The position numbers and the translations under genes were made by a program. Positions 1 to 64,000 of a stretch of 64,000 nucleotides of DNA are shown piece by piece. Origin of the DNA: Carpediemonas membranifera BICM (lineage: Eukaryota; Protista; Fornicata). Location: NCBI GenBank assembly GCA_019828565.1, contig JAHDYR010000025.1, positions 1 through 64,000 on the forward strand. The letters are read 5' to 3'. The notes below the pieces were generated by a model, which saw only the letters and a list, made by a program, of their open reading frames with translations, ran no database searches and was not told the origin of the DNA. Positions within the stretch are counted from its first letter, which is position 1; each line of letters starts with the position of its first letter.

Positions 1-292
1 ACTTATAGCGGTGATTTCCACACAATTCATCCAAATACTGATCAAAACATCAGAACTGCAAGTAAAATGGGTATAGATCGTTTATCCACGGAGATATCAA
101 TTGCTCCCAATCCCAGCTTGCAAGAAAAAGTTAAGGGGCTGTATTGGGGCTTGCACTGATATCTCTATATATGCCGACACAGTCACTGGGCTGTCCATCA
201 CTGAACAGCTCTAGCCCAATACAAAAACATGAGGGCTCGAAGTTTTGGCCTTCTCGGAAAAGGGTGGCGGAACGCTGCAACACTACAATGCT

Positions 293-359
293 AATGGACA
301 GAGGGGAGGAAGTGGTCCACTGGTATGTCCTATGGGTCGCTTCTTCCCCTCTGTCCATT
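293..359 (+). other. 27-bp stem hairpin (all non-Watson-Crick pairs are G-U)
   Basis: AATGGACAGAGGGGAGGAAGTGGTCCA ... TGGGTCGCTTCTTCCCCTCTGTCCATT; homologues at 9829-9904 and 50780-50855. Confidence 0.75.
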
Positions 360-682
360 TTTTACACGATATCGATTTGCCGGATTTGACACATGTTGTG
401 CGATCTTTAACTCCTCGCGTCCAACCACCTCTCCCAAACGATCTGCAAGATCGACCAGCCCCTGGATCACTTGGGCCTGCCTCCGTGCCCGGCCTGTTGC
501 GATCAATGATGGTGATTACTTGCAACGAACGCGATCACCGGAAATTACCTTACCTTACCTTACCTGCAGGTACCATGGGTGTTCGTTTTCGTCTCCAAAC
601 GCCATGGTGTAAGAGCATAAAGTGCATTTTCTGTTTACTGTGCCGTTGGGGATTGATGGCGCTGGCGTAGGGGTGCTCTGTG

Positions 683-782
683 GGCGCCAGGGATGACGGC
701 GCCAGGATGAGGGAGCCAAGATGAGGGCGCCAGGATGAGGCGCCAGGGATGACGGCGCCAGGATGAGGGCGCCAGGGATGAG
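683..782. repeat. Tandem repeat of ~13-16 bp GGCGCCAGG(G)ATGA units
   Basis: Directly visible; the same array with different unit numbers occurs at 11136-11250 and, inverted, at 49540-49627. Confidence 0.9.
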
Positions 783-2340
783 GAGTACAGTATCGAACCC
801 CGAAAACGCCATAATACCAACACCAATGAGCTTCATCAACGAAGATGCGCTCACTGGTGCCGGTTATGGCGTTTTCGGGGTTCGTCGATCATTCTGCTCC
901 CAAATCTGCACCTGTATTTTCGTGAGCATGCCCGGGAGCTATGCCTGACGAGTGGTGCCACAGGGACTAAGCTCCGCTGCTCAGCCTCTGCCAGGCGACA
1001 CTCGTCTCAATCATCTCAGCGACGTTGGCACCGTTGACTGACGAAGCTTGCATTGCACGCGTGGAGTCAACGGACATAGTGGGCTGCTCAGCGGTCTGAA
1101 CAGTGGGGTGGGGGTGGGGACGGCAGGATTGCGGCGCGGCTGGCACACCCGGAAGGCTCTTTGGGAGCTGTCGAGCTTGGAATTTCGCAAATGATCAATT
1201 TCAGCGTCAGTGAGGGTTACAAGCTGGCTGAGTCCGGCTATCAATGCGGCACGCCCTGTATCTGTCGCGTGAATTCCTTGGTAGATGCCCTTCGTGTTAG
1301 AGGAGAGTTTGCGGCCAGCAAGGTTCTCGATAGCCTTGGGTACTGACCTCATGAAGTCCTACTTGCGCGGCATGCGCTCTAGAATAGTTTTTGGGAGGAT
1401 TGCAAGGATTGCATCCGCGATGGAGCGACAATCGCATTTCGTGCTTCTCTCTTCCCAACGATAGCATGTTGCGATGATTGTGTGCACAATATCACGCACA
1501 GTATCTCTTGAAAGCCGCTCCTGGTCTTCTACCATACTGCCCCCCTTTTGTGGGGTGTAAAAAAACTGAGTGCAGTTTTAAGTTGGAAATGGAATCCTAC
1601 AGGTATAGAGACTATTACGAAGAGATAGGAACCGTTATAGCTGCAATTGATGCAATATTAGCACATCCAGGACTGTGGGCGGTAGCAGAGCGTGTTGGAA
1701 TGGATAGATTAGCAAGAGCGAAGGACTTACTCAATATAGAGCAAGAAAGGGCCAAATGCGGGATTCCGCCATCAAGTTCAGAAGAGTACAGTGATTCACA
1801 GTAAACCGTAGCGATCTATTGAGTTATATTCAGTTCTGGCCATGTTCGGCTTTTTCCGGAATGTCAAAAATTTGACACGTCCATTTTCTCCAAATTGCTG
1901 ATTGCCAACGCTAGACCAGACATGCCAGGCTGTAGTACACGTGCTATACTACAACGTGGTGGTTCTGGTTTGCCGTTGGCAATCAGCAATTTCGAGAACA
2001 GACAAACTTCTTTTGCGATTTTTGCAACTTCTGGAGCATATATCATTTGGTACAGACCCAGCCACGCAATAAAAACGCATAGCGTGGCTTACCATGGTCG
2101 GAACTATCCTAAAAAAGTTTGCGGTAAATATTGAGTAAATATTTAATATAGATCTCGAGATTTAACGTCCCTTAGGTAGCCCTTGGATGCAAACATCCGC
2201 CCAGTAAATTTCGCTGTACAGCTCTAGCCCAAGACAAAAATATGAGGGCTCGAAGTTTTGGCCTTCTCAGAAAAAGGTGGCAGCATACTGCTACTTTTCT
2301 TTGCTTGAGTAGCTGTATTACACCCCCTCCAGACAGCATG

Positions 2341-3679
2341 ACTCCTTCCACTCTGGTTCTCTGCCTCTACTTACCTTCGCGTACTGCTTAAGCAGGATTT
2401 CACTGATCGTGGCCTTGTCCGTGGTGATCATTCCGTCCTTGAGCAGGCTGCCAGGCATCCCTTTGTACTGGTTGTCGCACCACCATCTTCTGACTGCAGC
2501 CTCTACCATTGATCTCGATGCTTTATATCCCTCTCTTGTGCTCTTGCTGAGGTCGGCTATCCACTCTTCTCTGCGTTTGTCCCAGTACTTCTTCAGTTCG
2601 CTGTTCATTAGTCTCGTCCTCACCTTGTTGCCTGCTTCTGACCATTCTGTTTCATGGAGGTCGGCCCATGCGCTGTCTTGTACTATCTGCTCTCGTGGTT
2701 TGGCTCTCTTCTCCCCGGCTGGTTCCCCCAGGCAGGCTCTGATTGTCTCCTCCCACTGATCTATCGATCCGTTTCTGTCTAGCTCCTTGATTGTTGTGTG
2801 GCCCTCCCTCTCTTTCATATTCCATGTGTGCACTCCTGGCATTTCCAGGCCACTGTCATCGTCTCTGTTGGCTCTGTATCGGGGTTCTTCCCAGGCAAGC
2901 TTGACCCCTTCGTGGGCCGACCCCCATACTCCCAGCACTGTCGAGCTGACCACTTGAATCTCTGCTTTCCTGATTCCCTCTGAGACCATTGCGAAGTCCG
3001 GTGTGGTGTTGCCACTGGATAATGTGCCCCTCTCTGGTATGATTGCTCTGAGTTTGTGTTTGTCCATAACATCCTTCCACCTGGTGGTTCCGTGTGCCGG
3101 CCCTGGGGCCATGTTCCAGTCCCCAATGATGATTGCTTCCATGTCCCCTTTCATGTCCAGTATCTCTTGGATGTTGTCTCTGAACTGATCTTTCACTGTC
3201 TTCCCTTTATCTGAAGTGGGTGCATACACTGTGATTACCATGATGTCTCTGCTCGTCCTCATAATACTCGCCTGCACTCTTCCTGACAGGCTGTCAGTGA
3301 TGCCGACATCCCATGTTGCTCTGGCATGCGGGCTTACGATTGTGCCGATGCCTTCTCTGGTCCCGTGCCACTTGGGTGTAGGGGGGTCGTCACCTGTGAT
3401 TCCCAGTTGTCTGTTCACGCGATGCTGGCACCTGGTCTCTCTTTTCCGCTTTTCGTTCGTTGTTGCTAGTGTTTCCTCTGTTTCTCTGCCTGCTAAAGCG
3501 TACTGGAAGTCTATGAAGTTGTGGACTCTTGTGTTTGCTGTTCTCCATGTCTCTTGCATGCAGACTGCTTCAATGTCTCTGAATTTGGTTTGTATTGCTG
3601 TTGCTATTGATGCCGTGAAGTCCTTTCCTCGTCCTATGTGCCCCTGAGTGTTCAGGCTTAAGATCTTGAACGTTTCCAT
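2341..3679 (-). pseudogene. LINE ORF2 N-terminus: APE/EEP endonuclease, truncated before the RT domain
   Basis: Motifs ILSLNTQG, CMQETW, TVYAP, IIGDWN and GSAH; homology to family-2 ORF2 stops at EPEWK, at the 2340 terminus. Confidence 0.85.
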
Positions 3680-3752
3680 GTTGTACTCTGCTCTGATCCT
3701 TATCCTGCGAATTCTGAGAATTTCTGCAGGGGCTAAGGGTTCACTGTGTCAC

Positions 3753-3947
3753 TGTCCCGTCAAGGGGCCTCGATGCCGGTCTTGGTAACCCTTGGCGGGC
3801 CAGCATCCGTGCTTCTTGGTGACCGATTCGCCCTCGGGCATGGATACTTAGGAGGGGGCGCAGTGGCGTGACCCCCCCTTTGGCTGCCGCCTGCAACCTA
3901 CTGGCAGTGCCCGTGGGCTAATGCCAGGCCCTGGGTGGGAGCCAGGG
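3753..3947 (-). promoter_or_regulatory. Conserved structured inter-ORF RNA element, family 1 copy
   Basis: More conserved with 55415-55608 than the flanking coding DNA; stems CCCTGG/CCAGGG, CTGGCA/TGCCAG and GGTTGC/GCAGCC. Confidence 0.6.
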
Positions 3948-4012
3948 TTATATAAAGAAAGAAAGTCTGATACACTAGTTTCTGAAAGAATACTGCTTTA
4001 TCTCTGATCCAC

Positions 4013-5998
4013 TTACTCCTCCGAGACCTCACTTTCACTGGCATCATCATACGGTTCAGGGTCGCGGGCCTGACCACCTTGCATGTTGGCCATGAAGGAC
4101 ATGAACTGTGTCATCATCTCCATGGGGTCCATCTGTCTGGTGGTCCTGGTTCTCCTGCTCTTGTTCCTGCGACGGGGCACTACCGCGGCGTCTCTGTTCT
4201 TGACCATCTCAATCGGTGGTCTGACAAGGGGGTCGGGTTCAGTGCCTGCCAGGTCTGCGGGTCTCTGCCGGGCGGCCTTGAGGGCTGAGATTTCTCGCTG
4301 TGCCTCTGCCAGTTGAAGTAGGAGCCTCTGTTTCTCGAGCGTCCTGCTGGTCCGGTAGTCTGCTTCTTACCGTCCCAGCGGTGTCGTCACTGTGTCTGCT
4401 CCTCTTTCCTGACTCGGATAGGTCGTCTCTGCCTTGGCTGCCTCGCTTGCCGGCTGCTGAGGAGTGGTTGCCTCTGCGGTTGTCTCTGGTTGTTCCAAGA
4501 TGTTCTCTAAGCCACTCGTTTCTCTCCCGCTGGCGCCTCTCTGCCTCTTCGAAGTCGGGTCTGATCCGGAGACCGCCCTGTTCTGCTCTGTTGGCCCTGG
4601 CTTCCAGACGTTCGAGCTCCGTGTCGCGTTCATAGATTTCAGGACGTCTGATTTCTCTGTCGATGAGGCGCCCAGCCTCTCTGTCGTCAGGGTGTCTGAT
4701 GTCTCTTTCGGTGGGTTGGTCAGCTTCTCTGGCGATGGGGCGTCTGACCTCATAGTCAGCCGGACGTCTGGCCTCTCTGTCAACTTGGTGACCCACCTCT
4801 CTGTCGTGGTGTCTCTCATCTCTGATGTCCGGGCGCCTGATCTCTTTGTGGTCACGGCGCTCGTCCTCGCGGCGTCTGTCCACCCGGGTTGCCGGGTCCA
4901 GGATGTCTCTGAAGTTCCTGCCTACCACTTGGTGCTCGACTTCGCCGACTGCCATCTGGAGGTGAGTGTCTCTGTACGTGACCCTGAAGGGCATCTCGTC
5001 CTTGCCGTCCACGTCGGGTTTGTATCCGCTGGGTGGGATGCCCCCCATTCTGACTCTGGCCTCTTCCGGGATCACTGTGGTGACCATGCGTCGGCCTTCC
5101 CAGCGCATGCGCTTCAGGATAGACCCCGCGTCTCTGGTTCTGATCATTCCCCAGTCTCTGGGGATGAATGCGACTCTGATGGAGGCTCTGGCGTTCGGGG
5201 GGCTTTGACATTGGCTATGCGCCCTTCAAACTCTCTGAGTGCCTCTGCTAGCTCTTCGCATCCCCAGGTCTCTTGCCGGGCGATGCGCTCTCTGCTGGGC
5301 CACCAGTTGACGAGCTGTGACAGTGTGACCATGTTCTCTTCGTTGTGCGCTCCAAGGCCGGCTCGGCCCTGGACCGCTCTGAGTTGCTCTGGGTTGTCTA
5401 GCTCCTCTTCCAGTGTCCAGATAGGGTTCCTAGTGACTCTGTTGTCTCTGTCAGTGAAGGCGTCAGGGGATAGGAGCAGGCCCTTCATCCCCATCGCTAC
5501 CTCTGCAAATCCGAAGCCAATGCCGAACCTGTGTTCTCTGTCTGGCACTACAAGGAACCTGTTGCCCTGGTGCCCGTCTCTGATCTCTCTGAACGCTGGG
5601 TGGGGGCCAAACTCCTGGAACGCTGTGTGCCTCGGCTGGAACCCCCAGCCCTGCTATGATGTCACTGCTTTCTCTGGCTGCTCTGACCTCTTCCTCAATG
5701 GCTGGCTGCAGCAGTCTGAGGGCGTCCTCTAACTCACCGATGCCGTTGGTGCCTCTGAATAGTGCTAGAACTCTGATTGCGAACAGTGTGCTGTCCGCCA
5801 GTGCGCAGTGATAGCACCCCGCCGTGTGGCTGTGGTAGGGGCATACTCTCTTGGGTGCTTCCCGTGATTGCCACCGGCTGGTCCACAGGTCTAGCCACTC
5901 CATGCTCTGCGCGTTGTTGTAATTGACTCTGAATCTCTGTTCGAGGTCGGGTCTAGCCCTGACCAGCAGCGTTGGCAGCTCGTTCTCGTCCACTAGTC
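4013..5998 (-). pseudogene. LINE family 1 ORF1 C-terminal half: end of the Maelstrom-like domain plus an Arg/Asp/Glu-rich repeat region
   Basis: CPYHSHTAGCYHCALADS; track ORFs 5463-5993, 5144-5548, 4239-5147 and 4013-4207 join through small frameshifts, mostly at homopolymers, and align end to end with 55677-57520. Confidence 0.75.
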
Positions 5999-6072
5999 CA
6001 TACTGTCAATTCCTTGACTTCAAGTCAAGTTTTTGTGACTTAAAGTCAAGGCCAAAACTTGACTTTAAGTCA
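5999..6072 (+). repeat. TIR, A-type end
   Basis: CATACTGTCAATTCC followed by three TGACTT-N-AAGTCA palindromes. Confidence 0.9.
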
Positions 6073-6254
6073 AGACGTTTGAATTAATCAGAGGAACCAG
6101 GCTCTGTCAGTAAATAAGAATGGTATGGCTGGGTAGCAGTACTAGTTCTCTATTCACTGCATTGATGGCTAACTGTGGGCTAAGCTGTGACCTGAGTATG
6201 GGTGACTTCTTCTTGACGACGAGAGCCATTTTTTTCAAGTTCGACCACTTTGGC

Positions 6255-6337
6255 TCTGTCCCCTTCGCAGTTTTTTGCAGGATCTGATCTACACCAGTAG
6301 TGCTTGTGATCCAACAAAAATCTGCGAAGGGGACAGA
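6255..6337. other. Subterminal inverted repeat (16 bp perfect outer stem); second copy at 18373-18456
   Basis: TCTGTCCCCTTCGCAG ... CTGCGAAGGGGACAGA, with inner TTTTT/AAAAA and GGATC/GATCC pairing. Confidence 0.8.
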
Positions 6338-8055
6338 ACAGATCTCGAGATTTTTAGCAAAAGACTCGGGCCGAGTCGAGTGGCGTTATTGATGAGCGCA
6401 CAGCTCAGGGAATTTTTCAACGCTGCAACTAAAAACCAAGAGGCCGAGTAAACACAAGGAGTACTACACGATGATGCCCAGACCGTCGTGTAAGGAGAAC
6501 ATTCTTGGGCGGTCAACGCGAAGAAAAAGTTAAAGTTATTGGAATTAAAAAAAGACGGCAATGTACTCGCCCTTGGCTGAAACCTCAGGCATAATGGTTT
6601 CAGGTGTGAACTCTTCCAATTGGGGGAGTTATTGTTATTGTTCAGTTTAAGGTCACGCCGCCTGCATGAAAAAAAATGGTAATGACGGAAGCAATGTCGG
6701 AGATATCCAGAAATGACTGTGATAGAGCTCATAGCAAGACAGCATACGAGATATTTGCCCATCTGAGCATGCTTTCGCTCATTCTAGATGGCATAAGCCT
6801 CTTTTCCCACAACTAATCAATATCAAGTCGGTTTTTACTCAGTATCGCTCGCTCAGACATCTGAAACGTCCCCATTGGCAATATAACCCTGCTGGAACAG
6901 TGAAGTGGCGAGCATAGAGTTCTATTGATGACGAAAGGTTGCGACCGGCAAGCGCCTGGTTCATACGGCCATTTGGGGCGGCGCGAGAGCCAATCTCGTT
7001 AATGAAAGGTAGGATGATGCGCGTATGAGTGTTTGTAGGGTCAATAACGACCTTAATAACGAGTTAGGACGTGTGGCAGGGCCGTGCGCTGCCGGAATAC
7101 ACAGGGCAGATTCGCCCCGTTGATTCCAGAAGCTCGCCGCTCTTCCACGCACGATAGTCAATGCAGGGATAGATACACATCTGGACCTCTTTTATACAGC
7201 CAACCAGGCTCCGCATAAACTGCGCATTTCAGATGACGCCCGATGAAGAAAACACACGAGCGACGCCGGTATCGCCGGCGAAACGTATAGCATTAACGAT
7301 TGAAGGGAGAATTGGAGCTAGACGTTGTTTATGGGATTCAACGAGCGCACTTCATTGATTCTCGCATTGATGGTGAATTAGAGCAGATGAAGCGCTGCAC
7401 GGCAAGGATCAAGACATTTTGTTCATACTACATAGCAAATTACAACGAGTTTTCGATGTGAATAGATCTGTAAATAGAGAGAAACCTGTAGCAGCCGATA
7501 AACACTGTCAGTCAACAGCCCAACCGAAGACACGCCAAAACACAAGCACAAGTCAGTTTTACTCAGTTTGATTCCCGCAATTGCAGAGTAGTTCTCATGG
7601 CAGTCTTTGCAGAGATTGCAGAGATGATGGGGTGGAGACACTCGATATTTGCATTTGTAGATGAGTTGGAGATAAATGTAGTCACTGACGCTAATCACCT
7701 TTTTGCAATGACACGGATGACGGAGTTCGTCATTCAATCTCGTTGCGAGCCATAAAGTGCACCAATAGTGGCTCAGTCATCAATCAGTGCCAATGAGCTA
7801 TAGAGCTTTATTGAGGATATAAGCTTGTATAATAACACATCAATAGCGTCTGACGGCCGCTATGGCCCATGATACTCAATAACAACATCAAACGAGTCAA
7901 AGGAACCACGAAACCACACAAGGAACGAGCTAGAAGAAACGATATGAACTTTAATTGCATAAACAACATCAATACTGCCACCAGCTGTCCAGTCAGCGCC
8001 CCAAAGCCAACAGCACCACGGCAGCACCACGACGCCACCGCAATTCATTCATTTA

Positions 8056-9591
8056 CTACTGACTCATTCCACAAAAATAACAGTCATCCTCTGTGTTCTG
8101 TTGGGCAGACAGGTGCGATTCTGCCTTCCTCAGCTCAACAGGTGTTGCATGGTACACTTCCGCGTGTGCTGTGACGTCAGTTGGCGTGCCGGAGATATAA
8201 ATGTAGTCATTGACGCCAATCACGTTTGCAATGACACGGATGACGGACATGCTCGCATTAGTGTTTGTCAGGGTGATGTTACCCTTGTCTCTACCCTGGA
8301 AGAAGACGATTGTGCCGTCCTGGATGGATGCAATGGGCACGTTGTGAATCTGTGACCAGACCTGAATTGCGGTGTCCCGGCAGTATGGAAGACTGTCGTT
8401 CTTGCCACCCTTGCCTGTTGAACTGGCATGGCTGTAAAAGAGCTGATAGTCTGCCGGAAGTAGGTCGCGCTTCTGCATAATCCCTGCAGCAGCTTGAAGC
8501 TGCTCACGCCAATCTGTTGTCGGTACGTCACGCTCGTTAGACACATGCCTGAGGCAGTGGCCAACACAGTCACCATCGCCTGGGGGTTGTACGGCTTGAA
8601 CTTCGACCGGAGGTGACGTGTGAACTCGTCCAGGCAGTCCTCTCTCTCCTCGGTCTGGACATCCTTGTCATCTGTCGGGGTACGGTCGTCACCTTCGTTC
8701 ATCTCAGTTCCAGTCTCGCAGGTCACAGGTCTGGCCTTCTCGGGCTCAGTCTGGATACAGGCGTCGCATTTGGTCACGTCCTCCTCATCTGACTCACCCT
8801 TCTTCTCAACAGTCACCTCCTCCTCTATCTCCTCCTCCTCTGACTCCTCCTCCGAGTCCTCTGGCCTGGCCTTCTCGGGCGTGATGATGAGGGCCTTGCG
8901 CTTCACAGACATGGCTGCCTGCGCCTCGTCCGTATCGCGTCGGGGACAGGAAGTCCTGGAGACTGTGCCAGACTGTGGCGGGATGGGGCTGCATGGGAGT
9001 GATGCATCCATGGACTTGTCAGCGTCATAGGCTGCCTCTCGCTCAGCCTGCTGCTGCAGAAGGCGTCGATGCAGCGTGATGACTTCCTCACTCTTTGCCG
9101 TCAAGCTCTTCCTCAACTGCTTGACTCTCTTCTTGTATCCTCGAACAATTTTGTGATAGTAATCGATGATAGCGCCAGTACCTGGGGGGAGCAGGGGCGT
9201 ACCTTCTCCCGCGGGGGTCTCCAACCATTCCAGGGCGATGATGTACTCTTCGAAGTGCGAGCGGCAGGAGTGCTTCATGTAAGCAAGGTCTGCCTCCTTG
9301 CTGCGCACCCTGGCAACCATTGCTGTGACATGGTCGCGCACAAGCGCGTTGGTGGATGTCGCGTTGCGCCACGCCCGAACCTTGACACTCAGCGCCTCTT
9401 TTTCGATACGCGCGCCCTCATTCTCCTTGGCATACTCAGCCCTCTTGGAGTTCTTGAAGGCTGTGACAGCGGCCGACTCAAACGCCTTCATCTCCTTCTC
9501 CGTGAAGGTTGCCTCGATGATCTCGTTCGAGGTCTTATCCTGCACCTGCTGAGACAGCAATGCCTCGAGTTCTGCCTTCTTCTCGCCCTGA
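8056..9591 (-). pseudogene. OTU-like protease gene, exon 2, separated from its exon 1 (20311-20510) by the 9592-20310 insertion
   Basis: Reverse complement of 15120-16655; broken exactly at the TIR starting 9592. Confidence 0.75.
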
Positions 9592-9665
9592 CATACTGTC
9601 AATTCCTTGACTTCAAGTCAAGTTTTTGTGACTTAAAGTCAAGGACAAAACTTGACTTTAAGTCA
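9592..9665 (+). repeat. TIR, B-type end
   Basis: Identical to 5999-6072 except one base (GGAC vs GGCC). Confidence 0.9.
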
Positions 9666-9828
9666 TTTTGCAAGAAAAAATGAACTCGACGATGAGACGG
9701 AGCTGGATCTTCAAAGTGGTATGGTAGTACTTGGCTATACCTAAGCAATACGCATGCGCAGTATCAAACTTTAAATCCTGCTAGAAAAAAGTAACATAGG
9801 GACAAATTGGAATTGAGAGTTGAGACTC

Positions 9829-9904
9829 AAAAAACGGGCAGGGGGGAGGAAATGGTCCATAGGTACGACTTATGGGTCGCTTCCTCCCCTCTGCCCCTTT
9901 TTTT
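9829..9904 (+). other. Subterminal hairpin, homologue of 293-359
   Basis: GGGCAGGGGGGAGGAAATGGTCCATA ... TATGGGTCGCTTCCTCCCCTCTGCCC flanked by A and T runs. Confidence 0.75.
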
Positions 9905-11135
9905 ATCGCAAAATCGATTTGCCGGATTTGACACACGTTTGATGTGATCAAAATGGATTTGATAGACATGGGTCCAGATCATCCAGTTGGCCATCCTGAA
10001 GCGCTGGGGCGGCCTGCAGACCGCAGCAATGCCTCTGCTGAATGCCCTTCATGCCTGACGGACAGGACGCGCGTTGACTCTAAAGGACTGCATGTTTCGG
10101 CATCAGAAGAAGGCGCGGAATACAGCGGAGTCATCGCCGAACCGCTCCGACCAAGTCGGTTATTAGGACATCGCGTTCAGACGGCCTCTGCAATTACCAA
10201 GTCAATAGATGGGAGTCGACCTGATCAGCACGTCATTTGGGGCCTCAGGTGACTCTATAGCTGAGTTTGGCTGGGCGCTGCTGCGGCCATGGGCCGCTAG
10301 TGCCCTTACTGGCACGTTTCTCCTCGTATAGCGGCCGTAGAGGTCTGATCTGAGCCTCGTTATAATAGTCTGCCCGAGTAGAGTCCAGCCATACCGTAAA
10401 TGTCCCCCATTCCCCCCCTCCCAGTCGCTCATACCTCCAAAATGGCCTATATTCCCTGTAGGAAGCTTAATAAGGGCCGATTTCCCATAAGTCGTGGCAT
10501 AGAGGGAAGAGACTTTGTACACAGCCTCCAGATCGTGGGTTCAATTTTCACCGGGAGCAATATGCTCTTTTTGGCAGACAACGCCGCTCCGAGCTCTATT
10601 GCGCCCAGCGGTGCCTGCAGCGGCCAGAACAGAGCTAGAATTCGGGTGATTTTTAATCTCGATCGAAATGCTGCTGAAGCACGCTCTAGAGGCACTGAAG
10701 CGCTCCTCGAGGCGCCAATGAATGGAGATAAATCGTGTTGTTCGCGTTTACTTTGAATACTGCAGCAATAATGGAGATGATGAAATTTGCTGGGTAATAC
10801 GGACATATTCCTGAACTCCACGTCCTGGAATCGTCATAAAGCTCCTACACGATCACTCTACATGCCCCGGAAGCATTGTACGCATGCTCTGAACCGCTGG
10901 AGCTGATGTTGGGCTGCTCCGCAGGATAAGGGATGATCGCTCATGGACGTCTGACAGCAGATCCTGGACGATAGAAGGGACGAAGAGAACACGTAAACAT
11001 TTACATTCATTGCGACGCGTATGCCAGCTGGGTTGGCACTGGCGACATCAACGCAGACTTCGCCATCGCTGTCGGTGGTAGGCGAGTCGTTGATGTTGTT
11101 AGGGAGTGATGTGGATGATGGAACTTGCTGTTGAG

Positions 11136-11250
11136 GGCGCCAGGATGAGGGCGCCAGGGATGATGCGCCAGGATGAGGGCGCCAGGATGAGGGCGCCAGG
11201 GATGAGGCGCCAGGGATGAGGCGCCAGGATGAGGGCGCCAGGGATGAGGA
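11136..11250. repeat. GGCGCCAGG(G)ATGA tandem array
   Basis: Directly visible. Confidence 0.9.
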
Positions 11251-11611
11251 GTACAGTATTTGAACCCCGAAAACGCCATATTACCAGCACCAATGAGCTT
11301 TATCAACGAAGATGCGCTCACTGGTGCCGGTTATGGTGTTTTCGGGGTTCGTCGACATTTCTGCTCCCAAATCTGCACCTGAATTTTCTGGAGCATACCC
11401 GGGAGCTGGGCCAGACGAGTGGTGCCACAGGGACTAAGCTCCGCTGCTCAGCCTCTGCCAGGCGACACTCGTCTGAATTCTGCACGAAAAAATTCAGACA
11501 ACGAAAGATGGGCAAAGGGCCCCGAAAACGCTGAAGTACCAGCGCAAGTAGAGCGTTTTGCAATAAAATAGCTTACTTGCGCTGGTGCTGGTGTTTTCTG
11601 GGCCCTGAATT

Positions 11612-11952
11612 GCCCCCGTGCTCTCTCCCGGGCTCTCTCCCGGACGTTCCCCCGGGCTCTCTTCTCCTGGGGCTCTCTCCCCCGGGCTCTCTCCCGGACG
11701 TTCCCCCGTGCTCTCTCCCGGGCTCTCTCCCGGACGTTCCCCCGGGCTCTCTTCTCCCGGGGCTCTCTCCCCCGTGCTCTCTCTTGGACGTTCCCCCGGG
11801 CTCTCTTCTCCCGGGCTCTCTCCCGGGCTCTCTCCCGGACGTTCCCCCGGGCTCTCTTCTCCCGGGCTCTCTCCCCCGGGCTCTTCTCCCGGATGTTCCC
11901 CCGGGCTCTCTTCTCCTGGGGCTCTCTCCCCTGTGCTCTCTCCCGGACGTTC
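11612..11952. repeat. C/T-rich compound minisatellite (CCCGGGCTCTCT and CCCGGACGTTCC units)
   Basis: Directly visible; reduced to about one unit at the homologous position 49147-49175. Confidence 0.9.
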
Positions 11953-12380
11953 CAGAAGAGACAATGGCTATTTCTGGAATCCAATGGACAGTTGGTGGCA
12001 GTATTGATGTTGTTTATGCAATTAAAGTTCCTATTGTTTCTTCTAGCTCGTTCCTTGTGTGGTTTCGTGGTTCCTTTGACTCGTTTGATGTTGTTAATGA
12101 GTATCATGGGCCATAGCGGCCGTCAGACGCTATTGATGTGTTATTATGCAAGCTTATATCCTCAATAAAGCTCTATAGCTCATTGGCACTGAGAAAATAG
12201 TGGGAAGTCGGTTCCCACTATTGGTGCACTTTATGGCTCGATCTCAATCCGCTGGTCTCCGACAGGCAAGAGAGCGAGACAGGAATAAATGAATGTATAT
12301 CTGACTGTCTGGTCAGCTGCGCCAAGTCGATGGCTTAGTCAGTGTTTGAGTCATTCCCACGACATATTTACTTCGTTCAT

Positions 12381-13770
12381 TTACTTCTGATGCTTTTCCT
12401 GCTCTCTCTTCTCCATCAGGTCGTCATACTCGGCCCTCGTCAGCCTCACAGTTGTCATCCCGGCATCACGGATGTGCTCAAAGGCTTCAATGGGCAGCTT
12501 CGGCATCCCGTCCTCGCTGTCGCTGCTGCTGCCCAAGTCTGACTCGCTCTCGTGATAGCAGCGAAGGCGAATGCGTCTGCTGGGCTCCCTGGTCTTCATA
12601 GCGTCATAGAGCGGAGCGAGCCCACTTCCATTGGCCCCGCTACGGACACCCTCATCGGTATCTCTCTCAGACATATCACACTCAACCTGTTGTGACTGAA
12701 GAAATGACAGGTTATCGACGAGGCTATCCTCGGCATCGCTGTCTGAACTCTCCTCATCCTCCCACTCTCCTTCCAGCATCTCCAACCCGGCCTCATCGTC
12801 AAACTCGCCCTCCACTGCGGTCTCCGGCATCTCTGCCTCGCCAGCTGTCTCGTCAAACAGCGCCTCATCGTCAGACTCACCCTCCCCCGTGTCGCCCCCC
12901 CTCGGGCTTACGCTGGTCGTGGAGCTGGACCATCCTAATCCTGAGCTTGTTGTAAAGCCAGTCATCGAGCGTCGGCGGCACCAGGTCAGCAGAGCTTCGG
13001 ATCTCCGGGTTGAGATCGAGGATCGTTGGGCGCCGCGTGGTCGTTAAGTGACTGGACGCCAACTGATGCCTGAACTGCTCATCGGTCAGGCTGATGCGCT
13101 TGTCCTTAATGACCTTACGAACCTTGATCGGATCCCTGGGCCTGCCAGTCCGTCTTTGTGTCTCAATCACCCGCTTCTTGAGCTGATTGAGATCGACATG
13201 CACAGTGGGCGCATAGCGAAGCTGGTTAACACTCAGCCCGACCGACTTGAGAGCCTGCGAGAAGGTGCTAGGCATCACAGCGGACATCGCGGATGGTGCC
13301 CCGGTGAATAGCAACCAGTCAGCGAGTTCCGGGGGAATCTGGAGCTCGCTCACATCAATATCGCGGGCTGATGTGGCAGTCATGCCCGTGTGGCTGATGA
13401 TAAGAGCCAGCGCATTGTAGGGGAAGACTAGTCGGACAATAGCTTCCGATGCGACAGGCTCAAACTGCCCAAGCGGCTTGACATTGTCTCTGCCGGAGTT
13501 TCGGAATGAGTTGACGGCACTGAGAGTGACAGCAGCGGTTGCCTTGTTCAATGATGCAGCAAAACCGGGCACAAGCGATCTAACCTCCTCGGACCGGATC
13601 ACGGAGAGCGCTTCGTCCTCGGTACTCCCTCGCTCACGTTGTACGAATTGAACGAACCGCGAAAGGTTGTTTGCGACCGCTTTCCGGGAAGATTTCTTAC
13701 TGATGGTGCACAACCAAGCATTCTTCACAGCTTCCATGGTTGTTTCCATCTCCTGCGGGCTTCCTTCCAT
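12381..13770 (-). CDS. Degenerate tyrosine-recombinase-like protein with acidic C-terminus (one frameshift in the C-run near 12895)
   Basis: ORFs 12877-13770 and 12381-12965 join to match intact paralogue 39473-40834. Integrase-like patterns TLSAVNSF, LIISHTGMT and NQLRY lack a full catalytic set; the family call is tentative. Confidence 0.55.
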
Positions 13771-14887
13771 CGATATACGGATTTCAGACTTTCGTCATGC
13801 ACAAAAATTCGAATCTCTCCAAATGCCCAAAACAGTGGTCAAAGCGTGTTCAGGGGTACAAAAGAGTGCCATAGGCACGTTCTTGCATTTCAAAAATATT
13901 CTAGAGGTCGTTCATAAATTCTCAGATGGCCAACAGTACGAAAGTCTGAAATCCATTTATCATGAGACCCGACAAATTTGAAATCCATTTATCGGGTGGA
14001 TACATCACTGTAGAGGGTATTCATGGATATAGGTGCCTTTTTCGGTGCCGAGGGGAGTCAAAATTTGAGGTCGTGCAGGCAGAAAGTCTGAATTCCGTTT
14101 ATCTCACCACTGCTTAGTGTTCATGGCAGACAACGGCTTCCTGGCGACGCCTGAGGTGTAAGGATTCGCTTGCCTCTGTGTTGTCGCATCAGCTTCGCTG
14201 AAAACGGGGGAACTGACCCGCGCATTCGCGCACTTTATGCTCGCAACGAGATTGAAATGGCGAACTTAAGAATAGAAAGAATACTGGCGGCTTTAACGTA
14301 GTAGGCATGTGCACAACACTAAGAAACATCAGTAAGCGGGCGCAGAGCATCACTAAAGCAACAATAATCCCTAAACAACATCAAGTACCAAAAGTCCATC
14401 AGGACCATACGATATGAACAATAAATGAACCACAGAGCAGTATAGATGATTTGAGAGTACCAGGCATGGCCAGAATACCGCAATTATCGTCCGTTGATCC
14501 ACGTGACCTCCATCTTGGTCGGTATCCAGAGAACGCCCGTCAGACGCTTGCAACGGAACATTTAGGGGGAGCATCCTGAATGGGGCCAGATTTGAGGGAC
14601 CCTTGGTCTGACATGCCATGACCGAGTACTCTAGGGGCCTCCACAGTGCGTCCCGAGGTACGTTATAGCACCACAGACTTGGTGTGTCTTAGCCTGCACC
14701 GCCCGAAAGCTCGCCGGATCACTCCCCATACGTTATATCGCCATTCAGTCCACATAATGGGTGTTCTCGGAGCGATTATATCCCCCGTTTGTATGGTATA
14801 ACGTTTCCGACACCCCGTTGCCTACGGTTACTGGCAATTTTCTCATCTCTGTTATATGTCCATTATTGGGATATAACGAAGAGAAGA

Positions 14888-16655
14888 ATGACGTTCGAAT
14901 TCCTTCACGAGTGGATCGAGAGCACCTCAGATGATGTGATTGAGGCCGTTATCACCGAATTCAAGGAGAAGAAGACAAACAAGGCGAAGAGTGCCGTTCT
15001 TCGGGACAAATTGCTCGACGAGAACGATATCTTCGATATAGTCGTCAAGAACGGTACGTAATTGGTGCAAATGTTTATATAGGGATCAACTTCAACCACC
15101 TGTGCTCATATTTCGAGATTCAGGGCGAGAAGAAGGCAGAACTCGAGGCATTGCTGTCTCAGCAGGTGCAGGATAAGACCTCGAACGAGATCATCGAGGC
15201 AACCTTCACGGAGAAGGAGATGAAGGCGTTTGAGTCGGCCGCTGTCACAGCCTTCAAGAACTCCAAGAGGGCTGAGTATGCCAAGGAGAATGAGGGCGCG
15301 CGTATCGAAAAGAGGCGCTGAGTGTCAAGGTTCGGGCGTGGCGCAACGCGACATCCACCAACGCGCTTGTGCGCGACCATGTCACAGCAATGGTTGCCAG
15401 GGTGCGCAGCAAGGAGGCAGACCTTGCTTACATGAAGCACTCCTGCCGCTCGCACTTCGAAGAGTACATCATCGCCCTGGAATGGTTGGAGACCCCCGCG
15501 GGAGAAGGTACGCCCCTGCTCCCCCCAGGTACTGGCGCTATCATCGATTACTATCACAAAATTGTTCGAGGATACAAGAAGAGAGTCAAGCAGTTGAGGA
15601 AGAGCTTGACGGCAAAGAGTGAGGAAGTCATCACGCTGCATCGACGCCTTCTGCAGCAGCAGGCTGAGCGAGAGGCAGCCTATGACGCTGACAAGTCCAT
15701 GGATGCATCACTCCCATGCAGCCCCATCCCGCCACAGTCTGGCACAGTCTCCAGGACTTCCTGTCCCCGACGCGATACGGACGAGCCCGAGGCCTCCATG
15801 TCTGTGAAGCGCAAGGCCCTCATCATCACGCCCGAGAAGGCCAGGCCAGAGGACTCGGAGGAGGAGTCAGAGGAGGAGGAGATAGAGGAGGAGGTGACTG
15901 TTGAGAAGAAGGGTGAGTCAGATGAGGAGGACGTGACCAAATGCGACGCCTGTATCCAGACTGAGCCCGAGAAGGCCAGACCTGTGACCTGCGAGACTGG
16001 AACTGAGATGAACGAAGGTGACGACCGTACCCCCGACAGATGACAAGGATGTCCAGACCGAGGAGAGAGAGGACTGCCTGGACGAGTTCACACGTCACCT
16101 CCGGTCGAAGTTCAAGCCGTACAACCCCCCAGGCGATGGTGACTGTGTTGGCCACTGCCTCAGGCATGTGTCTAACGAGCGTGACGTACCGACAACAGAT
16201 TGGCGTGAGCAGCTTCAAGCTGCTGCAGGGATTATGCAGAAGCGCGACCTACTTCCGGCAGACTATCAGCTCTTTTACAGCCATGCCAGTTCAACAGGCA
16301 AGGGTGGCAAGAACGACAGTCTTCCATACTGCCGGGACACCGCAATTCAGGTCTGGTCACAGATTCACAACGTGCCCATTGCATCCATCCAGGACGGCAC
16401 AATCGTCTTCTTCCAGGGTAGAGACAAGGGTAACATCACCCTGACAAACACTAATGCGAGCATGTCCGTCATCCGTGTCATTGCAAACGTGATTGGCGTC
16501 AATGACTACATTTATATCTCCGGCACGCCAACTGACGTCACAGCACACGCGGAAGTGTACCATGCAACACCTGTTGAGCTGAGGAAGGCAGAATCGCACC
16601 TGTCTGCCCAACAGAACACAGAGGATGACTGTTATTTTGTGGAATGAGTCAGTAG
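14888..16655 (+). CDS. Two-exon coiled-coil/acidic protein with C-terminal OTU-like cysteine protease domain
   Basis: Exon 1 14888-15053 and 29 nt GT-AG intron 15054-15082 splice in frame (KN-G-INFNHL); PGDGDCVGHC and distal AHAEVY; homopolymer frameshifts near 15310, 16030 and 16637. Confidence 0.7.
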
Positions 16656-18637
16656 TAAATGAATGAATTGCGGTGGCGTCGTGGTGCTGCCGTGGTGCTG
16701 TTGGCTTTGGGGCGCTGACTGGACAGCTGGTGGCAGTATTGATGTTGTTTATGCAATTAAAGTTCATATCGTTTCTTCTAGCTCGTTCCTTGTGTGGTTT
16801 CGTGGTTCCTTTGACTCGTTTGATGTTGTTATTGAGTATCATGGGCCATAGCGGCCGTCAGACGCTATTGATGTGTTATTATACAAGCTTATATCCTCAA
16901 TAAAGCTCTATAGCTCATTGGCACTGATTGATGACTGAGCCACTATTGGTGCACTTTATGGCTCGCAACGAGATTGAATGACGAACTCCGTCATCCGTGT
17001 CATTGCAAAAGGTGATTAGCGTCAGTGACTACATTTATCTCCAACTCATCTACAAATGCAAATATCGAGTGTCTCCCACCCCATCATCTCTGCAATCTCT
17101 GCAAAGACTGCCATGAGAACTACTCTGCAATTGCGGGAATCAAACTGAGTAAAACTGACTTGTGCTTGTGTTTTGGCGTGTCTTCGGTTGGGCTGTTGAC
17201 TGACAGTGTTTATCGGCTGCTACAGGTTTCTCTCTATTTACAGATCTATTCACATCGAAAACTCGTTGTAATTTGCTATGTAGTATGAACAAAATGTCTT
17301 GATCCTTGCCGTGCAGCGCTTCATCTGCTCTAATTCACCATCAATGCGAGAATCAATGAAGTGCGCTCGTTGAATCCCATAAACAACGTCTAGCTCCAAT
17401 TCTCCCTTCAATCGTTAATGCTATACGTTTCGCCGGCGATACCGGCGTCGCTCGTGTGTTTTCTTCATCGGGCGTCATCTGAAATGCGCAGTTTATGCGG
17501 AGCCTGGTTGGCTGTATAAAAGAGGTCCAGATGTGTATCTATCCCTGTATTGACTATCGTGCGTGGAAGAGCGGCGAGCTTCTGGAATCAACGGGGCGAA
17601 TCTGCCCTTTGTATTCCGGCAGCGCACGGCCCTGCCACACACGTCCTAACTCGTCATTAAGGTCGTTAGTGACCCTACAAACACTCATGCGCGCATCATC
17701 TTACCTTTCATTAACGAGATTGGCTCTCGCACCGCCCCAAATGGCCGTATGAACCAGGCGCTTGCCGGTCGCAACCTTTCGTCATCAATAGAACTCTATG
17801 CTCGCCACTTCACTGTTCCAGCAGTGTTATATTGCCAATGGGGACGTTTCAGATGTCTGAGCGAGCGATACTGAGTAAAAGCCGACTTGATATTGATTAG
17901 TTGTGGGAAAAGAGGCTTATGCCATCTAGAATGAGCGAAAGCATGCTCAGATGGGCAAATATCTCGAATGCTGTCTTGCTATGAGCTCTATCACAGTCAT
18001 TTCTGGATATCTCCGACATTGCTTCCGTCATTACCATTTTTTTCATGCAGGCGGCGTGACCTTAAACTGAACAATAACAATAACTCCCCCAATTGGAAGA
18101 GTTCACACCTGAAACCATTATGCCTGAGGTTTCAGCCAAGGGCGAGTACATTGCCGTCTTTTTAATTCCAATAACTTTAACTTTTTCTTCGCGTTGACCG
18201 CCCAAGAATGTTCTCCTTACACGACGGTCTGGGCATCATCGTGTAGTAATACTTGTGTTTACTCGGCCTCTTGGTTTTTAGTTGCAGCGTAGAAAAATTC
18301 CCTGAGCTGTGCGCTCATCAATAACGCCTCTCGACTCGGCCCGAGTCTTTTGCTAAAAATCTCGAGATCTGTTCTGTCCCCTTCGCAGATTTTTGTTGGA
18401 TCACAAGCACTACTGGTGTAGATCAGATCCTGCAAAAAAACTGCGAAGGGGACAGAGCCAAAGTGGTCGAACTTGAAAAAATGGCTCTCGTCGTCAAGAA
18501 GAAGTCACCCATACTCAGGTCACAGCTTAGCCCACAGTTAGCCATCAATGCAGTGAATAGAGAACTAGTACTGCTACCCAGCCATACCATTCTTATTTAC
18601 TGACAGAGCCTGGTTCCTCTGATTAATTCAAACGTCT

Positions 18638-18711
18638 TGACTTAAAGTCAAGTTTTGGCCTTGACTTTAAGTCACAAAAACTTGACTTGAAGTCAAGGAA
18701 TTGACAGTATG
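18638..18711 (-). repeat. TIR, A-type end
   Basis: Reverse complement of 5999-6072. Confidence 0.9.
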
Positions 18712-20304
18712 GACTAGTGGACGAGAACGAGCTGCCAACGCTGCTGGTCAGGGCTAGACCCGACCTCGAACAGAGATTCAGAGTCAATTACAACAACGCG
18801 CAGAGCATGGAGTGGCTAGACCTGTGGACCAGCCGGTGGCAATCACGGGAAGCACCCAAGAGAGTATGCCCCTACCACAGCCACACGGCGGGGTGCTATC
18901 ACTGCGCACTGGCGGACAGCACACTGTTCGCAATCAGAGTTCTAGCACTATTCAGAGGCACCAACGGCATCGGTGAGTTAGAGGACGCCCTCAGACTGCT
19001 GCAGCCAGCCATTGAGGAAGAGGTCAGAGCAGCCAGAGAAAGCAGTGACATCATAGCAGGGCTGGGGTTCCAGCCGAGGCACACAGCGTTCCAGGAGTTT
19101 GGCCCCCACCCAGCGTTCAGAGAGATCAGAGACGGGCACCAGGGCAACAGGTTCCTTGTAGTGCCAGACAGAGAACACAGGTTCGGCATTGGCTTCGGAT
19201 TTGCAGAGGTAGCGATGGGGATGAAGGGCCTGCTCCTATCCCCTGACGCCTTCACTGACAGAGACAACAGAGTCACTAGGAACCCTATCTGGACACTGGA
19301 AGAGGAGCTAGACAACCCAGAGCAACTCAGAGCGGTCCAGGGCCGAGCCGGCCTTGGAGCGCACAACGAAGAGAACATGGTCACACTGTCACAGCTCGTC
19401 AACTGGTGGCCCAGCAGAGAGCGCATCGCCCGGCAAGAGACCTGGGGATGCGAAGAGCTAGCAGAGGCACTCAGAGAGTTTGAAGGGCGCATAGCCAATG
19501 TCAAAGCCCCCCGAACGCCAGAGCCTCCATCAGAGTCGCATTCATCCCCAGAGACTGGGGAATGATCAGAACCAGAGACGCGGGGTCTATCCTGAAGCGC
19601 ATGCGCTGGGAAGGCCGACGCATGGTCACCACAGTGATCCCGGAAGAGGCCAGAGTCAGAATGGGGGCATCCCACCCAGCGGATACAAACCCGACGTGGA
19701 CGGCAAGGACGAGATGCCCTTCAGGGTCACGTACAGAGACACTCACCTCCAGATGGCAGTCGGCGAAGTCGAGCACCAAGTGGTAGGCAGGAACTTCAGA
19801 GACATCCTGGACCCGGCAACCCGGGTGGACAGACGCCGCGAGGACGAGCGCCGTGACCACAAAGAGATCAGGCGCCCGGACATCAGAGATGAGAGACACC
19901 ACGACAGAGAGGTGGGTCACCAAGTTGACAGAGAGGCCAGACGTCCGGCTGACTATGAGGTCAGACGCCCCATCGCCAGAGAAGCTGACCAACCCACCGA
20001 AAGAGACATCAGACACCCTGACGACAGAGAGGCTGGGCGCCTCATCGACAGAGAAATCAGACGTCCTGAAATCTATGAACGCGACACGGAGCTCGAACGT
20101 CTGGAAGCCAGGGCCAACAGAGCAGAACAGGGCGGTCTCCGGATCAGACCCGACTTCGAAGAGGCAGAGAGGCGCCAGCGGGAGAGAAACGAGTGGCTTA
20201 GAGAACATCTTGGAACAACCAGAGACAACCGCAGAGGCAACCACTCCTCAGCAGCCGGCAAGCGAGGCAGCCAAGGCAGAGACGACCTATCCGAGTCAGG
20301 AAAG
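18712..20304 (+). pseudogene. Duplicated fragment of LINE family 1 ORF1
   Basis: ORFs 18717-19565 and 19498-20304 match the reverse complement of 4404-5998. Confidence 0.85.
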
Positions 20305-20310
20305 GGAAAG

Positions 20311-20510
20311 GATCCCTATATAAACATTTGCACCAATTACGTACCGTTCTTGACGACTATATCGAAGATATCGTTCTCGTCGAGCAATTTGTCCCGAAGA
20401 ACGGCACTCTTCGCCTTGTTTGTCTTCTTCTCCTTGAATTCGGTGATAACGGCCTCAATCACATCATCTGAGGTGCTCTCGATCCACTCGTGAAGGAATT
20501 CGAACGTCAT
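20311..20510 (-). pseudogene. Exon 1, intron and first bases of exon 2 of the interrupted OTU-like gene
   Basis: Reverse complement of 14888-15087. Confidence 0.8.
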
Positions 20511-21286
20511 TCTTCTCTTCGTTATATCCCAATAATGGACATATAACAGAGATGAGAAAATTGCCAGTAACCGTAGGCAACGGGGTGTCGGAAACGTTAT
20601 ACCATACAAACGGGGGATATAATCGCTCCGAGAACACCCATTATGTGGACTGAATGGCGATATAACGTATGGGGAGTGATCCGGCGAGCTTTCGGGCGGT
20701 GCAGGCTAAGACACACCAAGTCTGTGGTGCTATAACGTACCTCGGGACGCACTGTGGAGGCCCCTAGAGTACTCGGTCATGGCATGTCAGACCAAGGGTC
20801 CCTCAAATCTGGCCCCATTCAGGATGCTCCCCCTAAATGTTCCGTTGCAAGCGTCTGACGGGCGTTCTCTGGATACCGACCAAGATGGAGGTCACGTGGA
20901 TGAACGGACGATAATTACGGTATTCTGGCCATGCCTGGTACTCTCAAATCATCTGTACTGCTCTATGCTCCATTTATAGTTCATATCGTTTCGTCCTGAT
21001 GGACTTTTGGTACTTGATGTTGTTTAGAGATAATTGTTGCTTTAATGATGCTCTGCGCCCGCATACTGATGTTTCTTAGTGATATGTGCATGCCTGTATC
21101 GTTAAAGCCGCCAGTATTCTTCCTATTCTTAAGTTCGCCATTTCAGTCTCGTTGCGAGCATAAAGTGCACATTGTGAAAGGAAAGTGGGTGGTTATCTAA
21201 TGGATACAGGGCAGGACAAGGCACACAAATGCCGTCCTGAGGTTTGGCATGGGATACTGATCTCATACGACAAAAATGGGCGGTGG

Positions 21287-21347
21287 TGTCATAAGGCATC
21301 CACGTCCGCAGTTTATGTAAATGTTCCAATCTCTTCGCCCCGGCACA
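21287..21347 (+). repeat. 5' LTR (61 bp)
   Basis: TGTCATAAGG...CCGGCACA, identical to 25809-25869. Confidence 0.92.
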
Positions 21348-21363
21348 GTGATCACTTTCCGAA

Positions 21364-22974
21364 ATGAATAATTGGATTCCGCCATCACTATCGGACTTCT
21401 CTAGAGAGTCCGTTCGCGCGTTCAAACGCGCCCTCACGTTCGCGCAGAAGCATGCTCCTACCACAACCGTCATAACGGCTTACGAGTGCCTCACCGAGGA
21501 TCAAGTCAGTCATGTCCGATTTGTCCGCAACGTCGACGTCGAAGCACTCAACGACGCAGAACTTCTCGCCGAAATCACCGCTCTTTCTTTCCCGAGAACC
21601 CTTGAGAAAACCATCCAAGAAATCCGGGCCCTCACGCAGGACCGAACCAAGTCCACGATCGAGGCCGTATCTCGTCTCATGGCTGAGACCGAGGAGCTGC
21701 GCTCCCACGCCCATGCCCTTCTCAACGCCGAGCTCGGCGCCAAGCCAGAGCCCGAGCCCGCCGAGGTGGATGAAGACGAGGCCGCCCTCAGCAAGGTCAT
21801 CACCCAGAAGCCAGACAGCACGCCGAGTGAGCAGGACACCCCGAGAAAAGCCAGCCCCACCCGCGGACTCGATAAGATCATCGCCAAAGCTTTTATCGCC
21901 GCCCTTCGCCCGGTCTCACTTGCCAACCGTATTCAGCAAAAGTGGGACCTCTCTGGCGCCCGGGACATCGATAGCTTATTTGTGCACACGCGCGAGCTCA
22001 TACTGCACGCCATTGACGCCCGTGAAGTCCTCGGAAGCGTGATTCAAGACATATCCATCACATCCTCCAGCACGAGCTCCATCACGAGCTCCAGCACTGG
22101 CCCGAAACATAGCCAGAACGCCAACACAAGATCCCGCCGCGAGCGCCGGCGCCCTCCTCCATACGCGTGCTCCTGTGGAGGCATGCACTGGAAGGCTGAT
22201 TGCCCGCACCGCGGCAGCACGCCCGGACAGCCCCAGGCTACCAAAGGCCACCCCGCCGCGGCCCGCGACGCCAGACCGGCACATCAGCCGCAACGCCAGC
22301 CCCAAGCGGCCAACAAACCGGCCCAGCCACAGCCGGCACCAGCTGCTCAGAAGCAGCAGCAACAGTCATCCCAGCAGCCACAGCCTCGCCCCGACGAGAG
22401 ACGCGCTGGGAACATGGTGCTCCGGGACAGATCCAAGCTGATCAACTCTCGTCCAGGAGTCCACGAAGTCGAAGTCGCACACAATGCTTGTGATGATGCC
22501 TTTATCGAAGAAGTTGCCGCTTCAACTGCATTCTCAGTTAAGGGAGCTGTGAATGACCAAGAACAGGTGATATTGATCGATAGCGGCTCCGCAATCACGA
22601 TCATCTCCACAACCTCCGTTAAGACGCTCCAACTCGTCACACATGAGCTTGAAAAGCCATTTACTGTTCAGTCCGTTACCAATGAGCCCATCCTCATCAC
22701 TCACTACGTCCAAGCGCGGATCACGTTGCCCAGCACATCTGGAAACGTCATCGTCGATCTCATCCTCTACATCATGACGCGCGCCACTGAACGTGTGCTC
22801 ATTGGATGCGACGTGCTTCGCGCGCTCGGTTATCTCTCCGAGAGTGGCCTCCACATCCCACTTCTTCCGGATTCACGCCCGGAGGACGCCACCGATGGCC
22901 TCCCCACTCCACAAGTACCTCGACGCCCCCGTCGAGGCCGTCTCCTCAAGCGAGTTTCACACCGACGCGTGTGA
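21364..22974 (+). CDS. gag: Gag-protease
   Basis: Zn-knuckle variant CSCGGMHWKADC; aspartic protease motifs ILIDSGS and LIGCD. Confidence 0.85.
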   Translation: MNNWIPPSLSDFSRESVRAFKRALTFAQKHAPTTTVITAYECLTEDQVSHVRFVRNVDVEALNDAELLAEITALSFPRTLEKTIQEIRALTQDRTKSTIEAVSRLMAETEELRSHAHALLNAELGAKPEPEPAEVDEDEAALSKVITQKPDSTPSEQDTPRKASPTRGLDKIIAKAFIAALRPVSLANRIQQKWDLSGARDIDSLFVHTRELILHAIDAREVLGSVIQDISITSSSTSSITSSSTGPKHSQNANTRSRRERRRPPPYACSCGGMHWKADCPHRGSTPGQPQATKGHPAAARDARPAHQPQRQPQAANKPAQPQPAPAAQKQQQQSSQQPQPRPDERRAGNMVLRDRSKLINSRPGVHEVEVAHNACDDAFIEEVAASTAFSVKGAVNDQEQVILIDSGSAITIISTTSVKTLQLVTHELEKPFTVQSVTNEPILITHYVQARITLPSTSGNVIVDLILYIMTRATERVLIGCDVLRALGYLSESGLHIPLLPDSRPEDATDGLPTPQVPRRPRRGRLLKRVSHRRV

Positions 22975-25816
22975 GATACACGAGCTCTCCACCAAGGCCC
23001 AGACCGACGAGCTACATTCGATCCTCCGTCGGTTCGATCACCTATTCGACCCCGTCATAAGCAAACAGCCGTGCTCGTTTGCCCCTATGCGCATCCCGCT
23101 TTACGACAACGCCCCTCCGATCCGTCTTCGCCCGCGCAACCTACACCCGAAGAAGCTGGAGTGGCTGTTGCCATACGTCGAGCGCCTGCGCCAGGACGAG
23201 ATCACACAGCCCTCTGAGGGGCCTTACGCAAGCCCCATCGTCCTGGTCGCAAAGGGCGACGCCTACCGTCTCTGTATCGACTACGGCCGCCTCAACTCTT
23301 GGACAGTACCCGACCGGCACCCGATCCCCAACATGCGAGAACTCCTCAACCTCGCGTCGGGCTGCACACGCTTTGCGACGCTAGACCTGACGTCGGGCTA
23401 CTGGCAGGTGGCCATGCACCCAGACGACGTGCCTAAGACGGCCTTCACCGCCCCGGGCGTCTACGAGGAATTCCTCAGGATGCCGTTCGGCCTTTGCAAC
23501 GCGCCTTCTCACTTCCAGCGGGAGATCGAAGGCATGCTCGCCCCACTGTTGTACAAGGGCGCCAACCCCTACATCGACGACATATTCATCTACGCCCGTG
23601 ACGATGACTCCTTCCTACGCATTCTCCGCGACCTGCTCACACGCGCGGACGCTGCAGGCGTTCAGTTCAGCGCCAAGAAGGGAGTCTTCGGCACCACCAG
23701 CGCCAAGATTGTCGGCTTTACGGTCGACCAGGCCGGAGTACACGTCGACCCAGCCAGGACCCAAGCCCTACGCGATCTACCTGCACCCACCAACGTCCAC
23801 GAGCTTCGCGTAGTCCTCGGACAGTTCCAGTACCTCGCATCATTCGTTCCCCATACACGACACGAGTACATGAGACCTCTCAACGATCTTCTGCAAAAGG
23901 ACCGTCTGTGGGAATGGACAGCGGAGCACGACGCCGCTTTCGACGGCCTGAAGACCCTGTTCACTGACGATCTCTTTATCGCACATCCGGACGCCGACGC
24001 CGACTGGACGCTCGAGACAGACGCTAGCAACATCGGAGCAGGCGGCGTACTATGGCAGACAAAGGACGACAAGACACAGGTCCTCGCCTACTTCTCTCAC
24101 ACATTCACGTCAACCCAGTCGCGCTGGGCCACGTGTGAGCAGGAGCTATTTGCCATTGTCTTTTGCCTTACACACCCGACCCTGTCACCCCTCCTACGCC
24201 TGAAGAGGTTCCTCCTACGGACCGACCACCGTAATCTTATTTACATGATCGCCAAGTCATCCGAGAACGACAAGATCAACCGGTGGAGACTGACATTAGC
24301 AGACTACAAGTTCGATGTCGAGCACGTTCCCGGCCTACAGAACGCAGTCGCAGACGCGCTGAGCCGCTGCGGTCACTCGACCTCGCCCACTGTCGCAGCC
24401 ATCACGACTGACTCCCGCTACCATGACACACTCATCAAACACCAGACAGACGACTCTACCGTCTCCAAGCTGACCGTAGACAGCGACGGTCTTCGCCGCA
24501 AGGACGGCCTCGTCGTCATCCCTACTTCAACCGTGTGCAGACCCCTCCGAAAGGAGCTGATACAGATCGCCCACAGAGGACACCACGGCGCCAAGGCTAC
24601 CATCGAACGCCTGAGAGCAGACGGCTATACCTGGACAGGCTGCACAACAGATGTCGAGGAGTTCATCGCCTCATGTGACGAGTGCCAGAAAGCTCGCCTA
24701 CGCAACTTCGCCGAGGCAGAGCTCCGCACAACAGCAGTGTACAAACCGTTCCACACTGTCGCAGTGGATACTATTGGTCCAATCCCGGCAGACGCAGTCG
24801 GCTCCAGATACATCACAGTTATGGTCGATATGTTTACTCGCTACACTGAGTTGGCCGCGACGGACGAGAACACAGCTGATGCAGCGTCAGAGGCCCTCTG
24901 GCGCCAGGTGATTACCCGTCATGGGACTCCCCTGTTCATCAAGTCCGACAACGGGCCTGAGTTCACCGGCAACGTCGTCAAGGCCCTGCTCGAAAGCGCG
25001 GACATCACCCAGCAATTCACCCTCCCCTACCACCCTCAGTCGAATGGGCTGGTAGAGCGTCGTAACGCGGAGGTCATGAAGCATCTTCGCTGTTTGATCC
25101 TCCAATTCGACAAGTTCTCCCGTTGGAGCGACCTCCTTCCGGTAGTTCAGCTGCTGCTGAACACAACCACCTGCAGCGCCACTGGGGTCACACCCCACGC
25201 CATGCTGTATGGAGACCAACTCGACCCCAGCTCCACAGTCGCTAGAATCCTCCGACCGAGCGACAATGACTCGCCCCTTGCCTCAGCCTCAGCCTACATC
25301 ACTTTACTTCGAGCCCACCTCTCCAAGTTGACCTCTAGGGCGGCCGAGAAGCAGCGCGAGACTGTAGACAAGCGCCTCGCCAAGGCCAACGCCGACCGCC
25401 AGCCGACTAGCTTCAAGGAAGGCGACCTCGTCCTGCTCAACCGGACGAAGACCCCAAAGCTGCATGGCTTCGCCGGCCCGTTCAAGATTCTCGCCATCAA
25501 GGACAACAACACCCTTCAGCTGGTCGACCTTTTCGAGAGCGCCCCCTTCATGGCTCACGTAGACCAGGTCCTTCCTTTCAACACCAAGTCGGGGCTCAGC
25601 CGCCTGAAGAACCTCGCCGCCTCCGACGAGCAGACGTACGTCGTGCAAGGCATCGAGAAGCACCGTCGCCGCAACGGCACACTGCAGCTCCTCGTCTGCT
25701 GGGAGGGCGACTACGATCCCACATGGGAACCCGCTGACGGGCTCCGCCACGTCACTGCGGCACGTGACTACCTCAAGTCCCACAAGCTCAAGCTTAAGGG
25801 GGGTAGGATGTCATAA
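22793..25816 (+). CDS. pol: Pol: RT, RNase H, integrase, chromodomain (+1 frame relative to gag-PR)
   Basis: LDLTSGYWQ, MPFGLCNAP, YIDD, TDASN, TDHRNL, HHCC, SDNGPEF, VERRN, GPF, and the chromodomain LVCWEG...TWEP. Confidence 0.95.
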   Translation: MCSLDATCFARSVISPRVASTSHFFRIHARRTPPMASPLHKYLDAPVEAVSSSEFHTDACEIHELSTKAQTDELHSILRRFDHLFDPVISKQPCSFAPMRIPLYDNAPPIRLRPRNLHPKKLEWLLPYVERLRQDEITQPSEGPYASPIVLVAKGDAYRLCIDYGRLNSWTVPDRHPIPNMRELLNLASGCTRFATLDLTSGYWQVAMHPDDVPKTAFTAPGVYEEFLRMPFGLCNAPSHFQREIEGMLAPLLYKGANPYIDDIFIYARDDDSFLRILRDLLTRADAAGVQFSAKKGVFGTTSAKIVGFTVDQAGVHVDPARTQALRDLPAPTNVHELRVVLGQFQYLASFVPHTRHEYMRPLNDLLQKDRLWEWTAEHDAAFDGLKTLFTDDLFIAHPDADADWTLETDASNIGAGGVLWQTKDDKTQVLAYFSHTFTSTQSRWATCEQELFAIVFCLTHPTLSPLLRLKRFLLRTDHRNLIYMIAKSSENDKINRWRLTLADYKFDVEHVPGLQNAVADALSRCGHSTSPTVAAITTDSRYHDTLIKHQTDDSTVSKLTVDSDGLRRKDGLVVIPTSTVCRPLRKELIQIAHRGHHGAKATIERLRADGYTWTGCTTDVEEFIASCDECQKARLRNFAEAELRTTAVYKPFHTVAVDTIGPIPADAVGSRYITVMVDMFTRYTELAATDENTADAASEALWRQVITRHGTPLFIKSDNGPEFTGNVVKALLESADITQQFTLPYHPQSNGLVERRNAEVMKHLRCLILQFDKFSRWSDLLPVVQLLLNTTTCSATGVTPHAMLYGDQLDPSSTVARILRPSDNDSPLASASAYITLLRAHLSKLTSRAAEKQRETVDKRLAKANADRQPTSFKEGDLVLLNRTKTPKLHGFAGPFKILAIKDNNTLQLVDLFESAPFMAHVDQVLPFNTKSGLSRLKNLAASDEQTYVVQGIEKHRRRNGTLQLLVCWEGDYDPTWEPADGLRHVTAARDYLKSHKLKLKGGRMS

Positions 25817-25869
25817 GGCATCCACGTCCGCAGTTTATGTAAATGTTCCAATCTCTTCGCCCCGGCACA
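25809..25869 (+). repeat. 3' LTR (61 bp)
   Basis: Identical to the 5' LTR; contains the pol stop codon. Confidence 0.92.
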
Positions 25870-26219
25870 GTGGTATTCGAATTTCAGAATTTCGGCATGT
25901 CCGAATTCCGAGGCAAGCGGGTAGGGTGTACAAAACCTGGCCTGGGTCCCTACTGGAGCTAATAGATAACAGTATCACCGTGTATTCGGTTTTCAGAAAT
26001 ATAACTTGTGTTGGTATTGCTATTTCAGAATTACTTCCAGTCCAGGAGATTGTCTTAGAATTTGGATGTTCATGACTACTTTAAAATTTTAAAAAGTTCC
26101 CATGAACCCACTCCAGCTCAGGATTGCGGATCTGAGCCAAGTTTAGGTCGAATCCAAGTATTTGATAATTTTGTATGTACGAAATTCTGAAATTGCAATA
26201 CCAACAGAAAACTCGTGAT

Positions 26220-26435
26220 ATGGAGGATCTAGCTGCAAATAGCGACGATATTGTTAAGCGCTGGTCTGATAGAGTTTCATTGAAGACGCGTAGTGTGTAC
26301 AAGAAGCACCTGGAGGACGTTTTGGCCAGCCTTTGCCAGGAAACAGGCGCTGAAATGCAGAAGGGCATCGAGATTGTCCGAAGCGACAACGTTACGACTT
26401 ATTTGGCCCATTATTTCGCTACAAAGACGCCTGCT
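26220..26435 (+). pseudogene. 5' part of a YR-like gene interrupted by the 21 kb element
   Basis: Homologous to the N-terminus of 39473-40834; continues at 47572. Confidence 0.8.
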
Positions 26436-26503
26436 CATACTGTCTCCGGGGGGGGTGAGGTACCCACCTCGAATGGGTACCTTACCCATGGGTAAGGTAC
26501 CCA
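26436..26503 (+). repeat. Left TIR of the C element
   Basis: CATACTGTCTCCG8TGAGGTACC...; ends in the perfect 30 bp palindrome TGGGTACCTTACCCATGGGTAAGGTACCCA. Confidence 0.95.
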
Positions 26504-27544
26504 CCGTATCTCGAATCTTTTCTAGATACGGTCCCGAAAAACCACCAACCAAGGCCGCCAGTTTTTTTTCCTGCAAGAGCTCAAGTCCGGTCTATGACTG
26601 TTCTAGAGCTGCCCACGCGGTCCCCTACACTCACATAGCAACAGTAGAGTGAGTCCAGTGCAATTACGTTGATACATGCGGAGATATAACAACCGGACAA
26701 AAAAATACAAACATGCTGCGTCATCGCTCTATGGTCTATGACAGGTCTACGAGCCGCTTCTGCCGCCCTGAAAACGTCCCTGACGCTTCATCGTCGAATC
26801 GTCAGATTTGACACATTGATGTGATCAAAATGGATTTGATAGACATGGGTCCAGATCCTGCAGTTGGCCATCCTGAAGCGCTAGGGCGGCCTGCAGACCG
26901 CAGCAATGCCTCTGCTGAATGCCCTTCATGCCTGACGGACAGGACGCGCGTTGACTCAAAAGGACTGCATGTTTCGGCATCAGAAGAAGGCTTGAAATAC
27001 AACGGAGTCATCGCCGAACCGCTCCGACCAAGTCGGTTATTAGGACATCGCGTTCAGACGGCCTCTGCAATTACCAAGTCAATAGATGGGAGTCGACCTG
27101 ATGAGCACGTCATTTTGGGCCCCATGTGACCCTATAGCTGAGCTTGGCTGGGCGCTGCTGCGGCCATGGGCCGCTAGTGCCCTTACTGGCTCGTTTCTCC
27201 TCGTATAGCGGCCGTAGAGGTCTGGTCTGAGCCTCGTTATAATAGTCTGCCCGAGTAGAGTCCAGCCATACCATAAATGCCCCCCATTCCCCCCCTCCCG
27301 GTCGCTCATACCTCCAAAATGGCCTATATTCCCTGTAGGAAGCTTAATAAGGGCCGATTTCCCATAAGTCGTGGCATAGAGGGAAGAGACTTTGTACACA
27401 GCCCCCTGATCGTGGGTTCAATTTTCACCGGGAGCAAATAGGTATTCTTGGCAGACAACGCCGCTCCGAGCTCTATCGCGCCCAGCGGTGCCTGCAGCGG
27501 CCAGAACAGAACTAGAATTCAGGTGATTTTTAATCTCGATCGAA

Positions 27545-28099
27545 ATGCTGCTGAAGCACGCTCTAGAGGAACTGAAGCGCTCTACGAAGGAGCAATACAA
27601 GCATACATATCAAAAACTGTGCGTTTACCTTGAGTGCGACGATGAGGATGCTGATGTTGTTATTTGCACAGAGATCCGACAAAATAGTGACGTATTCGAA
27701 CAGTTTCTGGACTCTCTGTCCTTCTGTCGCCGTTTTGGACGGTACAAGTCTATCTCGATGCCTCAAAAGGCTCTCGTTCGCCTTCTTCGCACTGCTGGTG
27801 CCGAAACCGACCTAATTTGCAGGATAAGGACTCACACGCTTCCGGCACGCCAGGTGCTGACTAACGAGGAGTACGACAAGCTCACGAGAGCTCTGAAGTA
27901 CGACATTGCCGAGTCACACCGCCAGCTCGCCCTGGTCGTTGCTCTCTGCCGGCTGGGATCGTATGTCGCAGACCTACGTGACTTGGACCTACCCGAGCTA
28001 CAGGAGTTGATGCAAGAGGCTGCCGTGGATCACCCTGCCTTTGAGACCCTTATCCGGATGTCCAAGGTCCTTGATTCGCTCTGGGGTAGTCCCCCATGA
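27545..28099 (+). CDS. Hypothetical protein, possibly a degenerate tyrosine-recombinase fold
   Basis: STKEQY, VLTNEEYDKL and LALVVALCRLGSYVADL echo integrase N-terminal and box I patterns; truncated copies near 10667 and, inverted, near 50090. Confidence 0.45.
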   Translation: MLLKHALEELKRSTKEQYKHTYQKLCVYLECDDEDADVVICTEIRQNSDVFEQFLDSLSFCRRFGRYKSISMPQKALVRLLRTAGAETDLICRIRTHTLPARQVLTNEEYDKLTRALKYDIAESHRQLALVVALCRLGSYVADLRDLDLPELQELMQEAAVDHPAFETLIRMSKVLDSLWGSPP

Positions 28100-28238
28100 C
28101 CGTCAGGCACGCGAACCGTATCCTGCACGAAGCGGGGATGCAGAGTCTGAAAAGACCCATCTCCCTGTCCGATCTGGATACCCCTGACGACAGATGGAAT
28201 GACTGAAGCTGTAAACATATCCATTGACTCTGAATCTT

Positions 28239-29168
28239 TTATTTCTCCATCTGCGAGTTAAGCCAGGCCACTGCCTTTCCCGTCAGATATACCTTACGCG
28301 TGTCGTGCGCCTTCTTTGTTGCTCTTGCGGCCGAAGCATCAACAGTGGCCTGCTTCAACAAATCTCGGCAGCTAGACTTCGGCGTCTTGGTGCCACGTCG
28401 CGTGCAGGCCCACTCTCTATCGTCCACAGACTCACCACACACAACGCATGACCCTGCGAATACGGTCGGTGGCTTCTCCTTCAGCTTCTGTCGAAGCAGA
28501 TCGCACATCGCGGTCTTGACGACGCGTCGAGATAATTCATCCGTGCGCAGGGTACTAACAGGCTCAACCAACAGCTCTGTCTGAGTAGACGCCTCCTCTA
28601 GGTCTCGCACAGTCTGAGTCTCTGCATGCTCACCCTGTGGCGAAAACTGCTGGCATTTTCCCACCATCCTCGGCTTATCAGGATCAGGACCCAGCGCAGT
28701 CATGTAAACAGGCACCTCAACCCGCTTCTCGACTATCTTGACAGGCTGGGAGCCCCTGCGGGAAGGGGCTTGCGGGTGAACTCGCGTCCTGGTCGGCCCC
28801 CCGTTCGCCTCGTTGTGCAGAGCCTCCATGAAGGCATTGAAGCCGTCATCACGGCCCACCTTCTGTGTCACAAACGACATGACGCATGTGACCGACATCT
28901 CAAAGGATGCAAAATCGTCAGCACTGGAAACATCGCGATTGTGGCAGATTGAGTTTCGAGCTGCCAACAGCTCGCGTATATGTCTCTTATCAGCGTGGTG
29001 AAGATCAGGAACACGATGTAGGATCGCTTGCAAAAGCATAGCCGGATCCATCTCGCCACCGTCACCACGGTACCTCGCGATGTACTCCTGCAGCTTCGGA
29101 ATCATCCTCAGTAGCGCTTCAAACATCATGCTGGCGTATCCTGCTGAATCCTTCGCCCCAGAGCTCAT
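28239..29168 (-). CDS. Swt1-like HEPN-domain protein with Cys-containing C-terminus
   Basis: Helical N-terminus with D-x-x-x-LL and an Rx4H motif (ARNSICH); CVVC near the C-terminus. Confidence 0.6.
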   Translation of the reverse strand: MSSGAKDSAGYASMMFEALLRMIPKLQEYIARYRGDGGEMDPAMLLQAILHRVPDLHHADKRHIRELLAARNSICHNRDVSSADDFASFEMSVTCVMSFVTQKVGRDDGFNAFMEALHNEANGGPTRTRVHPQAPSRRGSQPVKIVEKRVEVPVYMTALGPDPDKPRMVGKCQQFSPQGEHAETQTVRDLEEASTQTELLVEPVSTLRTDELSRRVVKTAMCDLLRQKLKEKPPTVFAGSCVVCGESVDDREWACTRRGTKTPKSSCRDLLKQATVDASAARATKKAHDTRKVYLTGKAVAWLNSQMEK

Positions 29169-29484
29169 ATCGGTTTCTTCAGAACGAAATTCTAAAGAAA
29201 TGTTCGCGGGTATGCCTGATCATCGCGCGTCGAAAGACAGCAGGAACGTACCCTACAGCTCAGGTTGAAGTAGGCTTGGCTTTGGTTCAACTGATAAATG
29301 CGCCATTGCTCCGTTTATATCATCCAATGTTAGGATGCCTTGCTATGATGATATACCGGTCACTACGCTTCTGGGCGACGGTGGAGGCTGATGGTATGGC
29401 AGCGCAGGGGCATGAAGCGGGTCAGAGGGGTGGGTAGTCAAGGGATACTGACCGATCTTGGAACTTGGATGATCGTTGTCGTGG

Positions 29485-29655
29485 CCAGATGAACTTGAGG
29501 CAGTGGTGGAGGAGGAACTCGCGGTCCGTGTGGGGCAGGGTCTCGCCGACGATGAAGGCCATGGAAGAGGCGGCCTGGGTCATCGAAGGGACCTTGACGG
29601 GGTCAGCCCAGTTGTAGTAGAGGTGGGAGGCGTTGTACGCGAATGAGGCGACGTC
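29485..29655 (-). pseudogene. Captured PIWI-domain C-terminal fragment
   Basis: Manual translation DVASFAYNASHLYYNWADPVKVPSMTQAASSMAFIVGETL...LKFIW matches the PIWI-clade pattern HLYYNWxGxxRVPAPCQYAHKLAFLVG. It is not in the ORF track. Confidence 0.75.
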
Positions 29656-30176
29656 ACCACTCCCTACAACGGCGCCAGGATGTGGTCAAGGGGGAATTTG
29701 CACTGAGTCACGTCGAACTGGTTGCGGGCGACGTTGTTATCGTGACGGTGAAAGAGTGAGGGGATCGGTCTGCCCCCGCCGCTCTCTCCATGGCACTCTC
29801 CCCCGTGCGCCACCCCTGATCACTACGTCTGGACCACTATTCTTCCACGGCGTTCTCTCCCTGGCGTTCTCATAGGCAATCTTCTTCTTGCCTTCCTGAT
29901 GTTGATATTAATTGTTTCTGTGTACACAAGCTTGCTAATGTCATTATAAGCTTCACGTAGTACTAAATCGTCTTGTATTCCCGGTATTATCGTCCATATG
30001 GCTGAGCATGAATAATGATGTTGATTACAAAGGAGGGAGAAGCTGGTAGTGGCTCTAGAGCAGACAACGTTCAATGTGCAGCACGCATAGAACAACAATC
30101 CCCTGAATATTACTGTAACTGATCATTCCACGGATTTCGTTTGCGACAGCGATCGCAAAATTGTGCACTTTATGGC
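29633..30176. repeat. ~545 bp dispersed unit, copy 1 of 4 (others 33540-34083, 35654-36197, inverted 41407-41952)
   Basis: Near-identical copies, each ending in GTGCACTTTAYGGC; 29131-30176 is duplicated as a block at 35154-36197. Confidence 0.95.
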
Positions 30177-30320
30177 ACGTCGAGAGACGGCAGAAACATA
30201 CCCTACAGCTCAGGTTGGCTCAACTGTTAATGTGCTCGTGGTCCGTGTGGGACACAGGGTCTTGCAGACCATAAAGTCCAGGGATGATGCGGGCTGTGGG
30301 TTCAGTTTTATTCATTCCGT

Positions 30321-31679
30321 CTACAGCATATTCAGCAATGTAAGCTTGTCCTTCTGTTGCACACGTATCTCACCACACCGCTTACACTCAGTGAACACTC
30401 CACCAGGACCAGGGAGGCGACTCGGTATGTGTATCTCCGTCGCGCAACAGGTGCTGCAATACCAGTGTCTGCATGCGTCACAGAAGGCTGCATTCGCGAC
30501 GTCTTGAGGCGGCTCCTCGACATTGGCTGACAGTGTAGTGGCACAGCCCCAGCATCGCCAGACACCGTCATTGTCATAACGGCGATCGCAGTCTGAACAG
30601 ACAAAGTTGATGTGGTCGAAGGTGGATCGCTTATGGTAAGGACACACGCAACTTATGTGAAAGCATGTCTTACAGATGGTACACTGCGCAAAAGCTTCGT
30701 CCGAATCAGCATCTGCCCAGTCCAACGAATGACACACACCGCAACCGTGAATGATGGCAATGTCTCTCGCCACGATAGGGTCGGCACGAGCAATCTCCTT
30801 GGCTGCCTGAATTTGGGCTATCTTGTCCGCAACAGCAGCATTGACAATCTCGCGAACCTCAGTCGTCTCGAAATGTATGGCGGCACCCGATACAGTTCGT
30901 TTGGGCGTTGCGCGTCTGTACGTTGTGCTTCCCGGCGACATGGCATCTTCCGGAGAGTCGCTCTGGGAAGCGATCTTACTCGAGTCATCTGGCAGCTCCT
31001 CTAACTTCTCTCGCTTGACCGGTAGGTCTGACTGGCTCACAGAGGAGCGTGGATCGGTGAACATCTCTGTCTTCGGGGCAGCTGCGGATAATGCAACAGG
31101 CTGGACGTCAGCCGCACGGATGATGCTTGTCGACCGATGGGCAGGCACGTTCACGTCGAACCGCACTGCAACTCCTTTGTCCTCCATCACCCATGAAGAG
31201 ACGAGGTCATAGATGGCGTTCATGGCTGAAGTCCGGGCGCTATAGCGGACGAAAACGCCGGAAACATCATTGTCACCATTAAATCTGCTTGAAATGGCGA
31301 CTTTGTATCTTACGCCCTTGTGTATGGTCTTGTCTAGGCCGAAGTCGATGAGTGCCTCCCTAAGTGCGCTACCTGATACATAAGATTTTGCAAAACCTTC
31401 CTCGTCGCCACTGCTGTTCTTCCCTGGGAGGCGTTGCTTCAGCTGGAGTTGAACGATCTTTGGGTGACATTCAAACACCACTGACAGGTTCTGTAGGAAG
31501 TTGCCAAAGGAATTCCATATGGCTCGGTGTTTCGTCCCTTCCTGCTTCCCTGTGAGGAATTCCTCGTTCGCAACGTAGCAGAATGCGTTCAGATAGAGCC
31601 GAAGAAGCTTCTTTCGGCGCCCAGAAACCGTATTCTTCGTTCCCATCAGCAGCGCTTGATCGTCATAAAGTGCACGCAC
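30321..31679 (-). CDS. PHD-finger protein with a second Cys-rich finger
   Basis: CGVC...CTICKTCFHISC...CSDC (C4HC3), then CWGC...CDAC..WYCSTC...CKRC; start codon uncertain. Confidence 0.75.
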   Translation of the reverse strand: MRALYDDQALLMGTKNTVSGRRKKLLRLYLNAFCYVANEEFLTGKQEGTKHRAIWNSFGNFLQNLSVVFECHPKIVQLQLKQRLPGKNSSGDEEGFAKSYVSGSALREALIDFGLDKTIHKGVRYKVAISSRFNGDNDVSGVFVRYSARTSAMNAIYDLVSSWVMEDKGVAVRFDVNVPAHRSTSIIRAADVQPVALSAAAPKTEMFTDPRSSVSQSDLPVKREKLEELPDDSSKIASQSDSPEDAMSPGSTTYRRATPKRTVSGAAIHFETTEVREIVNAAVADKIAQIQAAKEIARADPIVARDIAIIHGCGVCHSLDWADADSDEAFAQCTICKTCFHISCVCPYHKRSTFDHINFVCSDCDRRYDNDGVWRCWGCATTLSANVEEPPQDVANAAFCDACRHWYCSTCCATEIHIPSRLPGPGGVFTECKRCGEIRVQQKDKLTLLNML

Positions 31680-31748
31680 AATATCTCAGGGGGATCTTCC
31701 TGCTGGGCTGGCTAAGACCGGGTAGCACATCTTCACGACAGATCGACT

Positions 31749-32831
31749 TTATTCATTGTCCTCGTCAGCAGCCAGACGCTTCTCGCCCTCCGTAATCAAT
31801 GCCTTTCTTATGACCGGATCCTTATCATCGGGACGTTCGGGTAAGCCGAACACGCGGCGAAGGAGGTTGCGATTATCAGCTGTCTGCAAGCTGGTGATAA
31901 ACTTGTTGACTGTCGGGAGCATATCCTGCCTCTCTGGTGCATCCTCATCAAGCTTCCGGAATGTCAGGGCGAAAGAGATGCATTTCTGCGCGTGAGTGAT
32001 TTTCAGCGGCACAGCCTCATGAGAGAGCATCTGGCAGAACTCGGTTGGGTACAGAATGATATACTCAAATATATCACGCTGTTTGTCCAGCGACCGCTCT
32101 TTCTTTCCTGACATCTCCGCCATACGTGTCATCATGTGCTTGATTCCACCGCTAGGTCGAGAGCTGAGGGCACCAGGCTTCTTCAGTTCCACTCGCAGTG
32201 CGTCTGCCTGATGCTCAAGCTGAGCGGCGGAACAATCACTGCCTGCCATCTTGTAAATCGCCAGATGATACGCGATATACACTTGCCACATGGTCTGTGG
32301 ACCCGAGTTAACAGTCAAAATGGACTGGAGTGCATGAAGCTGCTCCACCGTCGGGTGCTCAGCTGCGTCCAGGGAGACGATGGTCCAATCATCAGACTGT
32401 TCGTTCGACCTGTCAATCGAACCACTCCAGGTCTTGGACAAGATCGTGTCAACATCATAGCACGACAAGTCATTCTTCCGCTTGTGATGCTTTGCGGCGG
32501 CGTCTTGGTCAGCGGGAAGGACAGTCTGGCCAGCGGGTGAGCCATCGCCTTGGACAGCGGGTGAGCCATCGCCTTGGACAGCGGGAGGGCCATCGCCTTG
32601 GACAGCGGGAGGGCCATCGCCTTGGCCAGCGGGAGGGCCATCGCCTTGGCCGGGGGGACGCTGATCAGTGGCGAAATGAAGACGAGCGTCATCGTCAGAG
32701 GCGTTCAAAGCGCGTGAAGCGCTGATGGCGTCCATGAGAACTATTTTGAACTCCTTCTTGAACGTCTGCGTCCGCTTGTTCTTAGGAATGGCGTAAAGCA
32801 TTGCCATAAGCTCTGAAGTGTCGAAATCCAT
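31749..32831 (-). CDS. Hypothetical protein with 24 bp (QGDGPPAV-type) repeats
   Basis: 360 aa ATG-initiated ORF; repeat at ~32527-32655. Confidence 0.6.
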   Translation of the reverse strand: MDFDTSELMAMLYAIPKNKRTQTFKKEFKIVLMDAISASRALNASDDDARLHFATDQRPPGQGDGPPAGQGDGPPAVQGDGPPAVQGDGSPAVQGDGSPAGQTVLPADQDAAAKHHKRKNDLSCYDVDTILSKTWSGSIDRSNEQSDDWTIVSLDAAEHPTVEQLHALQSILTVNSGPQTMWQVYIAYHLAIYKMAGSDCSAAQLEHQADALRVELKKPGALSSRPSGGIKHMMTRMAEMSGKKERSLDKQRDIFEYIILYPTEFCQMLSHEAVPLKITHAQKCISFALTFRKLDEDAPERQDMLPTVNKFITSLQTADNRNLLRRVFGLPERPDDKDPVIRKALITEGEKRLAADEDNE

Positions 32832-32860
32832 CGAAATGTTCTCGTGCAGATTTTGTCAGA

Positions 32861-33529
32861 ATGCGACTGACCACGAAGGAGACGTATACGATGCCAAGTG
32901 ATGACTATTGTCGTCTCTACAGCAGCAAGATCTTTACTGAGTTCAGTACCGATTGTTCTGCGTTTGGCTTTTCGAGATCGATGCTTGCTAACAAGTGTGA
33001 CATCAACGTGGACGAGAACGGCTTCAGTACTGCAGTTTCCGTCACTCAAGAAGAGCAATACTCCCTTATGGGAACTTCCGTTGGCAATGGGGTCATGGTG
33101 ATGTCCCCAATTGAGAAAGGCACCATCATCGGAGCGTACCGTGGTGAGATCGTCTCGACGCCGGGCCCCACAGCGGATTCGACCTATGTCATGTCCTTCT
33201 CGCAGAAGCTTGAGTATCACGTCGACTCCAGCGGTCTTCAGTATGGCTGTCACCTTATCAACGACGGCATGGGCTTCTACAACTGTGATGCCCACACGTA
33301 TCTCGTCTCCGTCATGGTGGATGACAAAGCCGTGAAACTGCCAATCCTCGTCATTGCGGCTACAGCCGATATCAAGCCGATGGAGTTCCTCTCCATTGAA
33401 TACGGCGATGACTACTGGCGCGGTAAGAAGCGTGTTACTCTCTTCCCCTTCTCCATGGGTCGTATGTGCTCTGCAACGACTAGCCGTGAAGAGATGGAGG
33501 CTGTCGTTGACAATGTGCTCGGTTTATAA
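32861..33529 (+). CDS. Stand-alone SET-domain lysine methyltransferase-like protein
   Basis: GNGV...IEKGTIIGAYRGE, HLIND...NC and ATADIKPMEFLSIEYGDDYW. Confidence 0.85.
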   Translation: MRLTTKETYTMPSDDYCRLYSSKIFTEFSTDCSAFGFSRSMLANKCDINVDENGFSTAVSVTQEEQYSLMGTSVGNGVMVMSPIEKGTIIGAYRGEIVSTPGPTADSTYVMSFSQKLEYHVDSSGLQYGCHLINDGMGFYNCDAHTYLVSVMVDDKAVKLPILVIAATADIKPMEFLSIEYGDDYWRGKKRVTLFPFSMGRMCSATTSREEMEAVVDNVLGL

Positions 33530-34104
33530 ACGCTCCTTGTTGTACGCGAATGAGGCGACGTCACCACTCCCTACAACGGCGCCAGGATGTGGTCAAGGGG
33601 GAATTTGCACTGAGTCACGTCGAACTGGTTGCGGGCGACGTTGTTATCGTGACGGTGAAAGAGTGAGGGGATCGGTCTGCCCCCGCCGCTCTCTCCATGG
33701 CACTCTCCCCCGTGCGCCACCCCTGATCACTACGTCTGGACCACTATTCTTCCACGGCGTTCTCTCCCTGGCGTTCTCATAGGCAATCTTCTTCTTGCCT
33801 TCCTGATGTTGATATTAATTGTTTCTGTGTACACAAGCTTGCTAATGTCATTATAAGCTTCACGTAGTACTAAATCGTCTTGTATTCCCGGTATTATCGT
33901 CCATATGGCTGAGCATGAATAATGATGTTGATTACAAAGGAGGGAGAAGCTGGTAGTGGCTCTAGAGCAGACAACGTTAAATGTGCAGCACGCATAGAAC
34001 AACAGTCCCCTGAATATTACTGTAACTGATCATTCCACGGATTTCGTTTGCGACAGCGATCGCAAAATTGTGCACTTTACGGCTGACAACAGAGAATCGT
34101 CTGC

Positions 34105-34893
34105 ATGTACGAAAAAGTCGCGTATTCACTTGCTGCTATGCATGCCATGACAAGATATAAGATTGCACCTGAGGAGGTGAAGAATTCTCATCGCCAATGC
34201 GTCAAGGACGCTGTTCTCGAAGCCTGGCTCTCATCTTCGGCTGGTTTCAAGTGGGCAACAACTCTGATTGACGAATTGAGCGCTGCATACAAAGGCTCAA
34301 TCACATACAACCTCCAGAGCCTTCTCTTCAGCGTTTTCCCCGAGGAAATGACGGACCCGCGTGCAACGAACGACATACTGCGTGTGCATAAGCTGCTTGG
34401 CCCAATCATAGGGCAGACCGTCTTCTTGGCCTCCATCTGCAAGACTGATAGCATCTCCATCACGCGCGATCACTTCATGTCTGTGTCCTCACCCGTGCCT
34501 TTGTCATTGGATGATCGCAGAGCCGCATACGTGGCTCATACCTTCCCGAGTGTCTGGTCGACACTGGTCGAGGCCCTGATGATCGGCAGCATCGACCAGG
34601 CGATCTTTGCTGATATCTGCCTCGCCATTTTCGAGGCTCCCGATCCGCAGTTCGCCGACACGAAGAAATATGCGCAGCTGACTGATACCTGTCTCTCGTA
34701 CGCAGTGGAGAGTGTTACTGACAGGGATACTGAGCATAACAGCTGTAAGGTGAAGTGGTTCGGTTACCCCATCCCGACCTCTGCTCCGCTGTCCGAGTAC
34801 AAGCAGTTTACGAATGAGACTCATGTGTCGAAGCGTGGCAGAGGTGTAGACAGTGGTTTTGTTGGGAAGGGACGCAGACTGAACCAGAAATAA
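34105..34893 (+). CDS. Hypothetical protein
   Basis: 262 aa ATG-initiated ORF starting 24 bp after a GTGCACTTTACG motif; no recognised domain. Confidence 0.55.
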   Translation: MYEKVAYSLAAMHAMTRYKIAPEEVKNSHRQCVKDAVLEAWLSSSAGFKWATTLIDELSAAYKGSITYNLQSLLFSVFPEEMTDPRATNDILRVHKLLGPIIGQTVFLASICKTDSISITRDHFMSVSSPVPLSLDDRRAAYVAHTFPSVWSTLVEALMIGSIDQAIFADICLAIFEAPDPQFADTKKYAQLTDTCLSYAVESVTDRDTEHNSCKVKWFGYPIPTSAPLSEYKQFTNETHVSKRGRGVDSGFVGKGRRLNQK

Positions 34894-35502
34894 ACCATTT
34901 TGGGTGTGATACCGGCTTTGCTTCGCTTTGGCCGCCAGCGCCATCGTGAGTCATGACCTCCTGGCGGATGGCAGTCTCGACGGGAGCTTGAATGCCTCGA
35001 GGTAGCCCTGATCCCCAACCTAATGCGAAGACGTGCAACCCGGCGGTAGCCAGCCGGAGCTGAGCCGAAAGTTGCCATCTAGATGCCCCGACGGAGTGTA
35101 CGGTGGTTCGTGAGGCGACTGTTCCCCTCATGCCGTCCATATAGGCATCCGCGCTGGCGTATCCTGCTGAATCCTTCGCCCCAGAGCTCATATCGGTTTC
35201 TTCAGAACGAAATTCTAAAGAAATGTTCGCGGGTATGCCTGATCATCGCGCGTCGAAAGACAGCAGGAACGTACCCTACAGCTCAGGTTGAAGTAGGCTT
35301 GGCTTTGGTTCAACTGATAAATGCGCCATTGCTCCGTTTATATCATCCAATGTTAGGATGCCTTGCTATGATGATATACCGGTCACTACGCTTCTGGGCG
35401 ACGGTGGAGGCTGATGGTATGGCAGCGCAGGGGCATGAAGCGGGTCAGAGGGGTGGGTAGTCAAGGGATACTGACCGATCTTGGAACTTGGATGATCGTT
35501 GA

Positions 35503-35676
35503 GAACCAGATGAACTTGAGGCAGTGGTGGAGGAGGAACTCGCGGTCCGTGTGGGGCAGGGTCTCGCCGACGATGAAGGCCATGGAAGAGGCGGCCTGGG
35601 TCATCGAAGGGACCTTGACGGGGTCAGCCCAGTTGTAGTAGAGGTGGGAGGCGTTGTACGCGAATGAGGCGACGTC
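35503..35676 (-). pseudogene. Second copy of the PIWI C-terminal fragment
   Basis: Same as 29485-29655, ending ...HHCLKFIWF. Confidence 0.75.
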
Positions 35677-36371
35677 ACCACTCCCTACAACGGCGCCAGG
35701 ATGTGGTCAAGGGGGAATTTGCACTGAGTCACGTCGAACTGGTTGCGGGCGACGTTGTTATCGTGACGGTGAAAGAGTGAGGGGATCGGTCTGCCCCCGC
35801 CGCTCTCTCCATGGCACTCTCCCCCGTGCGCCACCCCTGATCACTACGTCTGGACCACTATTCTTCCACGGCGTTCTCTCCCTGGCGTTCTCATAGGCAA
35901 TCTTCTTCTTGCCTTCCTGATGTTGATATTAATTGTTTCTGTGTACACAAGCTTGCTAATGTCATTATAAGCTTCACGTAGTACTAAATCGTCTTGTATT
36001 CCCGGTATTATCGTCCATATGGCTGAGCATGAATAATGATGTTGATTACAAAGGAGGGAGAAGCTGGTAGTGGCTCTAGAGCAGACAACGTTCAATGTGC
36101 AGCACACATAGAACAACAATCCCCTGAATATTACTGTAACTGATCATTCCACGGATTTCGTTTGCGACAGCGATCGCAAAATTGTGCACTTTACGGCCGA
36201 CTGCCTGGGAAGGTATCGACTCGAAAGGATAGGGGCGTCTCTGTCTACCCTCACAGATGAATAAATGAATGTATATATGCCTGTCTGGGCATCAGCGCTG
36301 TCGTTCAGGCCAATCTCGCTCGCAACCGAGCTTGAAGCAACGTCGACTCCTTTTGTCAATTTACTCATTAC

Positions 36372-38223
36372 TCACTCGCTCGCCGTCTCCAGTTTGCTCA
36401 CACCGGAGTATACTGCGGCGTGCTCACCCTCAATCAGAATAACGCCATCGAAGTCCGACTCATGACAGGCCTTGACGACAGCAGCGCGGCTTCTCAGTGT
36501 CATCTTCTTGATGCGGCCACTCGCCATGTGTAGAACCGCATCGCTTATCCAATGGCCTTGCTTTTTTGCGTTGTCAATGACGAGCACGGTCTTCTTGTTG
36601 GCGTGTGCCCATGTCCGTATGGCTTCTGTCGTGAGGTACAGGCTCTTCTTATCGAAAAGCTCGTCGGGCTCGAACCAAGTGCCGTGGAATACGACTGACT
36701 TCTTCGCCCACGCGGTCAGTCTCGCTCTGAAACCGGCAATGGCGTTATCGTCCAAGTCCGTGTTGTGAACAAGGTAGTGAAGGGCGTGTGCGATGCAACT
36801 CCCATCTGGAGGCACGTTGTGTACATCACAGAAGCGCTTGATGTCTGCCATTGCACGAAGGTTGTCATAGCCTCTCTCAGGCTCAGGCTCAGCTGGCTCG
36901 CTGACGCTAAGATCTATGATATCAGCACACGGCACACACTCTTTGTTGTTGGCCTTCTCGGGCTCCGTCTGGGTGTTGGCTTCGCATGTCTTCACTGTCT
37001 TCACCTCCGACTCGCCCTTCTTCTCATTTGCCTCACCCTCGTCCTCCTTCTCCTCAGGCTCATCATGCACCTCTGTCACCTCCTCTACCTCGCCCTCCTC
37101 CTCCTCGTCTGACTCCTCTGAGTTGCTATCGACATCAGCGATCTTCTGAGGGATTGTCATGAGGGCCTTGCGCTTCATGTGGATTGTGTCGCTCTTCCCC
37201 GTACGGCGGGGGGTACTCGTTCGTGCTTGGTGTGTGCCCGACTGGGGTAGGTCGCGGCGAAACGGCGCGGGTGTCGGGCTGGCACCGATGGAGATGTCAG
37301 CTGCGTATCCCACGTCTTGCAGCAGCCTCGTGACGGTCTCCTCCAGCTCGAGTACTCTCTTCTGCGCCTTGTGATGGAGCACTCGTGCCTCCATCGGAAG
37401 AGATGGGAGGTCTTTGTGAATCCAGTCCTTCATTTCGAGCAGCTTGGATACGCGAAGGTATCTGTCGAACTGAACGTCGACGTGGTTGTCCCCAGCAACC
37501 GCAGCTGACTCTCGAGAGGCGCGAATGCGAAGCTCGCCGTGCACCTCCTTCTGGACTCTATGCCACAGGACGTAGTTGCGAGCGTTATTGTCCTCCCACT
37601 CCTTGAGCTTCTGGGCGATCTTTCTCTCGCGCCGGCGCTTGATCGCGCGTTCTCTAATCTCATCGTCGGACTCGTTGTCAAAGTCCACCTCACTCTCACT
37701 GTCGCACAACTCAGAATCGTCGACGCCGCTCTCTTCACCACTGTCCACGCCACTCTCATCGTCGACGGGTTCTTTCTTAGCGCTCTCGGCCTTGCCCTTG
37801 CCCTTGTCCTTCTCCTCGGCGTCAATGGCCTCAATAATGGCCTTACGCGCCTTGCGCTTCTCCTGGCTATACACGATATCAGCCTGGTTGTCGTCAACCC
37901 ACTTCGCCAGCGCGCCGAGCTTCTTGGAACTTCTTGGTCCTGCGAGTGCCATAAACTGCTTCTTCAACTTATCCTGGAGCTCTTCCTTCTCGTCCTTCGT
38001 GAGGCGGAATTTCGTAGTGATATGGTTCAGGTTGATTCCTATATAAGCATTGCTATGACTACAAACGCTTCCTGATCACTAGATCGAGCAGTTTCCGTTC
38101 ATCCAGCAAAACCGCGCGAAGGACAGCACATTTGGCATGATTGGTGGTTGCCTTGGTGTATGCAGCCAATATCGCATCGTACTGTTCCTTGCTAGCGCTC
38201 TCAATCCACTTTAGCAAGTCCAT
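36372..38223 (-). CDS. Two-exon OTU-like cysteine protease protein, paralogue of 14888-16655
   Basis: Exon 1 38223-38067 and 28 nt intron 38066-38039 splice in frame into ORF 36372-37967; VPPDGSCIAHAL and EGEHAAVY. Confidence 0.8.
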
Positions 38224-39472
38224 GTTCGGCACTATCAGCAAGAGAGCATAAAAAAATGGACATAGAGTGCCAAAAGTAATAAACTGAAACCATCCTCACG
38301 GCAACTATGTACCTAGGCGGCCTCAGTACCTCCAATACCTTCCGTATGTGCTTTTTTTGTCCGTCCCTACTTCGTCCCACGAACCAGAAAAAAGCGCAAA
38401 GAGAGGGCCCTTTGAATAATTCTATAACGGCAGCAGAGCATAAAACACGGTTCGAAAGGGCTGATTTTATGCTCTCTTGCCGTTAGTTCAAGCCGAGGCA
38501 CGCTTCGGGCGAGCTCCGGCCAAGGTGTCCAGGAGTCAGCTTTTGGGGGAAGGTCTGTGGTGCTCTAACGTACCTCGGGACGCACTGTGGAGGCCCCTAG
38601 AGTACTCGGTCATGGCATGTCAGACCAAGGGTCCCTCAAATCTGGCCCCATTCAGGATGCACCCCCTAAATGTTCCGTTGCAAGCGTCTGACGGGCGTTC
38701 TCTGGATACCGACCAAGATGGAGGTCACATGGATCAACGGACGAGTATTGCGGTATTCTGGCCATGCCTGGTACTCTCAAATCATCTATACTGCTCAGTG
38801 GTTCATTTATTGTTCATATCGTATGGTCCTGATGGACTTATGATGATTGATGTTGTTTAGGGATTATTGTTGCTTTAGTGATGCTCTGCGCCCGCCAACT
38901 GATGTTTCTTAGTGTTGTGTACATGCCTACTACGTTAAAGCCGCCAGTATTCTTTCTATTCTTAAGTTCGCCATTTCAATCTCGTTGCGAGCATAAAATG
39001 CACATTGTGAAAGGAAAGTGGGTGGTTATCTAATGGATACAGGGCAGGACAAGGTACACAAATGCCGTCCTGAGGTTTGGCATGGGATACTGATTTCATA
39101 CGTCTAAAATGGGCGGTTGGACCCGAATTTCAGAATTTCGGCATGTCCGAATTCCGAGGCAAGCGGGTAGGGTGTACAAAACCTGGCCTGGGTACCTATT
39201 AGAGCGAATAGAGAATGGCAGCACCATGGATTCGGTTTTCAGAATAATAATTGCATTTGGATCGCCATTTCAGAATTACTTCCAGCACCGGAGATTATCA
39301 TTAAATCTGGGAGTGTAACAACACTTTTAAAAAATGAAAGGTCCCCATTCACCCACTCAGGCCCTAGATCACGTATCTGAGCTCAGTTTGGGTCAATTCC
39401 CAATACTTTAGAGTTTTGTATGGTCGAAATTCTGAAATAGCAATCCAAACTGAAGCAGCAAAAACTCATCCC

Positions 39473-40834
39473 ATGGAGGCTGTAGCGGCAATAGACGAAG
39501 ATATCATGAAGCATTGGTTGAAGAATGTTCCAACCAAATCGCGTACGAACTACAACAAGCTTCTGAAAGACGTTTTGGCCAGAATTTGTCAGGAAACCGC
39601 CACAGATATCCAGAAGGGCATCGAGATTGTCCGTAGTGACGAGCTGGTAACCCATTTGCGCCGGTACCTCGCTGAGAAGCCTCTGGGGACGCAGAAGAAG
39701 ATCGTTTCGGCTGTTCAGTCTTTCCGGAACTTCGACTTGCCACACCCCGCGAAGCCGTTGTCCTGGAAAGAGGAGAAAGAGGTGTCGCCTGCATCAGTTG
39801 AGAGTCTCCCCAGCCCGTATGGCGCCATTGCCATTCTGCTCAACCAGACGGGCTGGGAGTATTCGTATCTCCAAGGTAATCTCCCCGATGCGATAGACCT
39901 TACCTCGTGCCCGAGCTGGATGGGCTTTGGCACGCTCAAATCGGGATTCCCGCAGGCCAGTGCTGTATCGGAGGCGCTCAAGGTTCAGGGGTTGACGGTT
40001 CGCATGCTTCGCTTTGCGCAGCGGATCGACGTGTCCACCGATAGGATGCAGTCTATCGGCACGCTAGAGCGCCGCGGCAGACCGCAGGAGAAGCCTCAGA
40101 AGGTCATTAAGGACAAGCGCATCAGCCTGACCGATGAGCAGTTCAGGCATCAGTTGGCGTCCAGTCACTTAACGACCACGCGGCGCCCAACGATCCTCGA
40201 TCTCAACCCGGAGATCCGAAGCTCTGCCGACCTGGTGCCGCCGACGCTCGATGACTGGCTTTACAAAAAGCTCAGGATGAGGATGGTCCAGCTCCACGAC
40301 CAGCGTAAGCCCGAGGGGGGCGACACGGGAGAGGGCGAGTCTGACGATGAGGCGCTGTTTGACGAGACAGCTGGCGAGGCAGAGATGCCGGAGACCGTGG
40401 TGGAGGGCGAGTTTGACGAGACAGCCGGGTTGGAGATGCTGGAAGGAGAGTGGGAGGATGAGGAGAGTTCAGACAGCGATGCCGAGGATAGCCTCGTCGA
40501 TAACCTGTCATTTCTTCAGTCACAACAGGTTGAGTGTGATATGTCTGAGAGAGATACCGATGAGGGTGTCCGTAGCGGGGCCAATGGAAGTGGGCTCGCT
40601 CCGCTCTATGACTCTATGAAGACCAGGGTGCCCAGCAGACGCATTCGCCTTCGCCGCTATCACGAGAGCGAGTCAGACTTGGGTAGCAGCAGCGACAGCG
40701 AGGACGGGATGCCGAAGCTGCCCGATGAGGCCTTTCAGCACATCCGTGATGCCGGAATGACAACTGTGAGGCTGACGAGGGCCGAGTATGACGGCGTGAT
40801 GGAGAAGAGAGAGCAGGAAAAGCATCAGAAGTAA
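39473..40834 (+). CDS. Intact YR-like/acidic-tail protein
   Basis: Uninterrupted ORF; SRTNY, IVSAVQSF, ILLNQTGWE and VRMLRF; C-terminal half nearly identical to 12381-13115. Confidence 0.65.
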   Translation: MEAVAAIDEDIMKHWLKNVPTKSRTNYNKLLKDVLARICQETATDIQKGIEIVRSDELVTHLRRYLAEKPLGTQKKIVSAVQSFRNFDLPHPAKPLSWKEEKEVSPASVESLPSPYGAIAILLNQTGWEYSYLQGNLPDAIDLTSCPSWMGFGTLKSGFPQASAVSEALKVQGLTVRMLRFAQRIDVSTDRMQSIGTLERRGRPQEKPQKVIKDKRISLTDEQFRHQLASSHLTTTRRPTILDLNPEIRSSADLVPPTLDDWLYKKLRMRMVQLHDQRKPEGGDTGEGESDDEALFDETAGEAEMPETVVEGEFDETAGLEMLEGEWEDEESSDSDAEDSLVDNLSFLQSQQVECDMSERDTDEGVRSGANGSGLAPLYDSMKTRVPSRRIRLRRYHESESDLGSSSDSEDGMPKLPDEAFQHIRDAGMTTVRLTRAEYDGVMEKREQEKHQK

Positions 40835-41065
40835 ATGAACGAAGTAAATATGTCGTGGGAATGACTCAAACACTGACTAAGCCATCGAATTGGCGCAGCT
40901 GACCCCATATTGTTGTTAAATGACCACAAAGCATTCGCTTATGCACAATTAGCTGCCAGAAAGAACACTACCGTTACTTTGGATCATTCCAGTTCGCCGG
41001 AGATGACGCAGGTCCAGAACGCTGCCTTGGAGGGCTGGTGAAGCGGTAGTGTAGCGCTTACTCAC

Positions 41066-41239
41066 CAAGCGGGCGATGGTCTCGACGGGACGGTTGACGG
41101 TCTTAAGGTGGCCCTGCTCTTCGACGTACCAGGCGGACATGCCGATGACGGAGCGGCGCTGACCCTGGCGGACGTTATCCTCGCCCTGGGTGAAGCTGTT
41201 CTTGCTGAAGTACACGTGGATACCGATGGTGAGGCAGGG
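41066..41239 (-). pseudogene. Captured PIWI-domain N-terminal fragment (exon-like)
   Basis: PCLTIGIHVYF...RRSVIGMSA resembles PIWI MVVGIDVYH...RSVAGFVAS; 174 nt flanked by CTACAG and GTGAGT. Confidence 0.6.
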
Positions 41240-42119
41240 CTGTAGCATGGAGGCCGAGAAACCATAAACTGCACGGATCCACAAACGTGGATTGGCCTGA
41301 ACGACAGCGCTGATGCCCAGACAGGCATATATACATTCATTTATTCATCTGTGAGGTAGACAGAGACGCCCCTATCCTTTCGAGTCGATACCTTCCCAGG
41401 CAGTCGGCCGTAAAGTGCACAATTTTGCGATCGCTGTCGCAAACGAAATCCGTGGAATGATCAGTTACAGTAATATTCAGGGGATTGTTGTTCTATGTGT
41501 GCTGCACATTGAACGTTGTCTGCTCTAGAGCCACTACCAGCTTCTCCCTCCTTTGTAATCAACATCATTATTCATGCTCAGCCATATGGACGATAATACC
41601 GGGAATACAAGACGATTTAGTACTACGTGAAGCTTATAATGACATTAGCAAGCTTGTGTACACAGAAACAATTAATATCAACATCAGGAAGGCAAGAAGA
41701 AGATTGCCTATGAGAACGCCAGGGAGAGAACGCCGTGGAAGAATAGTGGTCCAGACGTAGTGATCAGGGGGTGGCGCACGGGGGAGAGTGCCATGGAGAG
41801 AGCGGCGGGGGCAGACCGATCCCCTCACTCTTTCACCGTCACGATAACAACGTCGCCCGCAACCAGTTCGACGTGACTCAGTGCAAATTCCCCCTTGACC
41901 ACATCCTGGCGCCGTTGTAGGGAGTGGTGACGTCGCCTCATTCGCGTACAACAAGGAGCGTTTATAAACCGAGCACATTGTCAACGACAGCCTCCATCTC
42001 TTCACGGCCAGTCGTTGCATGCATAGCAGCAAGTGAATACGCGACGTTTTCGTGCATGCAGACGATTCTCTGTTGTCAGCCGTAAAGTGCACAATTTTGC
42101 GATCGCTGTCGCAAACGAA

Positions 42120-43712
42120 ATGAGCAGCGCTAGTTCATATGAGTACACCAAGGACCTATTTATAGCGTCTTTCCGGCTCTGTTTCCATAGAACACTGACA
42201 ATCCCCGGGGATATACCCTCAATCCTCAAACTCGCCTTTTTCAACCACTTCGACGAAGAAATGCCCTCGAGTGTGGCTTTTGAGATCCCCAACAGAGCAA
42301 GTGTTGATGTTGTCCAAATTAGCTTTGCAGAGCGCCAAATGATGGAAGCCATACTGTCAATGATTCCCCCTCTCAAACCATCCGCGCAAGCCCTCCTCGA
42401 CTGCGCCCGCTCCATCCTCACAGACGGCCCCCCGCTTTCCATGAACATCCCATTGGCTCCAGGTCAGGAGCTCCCCGTTGCCCTTCACACGCTCAACCAG
42501 GGCGCGGTGTGGGCGTGTCTGATGGGTGCTGGGGCCAACCCAGACCTCGAGGACATGGTTCTGAGGCGGTGTCAGAGCCAAGGCCCAGGCGAAATCGAGA
42601 TGCACAGCAAGATCCGCCGCATTTTCACTCCAGACGACAAGTGTCTCTGGTTCCTCTGCCGCAAGTTCCACTTCTCGCTGAACGTCGCCGAGAAGGACGG
42701 TGAGAGCTTTCAGTGCAATGCGTACGATAGATGCTACCACCACCGCATGTACATGGGCCGACTCTTCATGCTCGACACTGAGCACCACGCCGCCCTCACC
42801 AGGGCCAGAATGCCCAGGGCCCTCAAGGTTTTCAGCGATGATTCCACCCAGATCGCCAAGACGCCCAAGGGCCTGTGGGCCTGGGGCAAATGCCATCGGA
42901 ATGACAAATCCAGGTTCTCTGCCCCGTTCCGCCTCACCTTCCCCGAATGCCCCAGAGTATCCCACCTCGAGGCCAGCCTGCCCCCCTGGGAGAAGCACAG
43001 GATGGTGGTCGATGTATCACTATGGGCAATAGAGGCCTTTATACTCACCCCTGTCGGCACTATCGAATCAAGAGGGCCTGGGAACGTCTTCAAAGTCGCT
43101 TTGCCGACAGGATTTGTTCCTGATCACATCCTACATGGATTTAAGACAACTATCCTCTCCATGGGCGATCGTCAAATGATAAGCGGTTGGAACGGCTGTG
43201 GACGGTTGGGTCTTGGGCACAAGAAGAAGCTTTCTGGCTTCATTGACCTTCCCCATCCGGTGGAACAGATCATATTTTGCGATTATAACAACTTTAGCAT
43301 CTTCGAGAGTGACAACCGATTGCTATTTGCTGGCAGAGTTCCTGAATACCTTGAATCGTTTGTTGATTTGTATGAGGGCGAGAAATGCGTCACACCAACC
43401 CATATAGAGCTGCCATATCTGCGGACGAAAGGATTCTTCGCCGGGGAGGCGTGGGTCATCTGGGTCACTGAAGGCAAGAGTTATGTCTCGTGCAATTTTG
43501 GTGGCTTAGACAAGTTTTATGTCCCCTTTGAGGCCAGATATGCTTCCATAGATGGCGATCTAGTCGAGAAACCTGCTGATGGCTGCAAATTCTGCAATTC
43601 AGCCGGCCAATGGCTCGAAGTAGTGCGCGTGGCTTCCTTCGTGGCCGAGATGCGTGAGTGTGAGTCGCCCAGAGGTGTTGAAGTTGACACGATCGATAAT
43701 GTAAAGACGTAA
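42120..43712 (+). CDS. RCC1-like beta-propeller repeat protein
   Basis: GLWAWG, ISGWNGCGRLGLG and LLFAG RCC1-type repeats. Confidence 0.7.
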   Translation: MSSASSYEYTKDLFIASFRLCFHRTLTIPGDIPSILKLAFFNHFDEEMPSSVAFEIPNRASVDVVQISFAERQMMEAILSMIPPLKPSAQALLDCARSILTDGPPLSMNIPLAPGQELPVALHTLNQGAVWACLMGAGANPDLEDMVLRRCQSQGPGEIEMHSKIRRIFTPDDKCLWFLCRKFHFSLNVAEKDGESFQCNAYDRCYHHRMYMGRLFMLDTEHHAALTRARMPRALKVFSDDSTQIAKTPKGLWAWGKCHRNDKSRFSAPFRLTFPECPRVSHLEASLPPWEKHRMVVDVSLWAIEAFILTPVGTIESRGPGNVFKVALPTGFVPDHILHGFKTTILSMGDRQMISGWNGCGRLGLGHKKKLSGFIDLPHPVEQIIFCDYNNFSIFESDNRLLFAGRVPEYLESFVDLYEGEKCVTPTHIELPYLRTKGFFAGEAWVIWVTEGKSYVSCNFGGLDKFYVPFEARYASIDGDLVEKPADGCKFCNSAGQWLEVVRVASFVAEMRECESPRGVEVDTIDNVKT

Positions 43713-43726
43713 AGCTAAGTATTTCT

Positions 43727-46468
43727 GTGATGACGAATTCTCTGATAACGTGGGTTCTCGGGAATCTTGTCGTCTCATTCCCGCCTGATACGACCGGTGA
43801 CCACATATGTTGCGCCATATACTCGCATCTCTTCTCCTCTCGTCTCCCAGGCTTCAATAAGAGAAAGATACACGAAGAAAACGTATTCCAGCACGCCATC
43901 CGGGAATTGGGCAGCATGAGGAACGATATAAGCCAATGTTTCACCAGCAACGTGAAGAACGATTGGAAGCGTGCAGTCCAAAGGATGACTTCTTCCAACC
44001 TTGTCACAGTTCATCCAGTCAACGACGAAGTTGAACGTTTGCGTGCCCGCGTTCAGGAGCTAGAGAAGCAATTGCGTGACACGACCTGCTTGCTGGACAT
44101 GATGAGCTCGCTGAACGCCATTCTGTCCGGCAAGAACAACGATACGGCATTCCACTCGATGTTCAACAGCTTTGCGAGTCGGCTGGGACTAGACACGATA
44201 GGAAGGACTCAGAAGCGCCGGGAGCCGATTGCCGGGCTGGACATGAGCATACTCAATATCCCAGGCCTTCGCGAGGCACTGTCGGAGGAGGAGGTGGCCG
44301 ATCTGTCTTGCTTCATTCCCGTGGAGTATGCCATCCAAGAGGCTGGCGTCACAGTCACAGCTGACAGCTCCAGGCTGACTGTCCCTATCGGTCAGACCGT
44401 CAATTTCATTGGTTCGCAGGAGCTCATTGACGCAACCGTGGAACGTCTGCAGCTCACCCCGACTGACACTGTCCGCTTTGGCCAGACAACCAAGCTACTA
44501 TATGCAGACGCGATAGATGCGAAACAGGCACGTGATACTGTCCGGGCCGACAGGATTCATAGACGGCAGGGACTTCGCTCTACAATTATTTCCCCCAACC
44601 CCTGGGATTTTGTTAGTTCGGTTTTCTTTGACTGTGAGGCCATATGCACCTCGGTCCTTCTTCGTCCGATGGCATTTGTTGCCGATAAGCCTGCTCGGAA
44701 GACATGTCTGGAGGTATGCGCAAAGGACGACGAAGTTGAGGCTGGCAGGGTCTTCAACCTTGAGTTGTGCCTGTGGGTTGACGGCTGGAAGCATGGAACT
44801 ACTGCAGTTAAGTTCAGGCTTGGTGACAAGGAGGGCATTGCCATTCCTGGGAAGTTGACCCGGGTCTTCACACTCTTGGAGTTCATCGGCCACGAGGACC
44901 AAATTCCATCTTTGTACCCCCGTATTGCTGCGGAGATCAGTAACTTGGTTAACCTCCACTTCTGTGTCCGGCAGACTGGCGCTATTGCCCAAATTTGCCG
45001 CGTCCATACCCTGGCCGACAACAAGGCTCTCCAAGTTCTGCTCGGAACCATGCGCGGCGGCAAGAACAGGTGTGTGTTTTCTGTTCTCAGTGATTCAGAG
45101 TTCATTTCCAACCCGTATGGATTCAGTACCATACGCGATCGTATCGCCGCTGCCAACCCACAGTACAAGGTCATCTCTGTGCAGTTATCCGACCTACTCC
45201 TCCGCCGACAGATGTACTACGCGGCACAAAAGCAAGAGATTGATCATCTGAGCAGTACACTGGGCCCAGGCAGACGAGTGAGGATCAAAGAGAAGGATCG
45301 GATCACCTTGGATCTTCAACACCGGTACGGTAAGTACAAGTGGGATGAGAATCAGTTCATCCCTCTGTTCCAGGACAGCCCTGCTCTTGCCGAGTTGACA
45401 ACAGTCGCCCCGCCGCTGATGCACACCAGCCATGAGCTCCTTGAGCAAGTCGCGTGTCTGGTTAAGATGTTTCCACAACCACCACGCAACCCAGAACTCT
45501 CTTTCTGGCGTCAGCAGAGCGGCAATACTGAGTTCGTCAGAACAGTTGGCTGCAACGAGCAAGAGAGAGCTCGTGCAAGACTGGCAGTCCTGGCTACCTC
45601 ACATATCACGTGTGTGCCAGAGTGTGTGAGAGAGCTTTTCCGTGTCATCGCTCACCTCCAGCATCTTTACTACTCGATGGAGGACCCGACCCCTGAGCTG
45701 ATCCGCTGGCATTGGGTCGCCGCCGCAGTCATACACGCGTTCCACACCGCAATGAGCATCTGCCCTGATGGCTCATACCGCACCAAGACCAAGAGTGCGG
45801 AAATGAAGAAGCCTTGTGTCATAACCCTTAAGATGCACGCTGCCGTTGCAGTCATTCCGTTGATCCATCAGGAGACTATGCTCCCTCTGACGTTCATGCT
45901 GGAGGAACATTTTGAGCGATCATTCCTGCCCAACATGGAGATGAAGCAACGCGCTCAGAGAGCTCGAATTCTGCATCTCGTCAGTCTGATGTCCCAGGCG
46001 AAGTACATCAAGCGTGCGTTGCTGAGGACTGAGTCCGCTGGCAGGAGACAGCACAGCATTCCGGCGCTGGGAACACTTGTTGCCATGCATGTACATGAGT
46101 GCGTGAAGAGTGCCCAGATGTGGAAGAAGGTGCGCGGAATGAGTGTGGATCCATTGGAGAACGCAGGTCTAGACCAGCTGAAACGTGATCTCACCACGTT
46201 CTGGCGAACATTCGACTCGAGAATGGCACAGGATGTGATGACATGCCAGGTAGTCTGGGACGATGGTATGCTGCACTGCCAGTTACCAAAGCGCACGGAA
46301 CCGCGTAATCCCGTGGAAATCACGGTATGTATATGCGAACATTTGGGAGCTGGTCACGATTCGTCTGATGACGAGGCTTATCGCCCAGGGAAGTCGAGGA
46401 AGAGTGCCAAGAAACGGAAACAGCCTACTATTCCGTCATTTGGTGGGTTCCAGCCAGACAATGAGTAA
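43727..46468 (+). CDS. DDE transposase of the CMC (CACTA/Mirage/Chapaev)-Transib-RAG1 group, 913 aa
   Basis: Ordered motifs LWVDG, LADNKAL..LLG......RC, PPLMH, TLKMH and LEEHFER; intact ORF located inside the TIRs. Confidence 0.75.
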   Translation: MMTNSLITWVLGNLVVSFPPDTTGDHICCAIYSHLFSSRLPGFNKRKIHEENVFQHAIRELGSMRNDISQCFTSNVKNDWKRAVQRMTSSNLVTVHPVNDEVERLRARVQELEKQLRDTTCLLDMMSSLNAILSGKNNDTAFHSMFNSFASRLGLDTIGRTQKRREPIAGLDMSILNIPGLREALSEEEVADLSCFIPVEYAIQEAGVTVTADSSRLTVPIGQTVNFIGSQELIDATVERLQLTPTDTVRFGQTTKLLYADAIDAKQARDTVRADRIHRRQGLRSTIISPNPWDFVSSVFFDCEAICTSVLLRPMAFVADKPARKTCLEVCAKDDEVEAGRVFNLELCLWVDGWKHGTTAVKFRLGDKEGIAIPGKLTRVFTLLEFIGHEDQIPSLYPRIAAEISNLVNLHFCVRQTGAIAQICRVHTLADNKALQVLLGTMRGGKNRCVFSVLSDSEFISNPYGFSTIRDRIAAANPQYKVISVQLSDLLLRRQMYYAAQKQEIDHLSSTLGPGRRVRIKEKDRITLDLQHRYGKYKWDENQFIPLFQDSPALAELTTVAPPLMHTSHELLEQVACLVKMFPQPPRNPELSFWRQQSGNTEFVRTVGCNEQERARARLAVLATSHITCVPECVRELFRVIAHLQHLYYSMEDPTPELIRWHWVAAAVIHAFHTAMSICPDGSYRTKTKSAEMKKPCVITLKMHAAVAVIPLIHQETMLPLTFMLEEHFERSFLPNMEMKQRAQRARILHLVSLMSQAKYIKRALLRTESAGRRQHSIPALGTLVAMHVHECVKSAQMWKKVRGMSVDPLENAGLDQLKRDLTTFWRTFDSRMAQDVMTCQVVWDDGMLHCQLPKRTEPRNPVEITVCICEHLGAGHDSSDDEAYRPGKSRKSAKKRKQPTIPSFGGFQPDNE

Positions 46469-46607
46469 GTTTGAAGAATATAAAGAAGGATTTATGGCGA
46501 GACACCCGTTTATGAATTTACTCGATTGTATGTAATATGATACAGTTCCACGCTTCAGCCGACGGAAGGCTCCTTTATCGGGACCTTTCGTAAATCCGAA
46601 GAAAGAA

Positions 46608-46898
46608 GTGCGCAATTCGGACAAGATGGATCAATATGAAGAAAGAAGTGATAGCTCAAAGCTGATCAGCCACAAACTGGCGTTTAACGTTTGTGATCGC
46701 GAGATTTCGGCCTGCATGCGCGTTGTTTCCAAGTGTTTGTCCATTCAAGATGTCGCTGCCGAGGTTAACCACATTAATGAGAATCTTTACCTCGATTCAC
46801 GCATACCGAAAGAGCTGAACGCAATTGTGCGTTCTTCTCGCATCATTGAAGAAGCTGTGATTGCATTCGCCACAAACAGCATAGTTCGCGGTCAGTAA
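46608..46898 (+). CDS. Small hypothetical protein
   Basis: 96 aa ORF downstream of the transposase; no motif. Confidence 0.3.
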   Translation: MRNSDKMDQYEERSDSSKLISHKLAFNVCDREISACMRVVSKCLSIQDVAAEVNHINENLYLDSRIPKELNAIVRSSRIIEEAVIAFATNSIVRGQ

Positions 46899-47501
46899 CC
46901 ACTGATGGCGCGAATCTTGATGCACATTGGCTTCTTAGTGCCTGCGTGGATGTTTGATGTTGTTTTCGTTTCTTTTCGCGAGGTTCGAAGACTCTTTGTA
47001 TTCATTTTCATCGTCTTTGGAAATAAATCGACTGAATCTTTCTCGAGTCATTCATTGAATTGCTTGGAATAGGTTTAATTTAAATGGAAATGGATGTGCT
47101 AGTCCTCCTCTACGCCTGAATGCGGACACGGCGCATACTGTCTTTTTCGAAATATCCAAAGTGAGTGCAAATAAAAATAAATAAAGTTGTACCCTCAGGA
47201 TACTTCTATAGTTAGGTACTACTCATGGGAGAAGTTTCCTCTCTTTCTGAACTTCCTACAGAGCAGCAGCCTCAATTCTCGCAAAAACCAGTGAATCTTT
47301 TTAATATCTCGCGATTGTACGTTGGAATATTCCCATAGATCTAGCTCGTGTCCTTATTTGCCTTGAACTAACCTTTACTAGATCTATAGAAATATTCCTA
47401 CGCTCAATCTTGAGATTGGAAGAAGATTTGGTCGAAAAATGGGCAAAAATGGGTACCATACCCACCTCTTGACCGAATTTTAATGAATTTTTTAAAGATA
47501 C

Positions 47502-47569
47502 TGGGTACCTTACCCATGGGTAAGGTACCCATTCGAGGTGGGTACCTCACCCCCCCCGGAGACAGTATG
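47502..47569 (-). repeat. Right TIR of the C element
   Basis: Exact reverse complement of 26436-26503. Confidence 0.95.
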
Positions 47570-47571
47570 CT

Positions 47572-48716
47572 ATGGCTAAGAGGATCGTTTCGGCTGTTCA
47601 GTCTTTCCGGAACTTCGACTTGCCACACCCCGCGAAGCCGTTGTCCTGGAAAGAGGAGAAAGAGGTGTCGCCTGCATCAGTTGAGAGTCTCCCCAGCCCG
47701 TATGGCGCCATTGCCATTCTGCTCAACCAGACGGGCTGGGAGTATTCGTATCTCCAAGGTAATCTCCCCGATGCGATAGACCTTACCTCGTGCCCGAGCT
47801 GGATGGGCTTTGGCACGCTCAAATCGGGATTCCCGCAGGCCAGTGCTGTATCGGAGGCGCTCAAGGTTCAGGGGTTGACGGTTCGCATGCTTCGCTTGTC
47901 GCAGCGGATCAACGTGTCCACCGATAGGATGCAGTCTATCGGCACGCTAGAGCGCCGCGGCAGACCGCGGGAGAAGCCTCAGAAGGTCATTAAGGACAAG
48001 CGCATCAGCCTGACCGATGAGCAGTTCAGGCATCAGTTGGCGTCCAGTCACTTAACGACCACGCGGCGCCCAACGATCCTCGATCTCAACCCGGAGATCC
48101 GAAGCTCTGCCGACCTGGTGCCGCCGACGCTCGATGACTGGCTTTACAAAAAGCTCAGGATGAGGATGGTCCAGCTCCACGACCAGCGTAAGCCCGAGGG
48201 GGCGACACGGGAGAGGGCGAGTCTGACGATGAGGCGCTGTTTGACGAGACAGCTGGCGAGGCAGAGATGCCGGAGACCGTGGTGGAGGGCGAGTTTGACG
48301 AGACAGCCGGGTTGGAGATGCTGGAAGGAGAGTGGGAGGATGAGGAGAGTTCAGACAGCGATGCCGAGGATAGCCTCGTCGATAACCTGTCATTTCTTCA
48401 GTCACAACAGGTTGAGTGTGATATGTCTGAGAGAGATACCGATGAGGGTGTCCGTAGCGGGGCCAATGGAAGTGGGCTCGCTCCGCTCTATGACGCTATG
48501 AAGACCAGGGAGCCCAGCAGACGCATTCGCCTTCGCCGCTATCACGAGAGCGAGTCAGACTTGGGTAGCAGCAGCGACAGCGAGGACGGGATGCCGAAGC
48601 TGCCCATTGAAGCCTTTGAGCACATCCGTGATGCCGGGATGACAACTGTGAGGCTGACGAGGGCCGAGTATGACGACCTGATGGAGAAGAGAGAGCAGGA
48701 AAAGCATCAGAAGTAA
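47572..48716 (+). pseudogene. 3' part of the interrupted YR-like gene
   Basis: Nearly identical to 39700-40834; frameshift in the G-run near 48197. Confidence 0.8.
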
Positions 48717-51018
48717 ATGAACGAAGTAAATATGTCGTGGGAATGACTCAAACACTGACTAAGCCATCGACTTGGCGCAGCTGACCAGACAGTCAGATAT
48801 ACATTCATTTATTCCTGTCTCGCTCTCTTGCCTGTCGGAGACCAGCGGATTGAGATCGAGCCATAAAGTGCACCAATAGTGGGAACCGACTTCCCACTAT
48901 TTTCTCAGTGCCAATGAGCTATAGAGCTTTATTGAGGATATAAGCTTGTATAATAACACATCAATAGCGTCTGACGGCCGCTATGGCCCATGATACTCAT
49001 TAACAACATCAAACGAGTCAAAGGAACCACGAAACCACACAAGGAACGAGCTAGAAGAAACAATAGGAACCTTAATTGCATAAACAACATCAATACTGCC
49101 ACCAACTGTCCATTGGATTCCAGAAATAGCCATTGTCTCTTCTGGAACGTCCGGGAGAGAGCACGGGGGAGAGAGGATATTGGGGCCCAGAAAACACCAG
49201 CACCACCGCAAGTAAGCTATTTTATTGCAAAATACTCTACTTGCGCTGGTACTTCAGCGTTTTCGCGGCCCTTTGCCCATCTTTCGTTGTCTGAATTTTT
49301 TCGTGCAGAATTCAGACGAGTGTCGCCTGGCAGAGGCTGAGCAGCGGAGCTTAGTCCCTGTGGCACCACTCGTCTGGCACAGCTCCCGGGTATGCTCCAG
49401 AAAATTCAGGTGCAGATTTGGGAGCAGAAATGTCGACGAACCCCGAAAACACCATAACCGGCACCAGTGAGCGCATCTTCGTTGATAAAGCTCATTGGTG
49501 CTGGTAATATGGCGTTTTCGGGGTTCAAATACTGTACTCCTCATCCCTGGCGCCCTCATCCTGGCGCCTCATCCCTGGCGCCCTCATCCTGGCGCATCAT
49601 CCCTGGCGCCCTCATCCTGGCGCCCTCAACAGCAAGTTCCATCATCCACATCACTCCCTAACAACATCAACGACTCGCCTACCACCGACAGCGATGGCGA
49701 AGTCTGCGTTGATGTCGCCAGTGCCAACCCAGCTGGCATACGCGTCGCAATGAATGTAAATGTTTACGTGTTCTCTTCGTCCCTTCTATCGTCCAGGATC
49801 TGCTTTCAGATGTCCATGAGCGATCATCCCTTATCCTGCGGAGCAGCCCAACATCAGCTCAAGCGGTTCTGAGCATGCGTACAATGCTTCTGGGGCATGC
49901 AGAGTGATCATGTAGGAGCTTTATCACGATTCCAGGCTAGTTAGTGAGGGAATTCGTCTGCAGTTCCCGGCAAATCTCATTATCTCCATTATTGCTGCAG
50001 TATTCAAAGTAAACGCGAACAACACGATCTATCTCCATTCATTGGCGCCTCGAGGAGCGCTTCAGTCCAGCTAGAGCGTGCTTCAGCAGCATTTCGATCG
50101 AGATTAAAAAACACCCGAATTCTAGCTCTGTTCTGTGGCCGCTGCAGGCACCGCTGGGCGCGATAGAGCTCGGAGCGGCGTTGTCTGCCAAAAAGACCTA
50201 TTTGCTCCCGGTAAAAATTTCTTCCTACAGGGAATATAGGCCATTTTGGAGGTATGAGCGACCGGGAGGGGGGAATGGGGGCATTTATGGTATGACTGGA
50301 CTCTACTCGTGCAGACTATTATAACGAGGCTCATATCAGACCTCTACGGCCGCTATACGAGGAGAAACGAGCCAGTAAGGGCACTAGCGGCCCATGGCCG
50401 CAGCAGCGCCCAGCCAAACTCAGCTATAGAGTCACCTGAGGCCCCAAATGACGTGCTGATCAGGTCGACTCCCATCTATTGACTTGGTAATTGCAGAGGG
50501 CGTCTGAACGCGATGTCCTAATAACCGACTTGGTCGGAGCGGTTCGGCGATGACTCCGTTGTATTCCACACCTTCTTCTGATGCCGAAACATGCAGTCCT
50601 TTATAGTCAACGCGCGTCCTGTCCGTCAGGCATGAAGGGCATTCAGCAGAGGCATTGCTGCGGTCTGCAGACCGCCCTAGCGCTTCAGGATGGCCAACTG
50701 CATGATCTGGACCCATGTCTATCAAATCCATTTTGATCACATCAAACATGTGTCAAATCCGGCAAATCGATTTTGCGATAAAAAAAGGGGCAGAGGGGAG
50801 GAAGCGACCCATAAGGCGTACTTATGGACCATTTCCTCCCCCCTGCCCGTTTTTTGAGTCTCAACTCTCAATTCCAATTTGTCCCTATGTTACTTTTTTC
50901 TAGCAGGATTTAAAGTTTGATACTGCGCATGCGTATTGCTTAGGTATAGCCAAGTACTACCATACCACTTTGAAGATCCAGCTCCGGCTCATCGTCGAGT
51001 TCATTTTTTCTTGCAAAA

Positions 51019-51092
51019 TGACTTAAAGTCAAGTTTTGTCCTTGACTTTAAGTCACAAAAACTTGACTTGAAGTCAAGGAATTGACAGTATG
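51019..51092 (-). repeat. TIR, B-type end
   Basis: Reverse complement of 9592-9665; ~47980-51092 is an inverted homologue of 9592-13115. Confidence 0.9.
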
Positions 51093-51128
51093 CTCTGTGC
51101 GAAGTAGTCTCTGCTCTCTGCGGCTAAG
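51093..51128 (-). pseudogene. 36 bp remnant of LINE family 1 ORF1 (LAAESRDYFAQ)
   Basis: Continues DAVNGLAAE from 59659 and leads to RLVDENEL at 5998. Confidence 0.8.
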
Positions 51129-52102
51129 AAAGAAAGAAAGAAAATTTATGGTGCCTGGTATCGGGCCCCGGTTACTTAGGCTGATCTCCCTTATTACTGG
51201 AGCCGAGTTCCCCGGGGCGCTGCCTCCTCCCTGCGATTGAACTTGTCAGCTGCGTCCAACGAGCGATTCGGTGCTACTGCTTCCGCTCACTCCCGATTTC
51301 ACTTCCCCCCATAGGCCTTCGCCATCTCCGTGCGCTGAGCGCTTTCCTGTCTCCCTGTAAACCCGGCAGCTTCCAGGGAGCCTGGGGGTCTGTCCTCGGT
51401 GCTTCCACAGGCAGGTTTGTCCTGCAAGACCTTCTCTATAGCACTCCCTGATTCCCTGCAGTCCCTACGGGGTCGTTCAAGCATGGCACCCTCTCCTCTT
51501 TCCAGATTCCCTGTTCAGTGCCCCCACGACCCTGTTAAGTGGCCTACCCGTGGGCGGGGAGAGCAACTAAGTCCCTCTCATCTACCCCCTGTTAGGCGGC
51601 GTGGGTTAGGGCTAACACAGACTCTAGATCTGCAAGGCCTAGTACCCCTTATGATAGTTCTCTTGTGCTACACTTCCCAGCGTCCCTCTATCGTTCACAA
51701 GGGCGGCGGGGACGTCATGTCCCCCCGTATCCCATGCTCAGTCCCTGCAGTTTCCTTAGGTTCACCGCGAGTGGTGCAACCATCCAATTGATGGATTTCC
51801 TCTGTCCCTGGCCCTGCCCTCTCCCTGGGAAACATGGGGGTCTCCCCTTGATCCCAGAGTCTATGCTTCCCTGCCCCCTTTCTGGATGTGGTGTTCCTTA
51901 TCTATCCATCTATTCTATAGCTATCATAGACCTTTGCCAGGGCTCTCAGCCCAGCTCGCAGTCCTTCCCATATCTCTTCCGACCCTGTTAACACTAGTTG
52001 TTGCACCTCTAAGATTGGCCTCTTCTCATACCACCTCCCATTCGGGCCTCTTCTGACTTGCAATTCCCTGGTCCTCTCCTTAGCTGTCTTCCATATCTTT
52101 TC

Positions 52103-55100
52103 TCAGTCATCTCCTCTTTCAACCTCTGGGCACTCACACATAATGTGGGCCGCCGATCCCAGCGGCTGACCCCTTACCCACTCCCTGATTAGTGCCTGCT
52201 TCCTGGCTTGGTTTGGCTGCTCTCTCGCTATTTGCCACAGTAACTCTATCTCGCTCTCCTTTGTGCACAGGGGGCACCTCCTTTGTATCTTGTGTTTGAG
52301 TTCCTCACCCATCGCCAGGTCCGCCAGCGCTCGCTCTGGGCCTTCACCCTTTCCGCTGATGATGGAGACGGGCTGACATTCGCTGCCACCGACACTATCC
52401 TTTTCCACTCTGCCCTTGACTGCCACTTCCCTGTCTTCCTACTTATGGCCGGTTTCCCCGCCATGCACTTTCCCATACGTTTGGGTCCTAGGACTTCCAT
52501 GAGCCCCACCGCTGTCTTGCTCTTGCACCTCCTGGTCCAGTTCATTCTTACCATCTCCCTACCAAAGTCTATCTTCCCTGCATTCGTTGCTCCCTCTCTT
52601 GTTCCTCTGAGGAGTGCGTTCACTGAGTCCCTGGCTTTCCACATAATCGATCCCTCCTTCCAGACCCTGTCTCTGATTGGTATATCCTGGCCCCTGCTTG
52701 TCACGATCCTCTTGACTGCTAGCATCTCCAGGTGGGCTTGCAGGTCCATCCATCCGTTCAAGATGCGCATGACCGAGCCCCCCACCTGGGCCTGTTCCGG
52801 CCATGATGCCCCGCCAATCCGTCCATATCTTGTTCCCCCCTGCTGCGTAGCCCCACACCTCCACTCCAAACATTATCCTCGGCCATATGTAAACTTCGAG
52901 GAGGAGCCTGCTGGCTAGCGCCGGCATGTTGCCTCTGGTCCATCCCACTCTTCTCACTAGCTTCTTGTAACTTTCGCTCTGCTCCCGCTTCTTTCTGATA
53001 CAGGCTGCCAGTGGGTCTTTTCCGCTGGCTATCCAGAGACCTAGGTACTTAGCTTCCTCTTTTGCCATTAGGGTAACTCCCCCACTCTCGCCACTGCTGC
53101 CCTGTCTACACTGATCATCTCACTCTTTTTGTGCATTTGCCCTCATGAGGTGCTCCTTGATAACTTCTATGACTAGGTTCGCCACTATCTTGCTCTTTTC
53201 CGGTGTCTCCCCTGTGACCGCTGTATCGTCCACGAACATGGTTAGGGTGGCCGGCAGCGTGTCCCGGACTCTTGGTAACTCCGTTGGTGGTTCCCTGATA
53301 TCGTACTCTTGTCCCTGATGCTTCTTCCTGACCAGGTGAGGCCAGTTTGCCATGAACAAAACGAACAGGGTCGGCGCTAGGACACATCCTTGCTTCACTC
53401 CCCTGTTTGTTCTCTCCCATGACCCTGCCCCCTTCACCGAGATCCATGTCTCTTCTAGTGTACTCTGTATTGCCCCTGATGAGGTGGTCTTCGACCCCCA
53501 TTCCCTGCAGCTTATCCATGAGGATGTCCCTCGGGACGGTGTCATAGGCTTTCTCTATGTCTAGGAAGATCGACGTGGTCTCCCCCTTCCTGGTGTCTCT
53601 GCACGATGTATTGTATCTGTTGTATTACGTCCTTATCCGATTGGAACCCTGCTTGCTCTCTTGGGATGAGGTGCCATGTGGCTGCTTCTAATCTTCTCTT
53701 CAGGAGCCTACCATACACCCTATACAGTAGTGGTGTTAGCGAGATGGGTCTGTACGACTCCGGCTTCACTCTGGGCTTCCCTGTCTTGTGGATGGCCGAG
53801 ACTGTAGCATACTTCCATGTTGTCGGGATCTTGCCCTCCCTGTATACCCTGTTCATGAGCCTAGTTATCTGAGCGATCCCCTGGTCATCTGTGTCCCTGA
53901 GCATGTCCCCTGTAGTGTGGTCCGGTCCCGGTGCAGTGTCCCTCTTTATCCTTCTGATCGCTTCTCGTATTTCTCTCTCCTTAACTTCGTCCTCCCTCTT
54001 TCCATTGCCTCTATCCTTCCACTCCGGTTCCCTGCCCCTGCTCACTCCCTGCATACTGTTGTAGGAGGATCTTACCTATTTCTTCCTTGTTGGTGGTAAT
54101 CTTCCCGTCCTTCAGTATGCTCTCTGGCATGCCCTTGAACTGGTTTTCACACCACCATCTTCTTACCGCTGCTTCCACCATGGACCTGGATGCTTTGTAT
54201 CCTTCCTTCGCGCTCCGGCTGAGGTCCTGGATCCACTCTTCCCTGCGTTTTCCCCAGAAGGCCTGTAGCTCACGCTTCATGATCTCACTTCTGGTCTTGT
54301 TTCCCCTCTTCTGTCCATGGTGTGTGCCGGAGTTCCGACCACACCTTTTCTTTGATGACCTCTTCCCTGTCTCCACTGCCTGGGTGACCTGACGGCTCGC
54401 CCATATCCTTCCTGATATCCTCCTCCCACTCATCCAGGCTCTTAAAACGGTGCAGTCTTCTGACTGATGTGCGTTCAGCCTTCTTCCTCATGTTCCACAC
54501 TCTGACGCCCGGTATGTCTAGGACTTCCTCTCTCTTTGTAGTCCGTTGGATCCGTTGTTCCCTCCATTCCAGTCTTATCATGTTGTGGGCTGACCCCCAG
54601 ACTCCGAGTCGACTAGCATCCAGTACTTCTATCCTTGCTCCTCTGATCCCTGATGATACCAGCGCGAAGTCCGGAGTGGTAGTTCCCTTGGTGAGGGTAC
54701 CTTCCATGGGGATCACTGCTCCCAGCTTATAGTCCCTGATCAGGTCCTTCCATCTTGCCATTGTGGCTATCCTTTTTGGGGTCGAGGTTCCAGTCCCCTA
54801 TGATGATTGTTTCCATCTCTCCTTTCATCTCCATAATGCTCCTTATTCCGTCCCTGAACTCGTCCTTCTCCTCCCTTCCGTGGCCGACCGGTGGGCCATA
54901 CACGTTGATCACCAGGATGTCCCTATGGGTTCTGAGTATGCTCACCTGTATCCTCCCTGATAAGCTATCTGTGATGCCTACGTCCCAGCTCCCTCTTGCT
55001 CTTGGGTTGATGATTGTGCCCACTCCTTCTCTAGTACCCCTCGTCCTGGGCGTCCGGCTACTGCTCCCTGCTATGCCCAGCTGGGCATCTATTCGGCGCT

Positions 55101-55355
55101 GGCTTTGGGCTTCTTTTCTTCCTCCTCTCGTTGTCCATAGCTAGCTCCTCCTCTGTTTCCTTCCCTGCCATTGCGTAGTCGAAGTCTATGAAGTTGTGTA
55201 CCCTCGTAGTCGCCGTCCTCCACGTTTCTTGGATGCATACTGCATCTGTGTCGCTCAGTTTCATCCTTATAGCCGTTGCCATTGAGGCCGTGGAAGTCCT
55301 TTCCCTTCCCGATGTGTCCCTCAGTGTTCAGGCTCGCTATCTTGATCGTTTCCAT
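52103..55355 (-). CDS. ORF2: APE endonuclease, reverse transcriptase and C-terminal CCHC-like finger (multiple frameshifts)
   Basis: SLNTEG, CIQETW, GDWN, APGPD, YRPISL, QAGF, GVKQGCVLAP, FVDD, KYLG and CPLC...HIMCEC. Confidence 0.9.
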
Positions 55356-55414
55356 TCTTGTACTCCGTCTTTCCTATCCTGCGAATTTTCGGAAATTCCC
55401 TGCAATCTGCCCCT

Positions 55415-55608
55415 TGTCCCGTCACGGGGCCTTCGTGCCGGCTCCGGTTACCCATGGCGGGCCAACTATGGGTTACCCTGGTGACCATCCTTACCTTCGG
55501 GCAGGGATACTTAGGAGGGGGCGCATTGGCGTGACCCCCCTTTGGCTGCCGCCACAGCCCACCGGCAGTGCATTTCAGCTAATGCCGGACCCTGGGTGGG
55601 AGCCAGGG
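55415..55608 (-). promoter_or_regulatory. Conserved structured inter-ORF RNA element, family 2 copy
   Basis: Homologue of 3753-3947 with compensatory stem changes. Confidence 0.6.
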
Positions 55609-55676
55609 TTGGATTAAAAGAAAAAGAACTGACAACTGTCACTATCACTCTCAAAAGAATACCACTTTACCCCTGC

Positions 55677-58600
55677 TTAATCGGTCTCCGTTGAGTTGCC
55701 ACTGTCACTGCCATCATCGCTCTGGTTCTCGGTTGCCATCCCCTGTTGTTGCTGCATGGTCTTCATCACCGTTGACACGATCTGGGCCACTAGCTCCATC
55801 TGGTTTAGCTGTCTCGGCTTGCGAGACCTCTTTGTCCGAGTCCTCTTCTTGTGGCGGACTACCCTGTGCTCCTTGCCGGTACCCTGGTTTCCCTGGGTGT
55901 CAGCCGGTGCTGGGGTTGGCGTCGCCTGCTCCTCCTCCCTGCTGTCCCTGGCCCTGAGTGCGAGAATCAGCTTCTTGGCTTCATCAAGTTCCTTCCTGAG
56001 TTCGTCCCTCTCCGCGTCGCTGTCACTCGACTGTCTGCTTCCAGCCTCGTAACGGGCGTCGCCGTCGAGCTTGCCCCTCTTTCCAGCCCCTCTGTAGCTC
56101 ACCGCCCTGTCCTTGCCACTCCTCTTGCCGGTCCCATGAGGGGGTGAGCGGCGTCTGCTCTCTCCGGAGTCTCTGCCCTGATCGTCCCTGCGCTCTCTGT
56201 CCTCATGGTGAGGCCCGTCTTCCCAGCGTCCTCTGACCTCGCGGCGAGGCCCGTCGTCCCTGCGCTCTCTGTCCTCGTGGTGAGGCCTGACCTCTCTGCG
56301 CTCTCTGTCCTCATGATGAGGCCTGACGTCCCTGCGCTCTCTGTCGCACCGATGGACGCCGTTGTTTCTGGGCTCTCTCTCGTCTCTGAGGGTTCCGTCG
56401 GCTCGGCGGTTGTTGGTATAGAGGTCATCTCGGCCTACTGGCCCGACCGGCGTGCCAATCATCTCGGTGAGCCGTCTGATAGATCCCTCTATGCCCATGT
56501 CCGAGTAATCGACCGTGTAGGGTCTCTCCTCCTTTCCATCTCTTGACGGGATGTACTTAACCGTCGGCCTCTGGGTGATCTTGCAGTTATCCTCTGGCGG
56601 GATGGTCGTGGACACCATACGGGTCCCCACCTTCTTCATCCGTCCCAGTGTCGTCCCTGCCTCTCTGACCCTGATACAGCCCCCAGTCTCTCGGGATGAA
56701 GGCCGCTCTGATGGTTGCGCTATACCCTGGGGGTGCCCTGACGTTCGCTATGGCTTTCTCCTCGCGTCTGACGCTCTCTGCCAGGTCGTGGACTCCCGGC
56801 TGACCCTGATGAGCAGTATCCTCCCTTGAGGGCCACCAGCTGTAGACCATCGCGATGGTGACGATGTCCTCGTCCCTAGTAACTGCCCTGCCAGCTCTTC
56901 CCTGCAACATCAGTCTCTGAATGTGGGTCGTGTTCTCATGGATCGACCATATGGGGACTCTCGTGGTGACTCCTCTCTCCATGACCGTGGTTGGGGCCAA
57001 TAGAATGCCCTTCATACCCTTAATGACCTCGCTGAATCCGAAGCCGATCCCATAGCAGTGATCGTTGTCCGGGACCACTAGGATGCGGTCGCCCTCTTCC
57101 CTGCTTAGGTCCCTGCTGTTGCCGTACGGGTGCCCTCCGAAGATGTTGAAGGTCTCACGCCTGTACGCTACTCCGTTGCCTCCGCAGAGGTCGTCTCTGA
57201 TCCCTGCGTCCCTGACCGTGTCATACATGCTGTTGAAAGCGTTACCCATCGCACTCTCCAGATCCGGCGTGCTCATCTTCTTCAGCATCATGCCCCACAC
57301 CTTCGCCGCGAACAACGTTGCATCTGCCAGCGCACAATGGTAGCACCCTGCAGTGTGCCTGTGGTACGGACAGGCCCCCTTCGGGAGCTCCCTGCGCTGC
57401 CATTGGCTGGCCCATATATCTGCCATCTCCCTGTAGTTCTTGATCTCGTAGTTTGCCCTGTACTCTCTTGCCTTATCCGGGGCGAGCTCCTCGATGGCGT
57501 CGGCCAGCTCGCTATCGTCCACCAGCCTCATTCTAAAGAAGTCCCTGGTGTCCCTGTTGAGCCCGTTGACCTCGTTCGTCAGGAGGAACTTCTCCATGTG
57601 GACGCCCTTGGCATGAAGGACTAGCTTCCAGTTCTCCCTGGTCTCTCTGTCTCTCAGCTTGGCTGCGAGCCGCGTGGCCCACTCTCTAAATCTGCTGAAG
57701 TGCTGCTGATAGTCCATCGGCACCTCCCCTGTGTCCACTTCCACGAACGTCGCTGGGGGAATCCCCGTCACTGCCCACGTCGCGTATCTGCTCTGGTCCA
57801 CCTTGTTGGCCGGCAGGTTGGGCTCATAGAAGAGGCCGTGGCCATGGCCAACGACCTCCCCCGTCTCGACGTCCACTAGCACGAGCCCCCCTCTGTCGGC
57901 ACCGCACTGATCCCTGCCCTCTCACTCCCAGGATCTCCACACTCGAAGTCGATAGAACCGAGGATGAGCTTCTTCTGACCCTGACTCTGCAATGCCTCCG
58001 GTAGGCTCCCTGCTGATGCACTTCCCTCTGATGCTCGGGGTATGCTCTCTTCTTCCTGCTGATCAAGCTCGGCTCCAAGGCCCCTTCTGGCGCTCACTCC
58101 TTCCGCTTGTGTCAACACGACCTTGGGTTTGGGGTCTTCCTCTTGGCTGGTCTGTGCGCCGCTCTCGTTGTCTGACTCTTCTTCCCTGTCCCTCTTTTTG
58201 GCGGCGGCTGGTGGCATTGATCACCCTGGCCCTGACGTCAGAGAAGACGAGCTTGTTGCTGAGCGGCGTCTCCTGTCCTTGTGCCCTTATTGCGCCTCTG
58301 CCCTCCGTGTTGACTCCTGTCTTGCACCAAGCTGCCTGCCAGACCGCCGGCGCCTCCGGGGCCTGCAACCTGAGGATGTCCCTGCCTTCCTCCATGAATC
58401 TGGTGATCTGCCATGCTTTGCAATCTCTGATGTCGATGAGGACCTTGTAGGTGCCATCGTCCTGCTCCATAGCGATCCTGGTGACCAGGCCCTGGTTAGT
58501 GGGGTCCCACACCTCCTCTCCTGCGATGGCCTCGACGGCTTTCTCATCTCCATACCCTGATGTGAGCGTGAATGTGCCCGTCTCTCTGCCCTCAATGCTG

Positions 58601-59092
58601 TCTCTCTCACTGTTCCACTCGATGTTGCTCTGTTCTCTCGGTTGGAGGATGGCCTCTTCGATCTTGTGGTCGGAAGGCCACTTGCTCATGTCCCTGTGCC
58701 CTGGTTGGATGGTGACGTTCTCCTTGGCCTCTGCTAGGCGCCGTTCTTCGTCCTCTCTCGGGTCTAAGGCCTCTGTCATTGCGTAGAAGATGTCTCGAAG
58801 CCCTAGGATTCCGTTGGGGTTACGGAGGATCTCGTCTCTGTTGTTGGTGATCCCTGCGGCACGTAGCACTCTCCTCGCATTCAGTATCACCTCTTTTCGT
58901 GCTTCTGGAGCTAGCTCCGAACGATCTCCCTGAAAAATCTTCTGCGCGACGCAGTAGTAGCGTTCTGGTGCCCTTCTCTTCCATCAAGTAGTCCGTTAGT
59001 AGCTCTCTAATCGTGTCCCACTCTTTTTGAGCGGATTCCCTGATCTTATCTGGTATCTCCACTCTCATCTGGTTGTTCTCTTTTCCCTGCAT
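55677..59092 (-). CDS. ORF1 region (probably one ~1100 aa ORF broken by indels): unknown N-terminal domain, Maelstrom/DEDDh-like domain, Arg-rich repeats, coiled coil
   Basis: IDFE, PTEGG, VTGIP, AKGVHME and CPYHRHTAGCYHCALAD; most frame changes fall at homopolymer runs. Confidence 0.7.
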
Positions 59093-59658
59093 GAAAAAAG
59101 CTTGGCAAATGCATCGACGCGAAAATCGGTCAGCATGGCCCTGCGCAGGTACTGTCCCCGCACGGACCTCCCTGTTTTCTCATTTTTCCCTGATCGTTTG
59201 TTTTGGGGCTCGCGGCGAAATGGCGCGGTTCTAAAAATGCATCGCCATTTTCATGCCACACCGTCCCTGGATTTTTGGCCGTTGTTACGCCATTCGTAGT
59301 GTGTTCGCGGCCTCTATCTGGGCCCCCTGCTGTTGTTCGCCGGTGATCCTTCCTTCCCTCTGAGCTGGCGAAAATTCCATTCCATCGATGCTCCGACATC
59401 CTTCCCTGCGCTCTCCGTCTCTTTCCCTGTAAATCTAAGCTCCATATTGTTCGTTCTCTAGTCCCTGTGGCTATGGAGCTCCCACTCATAACCGGCGGTG
59501 CACCCTGAATGTAACCTTCTGGTTCGTTGGACAGGGGCCATAGTCGCTCCTTTTGAGCTCGATGGGGCACTGTTCTATCTATTCTAGTACAGGCCTGTTG
59601 GTCTTCATCCACCCCTGTTGTAAGTGAGAACACTTAGCTGAAAACATTGGTGGACTGC

Positions 59659-61150
59659 CTCTCTGCGGCTAAGCCGTTCACTGCGTCTGTGAGGAGGAAC
59701 GTCTCCATGTGCTTTCCCTTGGCGAACAGGTGGACTCTGCAGCCTTCTCTTCTCTCATACGCTTTGAGCTCCGTCGCTAGACGGTCGCCCCACGCCTGGA
59801 AGGTGTGGACGTGCTGCTCTAGGTCTCTGGGGGGTCTGCCTGTCGCTATGTCCACGAAGGTCGCTGGTGGTAGGCCTGTGACAGCCCATGATGTGTGCCT
59901 TGACTGCTCGACTCTGTTGAGCGGCATGTCCTGGTAGAACATACCGTGGCCGTGGCCGACCACTTCACTGCTATCCACATCTATCATGACAATGCCTCCT
60001 TCGACCGGGATCGCTGGTGTGCCTTGTCTTGAGCTGCCCGTGTAGCTGCACTCAAAGTCAATGGCTGCTAGGACAAGTCTCTGGTTCGGCTGGGTCTCTG
60101 ATAAGGGCAGGCTGCTGGTCTCGTGCTGGCTCCTCCCTTCGCCTGCCATCCTTCTGGCCTCCTGCTGATCTCTGATATGCTCTTGGACGATGTCTTCCAG
60201 GCTAATCCTCGGCGGCACCTCCTTGTCTCTGTTCACACTGTCTATAGGAAGCTGAGTGCGCTTGCCTGATGCCTCGCCCCCAGCACCTGCCGCTTGGGGG
60301 TTCTTGTGGTTCTCTTGTTGGCACTGACTCTGTTTATCCTCTGAGACGCTGGGGTTGCCGGGGCTTGGCTACCACAGATACTGTCCGGCCTCGTCATTTC
60401 TACGTCGCTGTCGATGTCCGTGCTAGCAGACCTGTCCTCCTGGGAGGCATGTTCGGCTCTCTTGTCACGGCTGATCTCTGCTCCGATGATTTCGGCTCTG
60501 ACTACTGCAAACTGCGGCTTGCCACTGAGCGGCGTCTCTTCCCCTCGCTTCCGGATACCGCTACGGCCGCTGGTGTCTACTCCTGAGCTATTCCATGCCG
60601 CTTGCCACACCACTGGTGCCTCTGGTGCCTGCAGTCTCAGGATGTCTCTTGCCTCTTCCATGTACCTGGTGATGGGCCATGCCTCCGTGTCTTCCAGGTC
60701 CAGTAGAACTCTGAAGGTGCCATCCTCTTGCTCTATGGCTACTCTGGTGATGGGTCCTCTGTTGGACGGGTCCCACACTTGCTCGCCGCTGAGGCACTCG
60801 GGGGCTTCATCCTCTGCTGTCCCTGTGATGACCGAGTACATGCCAGTCTCTCTGTTTTCGACGCTGTCTCTGACGTTGTCCCACTGAATGGGGTTCTGGC
60901 CTCTGGGTTGCAGGACTGCTTGTTCGATGGACTGCTCCTTGGGCCATCTGGCCATGTCCTTGTGCCCTGGTCTCACTGATGTGGGCTCGTTAGAGCTGGC
61001 GATGCGCTGAATCTCTGCTTCTCTGGGGTCTAGGGCCTCTGTGACCATGATGAAGAGGTCGCGAAGCCCGTGGATGCCGTTCGGATGTCTGAGGATGGTG
61101 TCCCTGTTGTCGGTCACTCCTGAGGCTGCTCGCAAATCTCCGTCGTTCAT
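59659..61150 (-). mobile_element. LINE family 1, 5' part (ORF1 N-terminal domain and first half of the Maelstrom-like domain)
   Basis: 60242-61150 is homologous to 58063-58890; 59659-60236 contains IDFE, PVEGG, VTGLP and AKGKHME. Confidence 0.85.
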
Positions 61151-61206
61151 TTGTTACAGCCGTTGTTTCTTCAGTATTTGAGGACGACGAGGCAACTGAC
61201 CTCGGC

Positions 61207-62281
61207 TTGAGTGCACGCGACATCCATAAGGTACTTCTGGAGGTCCAGCGCAGGGTCGCCGCCGAATGCCCTGGGTTCAAGTCAATTGAACTCCGGGAAC
61301 AGGTCAGGCGGACGACTGTTGTCGGCGTTACTACGTTTATAACAGCAGTTAGACCCTCTGCGGAGTACAATGGCTCTGTCATGCAGCACATTGCTGTCCG
61401 TAGTCAGCCCTGCCATGCCGAGTTCCGCCAGATGCTCTCAGAAGTTCTCTCAGATGCTGGACTGAACGATGTTTCCGACTCAATCAGCCTTGAGAACTTG
61501 CCTGTGATCAACCGGGTGAGATATAAGCCTGTCAAGCAAAAAGGCAACGGTCAAATCGACCCCGACTACGATGATCAAGGCAGAGATCCCACCGATACGG
61601 TCGACTACGCAACTGTCTTCACTTGGTGTTGGTGATGAAGCAGACACACCTCAGTCAACGACAGATCGATCGGTGCCGGTTCGGAAGAAGATCGTCTTTG
61701 ACGACGAGGAAGCCAAGCGACCCAGGCTTGGTGACGACGATCTGCAGCAGGTGTCTAACAACGTGTCCGATGCTGTTGTTGACCGTATTAAGGTCCTGAT
61801 CAACGACGTTGTCTCAGAGACCCGTGTGAGAGACCCGCCTACCGAACCCGAGACATGTAAGACGACTTTCCTTAGCCTTCATCAGCGCAAAATGCTATTT
61901 GGATGTCTTGTGTGTGGTACCCCCGAGTGGTTCTTCAATCCAGACGGCACTACGTTCAGGAGATGCTGTGCTTGCAAAGGTTTCCTGCACGAGCAATGTG
62001 TCAGGACGAAGGGCAAGAAGGACTACTGTCCCGCGTGCTATATTACCGGCTCTAGCAACAAGTGCCAGGCGTGCAAAAAGGGCCTAAGATCCAAGAACAC
62101 GAAGAAAGCAGAAGAACAGGCTTCTACTCTTCTTTGCTGCCGAGGCTGTCACTGGTGGTACTGTGAGCATTGCTCTGAGGAAGTGCAGTACACCATTGAT
62201 GGCAAGTTGTACATCGTTCCCCTCTGCAGCAAATGTAAGGTTGTCTATAAGCGAGTAGAGGGCATGAGACCGATTGTTTAG
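61207..62281 (+). CDS. PHD-finger protein, paralogue of 30321-31679, probably 5'-truncated by the LINE (one frame break)
   Basis: CLVC...CCACKGFLHEQC...CPAC and CQAC...CRGCHWWYCEHC...CSKC; N-terminal RVRYK resembles GVRYK of the paralogue. Confidence 0.7.
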
Positions 62282-62324
62282 TGTTTAGTGAGAGATGATC
62301 ATAAATTGTATATATATCTGTTTA

Positions 62325-63335
62325 CTACACGTCTCTCTCAAGCGCACGGGTCATCATGCTTATGTATCGATCATTCATAAGTCTTCTCTGGTCGGTTCTT
62401 AACGGGTCATACTCGTTGACATCAGAAACGATGTCTTGCATTTCAGGAAGAGGAATGGGCCGGGCATAGCTAGTCTCAGACATGATGACCCTGGCCTCGT
62501 TGGGAAATGACAAGGAACCATTGGCTATAATCCGTCTTCCTGCTGAGCCAGGCGCGAAACGATAGCCAGAGAAGTACTTCGTCAGAAAGAAAAGAGGATT
62601 GTCGAGGCATGTCACGCGGTAGAGCCAATAGGCGTCCTGGAGAACAAGCTCATGCGCCAGAACCTTCTCAGGAGTGAGGATAATGCATGTGTTCTTGTAC
62701 TTGGCTGTCGAAATAGCACTGCACAGCTGAGACTCCTCAGATCTGTCGAGTCCGGAGCAGGTGGCAAAGTAAATCAGACGCACACGCGTCGATCTCACCA
62801 AGGAAGGGCTCTCGAATGACCTGAGGATGAGCTGGACCAGATCATGGTGATACAGAAACTCGTTCGTAGACGTATCAATGATCATACGCGACGTTTCTGT
62901 ATCAGAATGACCCGATATCACCCAGTAAGTGTCGAAGTTAGAGTACTGCGACGCCAACTCCTCAAGTACCTCGGCCAGATGGGACGTAGACTTAAAGGTG
63001 CGGGCAACGGCAGTCAGCCACTCATCATCAACGAGCTCTAGAGCCGTCTTGAGCTTGAAATGATAGCCAGATGAGTTGGCAAGACTTTCCACGCGGAAGA
63101 CGGGGTAGGGCTGAGTCGGGGTCTCGAAACCATGCAGCGGCTCGATGGTGATTAGCACCCGTCGGTTAATCAACTTCTCTGTTGTAAAAGGACACTCGTG
63201 AGAGGAAGAAGACTTGAAACCGATCCCGCGATGTCCACGCCTGAGCTGAACCTTACCACAGACACATTCAAAGACTTCTTGGTCCTTACTGATGCGTCGC
63301 GTGCCGAATTCTCCGTATTTCTCGTCCATTTGCAA
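62325..63335 (-). CDS. Putative caspase-hemoglobinase-fold (CHAT/clan CD) protease-like protein
   Basis: Hydrophobic strand plus SGHS (WVISGHS) and, ~45 aa later, hydrophobic strand plus TCS (LIYFATCS). Confidence 0.5.
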   Translation of the reverse strand: MQMDEKYGEFGTRRISKDQEVFECVCGKVQLRRGHRGIGFKSSSSHECPFTTEKLINRRVLITIEPLHGFETPTQPYPVFRVESLANSSGYHFKLKTALELVDDEWLTAVARTFKSTSHLAEVLEELASQYSNFDTYWVISGHSDTETSRMIIDTSTNEFLYHHDLVQLILRSFESPSLVRSTRVRLIYFATCSGLDRSEESQLCSAISTAKYKNTCIILTPEKVLAHELVLQDAYWLYRVTCLDNPLFFLTKYFSGYRFAPGSAGRRIIANGSLSFPNEARVIMSETSYARPIPLPEMQDIVSDVNEYDPLRTDQRRLMNDRYISMMTRALERDV

Positions 63336-63523
63336 TGTGCCATTTTTTTTTCATGAATGGCACATTTTGATTTGAAGCAAAGGACAAGCTTTTGATCCAA
63401 GTAAAGAGGTATACCTTCATTGCTACACTATTTATGCATGCTACTGCAGTATTGTTCGGATCTGATCAGCGATGCGCCTGTTCTTCGGATCGGGAGTTGC
63501 GAGAAAAAAAAGAGAACGAAGAT

Positions 63524-64000
63524 ATGGCGAGAAGAAAGATGCCCGCAAGGAAGCAGCAACCGGTAGGTAAGAGAAGGACTCAAAATCCACCCAACAAGAC
63601 TTTTTGAGTCATCTGCTTCTCCGCAGGATCAACGTCCTGCGGAAACGACTGTAACGGCAGCATCACCTCCTCCTCCGCCTCCCGAGTCGCCCGAGGATGG
63701 TAAGGAGCAAGATTCTCCTCCTCCTCCGCCTCCCGAGTCGCCTTCCCATTCATCCAGCTCGTCTGAAGCCGAGGAGGACTCCGTCGAGGGGTCCGTCATG
63801 CACGTCCACCCTAGGTGGACGCATGTTTACCCGGGTTCAGACCTGCAGGACGTCAAGCGGCTGATTTCGGATGAGATAAGCCTTCAGGCCATTCCTGCTC
63901 CGGCCTGGATCTCATCCGAGACCCGTTGCGACCCCCGTCTGACCCAGGAGCCCGACCATCCGGCCCTCAATCGGACGCAGAGCGTCGGCCGAGGCATGAT
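63524..64000 (+). CDS. 5' part of a spliced gene encoding a basic N-terminus and a Pro/Ser-rich region
   Basis: Exon 63524-63562, GT-AG intron 63563-63626, exon 2 open to the window end (SPPPPPPESP twice). Confidence 0.5.

Follow-up and report, generated by a model that had tools for sequence, protein, structure and literature searches.

Pieces of a host PIWI gene in giant DNA transposons of Carpediemonas membranifera

Carpediemonas membranifera is a free-living metamonad protist that can be grown in culture. The window analyzed here, a 64,000-nt stretch of contig JAHDYR010000025.1 (positions 1 to 64,000), raises the question of why a transposon of this organism should hold pieces of a PIWI gene, as a first-pass annotation had proposed, and whether such pieces could turn silencing against itself. 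The genome assembly is reported to be 99.27% complete and likely haploid (PMC8516963). The carrier is a DNA transposon, labeled E1, with the following limits and transposase gene.

26436-47569, no strand assigned: E1, a 21.1-kb cut-and-paste DNA transposon with a 68-bp perfect terminal inverted repeat (TIR), a 2-bp target site duplication (TSD) and an empty site on contig C6
26436-26503, plus strand: left TIR of E1, 68 bp
47502-47569, minus strand: right TIR of E1, 68 bp
43727-46468, plus strand: transposase J8273_6729, 913 codons, predicted RAG1/Transib-like DDE fold (Foldseek, Atlas, conserved residues)

The TIR begins CATACTGTC, and the TSD reads CT at the window copy and GG at the copy on contig C42. 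Four copies of E1 are present genome-wide, and those on C42 and C67 bear the same PIWI pieces as the window copy; an assembly artefact was rejected because the copies have distinct flanks, target duplications and fixed differences. The termini are CATACTG in E1 and CATGCTG in a second family, E2, the left end of which is known from match tables alone. No Pfam transposase match was obtained for J8273_6729, nor was Transposase_21 (TnpD) found at E values up to 1. Based on Foldseek matches to RAG1 (E 1.2e-9), ProtoRAG (2.7e-5) and Transib (7.8e-4), Atlas RAG1 features at 0.93, and two acidic residues (D351 and D430) that are invariant across 12 relatives, the E1 transposase is predicted to have a RAG1/Transib fold. 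The repeats, shared module and cargo genes of E1 are as follows.

29632-30176, no strand assigned: 545-bp unit, copy 1, 99.5% identity between copies
33539-34083 and 35653-36197, and inverted at 41407-41952: other copies of the 545-bp unit, 99.5% identity between copies
38553-41329, no strand assigned: module common to E1 and E2 that bears piece A, 91-98% identical to C6:1378529-1381516
32861-33529, plus strand: cargo ORF with a SET domain (Pfam PF00856, E 2e-5, above cut-off)
30321-31679, minus strand: cargo ORF with a PHD-like finger (Pfam PF00628, E 0.01, below cut-off)
28239-29168, minus strand: cargo ORF with a weak HEPN-like match (Pfam E 0.006, below cut-off), in a module found in more than 20 places

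The 545-bp unit terminates in a partly palindromic motif, which lies 55 nt upstream of the ATG of the ORF at 34105, and a possible tenth PIWI piece within the unit was not significant. A search for other host donors with 11 kb of E1 as query returned 270 candidate matches, saturated by element copies; the elements exchange modules freely. The window also has an endonuclease/reverse-transcriptase-type ORF.

The spacers of E1 hold five kinds of piece of a host PIWI gene, P1, at nine places. Four decayed or short pieces inside E1, and one piece outside it, had not been noticed in the first-pass annotation. Identities and E values below refer to P1.

29487-29655, minus strand: piece B, copy 1 (host codons 768-823, to the host stop codon), 90.5% over 169 nt, gapless, E 1e-62
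35508-35676, minus strand: piece B, copy 2, identical to copy 1
41069-41254, minus strand: piece A (host codons 562-623), in the E1/E2 module, 88.7% over 186 nt, gapless, E 6e-65
29390-29460, minus strand: piece D, copy 1 (host codons ~548-571), 79%, E 4e-9; nhmmer E 6e-5
35413-35483, minus strand: piece D, copy 2, from the same search pair as copy 1
34933-35013, minus strand: piece E (host codons ~607-633), antisense, 78%, E 3e-11
30235-30296, minus strand: piece F (host codons ~794-813), sense, 77%, E 7e-6
33539-33562, minus strand: start of piece B (24 nt) where a 545-bp unit ends, antisense to the SET ORF and 10 nt past its stop
41929-41952, plus strand: start of piece B (24 nt) where the inverted 545-bp unit ends
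414-470, plus strand: piece G (host codons ~537-556), in another repeat outside E1, 80%, E 6e-7; also on C18

Piece D copy 1 lies 27 nt after B, so that gene order is broken; piece E begins ~40 nt beyond the stop of the ORF at 34105-34893, and piece F, whose raw score of 51 exceeds the highest control score of 34, lies 25 nt past the stop of the PHD ORF. The orientation of the pieces is mixed, and no hairpin precursor was found around the pieces, nor a hairpin of their own.

The donor P1 is an intact host gene on contig C7 with one open frame of 823 codons, whose product matches Pfam Piwi at E 7e-38 and has sponge Piwi as its top PDB match. A protein search identified P1 and a paralogue, P2, as the only PIWI genes of C. 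membranifera and found no close orthologue of P1. P2 was rejected as donor, as it is no more than 80% identical to piece B across 115 nt, and a third, unassembled PIWI gene is unsupported by the same search and by the reported completeness and likely haploidy of the assembly; a lost paralogue or another strain is a possible source. Residue 796 is Ser in P1 as opposed to His in sponge Piwi, and this His is retained in P2; the DEDH/DEDD slicer tetrad is incomplete in P1 and all four catalytic residues are present in P2. The host has an RdRP gene; a search for an RNase III domain in the host found none, and no Dicer was found.

With an intact donor found and its pieces lying inside a TIR/TSD-bounded element, the proposed capture from a host PIWI gene by a transposon was borne out. 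The C-terminal fragment that had been described twice on the minus strand is piece B, which matches Pfam Piwi positions 265-300 (E 7e-4). The fragment described as N-terminal is piece A; it is real and on the minus strand as reported, but it is 15 nt longer and lies where the PIWI domain begins (residues 562-623) rather than at the N-terminus of the protein. Both had been said to adjoin the 545-bp unit, and indeed the last 24 nt of the unit are shared with the C-terminal pieces, and the 186-nt piece is ~150 nt from another copy. The AG and GT thought to bound piece A are not borders, because homology extends 15 nt past the AG (which lies within a Gln codon, in the host too), the GT is GC in five of seven copies examined and P1 is a single open frame; capture of a splice-bounded exon was thus rejected. 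A fragment-specific loss of catalytic residues, read earlier from YAH to AAS and GID to GIH changes, was also discarded, since AAS is the host sequence (intact P1 reads TQAASS at this site), and GIH occurs in only two of the seven copies of piece A examined, GID being kept in the other five.

Genome-wide, P1 pieces of at least nine kinds were found at no fewer than 92 places, and piece A has at least 39 copies. The carriers belong to two or more related element families whose termini differ. All pieces originate from the last 870 nt of P1. The first 1.6 kb of P1 and two upstream genes gave no pieces in elements, nor did the gene downstream of P1 or the RdRP gene, and P2 as query gave cross-matches only, plus one 52-nt match. 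In an nhmmer search of 228 kb of repeats, the 3′ third of P1 had 38 matches and the matching part of P2 had 21 cross-matches; 14 of the 15 other controls had no match and one had a match at E 0.03. The control set covers about six host genes, one control region having been dropped as a repeat; within these limits P1 was sampled repeatedly and specifically among the genes tested, and the enrichment of PIWI among captured fragments, raised in the first-pass annotation, is strongly positive. Identity to P1 is 77-91% over all pieces and ~90% for A, B and I; pieces A, B, C and I, the last known from match tables alone, are 169-214 nt long. Pieces A and B have no indels relative to P1, and indels are present in every one of C-H (77-81% identity). 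The pieces fall into two clear age classes, one at 89-91% without indels and the other at 77-81% with indels. The overlapping pieces B and C have zero amino-acid-changing differences from the host in common, and for this reason they fit separate captures.

The reading that we favor, and hold to be somewhat on the probable side, is that P1 was captured repeatedly and that its pieces are retained because small RNAs of the elements also target P1 mRNA. An effect on P1 mRNA is suggested by the enrichment together with the precedent of Drosophila, where telomeric retrotransposons capture fragments of piwi, aubergine and nxf2 (Ellison et al., 2020, PMC7785250; PMC13534243) that measure 140-235 bp at 76-95% identity (median ~90%), and where the host gene was shown to be targeted by small RNAs (PMC13534243). 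In both systems short silencing-gene pieces from several regions lie in non-coding parts of elements and are amplified, with signs of host divergence that are tentative in Carpediemonas. The Drosophila carriers are LINEs, whereas those of Carpediemonas are giant cut-and-paste DNA transposons in a unicellular metamonad, with at least nine regions in ~90 copies on many contigs. In rice, miR820 within CACTA transposons targets OsDRM2 (Nosaka et al., 2012, PMC3459959), so that there too DNA transposon sequence aims a small RNA at a host silencing gene, as would be the case here; however, miR820 is a hairpin microRNA against a DNA methyltransferase, while the Carpediemonas pieces are linear coding fragments of 60-210 nt with PIWI as the putative target.

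Under the proposed mechanism, giant module-swapping cut-and-paste transposons would take P1 pieces more than once and store them in intergenic spacers. Element transcripts from sense or antisense read-through, in a host that has an RdRP, would give rise to small RNAs, and those from A, B and I would pair with P1 mRNA and reduce it, probably via P2 as the paralogue with all four catalytic residues. Less P1 would weaken the silencing of the carriers and allow them to spread, and host drift at synonymous sites would render the old pieces (C-H) ineffective, leaving them to decay while newer ones replace them. A full arms race, in which RAG-fold transposons resample P1 after synonymous drift and trade modules, the slicing P2 destroys the mRNA of the non-slicing P1, and the decayed pieces are earlier rounds, is a tentative extension that we consider rather unlikely in its entirety. 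In piece A (C18 copy) and piece B, 60-67% of 21-nt windows have two or fewer mismatches to P1. Neither A nor B has a perfect 21-nt match to P1, each reaching at most 20 identical nt in a row (P 0.04-0.11 and 0.06, post hoc), a length that host escape would give. Differences between pieces and host are synonymous at 22 of 34 sites, an excess with P 0.0003-0.09 depending on the mutation model and not significant under strong GC-to-AT bias (P 0.09). Three host sites changed after the capture of both B and C, and GC3 in the captured regions of P1 is no lower. The mixed orientation of the pieces and the negative RNase III search count against the favored reading.

The pieces could instead be neutral cargo, derived from one or two 5′-truncated P1 cDNA copies (the last 870 nt) in an ancestral element that duplication and module swapping later cut up and spread, hitch-hiking without function; we judge this unlikely. 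The origin of every piece in the 3′ third of P1 agrees with such a history, as do the shared breakpoints (B and C stop at the P1 stop codon, and the ends of I and H coincide with the start of B), the free module swapping with its 270 candidate matches for 11 kb, and the endonuclease/reverse-transcriptase-type ORF of the window. Among seven copies examined, piece A is also no better conserved than its flanks, with nine variable sites in 186 against two in 165 (P 0.07, in the opposite direction to constraint), which speaks against a kept function. However, neutral cargo demands that a single lucky gene left nine distinct pieces that survived in different modules and none from the tested genes, and it sits poorly with the two age classes and with the lack of any fragment-specific change common to B and C; the lucky gene would moreover be a silencing gene, like eight of the nine Drosophila captures (PMC13534243).

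Camouflage in cis, an explanation put forward for gene capture in plants (cited in PMC13534243), would involve no P1 knock-down, the likeness to a gene that must be expressed forcing weaker silencing of the carrier. It requires no fixed orientation and so agrees with the mixed orientation seen, but any essential gene should do, yet P1 alone was sampled among the tested genes, and we regard it as improbable. Quite improbable, in our judgment, is that translation of the pieces yields decoy peptides, or that the pieces form a host feedback loop that tunes PIWI level to transposon load. Piece A does stand in frame within a 135-codon Met-initiated ORF in five E2 copies, and A and B retain their reading frame; against decoys, C-H are frameshifted, eight of the nine variable sites among the copies of A alter the amino acid, and a 62-residue part of the PIWI sheet would be unlikely to fold. 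A feedback loop of benefit to the host would leave unexplained why the pieces travel on recently copied elements.

A literature search found no report of capture of piwi-family pieces by DNA transposons or in protists, and within the literature searched such capture was previously reported only in fruit-fly telomeric retrotransposons. If the targeting of P1 mRNA by element small RNAs is true, a counter-defence strategy would have arisen independently in very distant eukaryotes, in a different element class and with pieces equal in size and identity. Such a case would also give a first genetic indication of PIWI restraining transposons in free-living metamonads, and would point to which of the two PIWI paralogues does so. 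Plant Pack-MULE and Pack-CACTA elements, like E1, hold out-of-order host gene pieces inside TIR elements; they sample many genes, whereas in Carpediemonas one gene was sampled repeatedly.

CACTA and MULE elements had been named as known captors of gene fragments; E1 is neither by its ends nor by its transposase. As a CACTA (EnSpm) element it was rejected on ends that read CATACTG, not CACTA/CACTG, and on the lack of a TnpD-type transposase; its TSD falls within the 2-3 bp of that group. The TSD of Transib is 5 bp, and E1 was rejected as Transib proper on its 2-bp TSD and CATACTG ends in place of a 5-bp TSD and an RSS-like heptamer. Some elements of the CMC group (CACTA, Mirage, Chapaev) have a 2-bp TSD, as E1 does. 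E1 resembles RAG1/Transib and CMC elements in its predicted RAG1/Transib fold, TIRs starting with CA and chromatin-domain cargo, and is set apart from them by its length of 21 kb, by exchangeable modules and by its ends, which are CATAC (CATGC in E2) as against CACTA or CACAG/CACAA.

We searched the 24.24-Mb, 69-contig assembly of Carpediemonas membranifera, a free-living metamonad whose genome is reported as 99.27% complete and likely haploid (PMC8516963); a word search of that paper for PIWI, Dicer, RNAi and 'transposable' returned no occurrence. The genome contains two intact Piwi-domain genes, each a single open frame: P1 (contig C7, 823 aa), which has Ser796 at the position of the fourth catalytic His of sponge Piwi, and P2 (C65, 801 aa), which retains the His. 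A single host RdRP gene was found (1180-codon frame on C6), and a whole-genome search with the Pfam RNase III model gave no match, a negative that carries little weight given how divergent the genome is. The first-pass annotation had described two different pieces of a PIWI gene inside a transposon of the window and proposed a host donor, and both descriptions proved correct. The C-terminal piece, B, occurs twice and is 90.5% identical to P1 over 169 nt, and the other piece, A, is 88.7% identical over 186 nt, both ungapped; P1 is the donor, since the match to P2 is far poorer. The relevant features of the window, which is C13:1-64000, are as follows.

26436-47569: E1, a 21-kb DNA transposon with perfect 68-bp terminal inverted repeats beginning CATACTGTC
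43727-46468: J8273_6729, the E1 transposase, 913 codons
29487-29655 and 35508-35676, minus strand: piece B
41069-41254: piece A
Two copies in E1, each following B at a distance of 27 nt, against the order in the gene: piece D
Inside E1: pieces E and F
Two copies in E1, 24 nt each, at ends of the 545-bp unit (a four-copy repeat of E1): B stubs
414-470, in a different repeat outside E1: piece G

Some finer readings of these pieces had to be revised, since the AAS taken as a change from YAH is the host's own sequence (P1 Ser796), GIH in place of GID occurs in only two of seven copies, and of the supposed AG/GT borders the AG falls within the homology while five of seven copies have GC instead of GT. 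The 545-bp units carry, at 35733-35753 (minus strand) and in the other copies, seven codons of which six of seven residues resemble the host stretch right after catalytic Asp660, differing from the host at third positions, a match that is not significant (E 4.4); the P1 codons after Asp660 form the stretch of the gene body with the strongest preference for A/T-ending codons.

Genome-wide hit tables placed A at no fewer than 39 sites (40 scored among 83 candidates), B at 7, C at 7, I at 4 and H at 17, plus one 40-nt stub, and examined loci contributed D (7), E (5), F (3) and G (2), giving at least nine kinds of P1 piece in at least 92 places. Every piece derives from P1 positions 1624-2487, which span the last part of the MID domain together with the PIWI domain. 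Identity to P1 is 89-91% for A, B and I (I from the hit table) and 77-81%, with indels, for C to H.

Enrichment of PIWI among captured fragments, a point raised by the first-pass annotation, was borne out in that the 3' third of P1 is sampled and the tested control genes, a small set of about six, are not, in a genome search that overlooks short, decayed pieces of the D or G type. The first 1.6 kb of P1 and two upstream genes retrieved nothing from the genome but one paralogue of a neighbour; the RdRP retrieved no pieces; P2 retrieved cross-hits of P1 pieces and a single 52-nt match; and the gene downstream of P1 retrieved no pieces and one full duplicate. This duplicate of L030:2817-3965 lies at C26:602805-603954 (96%), its match beginning 86 nt past the PIWI stop codon. 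When nhmmer was run on 228 kb of repeats, the P1 3' third gave 38 hits, the matching part of P2 gave 21 cross-hits and 15 other controls gave one marginal hit, and in a short-word search the named pieces scored 51-282 against at most 34 for controls. The PIWI pieces are real and strongly non-random: they were captured from P1, have spread, and are specific to it among the genes tested. Of the two paralogues, elements of the E1 and E2 type (E2 being a second, related family with terminus CATGCTGTC) sample only P1, which is probably non-slicing, since it lacks the fourth catalytic residue.

E1 is a giant cut-and-paste element with an enzyme modelled as RAG-like. A profile search of J8273_6729 found no Pfam transposase match; its predicted structure (pLDDT 74.5) best matched RAG1 (E 1.2e-9), then ProtoRAG and Transib, and language-model features were consistent with the RAG1 match. 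Only 16 distant relatives (25-34% identity) were found among 1.8 billion representatives. The RAG1/Transib fold is combined with CATAC ends and a 2-bp target duplication (CT in the window, GG at the C42 copy), and the element may define a transposon group of its own; its ends rule out both CACTA and Transib. Four copies exist, on C13, C42, C67 (truncated where the contig stops) and C34 (4 kb), and the empty site of E1 is still present on C6. A SET domain is among the cargo, as are weak matches to PHD and HEPN, and E1 modules are common to many other elements.

The stop of ORF 34105-34893 is followed after about 40 nt by E, then D, then B; A is 235 nt downstream of ORF 39416-40834; a B stub is 10 nt downstream of the SET ORF; and in E2 piece C is 109 nt downstream of a gene. 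Read-through from these four would be antisense to P1. F is in sense, 25 nt downstream of the PHD ORF, so orientation is mixed, with an antisense lean that cannot be called significant; given the host RdRP, orientation may not matter. One ATG is preceded by the motif that closes the 545-bp unit.

We lean towards the reading, suggested by sequence and analogy, that small RNAs from the elements act against P1 and ease silencing of the carriers, much as the first-pass annotation had proposed. Element-derived small RNAs would include the PIWI pieces, P2 with its intact tetrad could cut P1 mRNA, and less P1 would mean weaker silencing of carriers. In about two thirds of their 21-nt windows, A (C18 copy) and B depart from P1 at no more than two positions. 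A less probable, still serious explanation is that the pieces are neutral remnants of one or two truncated retrocopies that broke up. A and B together differ from P1 by 22 synonymous and 12 non-synonymous changes; a neutral piece compared with a constrained host gene is expected to have a synonymous share of 34-52%, the value varying with the mutation bias assumed, and P for the synonymous excess accordingly ranges from 0.0003 to 0.09. The longest run identical to P1 is 20 nt in both A (P 0.04-0.11) and B (P 0.06), by a test chosen post hoc. At codons 774, 776 and 804, B and C agree with each other and with P2 against P1, and the host therefore changed after B and C were captured; no amino-acid-changing differences from P1 are common to B and C, a pattern consistent with their having been captured separately or having split very early.

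Among seven copies, A is conserved no better than its flanks, which counts against present selection on the pieces. Camouflage in cis is improbable, and a peptide or host feedback slightly more so; against a peptide, eight of the nine variable sites among the A copies alter the amino acid. In five E2 copies, including L024:3760-4163 (minus strand), A lies in frame within a 135-codon Met-initiated ORF, and variation among copies of A shows no protein constraint.

Drosophila telomeric retrotransposons have captured nxf2 (PMC7785250) and, repeatedly, piwi or aub, with eight of nine captures being piRNA-pathway genes; these captures (140-235 bp, 76-95% identity) yield antisense piRNAs on the host gene, the captured region evolves faster, and targeting is almost absent near 80% identity (PMC13534243). 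This loss at about 80% fits the two age classes of P1 pieces. Rice CACTA elements carry miR820, directed at OsDRM2 (PMC3459959). Neither for DNA transposons nor for protists did our literature search find a report of PIWI capture, and the sampling of P1 would be a variant on a known counter-defence strategy.

Inverted repeats of 3.5 kb at 9592-13116 and 47983-51092, likewise beginning CATACTGTC, surround both E1 and a Ty3 element, along with a 5.2-kb inverted duplicate; we saw no target duplication that matched at these repeats, and the structure at 9592-51092 is probably a third, nested giant element. The Ty3/gypsy retrotransposon (21287-25872), bordered by 64-bp direct repeats, has protease, RT, RNase H and integrase matches and a weak chromodomain match. 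By eye and without Pfam support, the ORF at 36372-37967 has an OTU-like cysteine protease motif and that at 42033-43712 has RCC1-like repeats; a 75% relative of the latter lies on C7, 2.7 kb from P1. A 5.9-kb repeat (L013:1736-7688) is present in at least 13 near-full-length copies of 98-100% identity, alongside many partial copies.

Follow-up and report, generated by a model that had tools for sequence, protein, structure and literature searches.

An autonomous LINE-type retrotransposon

Within the window, a 64,000-nucleotide stretch of the Carpediemonas membranifera genome, positions 51129-59658 of the minus strand hold a full non-LTR retrotransposon, read from 59658 to 51129. This is an autonomous LINE-type element: its ORF2 encodes an apurinic-type endonuclease (APE) and an RT, it is flanked by target-site duplications, it ends in a 3' tail, and 5'-truncated copies of it are found. 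The features of the element and its flanks, in the direction of reading, are as follows.

59661..61150, minus strand: older family C element, the insertion target of the window element; 98% identical to L026 family C
59659..59673, no strand: target-site duplication, upstream copy, 15 bp; exact match to 51114-51128
59093..59658, minus strand: 5' UTR of the family A element; 5' end common to at least 9 copies
55677..59092, minus strand: ORF1, its frame broken in the window copy by several 1-nt shifts; colinear with the unbroken family B ORF1
58201..59077, minus strand: N-terminal domain of ORF1, conserved; matched by tblastn to residues 40-330 of family B
57259..57983, minus strand: MAEL-like DEDDh exonuclease domain with the Glu-Cys-His-Cys set; ORF1 residues ~414-656
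56444..57258, minus strand: conserved post-nuclease domain; by alignment, in all families and the second genome
55677..56443, minus strand: disordered basic repeat region, predicted long helix (coiled-coil-like) and acidic tail of ORF1; by alignment and model
51902..55373, minus strand: ORF2, APE and RT; Pfam RVT_1 and Exo_endo_phos, coordinates by tblastn
51145..51901, minus strand: 3' UTR; the genome has at least 33 nearly identical 3' ends
51129..51144, minus strand: (TTTC)n tail; identical tail in six other full-length copies
51114..51128, no strand: target-site duplication, downstream copy, 15 bp; exact match to 59659-59673

The upstream duplication sits in the interrupted ORF1 of the older family C element. 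In a genome search, family A copies began at query positions 1-4 with 100% identity, and 3' ends outnumbered 5' ends (at least 33 near-identical 3' ends versus ~9 5' ends), which is the 5'-truncation pattern of LINEs. The first-pass annotation had placed ORF1 inside the retrotransposed unit, and the exact 15-bp duplication and the (TTTC)n tail confirm this in the window. The same holds elsewhere in the genome: all seven full-length copies have their own duplications of 12-16 bp, each at a different genomic site and each enclosing ORF1, and therefore ORF1 belongs to the mobile unit. At several of the duplications the first one or two bases are also part of the tail, a hint of pairing between tail and target.

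ORF2 follows ORF1 after a spacer of ~300 nt and has many frame breaks in the window copy. The RVT_1 and Exo_endo_phos matches were obtained on ORF2 pieces in the window and on less broken copies, and Pfam detected no RNase H domain in the same material. The RT had only remote matches, none of them named, with at most 32% identity across a quarter of the query.

The unbroken family B ORF1 with which ORF1 is colinear has 1167 aa (L014:154-3657); relatives with an unbroken frame span ~1120-1170 aa. In order, the protein has a conserved N-terminal domain, a linker, the DEDDh domain and another conserved domain, then a disordered basic region followed by a long helix, which the family B model predicts at residues 1065-1093. 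The N-terminal domain had no match in Pfam or among PDB sequences and no usable language-model match, and the domain after the nuclease was predicted with low structural confidence. Pfam detected no RRM, CCHC, PHD or esterase domain in this ORF1. One 1-nt frame break of the window copy falls within the nuclease domain, at ~57885-57891, with many more elsewhere. Frame breaks occur in all family A copies examined and may, in the window copy as in the others, be assembly errors.

The nuclease domain is inherited by several LINE families

The domain is shared by five or more diverged LINE families of C. membranifera, families D and E among them, with more than 150 matches, and several families in one other assembly, GCA_002919055.1, have it too. 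ORF1 with the domain always lies upstream of the endonuclease/RT ORF2, in the five families as in the second genome, and the ORF2 of a GCA_002919055.1 element is colinear with that of the window (26% identity over 923 aa, E 3e-84). Within this LINE lineage the nuclease domain is inherited as a fixed component.

The first-pass annotation also reported that two families in the window keep four motifs of the domain. All four are present in family A (57259-57983) and in family C, where they are spread over separate fragments, with the first three at 59661-60092 and the Cys/His motif at 5730-5996 on the minus strand and 18714-18980 on the plus strand. The family C element at 59661..61150 contains the N-terminal domain and, of its own MAEL-like domain, the first 144 residues.

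These distributions bear on whether the ORF1 region could be a neighbouring or captured host gene outside the element. Its unusual domain content might suggest so, and nothing more does. Given that ORF1 lies within the duplications in 7/7 copies, exists in more than 150 copies and precedes ORF2 in constant order in five families and a second genome, the likelihood of this is next to nil, and the copies examined refute it.

A DEDDh domain with putative Maelstrom-type zinc ligands

Across 8-12 sequences with 25-53% identity, nine residues of the domain are invariant or nearly so: D13, E15, E32, E131, C206, H209, H217, C218 and D222. One annotated copy (P0001) has Tyr in place of D13. Judged from these alignments, such invariance is far beyond chance. 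The catalytic residues fall into the DEDDh pattern, with D13/E15 as the Asp-x-Glu of ExoI, E131 as the ExoII acid and H217/D222 as the His-x4-Asp of ExoIII; E131, the third of the catalytic acids, is invariantly Glu, and the set therefore reads D-E-E-h-D. At the level of residues, E32, C206, H209 and C218 make up an invariant ECHC set of putative zinc ligands. The last motif had initially been given as CPYH-x6-HCALAD; the motif is there, with a spacer of 7 residues rather than 6, which yields C-x2-H-x8-C-x3-D. This spacing, counted to the Asp position, equals that of C290/H293/C302/R306 in Bombyx MAEL, where the Glu sits on strand beta-2 and the Cys/His ligands precede the last helix, and in our model the predicted secondary-structure context of E32, C206, H209 and C218 matches that of the Bombyx protein (PMC4408791). 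A comparison of dN and dS between families, proposed in the first-pass annotation, gave dN of 0.38-0.41 and dS above 1, values of limited use as a ratio since dS is saturated.

Structure and sequence tie the domain to Maelstrom

The structural model was built from 13 sequences, all ORF1 homologues. The nuclease part had a pLDDT of mostly ~75-95, with some 10-residue blocks down to 56-67, and its predicted fold is that of a DEDD nuclease (RNase H-like). When the model was compared with solved structures, the best 5 of 1000 chains were all five solved Maelstrom entries, with Z of 12.3-13.2: 5af0 (Z 13.2, 200 residues aligned at 3.8 Å), followed by 9nhc, 9nhd, 9nhs and 4ybg (Z 12.3-13.0). These entries align to the model over 190-200 residues, and 4ybg had the top target-normalised TM-score, 0.58. 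Other DEDDh nucleases reached Z of at most 11.9, a margin for Maelstrom of only ~1.3. The best structural hits are thus of the DnaQ/MAEL fold, with Maelstrom at the top, and the first-pass reading of a Maelstrom-like DEDDh plus ECHC domain agrees with this ranking as well as with the invariant residues. The 13-sequence model supersedes an earlier one built from 3 sequences, which had a pLDDT of 70, weak Foldseek rows and Maelstrom outside the top 50 by Z. Comparison with a viral structure library returned only generic phage and giant-virus exonucleases.

Sequence profiles led to the same protein group. An exhaustive HMMER search of 1.84 billion representatives matched P0014 of Rhizamoeba saxonica at E 2e-4, and among the matches whose source was checked this was the only one outside Carpediemonas records and GCA_002919055.1. 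P0014 is itself a Maelstrom-domain protein, scoring 69 bits against Pfam Maelstrom (PF13017; cut-off 22), and hhalign paired it with ORF1 at 98.2% probability (E 2.8e-14, 182 columns) with all four motifs in register. ORF1 is accordingly homologous, at the profile level, to a protein that passes PF13017. Direct searches returned less. PF13017 gave no match at E up to 10 against the window pieces and the unbroken family B ORF1, in which Pfam as a whole found nothing relevant; a PDB sequence search with a single protein and with an 8-sequence ORF1 profile found no solved Maelstrom and nothing else; and word-based homologue searches with P0014 and the ORF1 alignment added zero new relatives.

The absence of a PF13017 match would fit a DEDDh exonuclease of generic type that is not specially related to Maelstrom and acquired its Cys-His-Cys residues independently. 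So would the language-model neighbours of the domain, which are generic exonuclease and Rv2179c-like clusters, and the Z of 11-12 that many DEDDh nucleases reach. We nevertheless regard such an origin as highly improbable: the five Maelstrom entries come first and with more residues aligned, the only unrelated protein reached among matches with a checked source is a Pfam-validated MAEL with the four motifs in register, and the ligand spacing is the same as in Bombyx MAEL (PMC4408791). The ORF1 nuclease is of the DnaQ/DEDDh fold, of the Maelstrom (MAEL)/arenavirus-nucleoprotein type, and has the Maelstrom-type Glu-Cys-His-Cys residues.

A probable exoribonuclease and its possible roles

Both residue sets are invariant in ORF1, and Entamoeba histolytica EHI_192630, a protist MAEL-domain exoribonuclease that has the catalytic and ECHC sets, is active (Chen et al. 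2015, PMC4408791). By analogy with this enzyme, the ORF1 domain is probably an active Mg/Mn-dependent 3'-5' exoribonuclease with a structural zinc. Taken together, an element as described above whose domain would be a working, zinc-held enzyme of this kind is the account that we consider likely. The domain might instead bind RNA without catalytic activity, as animal Maelstrom does, and stand in for the RRM or zinc-knuckle of other ORF1 proteins. Bombyx MAEL binds single-stranded RNA and has no nuclease activity (PMC4408791), and Pfam finds neither an RRM nor a CCHC domain in this ORF1. However, the catalytic residues lost in animal MAEL are all invariant here, at 25-53% identity and in two genomes, which makes a silent module distinctly unlikely.

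A six-frame search of the host genome with PF13017 gave no match, and a protist MAEL protein used as the query matched LINE ORF1 copies only, so that a host Maelstrom gene was not found. The first-pass proposal that a host silencing nuclease had been taken over by the element for counter-defence is unsupported as it was stated. The host genome does contain two Piwi-domain genes; a search of it for RNase III (Dicer-type) domains found none, which weakens a role centred on siRNAs.

For an active exoribonuclease, the single likeliest role, which we put forward tentatively, is that it would ride on the ribonucleoprotein particle of the element and remove RNAs that would feed Argonaute-based silencing: element RNA that is double-stranded or paired with antisense RNA, or small RNAs. 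This proposal is modelled on the arenavirus nucleoprotein (NP) exonuclease, which removes dsRNA to avoid detection. We counted in its favour the two Piwi-domain genes and the putative Glu-Cys-His-Cys zinc site, which is the same in the arenavirus NP exonuclease (PMC7968707). In a bolder form, the retrotransposon would encode its own suppressor of RNA silencing, an ORF1 nuclease that destroys the double-stranded or small RNAs guiding the host Argonautes. The MAEL/arenavirus-type zinc exonuclease would then be an ancient component of selfish RNA elements, and animal Maelstrom or the arenavirus NP exonuclease could descend from such an element protein and not the other way round; we think this unlikely.

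A role in retrotransposition itself is possible, though we lean against it. The nuclease might shorten the template RNA at its 3' end as far as (TTTC)n, so that this tail can pair with the nicked target, or, once the first strand has been made, clear the template from the RNA:DNA hybrid in place of the missing RNase H. Single-stranded RNA is a substrate of the Entamoeba MAEL enzyme (PMC4408791), and the overlap of tail and duplications hints at the pairing. Clearance would suit an ORF2 that has no RNase H domain, in a genome with only three RNase_H loci versus more than 150 ORF1 copies. Yet host enzymes suffice for most LINE clades that lack RNase H, and the nuclease is located in ORF1 and not beside the RT.

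Relation to known ORF1 proteins and nucleases

LINE ORF1 proteins are usually viewed as RNA-binding chaperones, and the known types are L1 coiled-coil/RRM/CTD, zinc-knuckle, PHD and esterase; we know of no nuclease-domain type in their classification. Like them, this ORF1 lies upstream of ORF2 within the unit, has basic regions and has, in the predicted structure, a long helix that could drive multimerisation. We found no paper on a LINE with a Maelstrom-type or other nuclease domain in ORF1, in line with the first-pass remark that no such LINE was known. A conserved and, from its residues, apparently catalytic ORF1 nuclease would be a new activity for the retrotransposon toolkit, and it indicates that little-studied metamonad genomes harbour LINE lineages missed by standard domain libraries.

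Protist MAEL proteins (EHI_192630 and R. saxonica P0014) resemble ORF1 in having DEDD-type catalytic residues together with the Glu-Cys-His-Cys set. They are small, stand-alone cellular proteins, whereas the ORF1 version is embedded in a ~1150-aa LINE protein present in more than 150 copies, and the Pfam MAEL model matches P0014 but not ORF1. To our knowledge, protist MAEL proteins have no known part in silencing; their nuclease function and the origin of Maelstrom can now be tested. Animal Maelstrom, a piRNA-pathway factor, is the best structural match (Drosophila 4YBG, Bombyx 5AF0) and has the same zinc-ligand positions and spacing. It differs in that its catalytic residues are lost and an HMG box is present, and it silences transposons, whereas the ORF1 domain is encoded by one.

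The C-terminal exonuclease of Lassa NP (3MWT/3Q7V; Z 11.5 and 19% identity to the ORF1 domain) is likewise a DEDDh enzyme with the Glu-Cys-His-Cys zinc site, and it is joined to the protein with which a selfish RNA element coats its RNA (PMC7968707). That element is an animal virus and not a retrotransposon, and the N-terminal domain of NP is unrelated as far as tested. Removal of dsRNA has been shown for arenavirus NP, whereas for the ORF1 nuclease we only infer it. Since Maelstrom, arenaviruses and ORF1 have this kind of domain in common, the finding links three systems: a LINE ORF1, the silencing of transposons by animal Maelstrom and the hiding of RNA by arenaviruses.

ORF1 lies within a mobile LINE

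The window contains a complete non-LTR retrotransposon (LINE) on the minus strand, from 59658 to 51129, belonging to family A, one of at least five diverged C. membranifera families (A-E).

Layout of the family A element
51114-51128 and 59659-59673: exact 15 bp target-site duplication flanking the element
~570 nt (-): 5' UTR
59092 to 55677 (-): ORF1
~300 nt (-): spacer from ORF1 to ORF2
55373 to 51902 (-): ORF2, apurinic-type endonuclease (APE) and reverse transcriptase (RT)
downstream of ORF2 (-): 3' UTR
51129-51144: (TTTC)n tail, the 3' terminus

The first-pass annotation had placed ORF1 inside the retrotransposed unit, and six further copies bounded by duplications of 12-16 bp bear this out. 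Matches of ~100% identity occur elsewhere in the genome both to the element's first 250 nt and to its last 254 nt. Both ends lie on one contig in these six copies, each with its own duplication at a different site, and reading the flanks showed that these duplications abut the shared 5' end on one side and the shared tail on the other. Near-identical 3' ends number at least 33 against ~9 for 5' ends, the pattern expected of 5'-truncating LINEs.

Two families adjoin in the window because an older family C relative (59661-61150) received the family A insertion in its ORF1. This family C element (-) is itself split: a further piece lies at 51093-51128 (-), its ORF1 resumes ~45 kb away from 5996 to 5730 (-), and this distant part recurs as an inverted duplicate at 18705-19514 (+). 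Just past the downstream duplication, at 51005-51085, the family C frame terminates in hairpin-rich short inverted repeats, perhaps the terminus of another insertion.

Many single-base frame shifts interrupt both ORF1 and ORF2 of the window copy. When the window element was compared with four family A copies (L052-L055), we found only 4-17 substitutions, yet private 1-nt indels by the dozen. Repeats in unpolished long-read assemblies typically show such a ratio; it is not typical of decay and suggests assembly errors. Therefore, the frame breaks may not be real, and we based the analysis on copies with naturally unbroken frames. Two family B copies (L014 and L016) have an uninterrupted frame of 1172 codons containing a 1167-aa ORF1.

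The nuclease domain is conserved across LINE families

A 13-sequence alignment gave the order of ORF1 as a conserved N-terminal domain, a variable acidic linker, the nuclease (family B residues ~414-656), a second conserved domain, disordered basic repeats, and a long helix. Between families, dN was ~0.33-0.54 in the conserved parts, with dS saturated (> 1), and ~0.9-1.6 in the linkers.

A profile search returned more than 150 matches in the C. membranifera genome. Besides A, B, and C, two far more distant families, D and E, carry the domain (hhalign 99.65% for family D) in an ORF directly upstream of the endonuclease/RT ORF. A second assembly, GCA_002919055.1, contains several diverged ORF1 homologues, and on one of its contigs ORF1 is followed by an intact APE/RT ORF2 that is colinear with the Carpediemonas ORF2 (26% identity over 923 residues, E 3e-84). 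Shared among families A-E and a second assembly, the nuclease is therefore an old inherited trait of the LINE lineage, not a one-off capture.

The homologues from GCA_002919055.1 (L049, L050, and L051) lie on short contigs whose G+C content is different (52% against 61%). The family D ORF (L056:3449-5677, equivalent to G000:C4:58448-60676, and L057:3649-6685 (-)) has, upstream of the Maelstrom-like domain, a short sequence similar to the catalytic Cys motif of OTU proteases, with no Pfam match.

Sequence and predicted structure point to Maelstrom

The Pfam Maelstrom model did not match ORF1. A three-family profile, run exhaustively with HMMER against 1.84 billion representatives, recovered 15 proteins, annotated C. 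membranifera proteins among them; of those whose source was looked up, all but one came from C. membranifera or one other assembly. The sole exception was a Rhizamoeba saxonica protein that scores 69 bits against Pfam Maelstrom (cut-off 22). In alignment with the ORF1 profile it reached 98.2% probability (182 columns), every motif in register, and three Maelstroms came top, weakly, when it was searched against PDB sequences.

We modeled the structure from ORF1 homologues alone, in an alignment without any Maelstrom sequence. The pLDDT over the nuclease domain was mostly ~75-95, with some 10-residue blocks falling to 56-67. Among 1000 PDB chains re-aligned to this predicted model, the five top ranks went to the five solved Maelstrom entries (Z 13.2, 13.0, 12.8, 12.7, and 12.3), each aligned over 190-200 residues at 3.6-4.1 Å. 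Other DEDDh nucleases ranked next (Z <= 11.9, 160-180 residues), including the Lassa nucleoprotein exonuclease (Z 11.5), which had the highest identity, 19%.

Predicted activity and role of the nuclease

Comparison of eight and then twelve sequences (25-53% identity; numbering from the nuclease-domain alignment) identified D13, E15, E32, E131, D156, C206, H209, H217, C218, and D222 as invariant or near-invariant. The DEDDh nuclease motifs ExoI and ExoIII correspond to D13/E15 and H217-x4-D222, respectively, and E131, in the opening turn of the helix that follows strand 4, occupies the ExoII acid position. E32 lies in strand 2; C206-x2-H209-x8-C218 stands before the last helix, C218 immediately after the catalytic His.

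Because both residue sets, catalytic and zinc-ligand, are invariant, and an Entamoeba Maelstrom-domain protein that has the two sets shows exoribonuclease activity (PMC4408791), the ORF1 domain is probably an active, zinc-stabilized 3'-5' exoribonuclease. Conservation of the catalytic residues makes a solely RNA-binding function less probable. By analogy with the arenavirus nucleoprotein, we rank first a role in which the nuclease would remove double-stranded or small RNAs that otherwise guide silencing. The host genome has two Piwi-domain (Argonaute family) loci, G000:C7:87108-88037 (-) and G000:C65:23790-24737 (-), but a six-frame Pfam search of the genome detected no Ribonuclease_3 (RNase III) domain. 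RNase_H gave only three loci in such a search. Nearly as likely, and favored by a LINE lineage without RNase H, is that the nuclease acts in the insertion reaction, either trimming the template at its 3' end or removing RNA from the hybrid.

Comparison with known systems

The first-pass annotation had proposed co-option of a host silencing nuclease; nothing we found backs this, and no host Maelstrom gene was detected in the genome. In full-text literature searches, we found neither a report of a LINE with a Maelstrom-like or DEDDh domain in ORF1 nor a study of these elements in Carpediemonas. Bombyx Maelstrom holds its structural zinc through E137 (strand 2), C290, H293, and C302, and the former Asp position is now R306 (PMC4408791); the putative ligands of the ORF1 nuclease are spaced identically. 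This zinc site is shared by the Lassa nucleoprotein exonuclease (PMC7968707).
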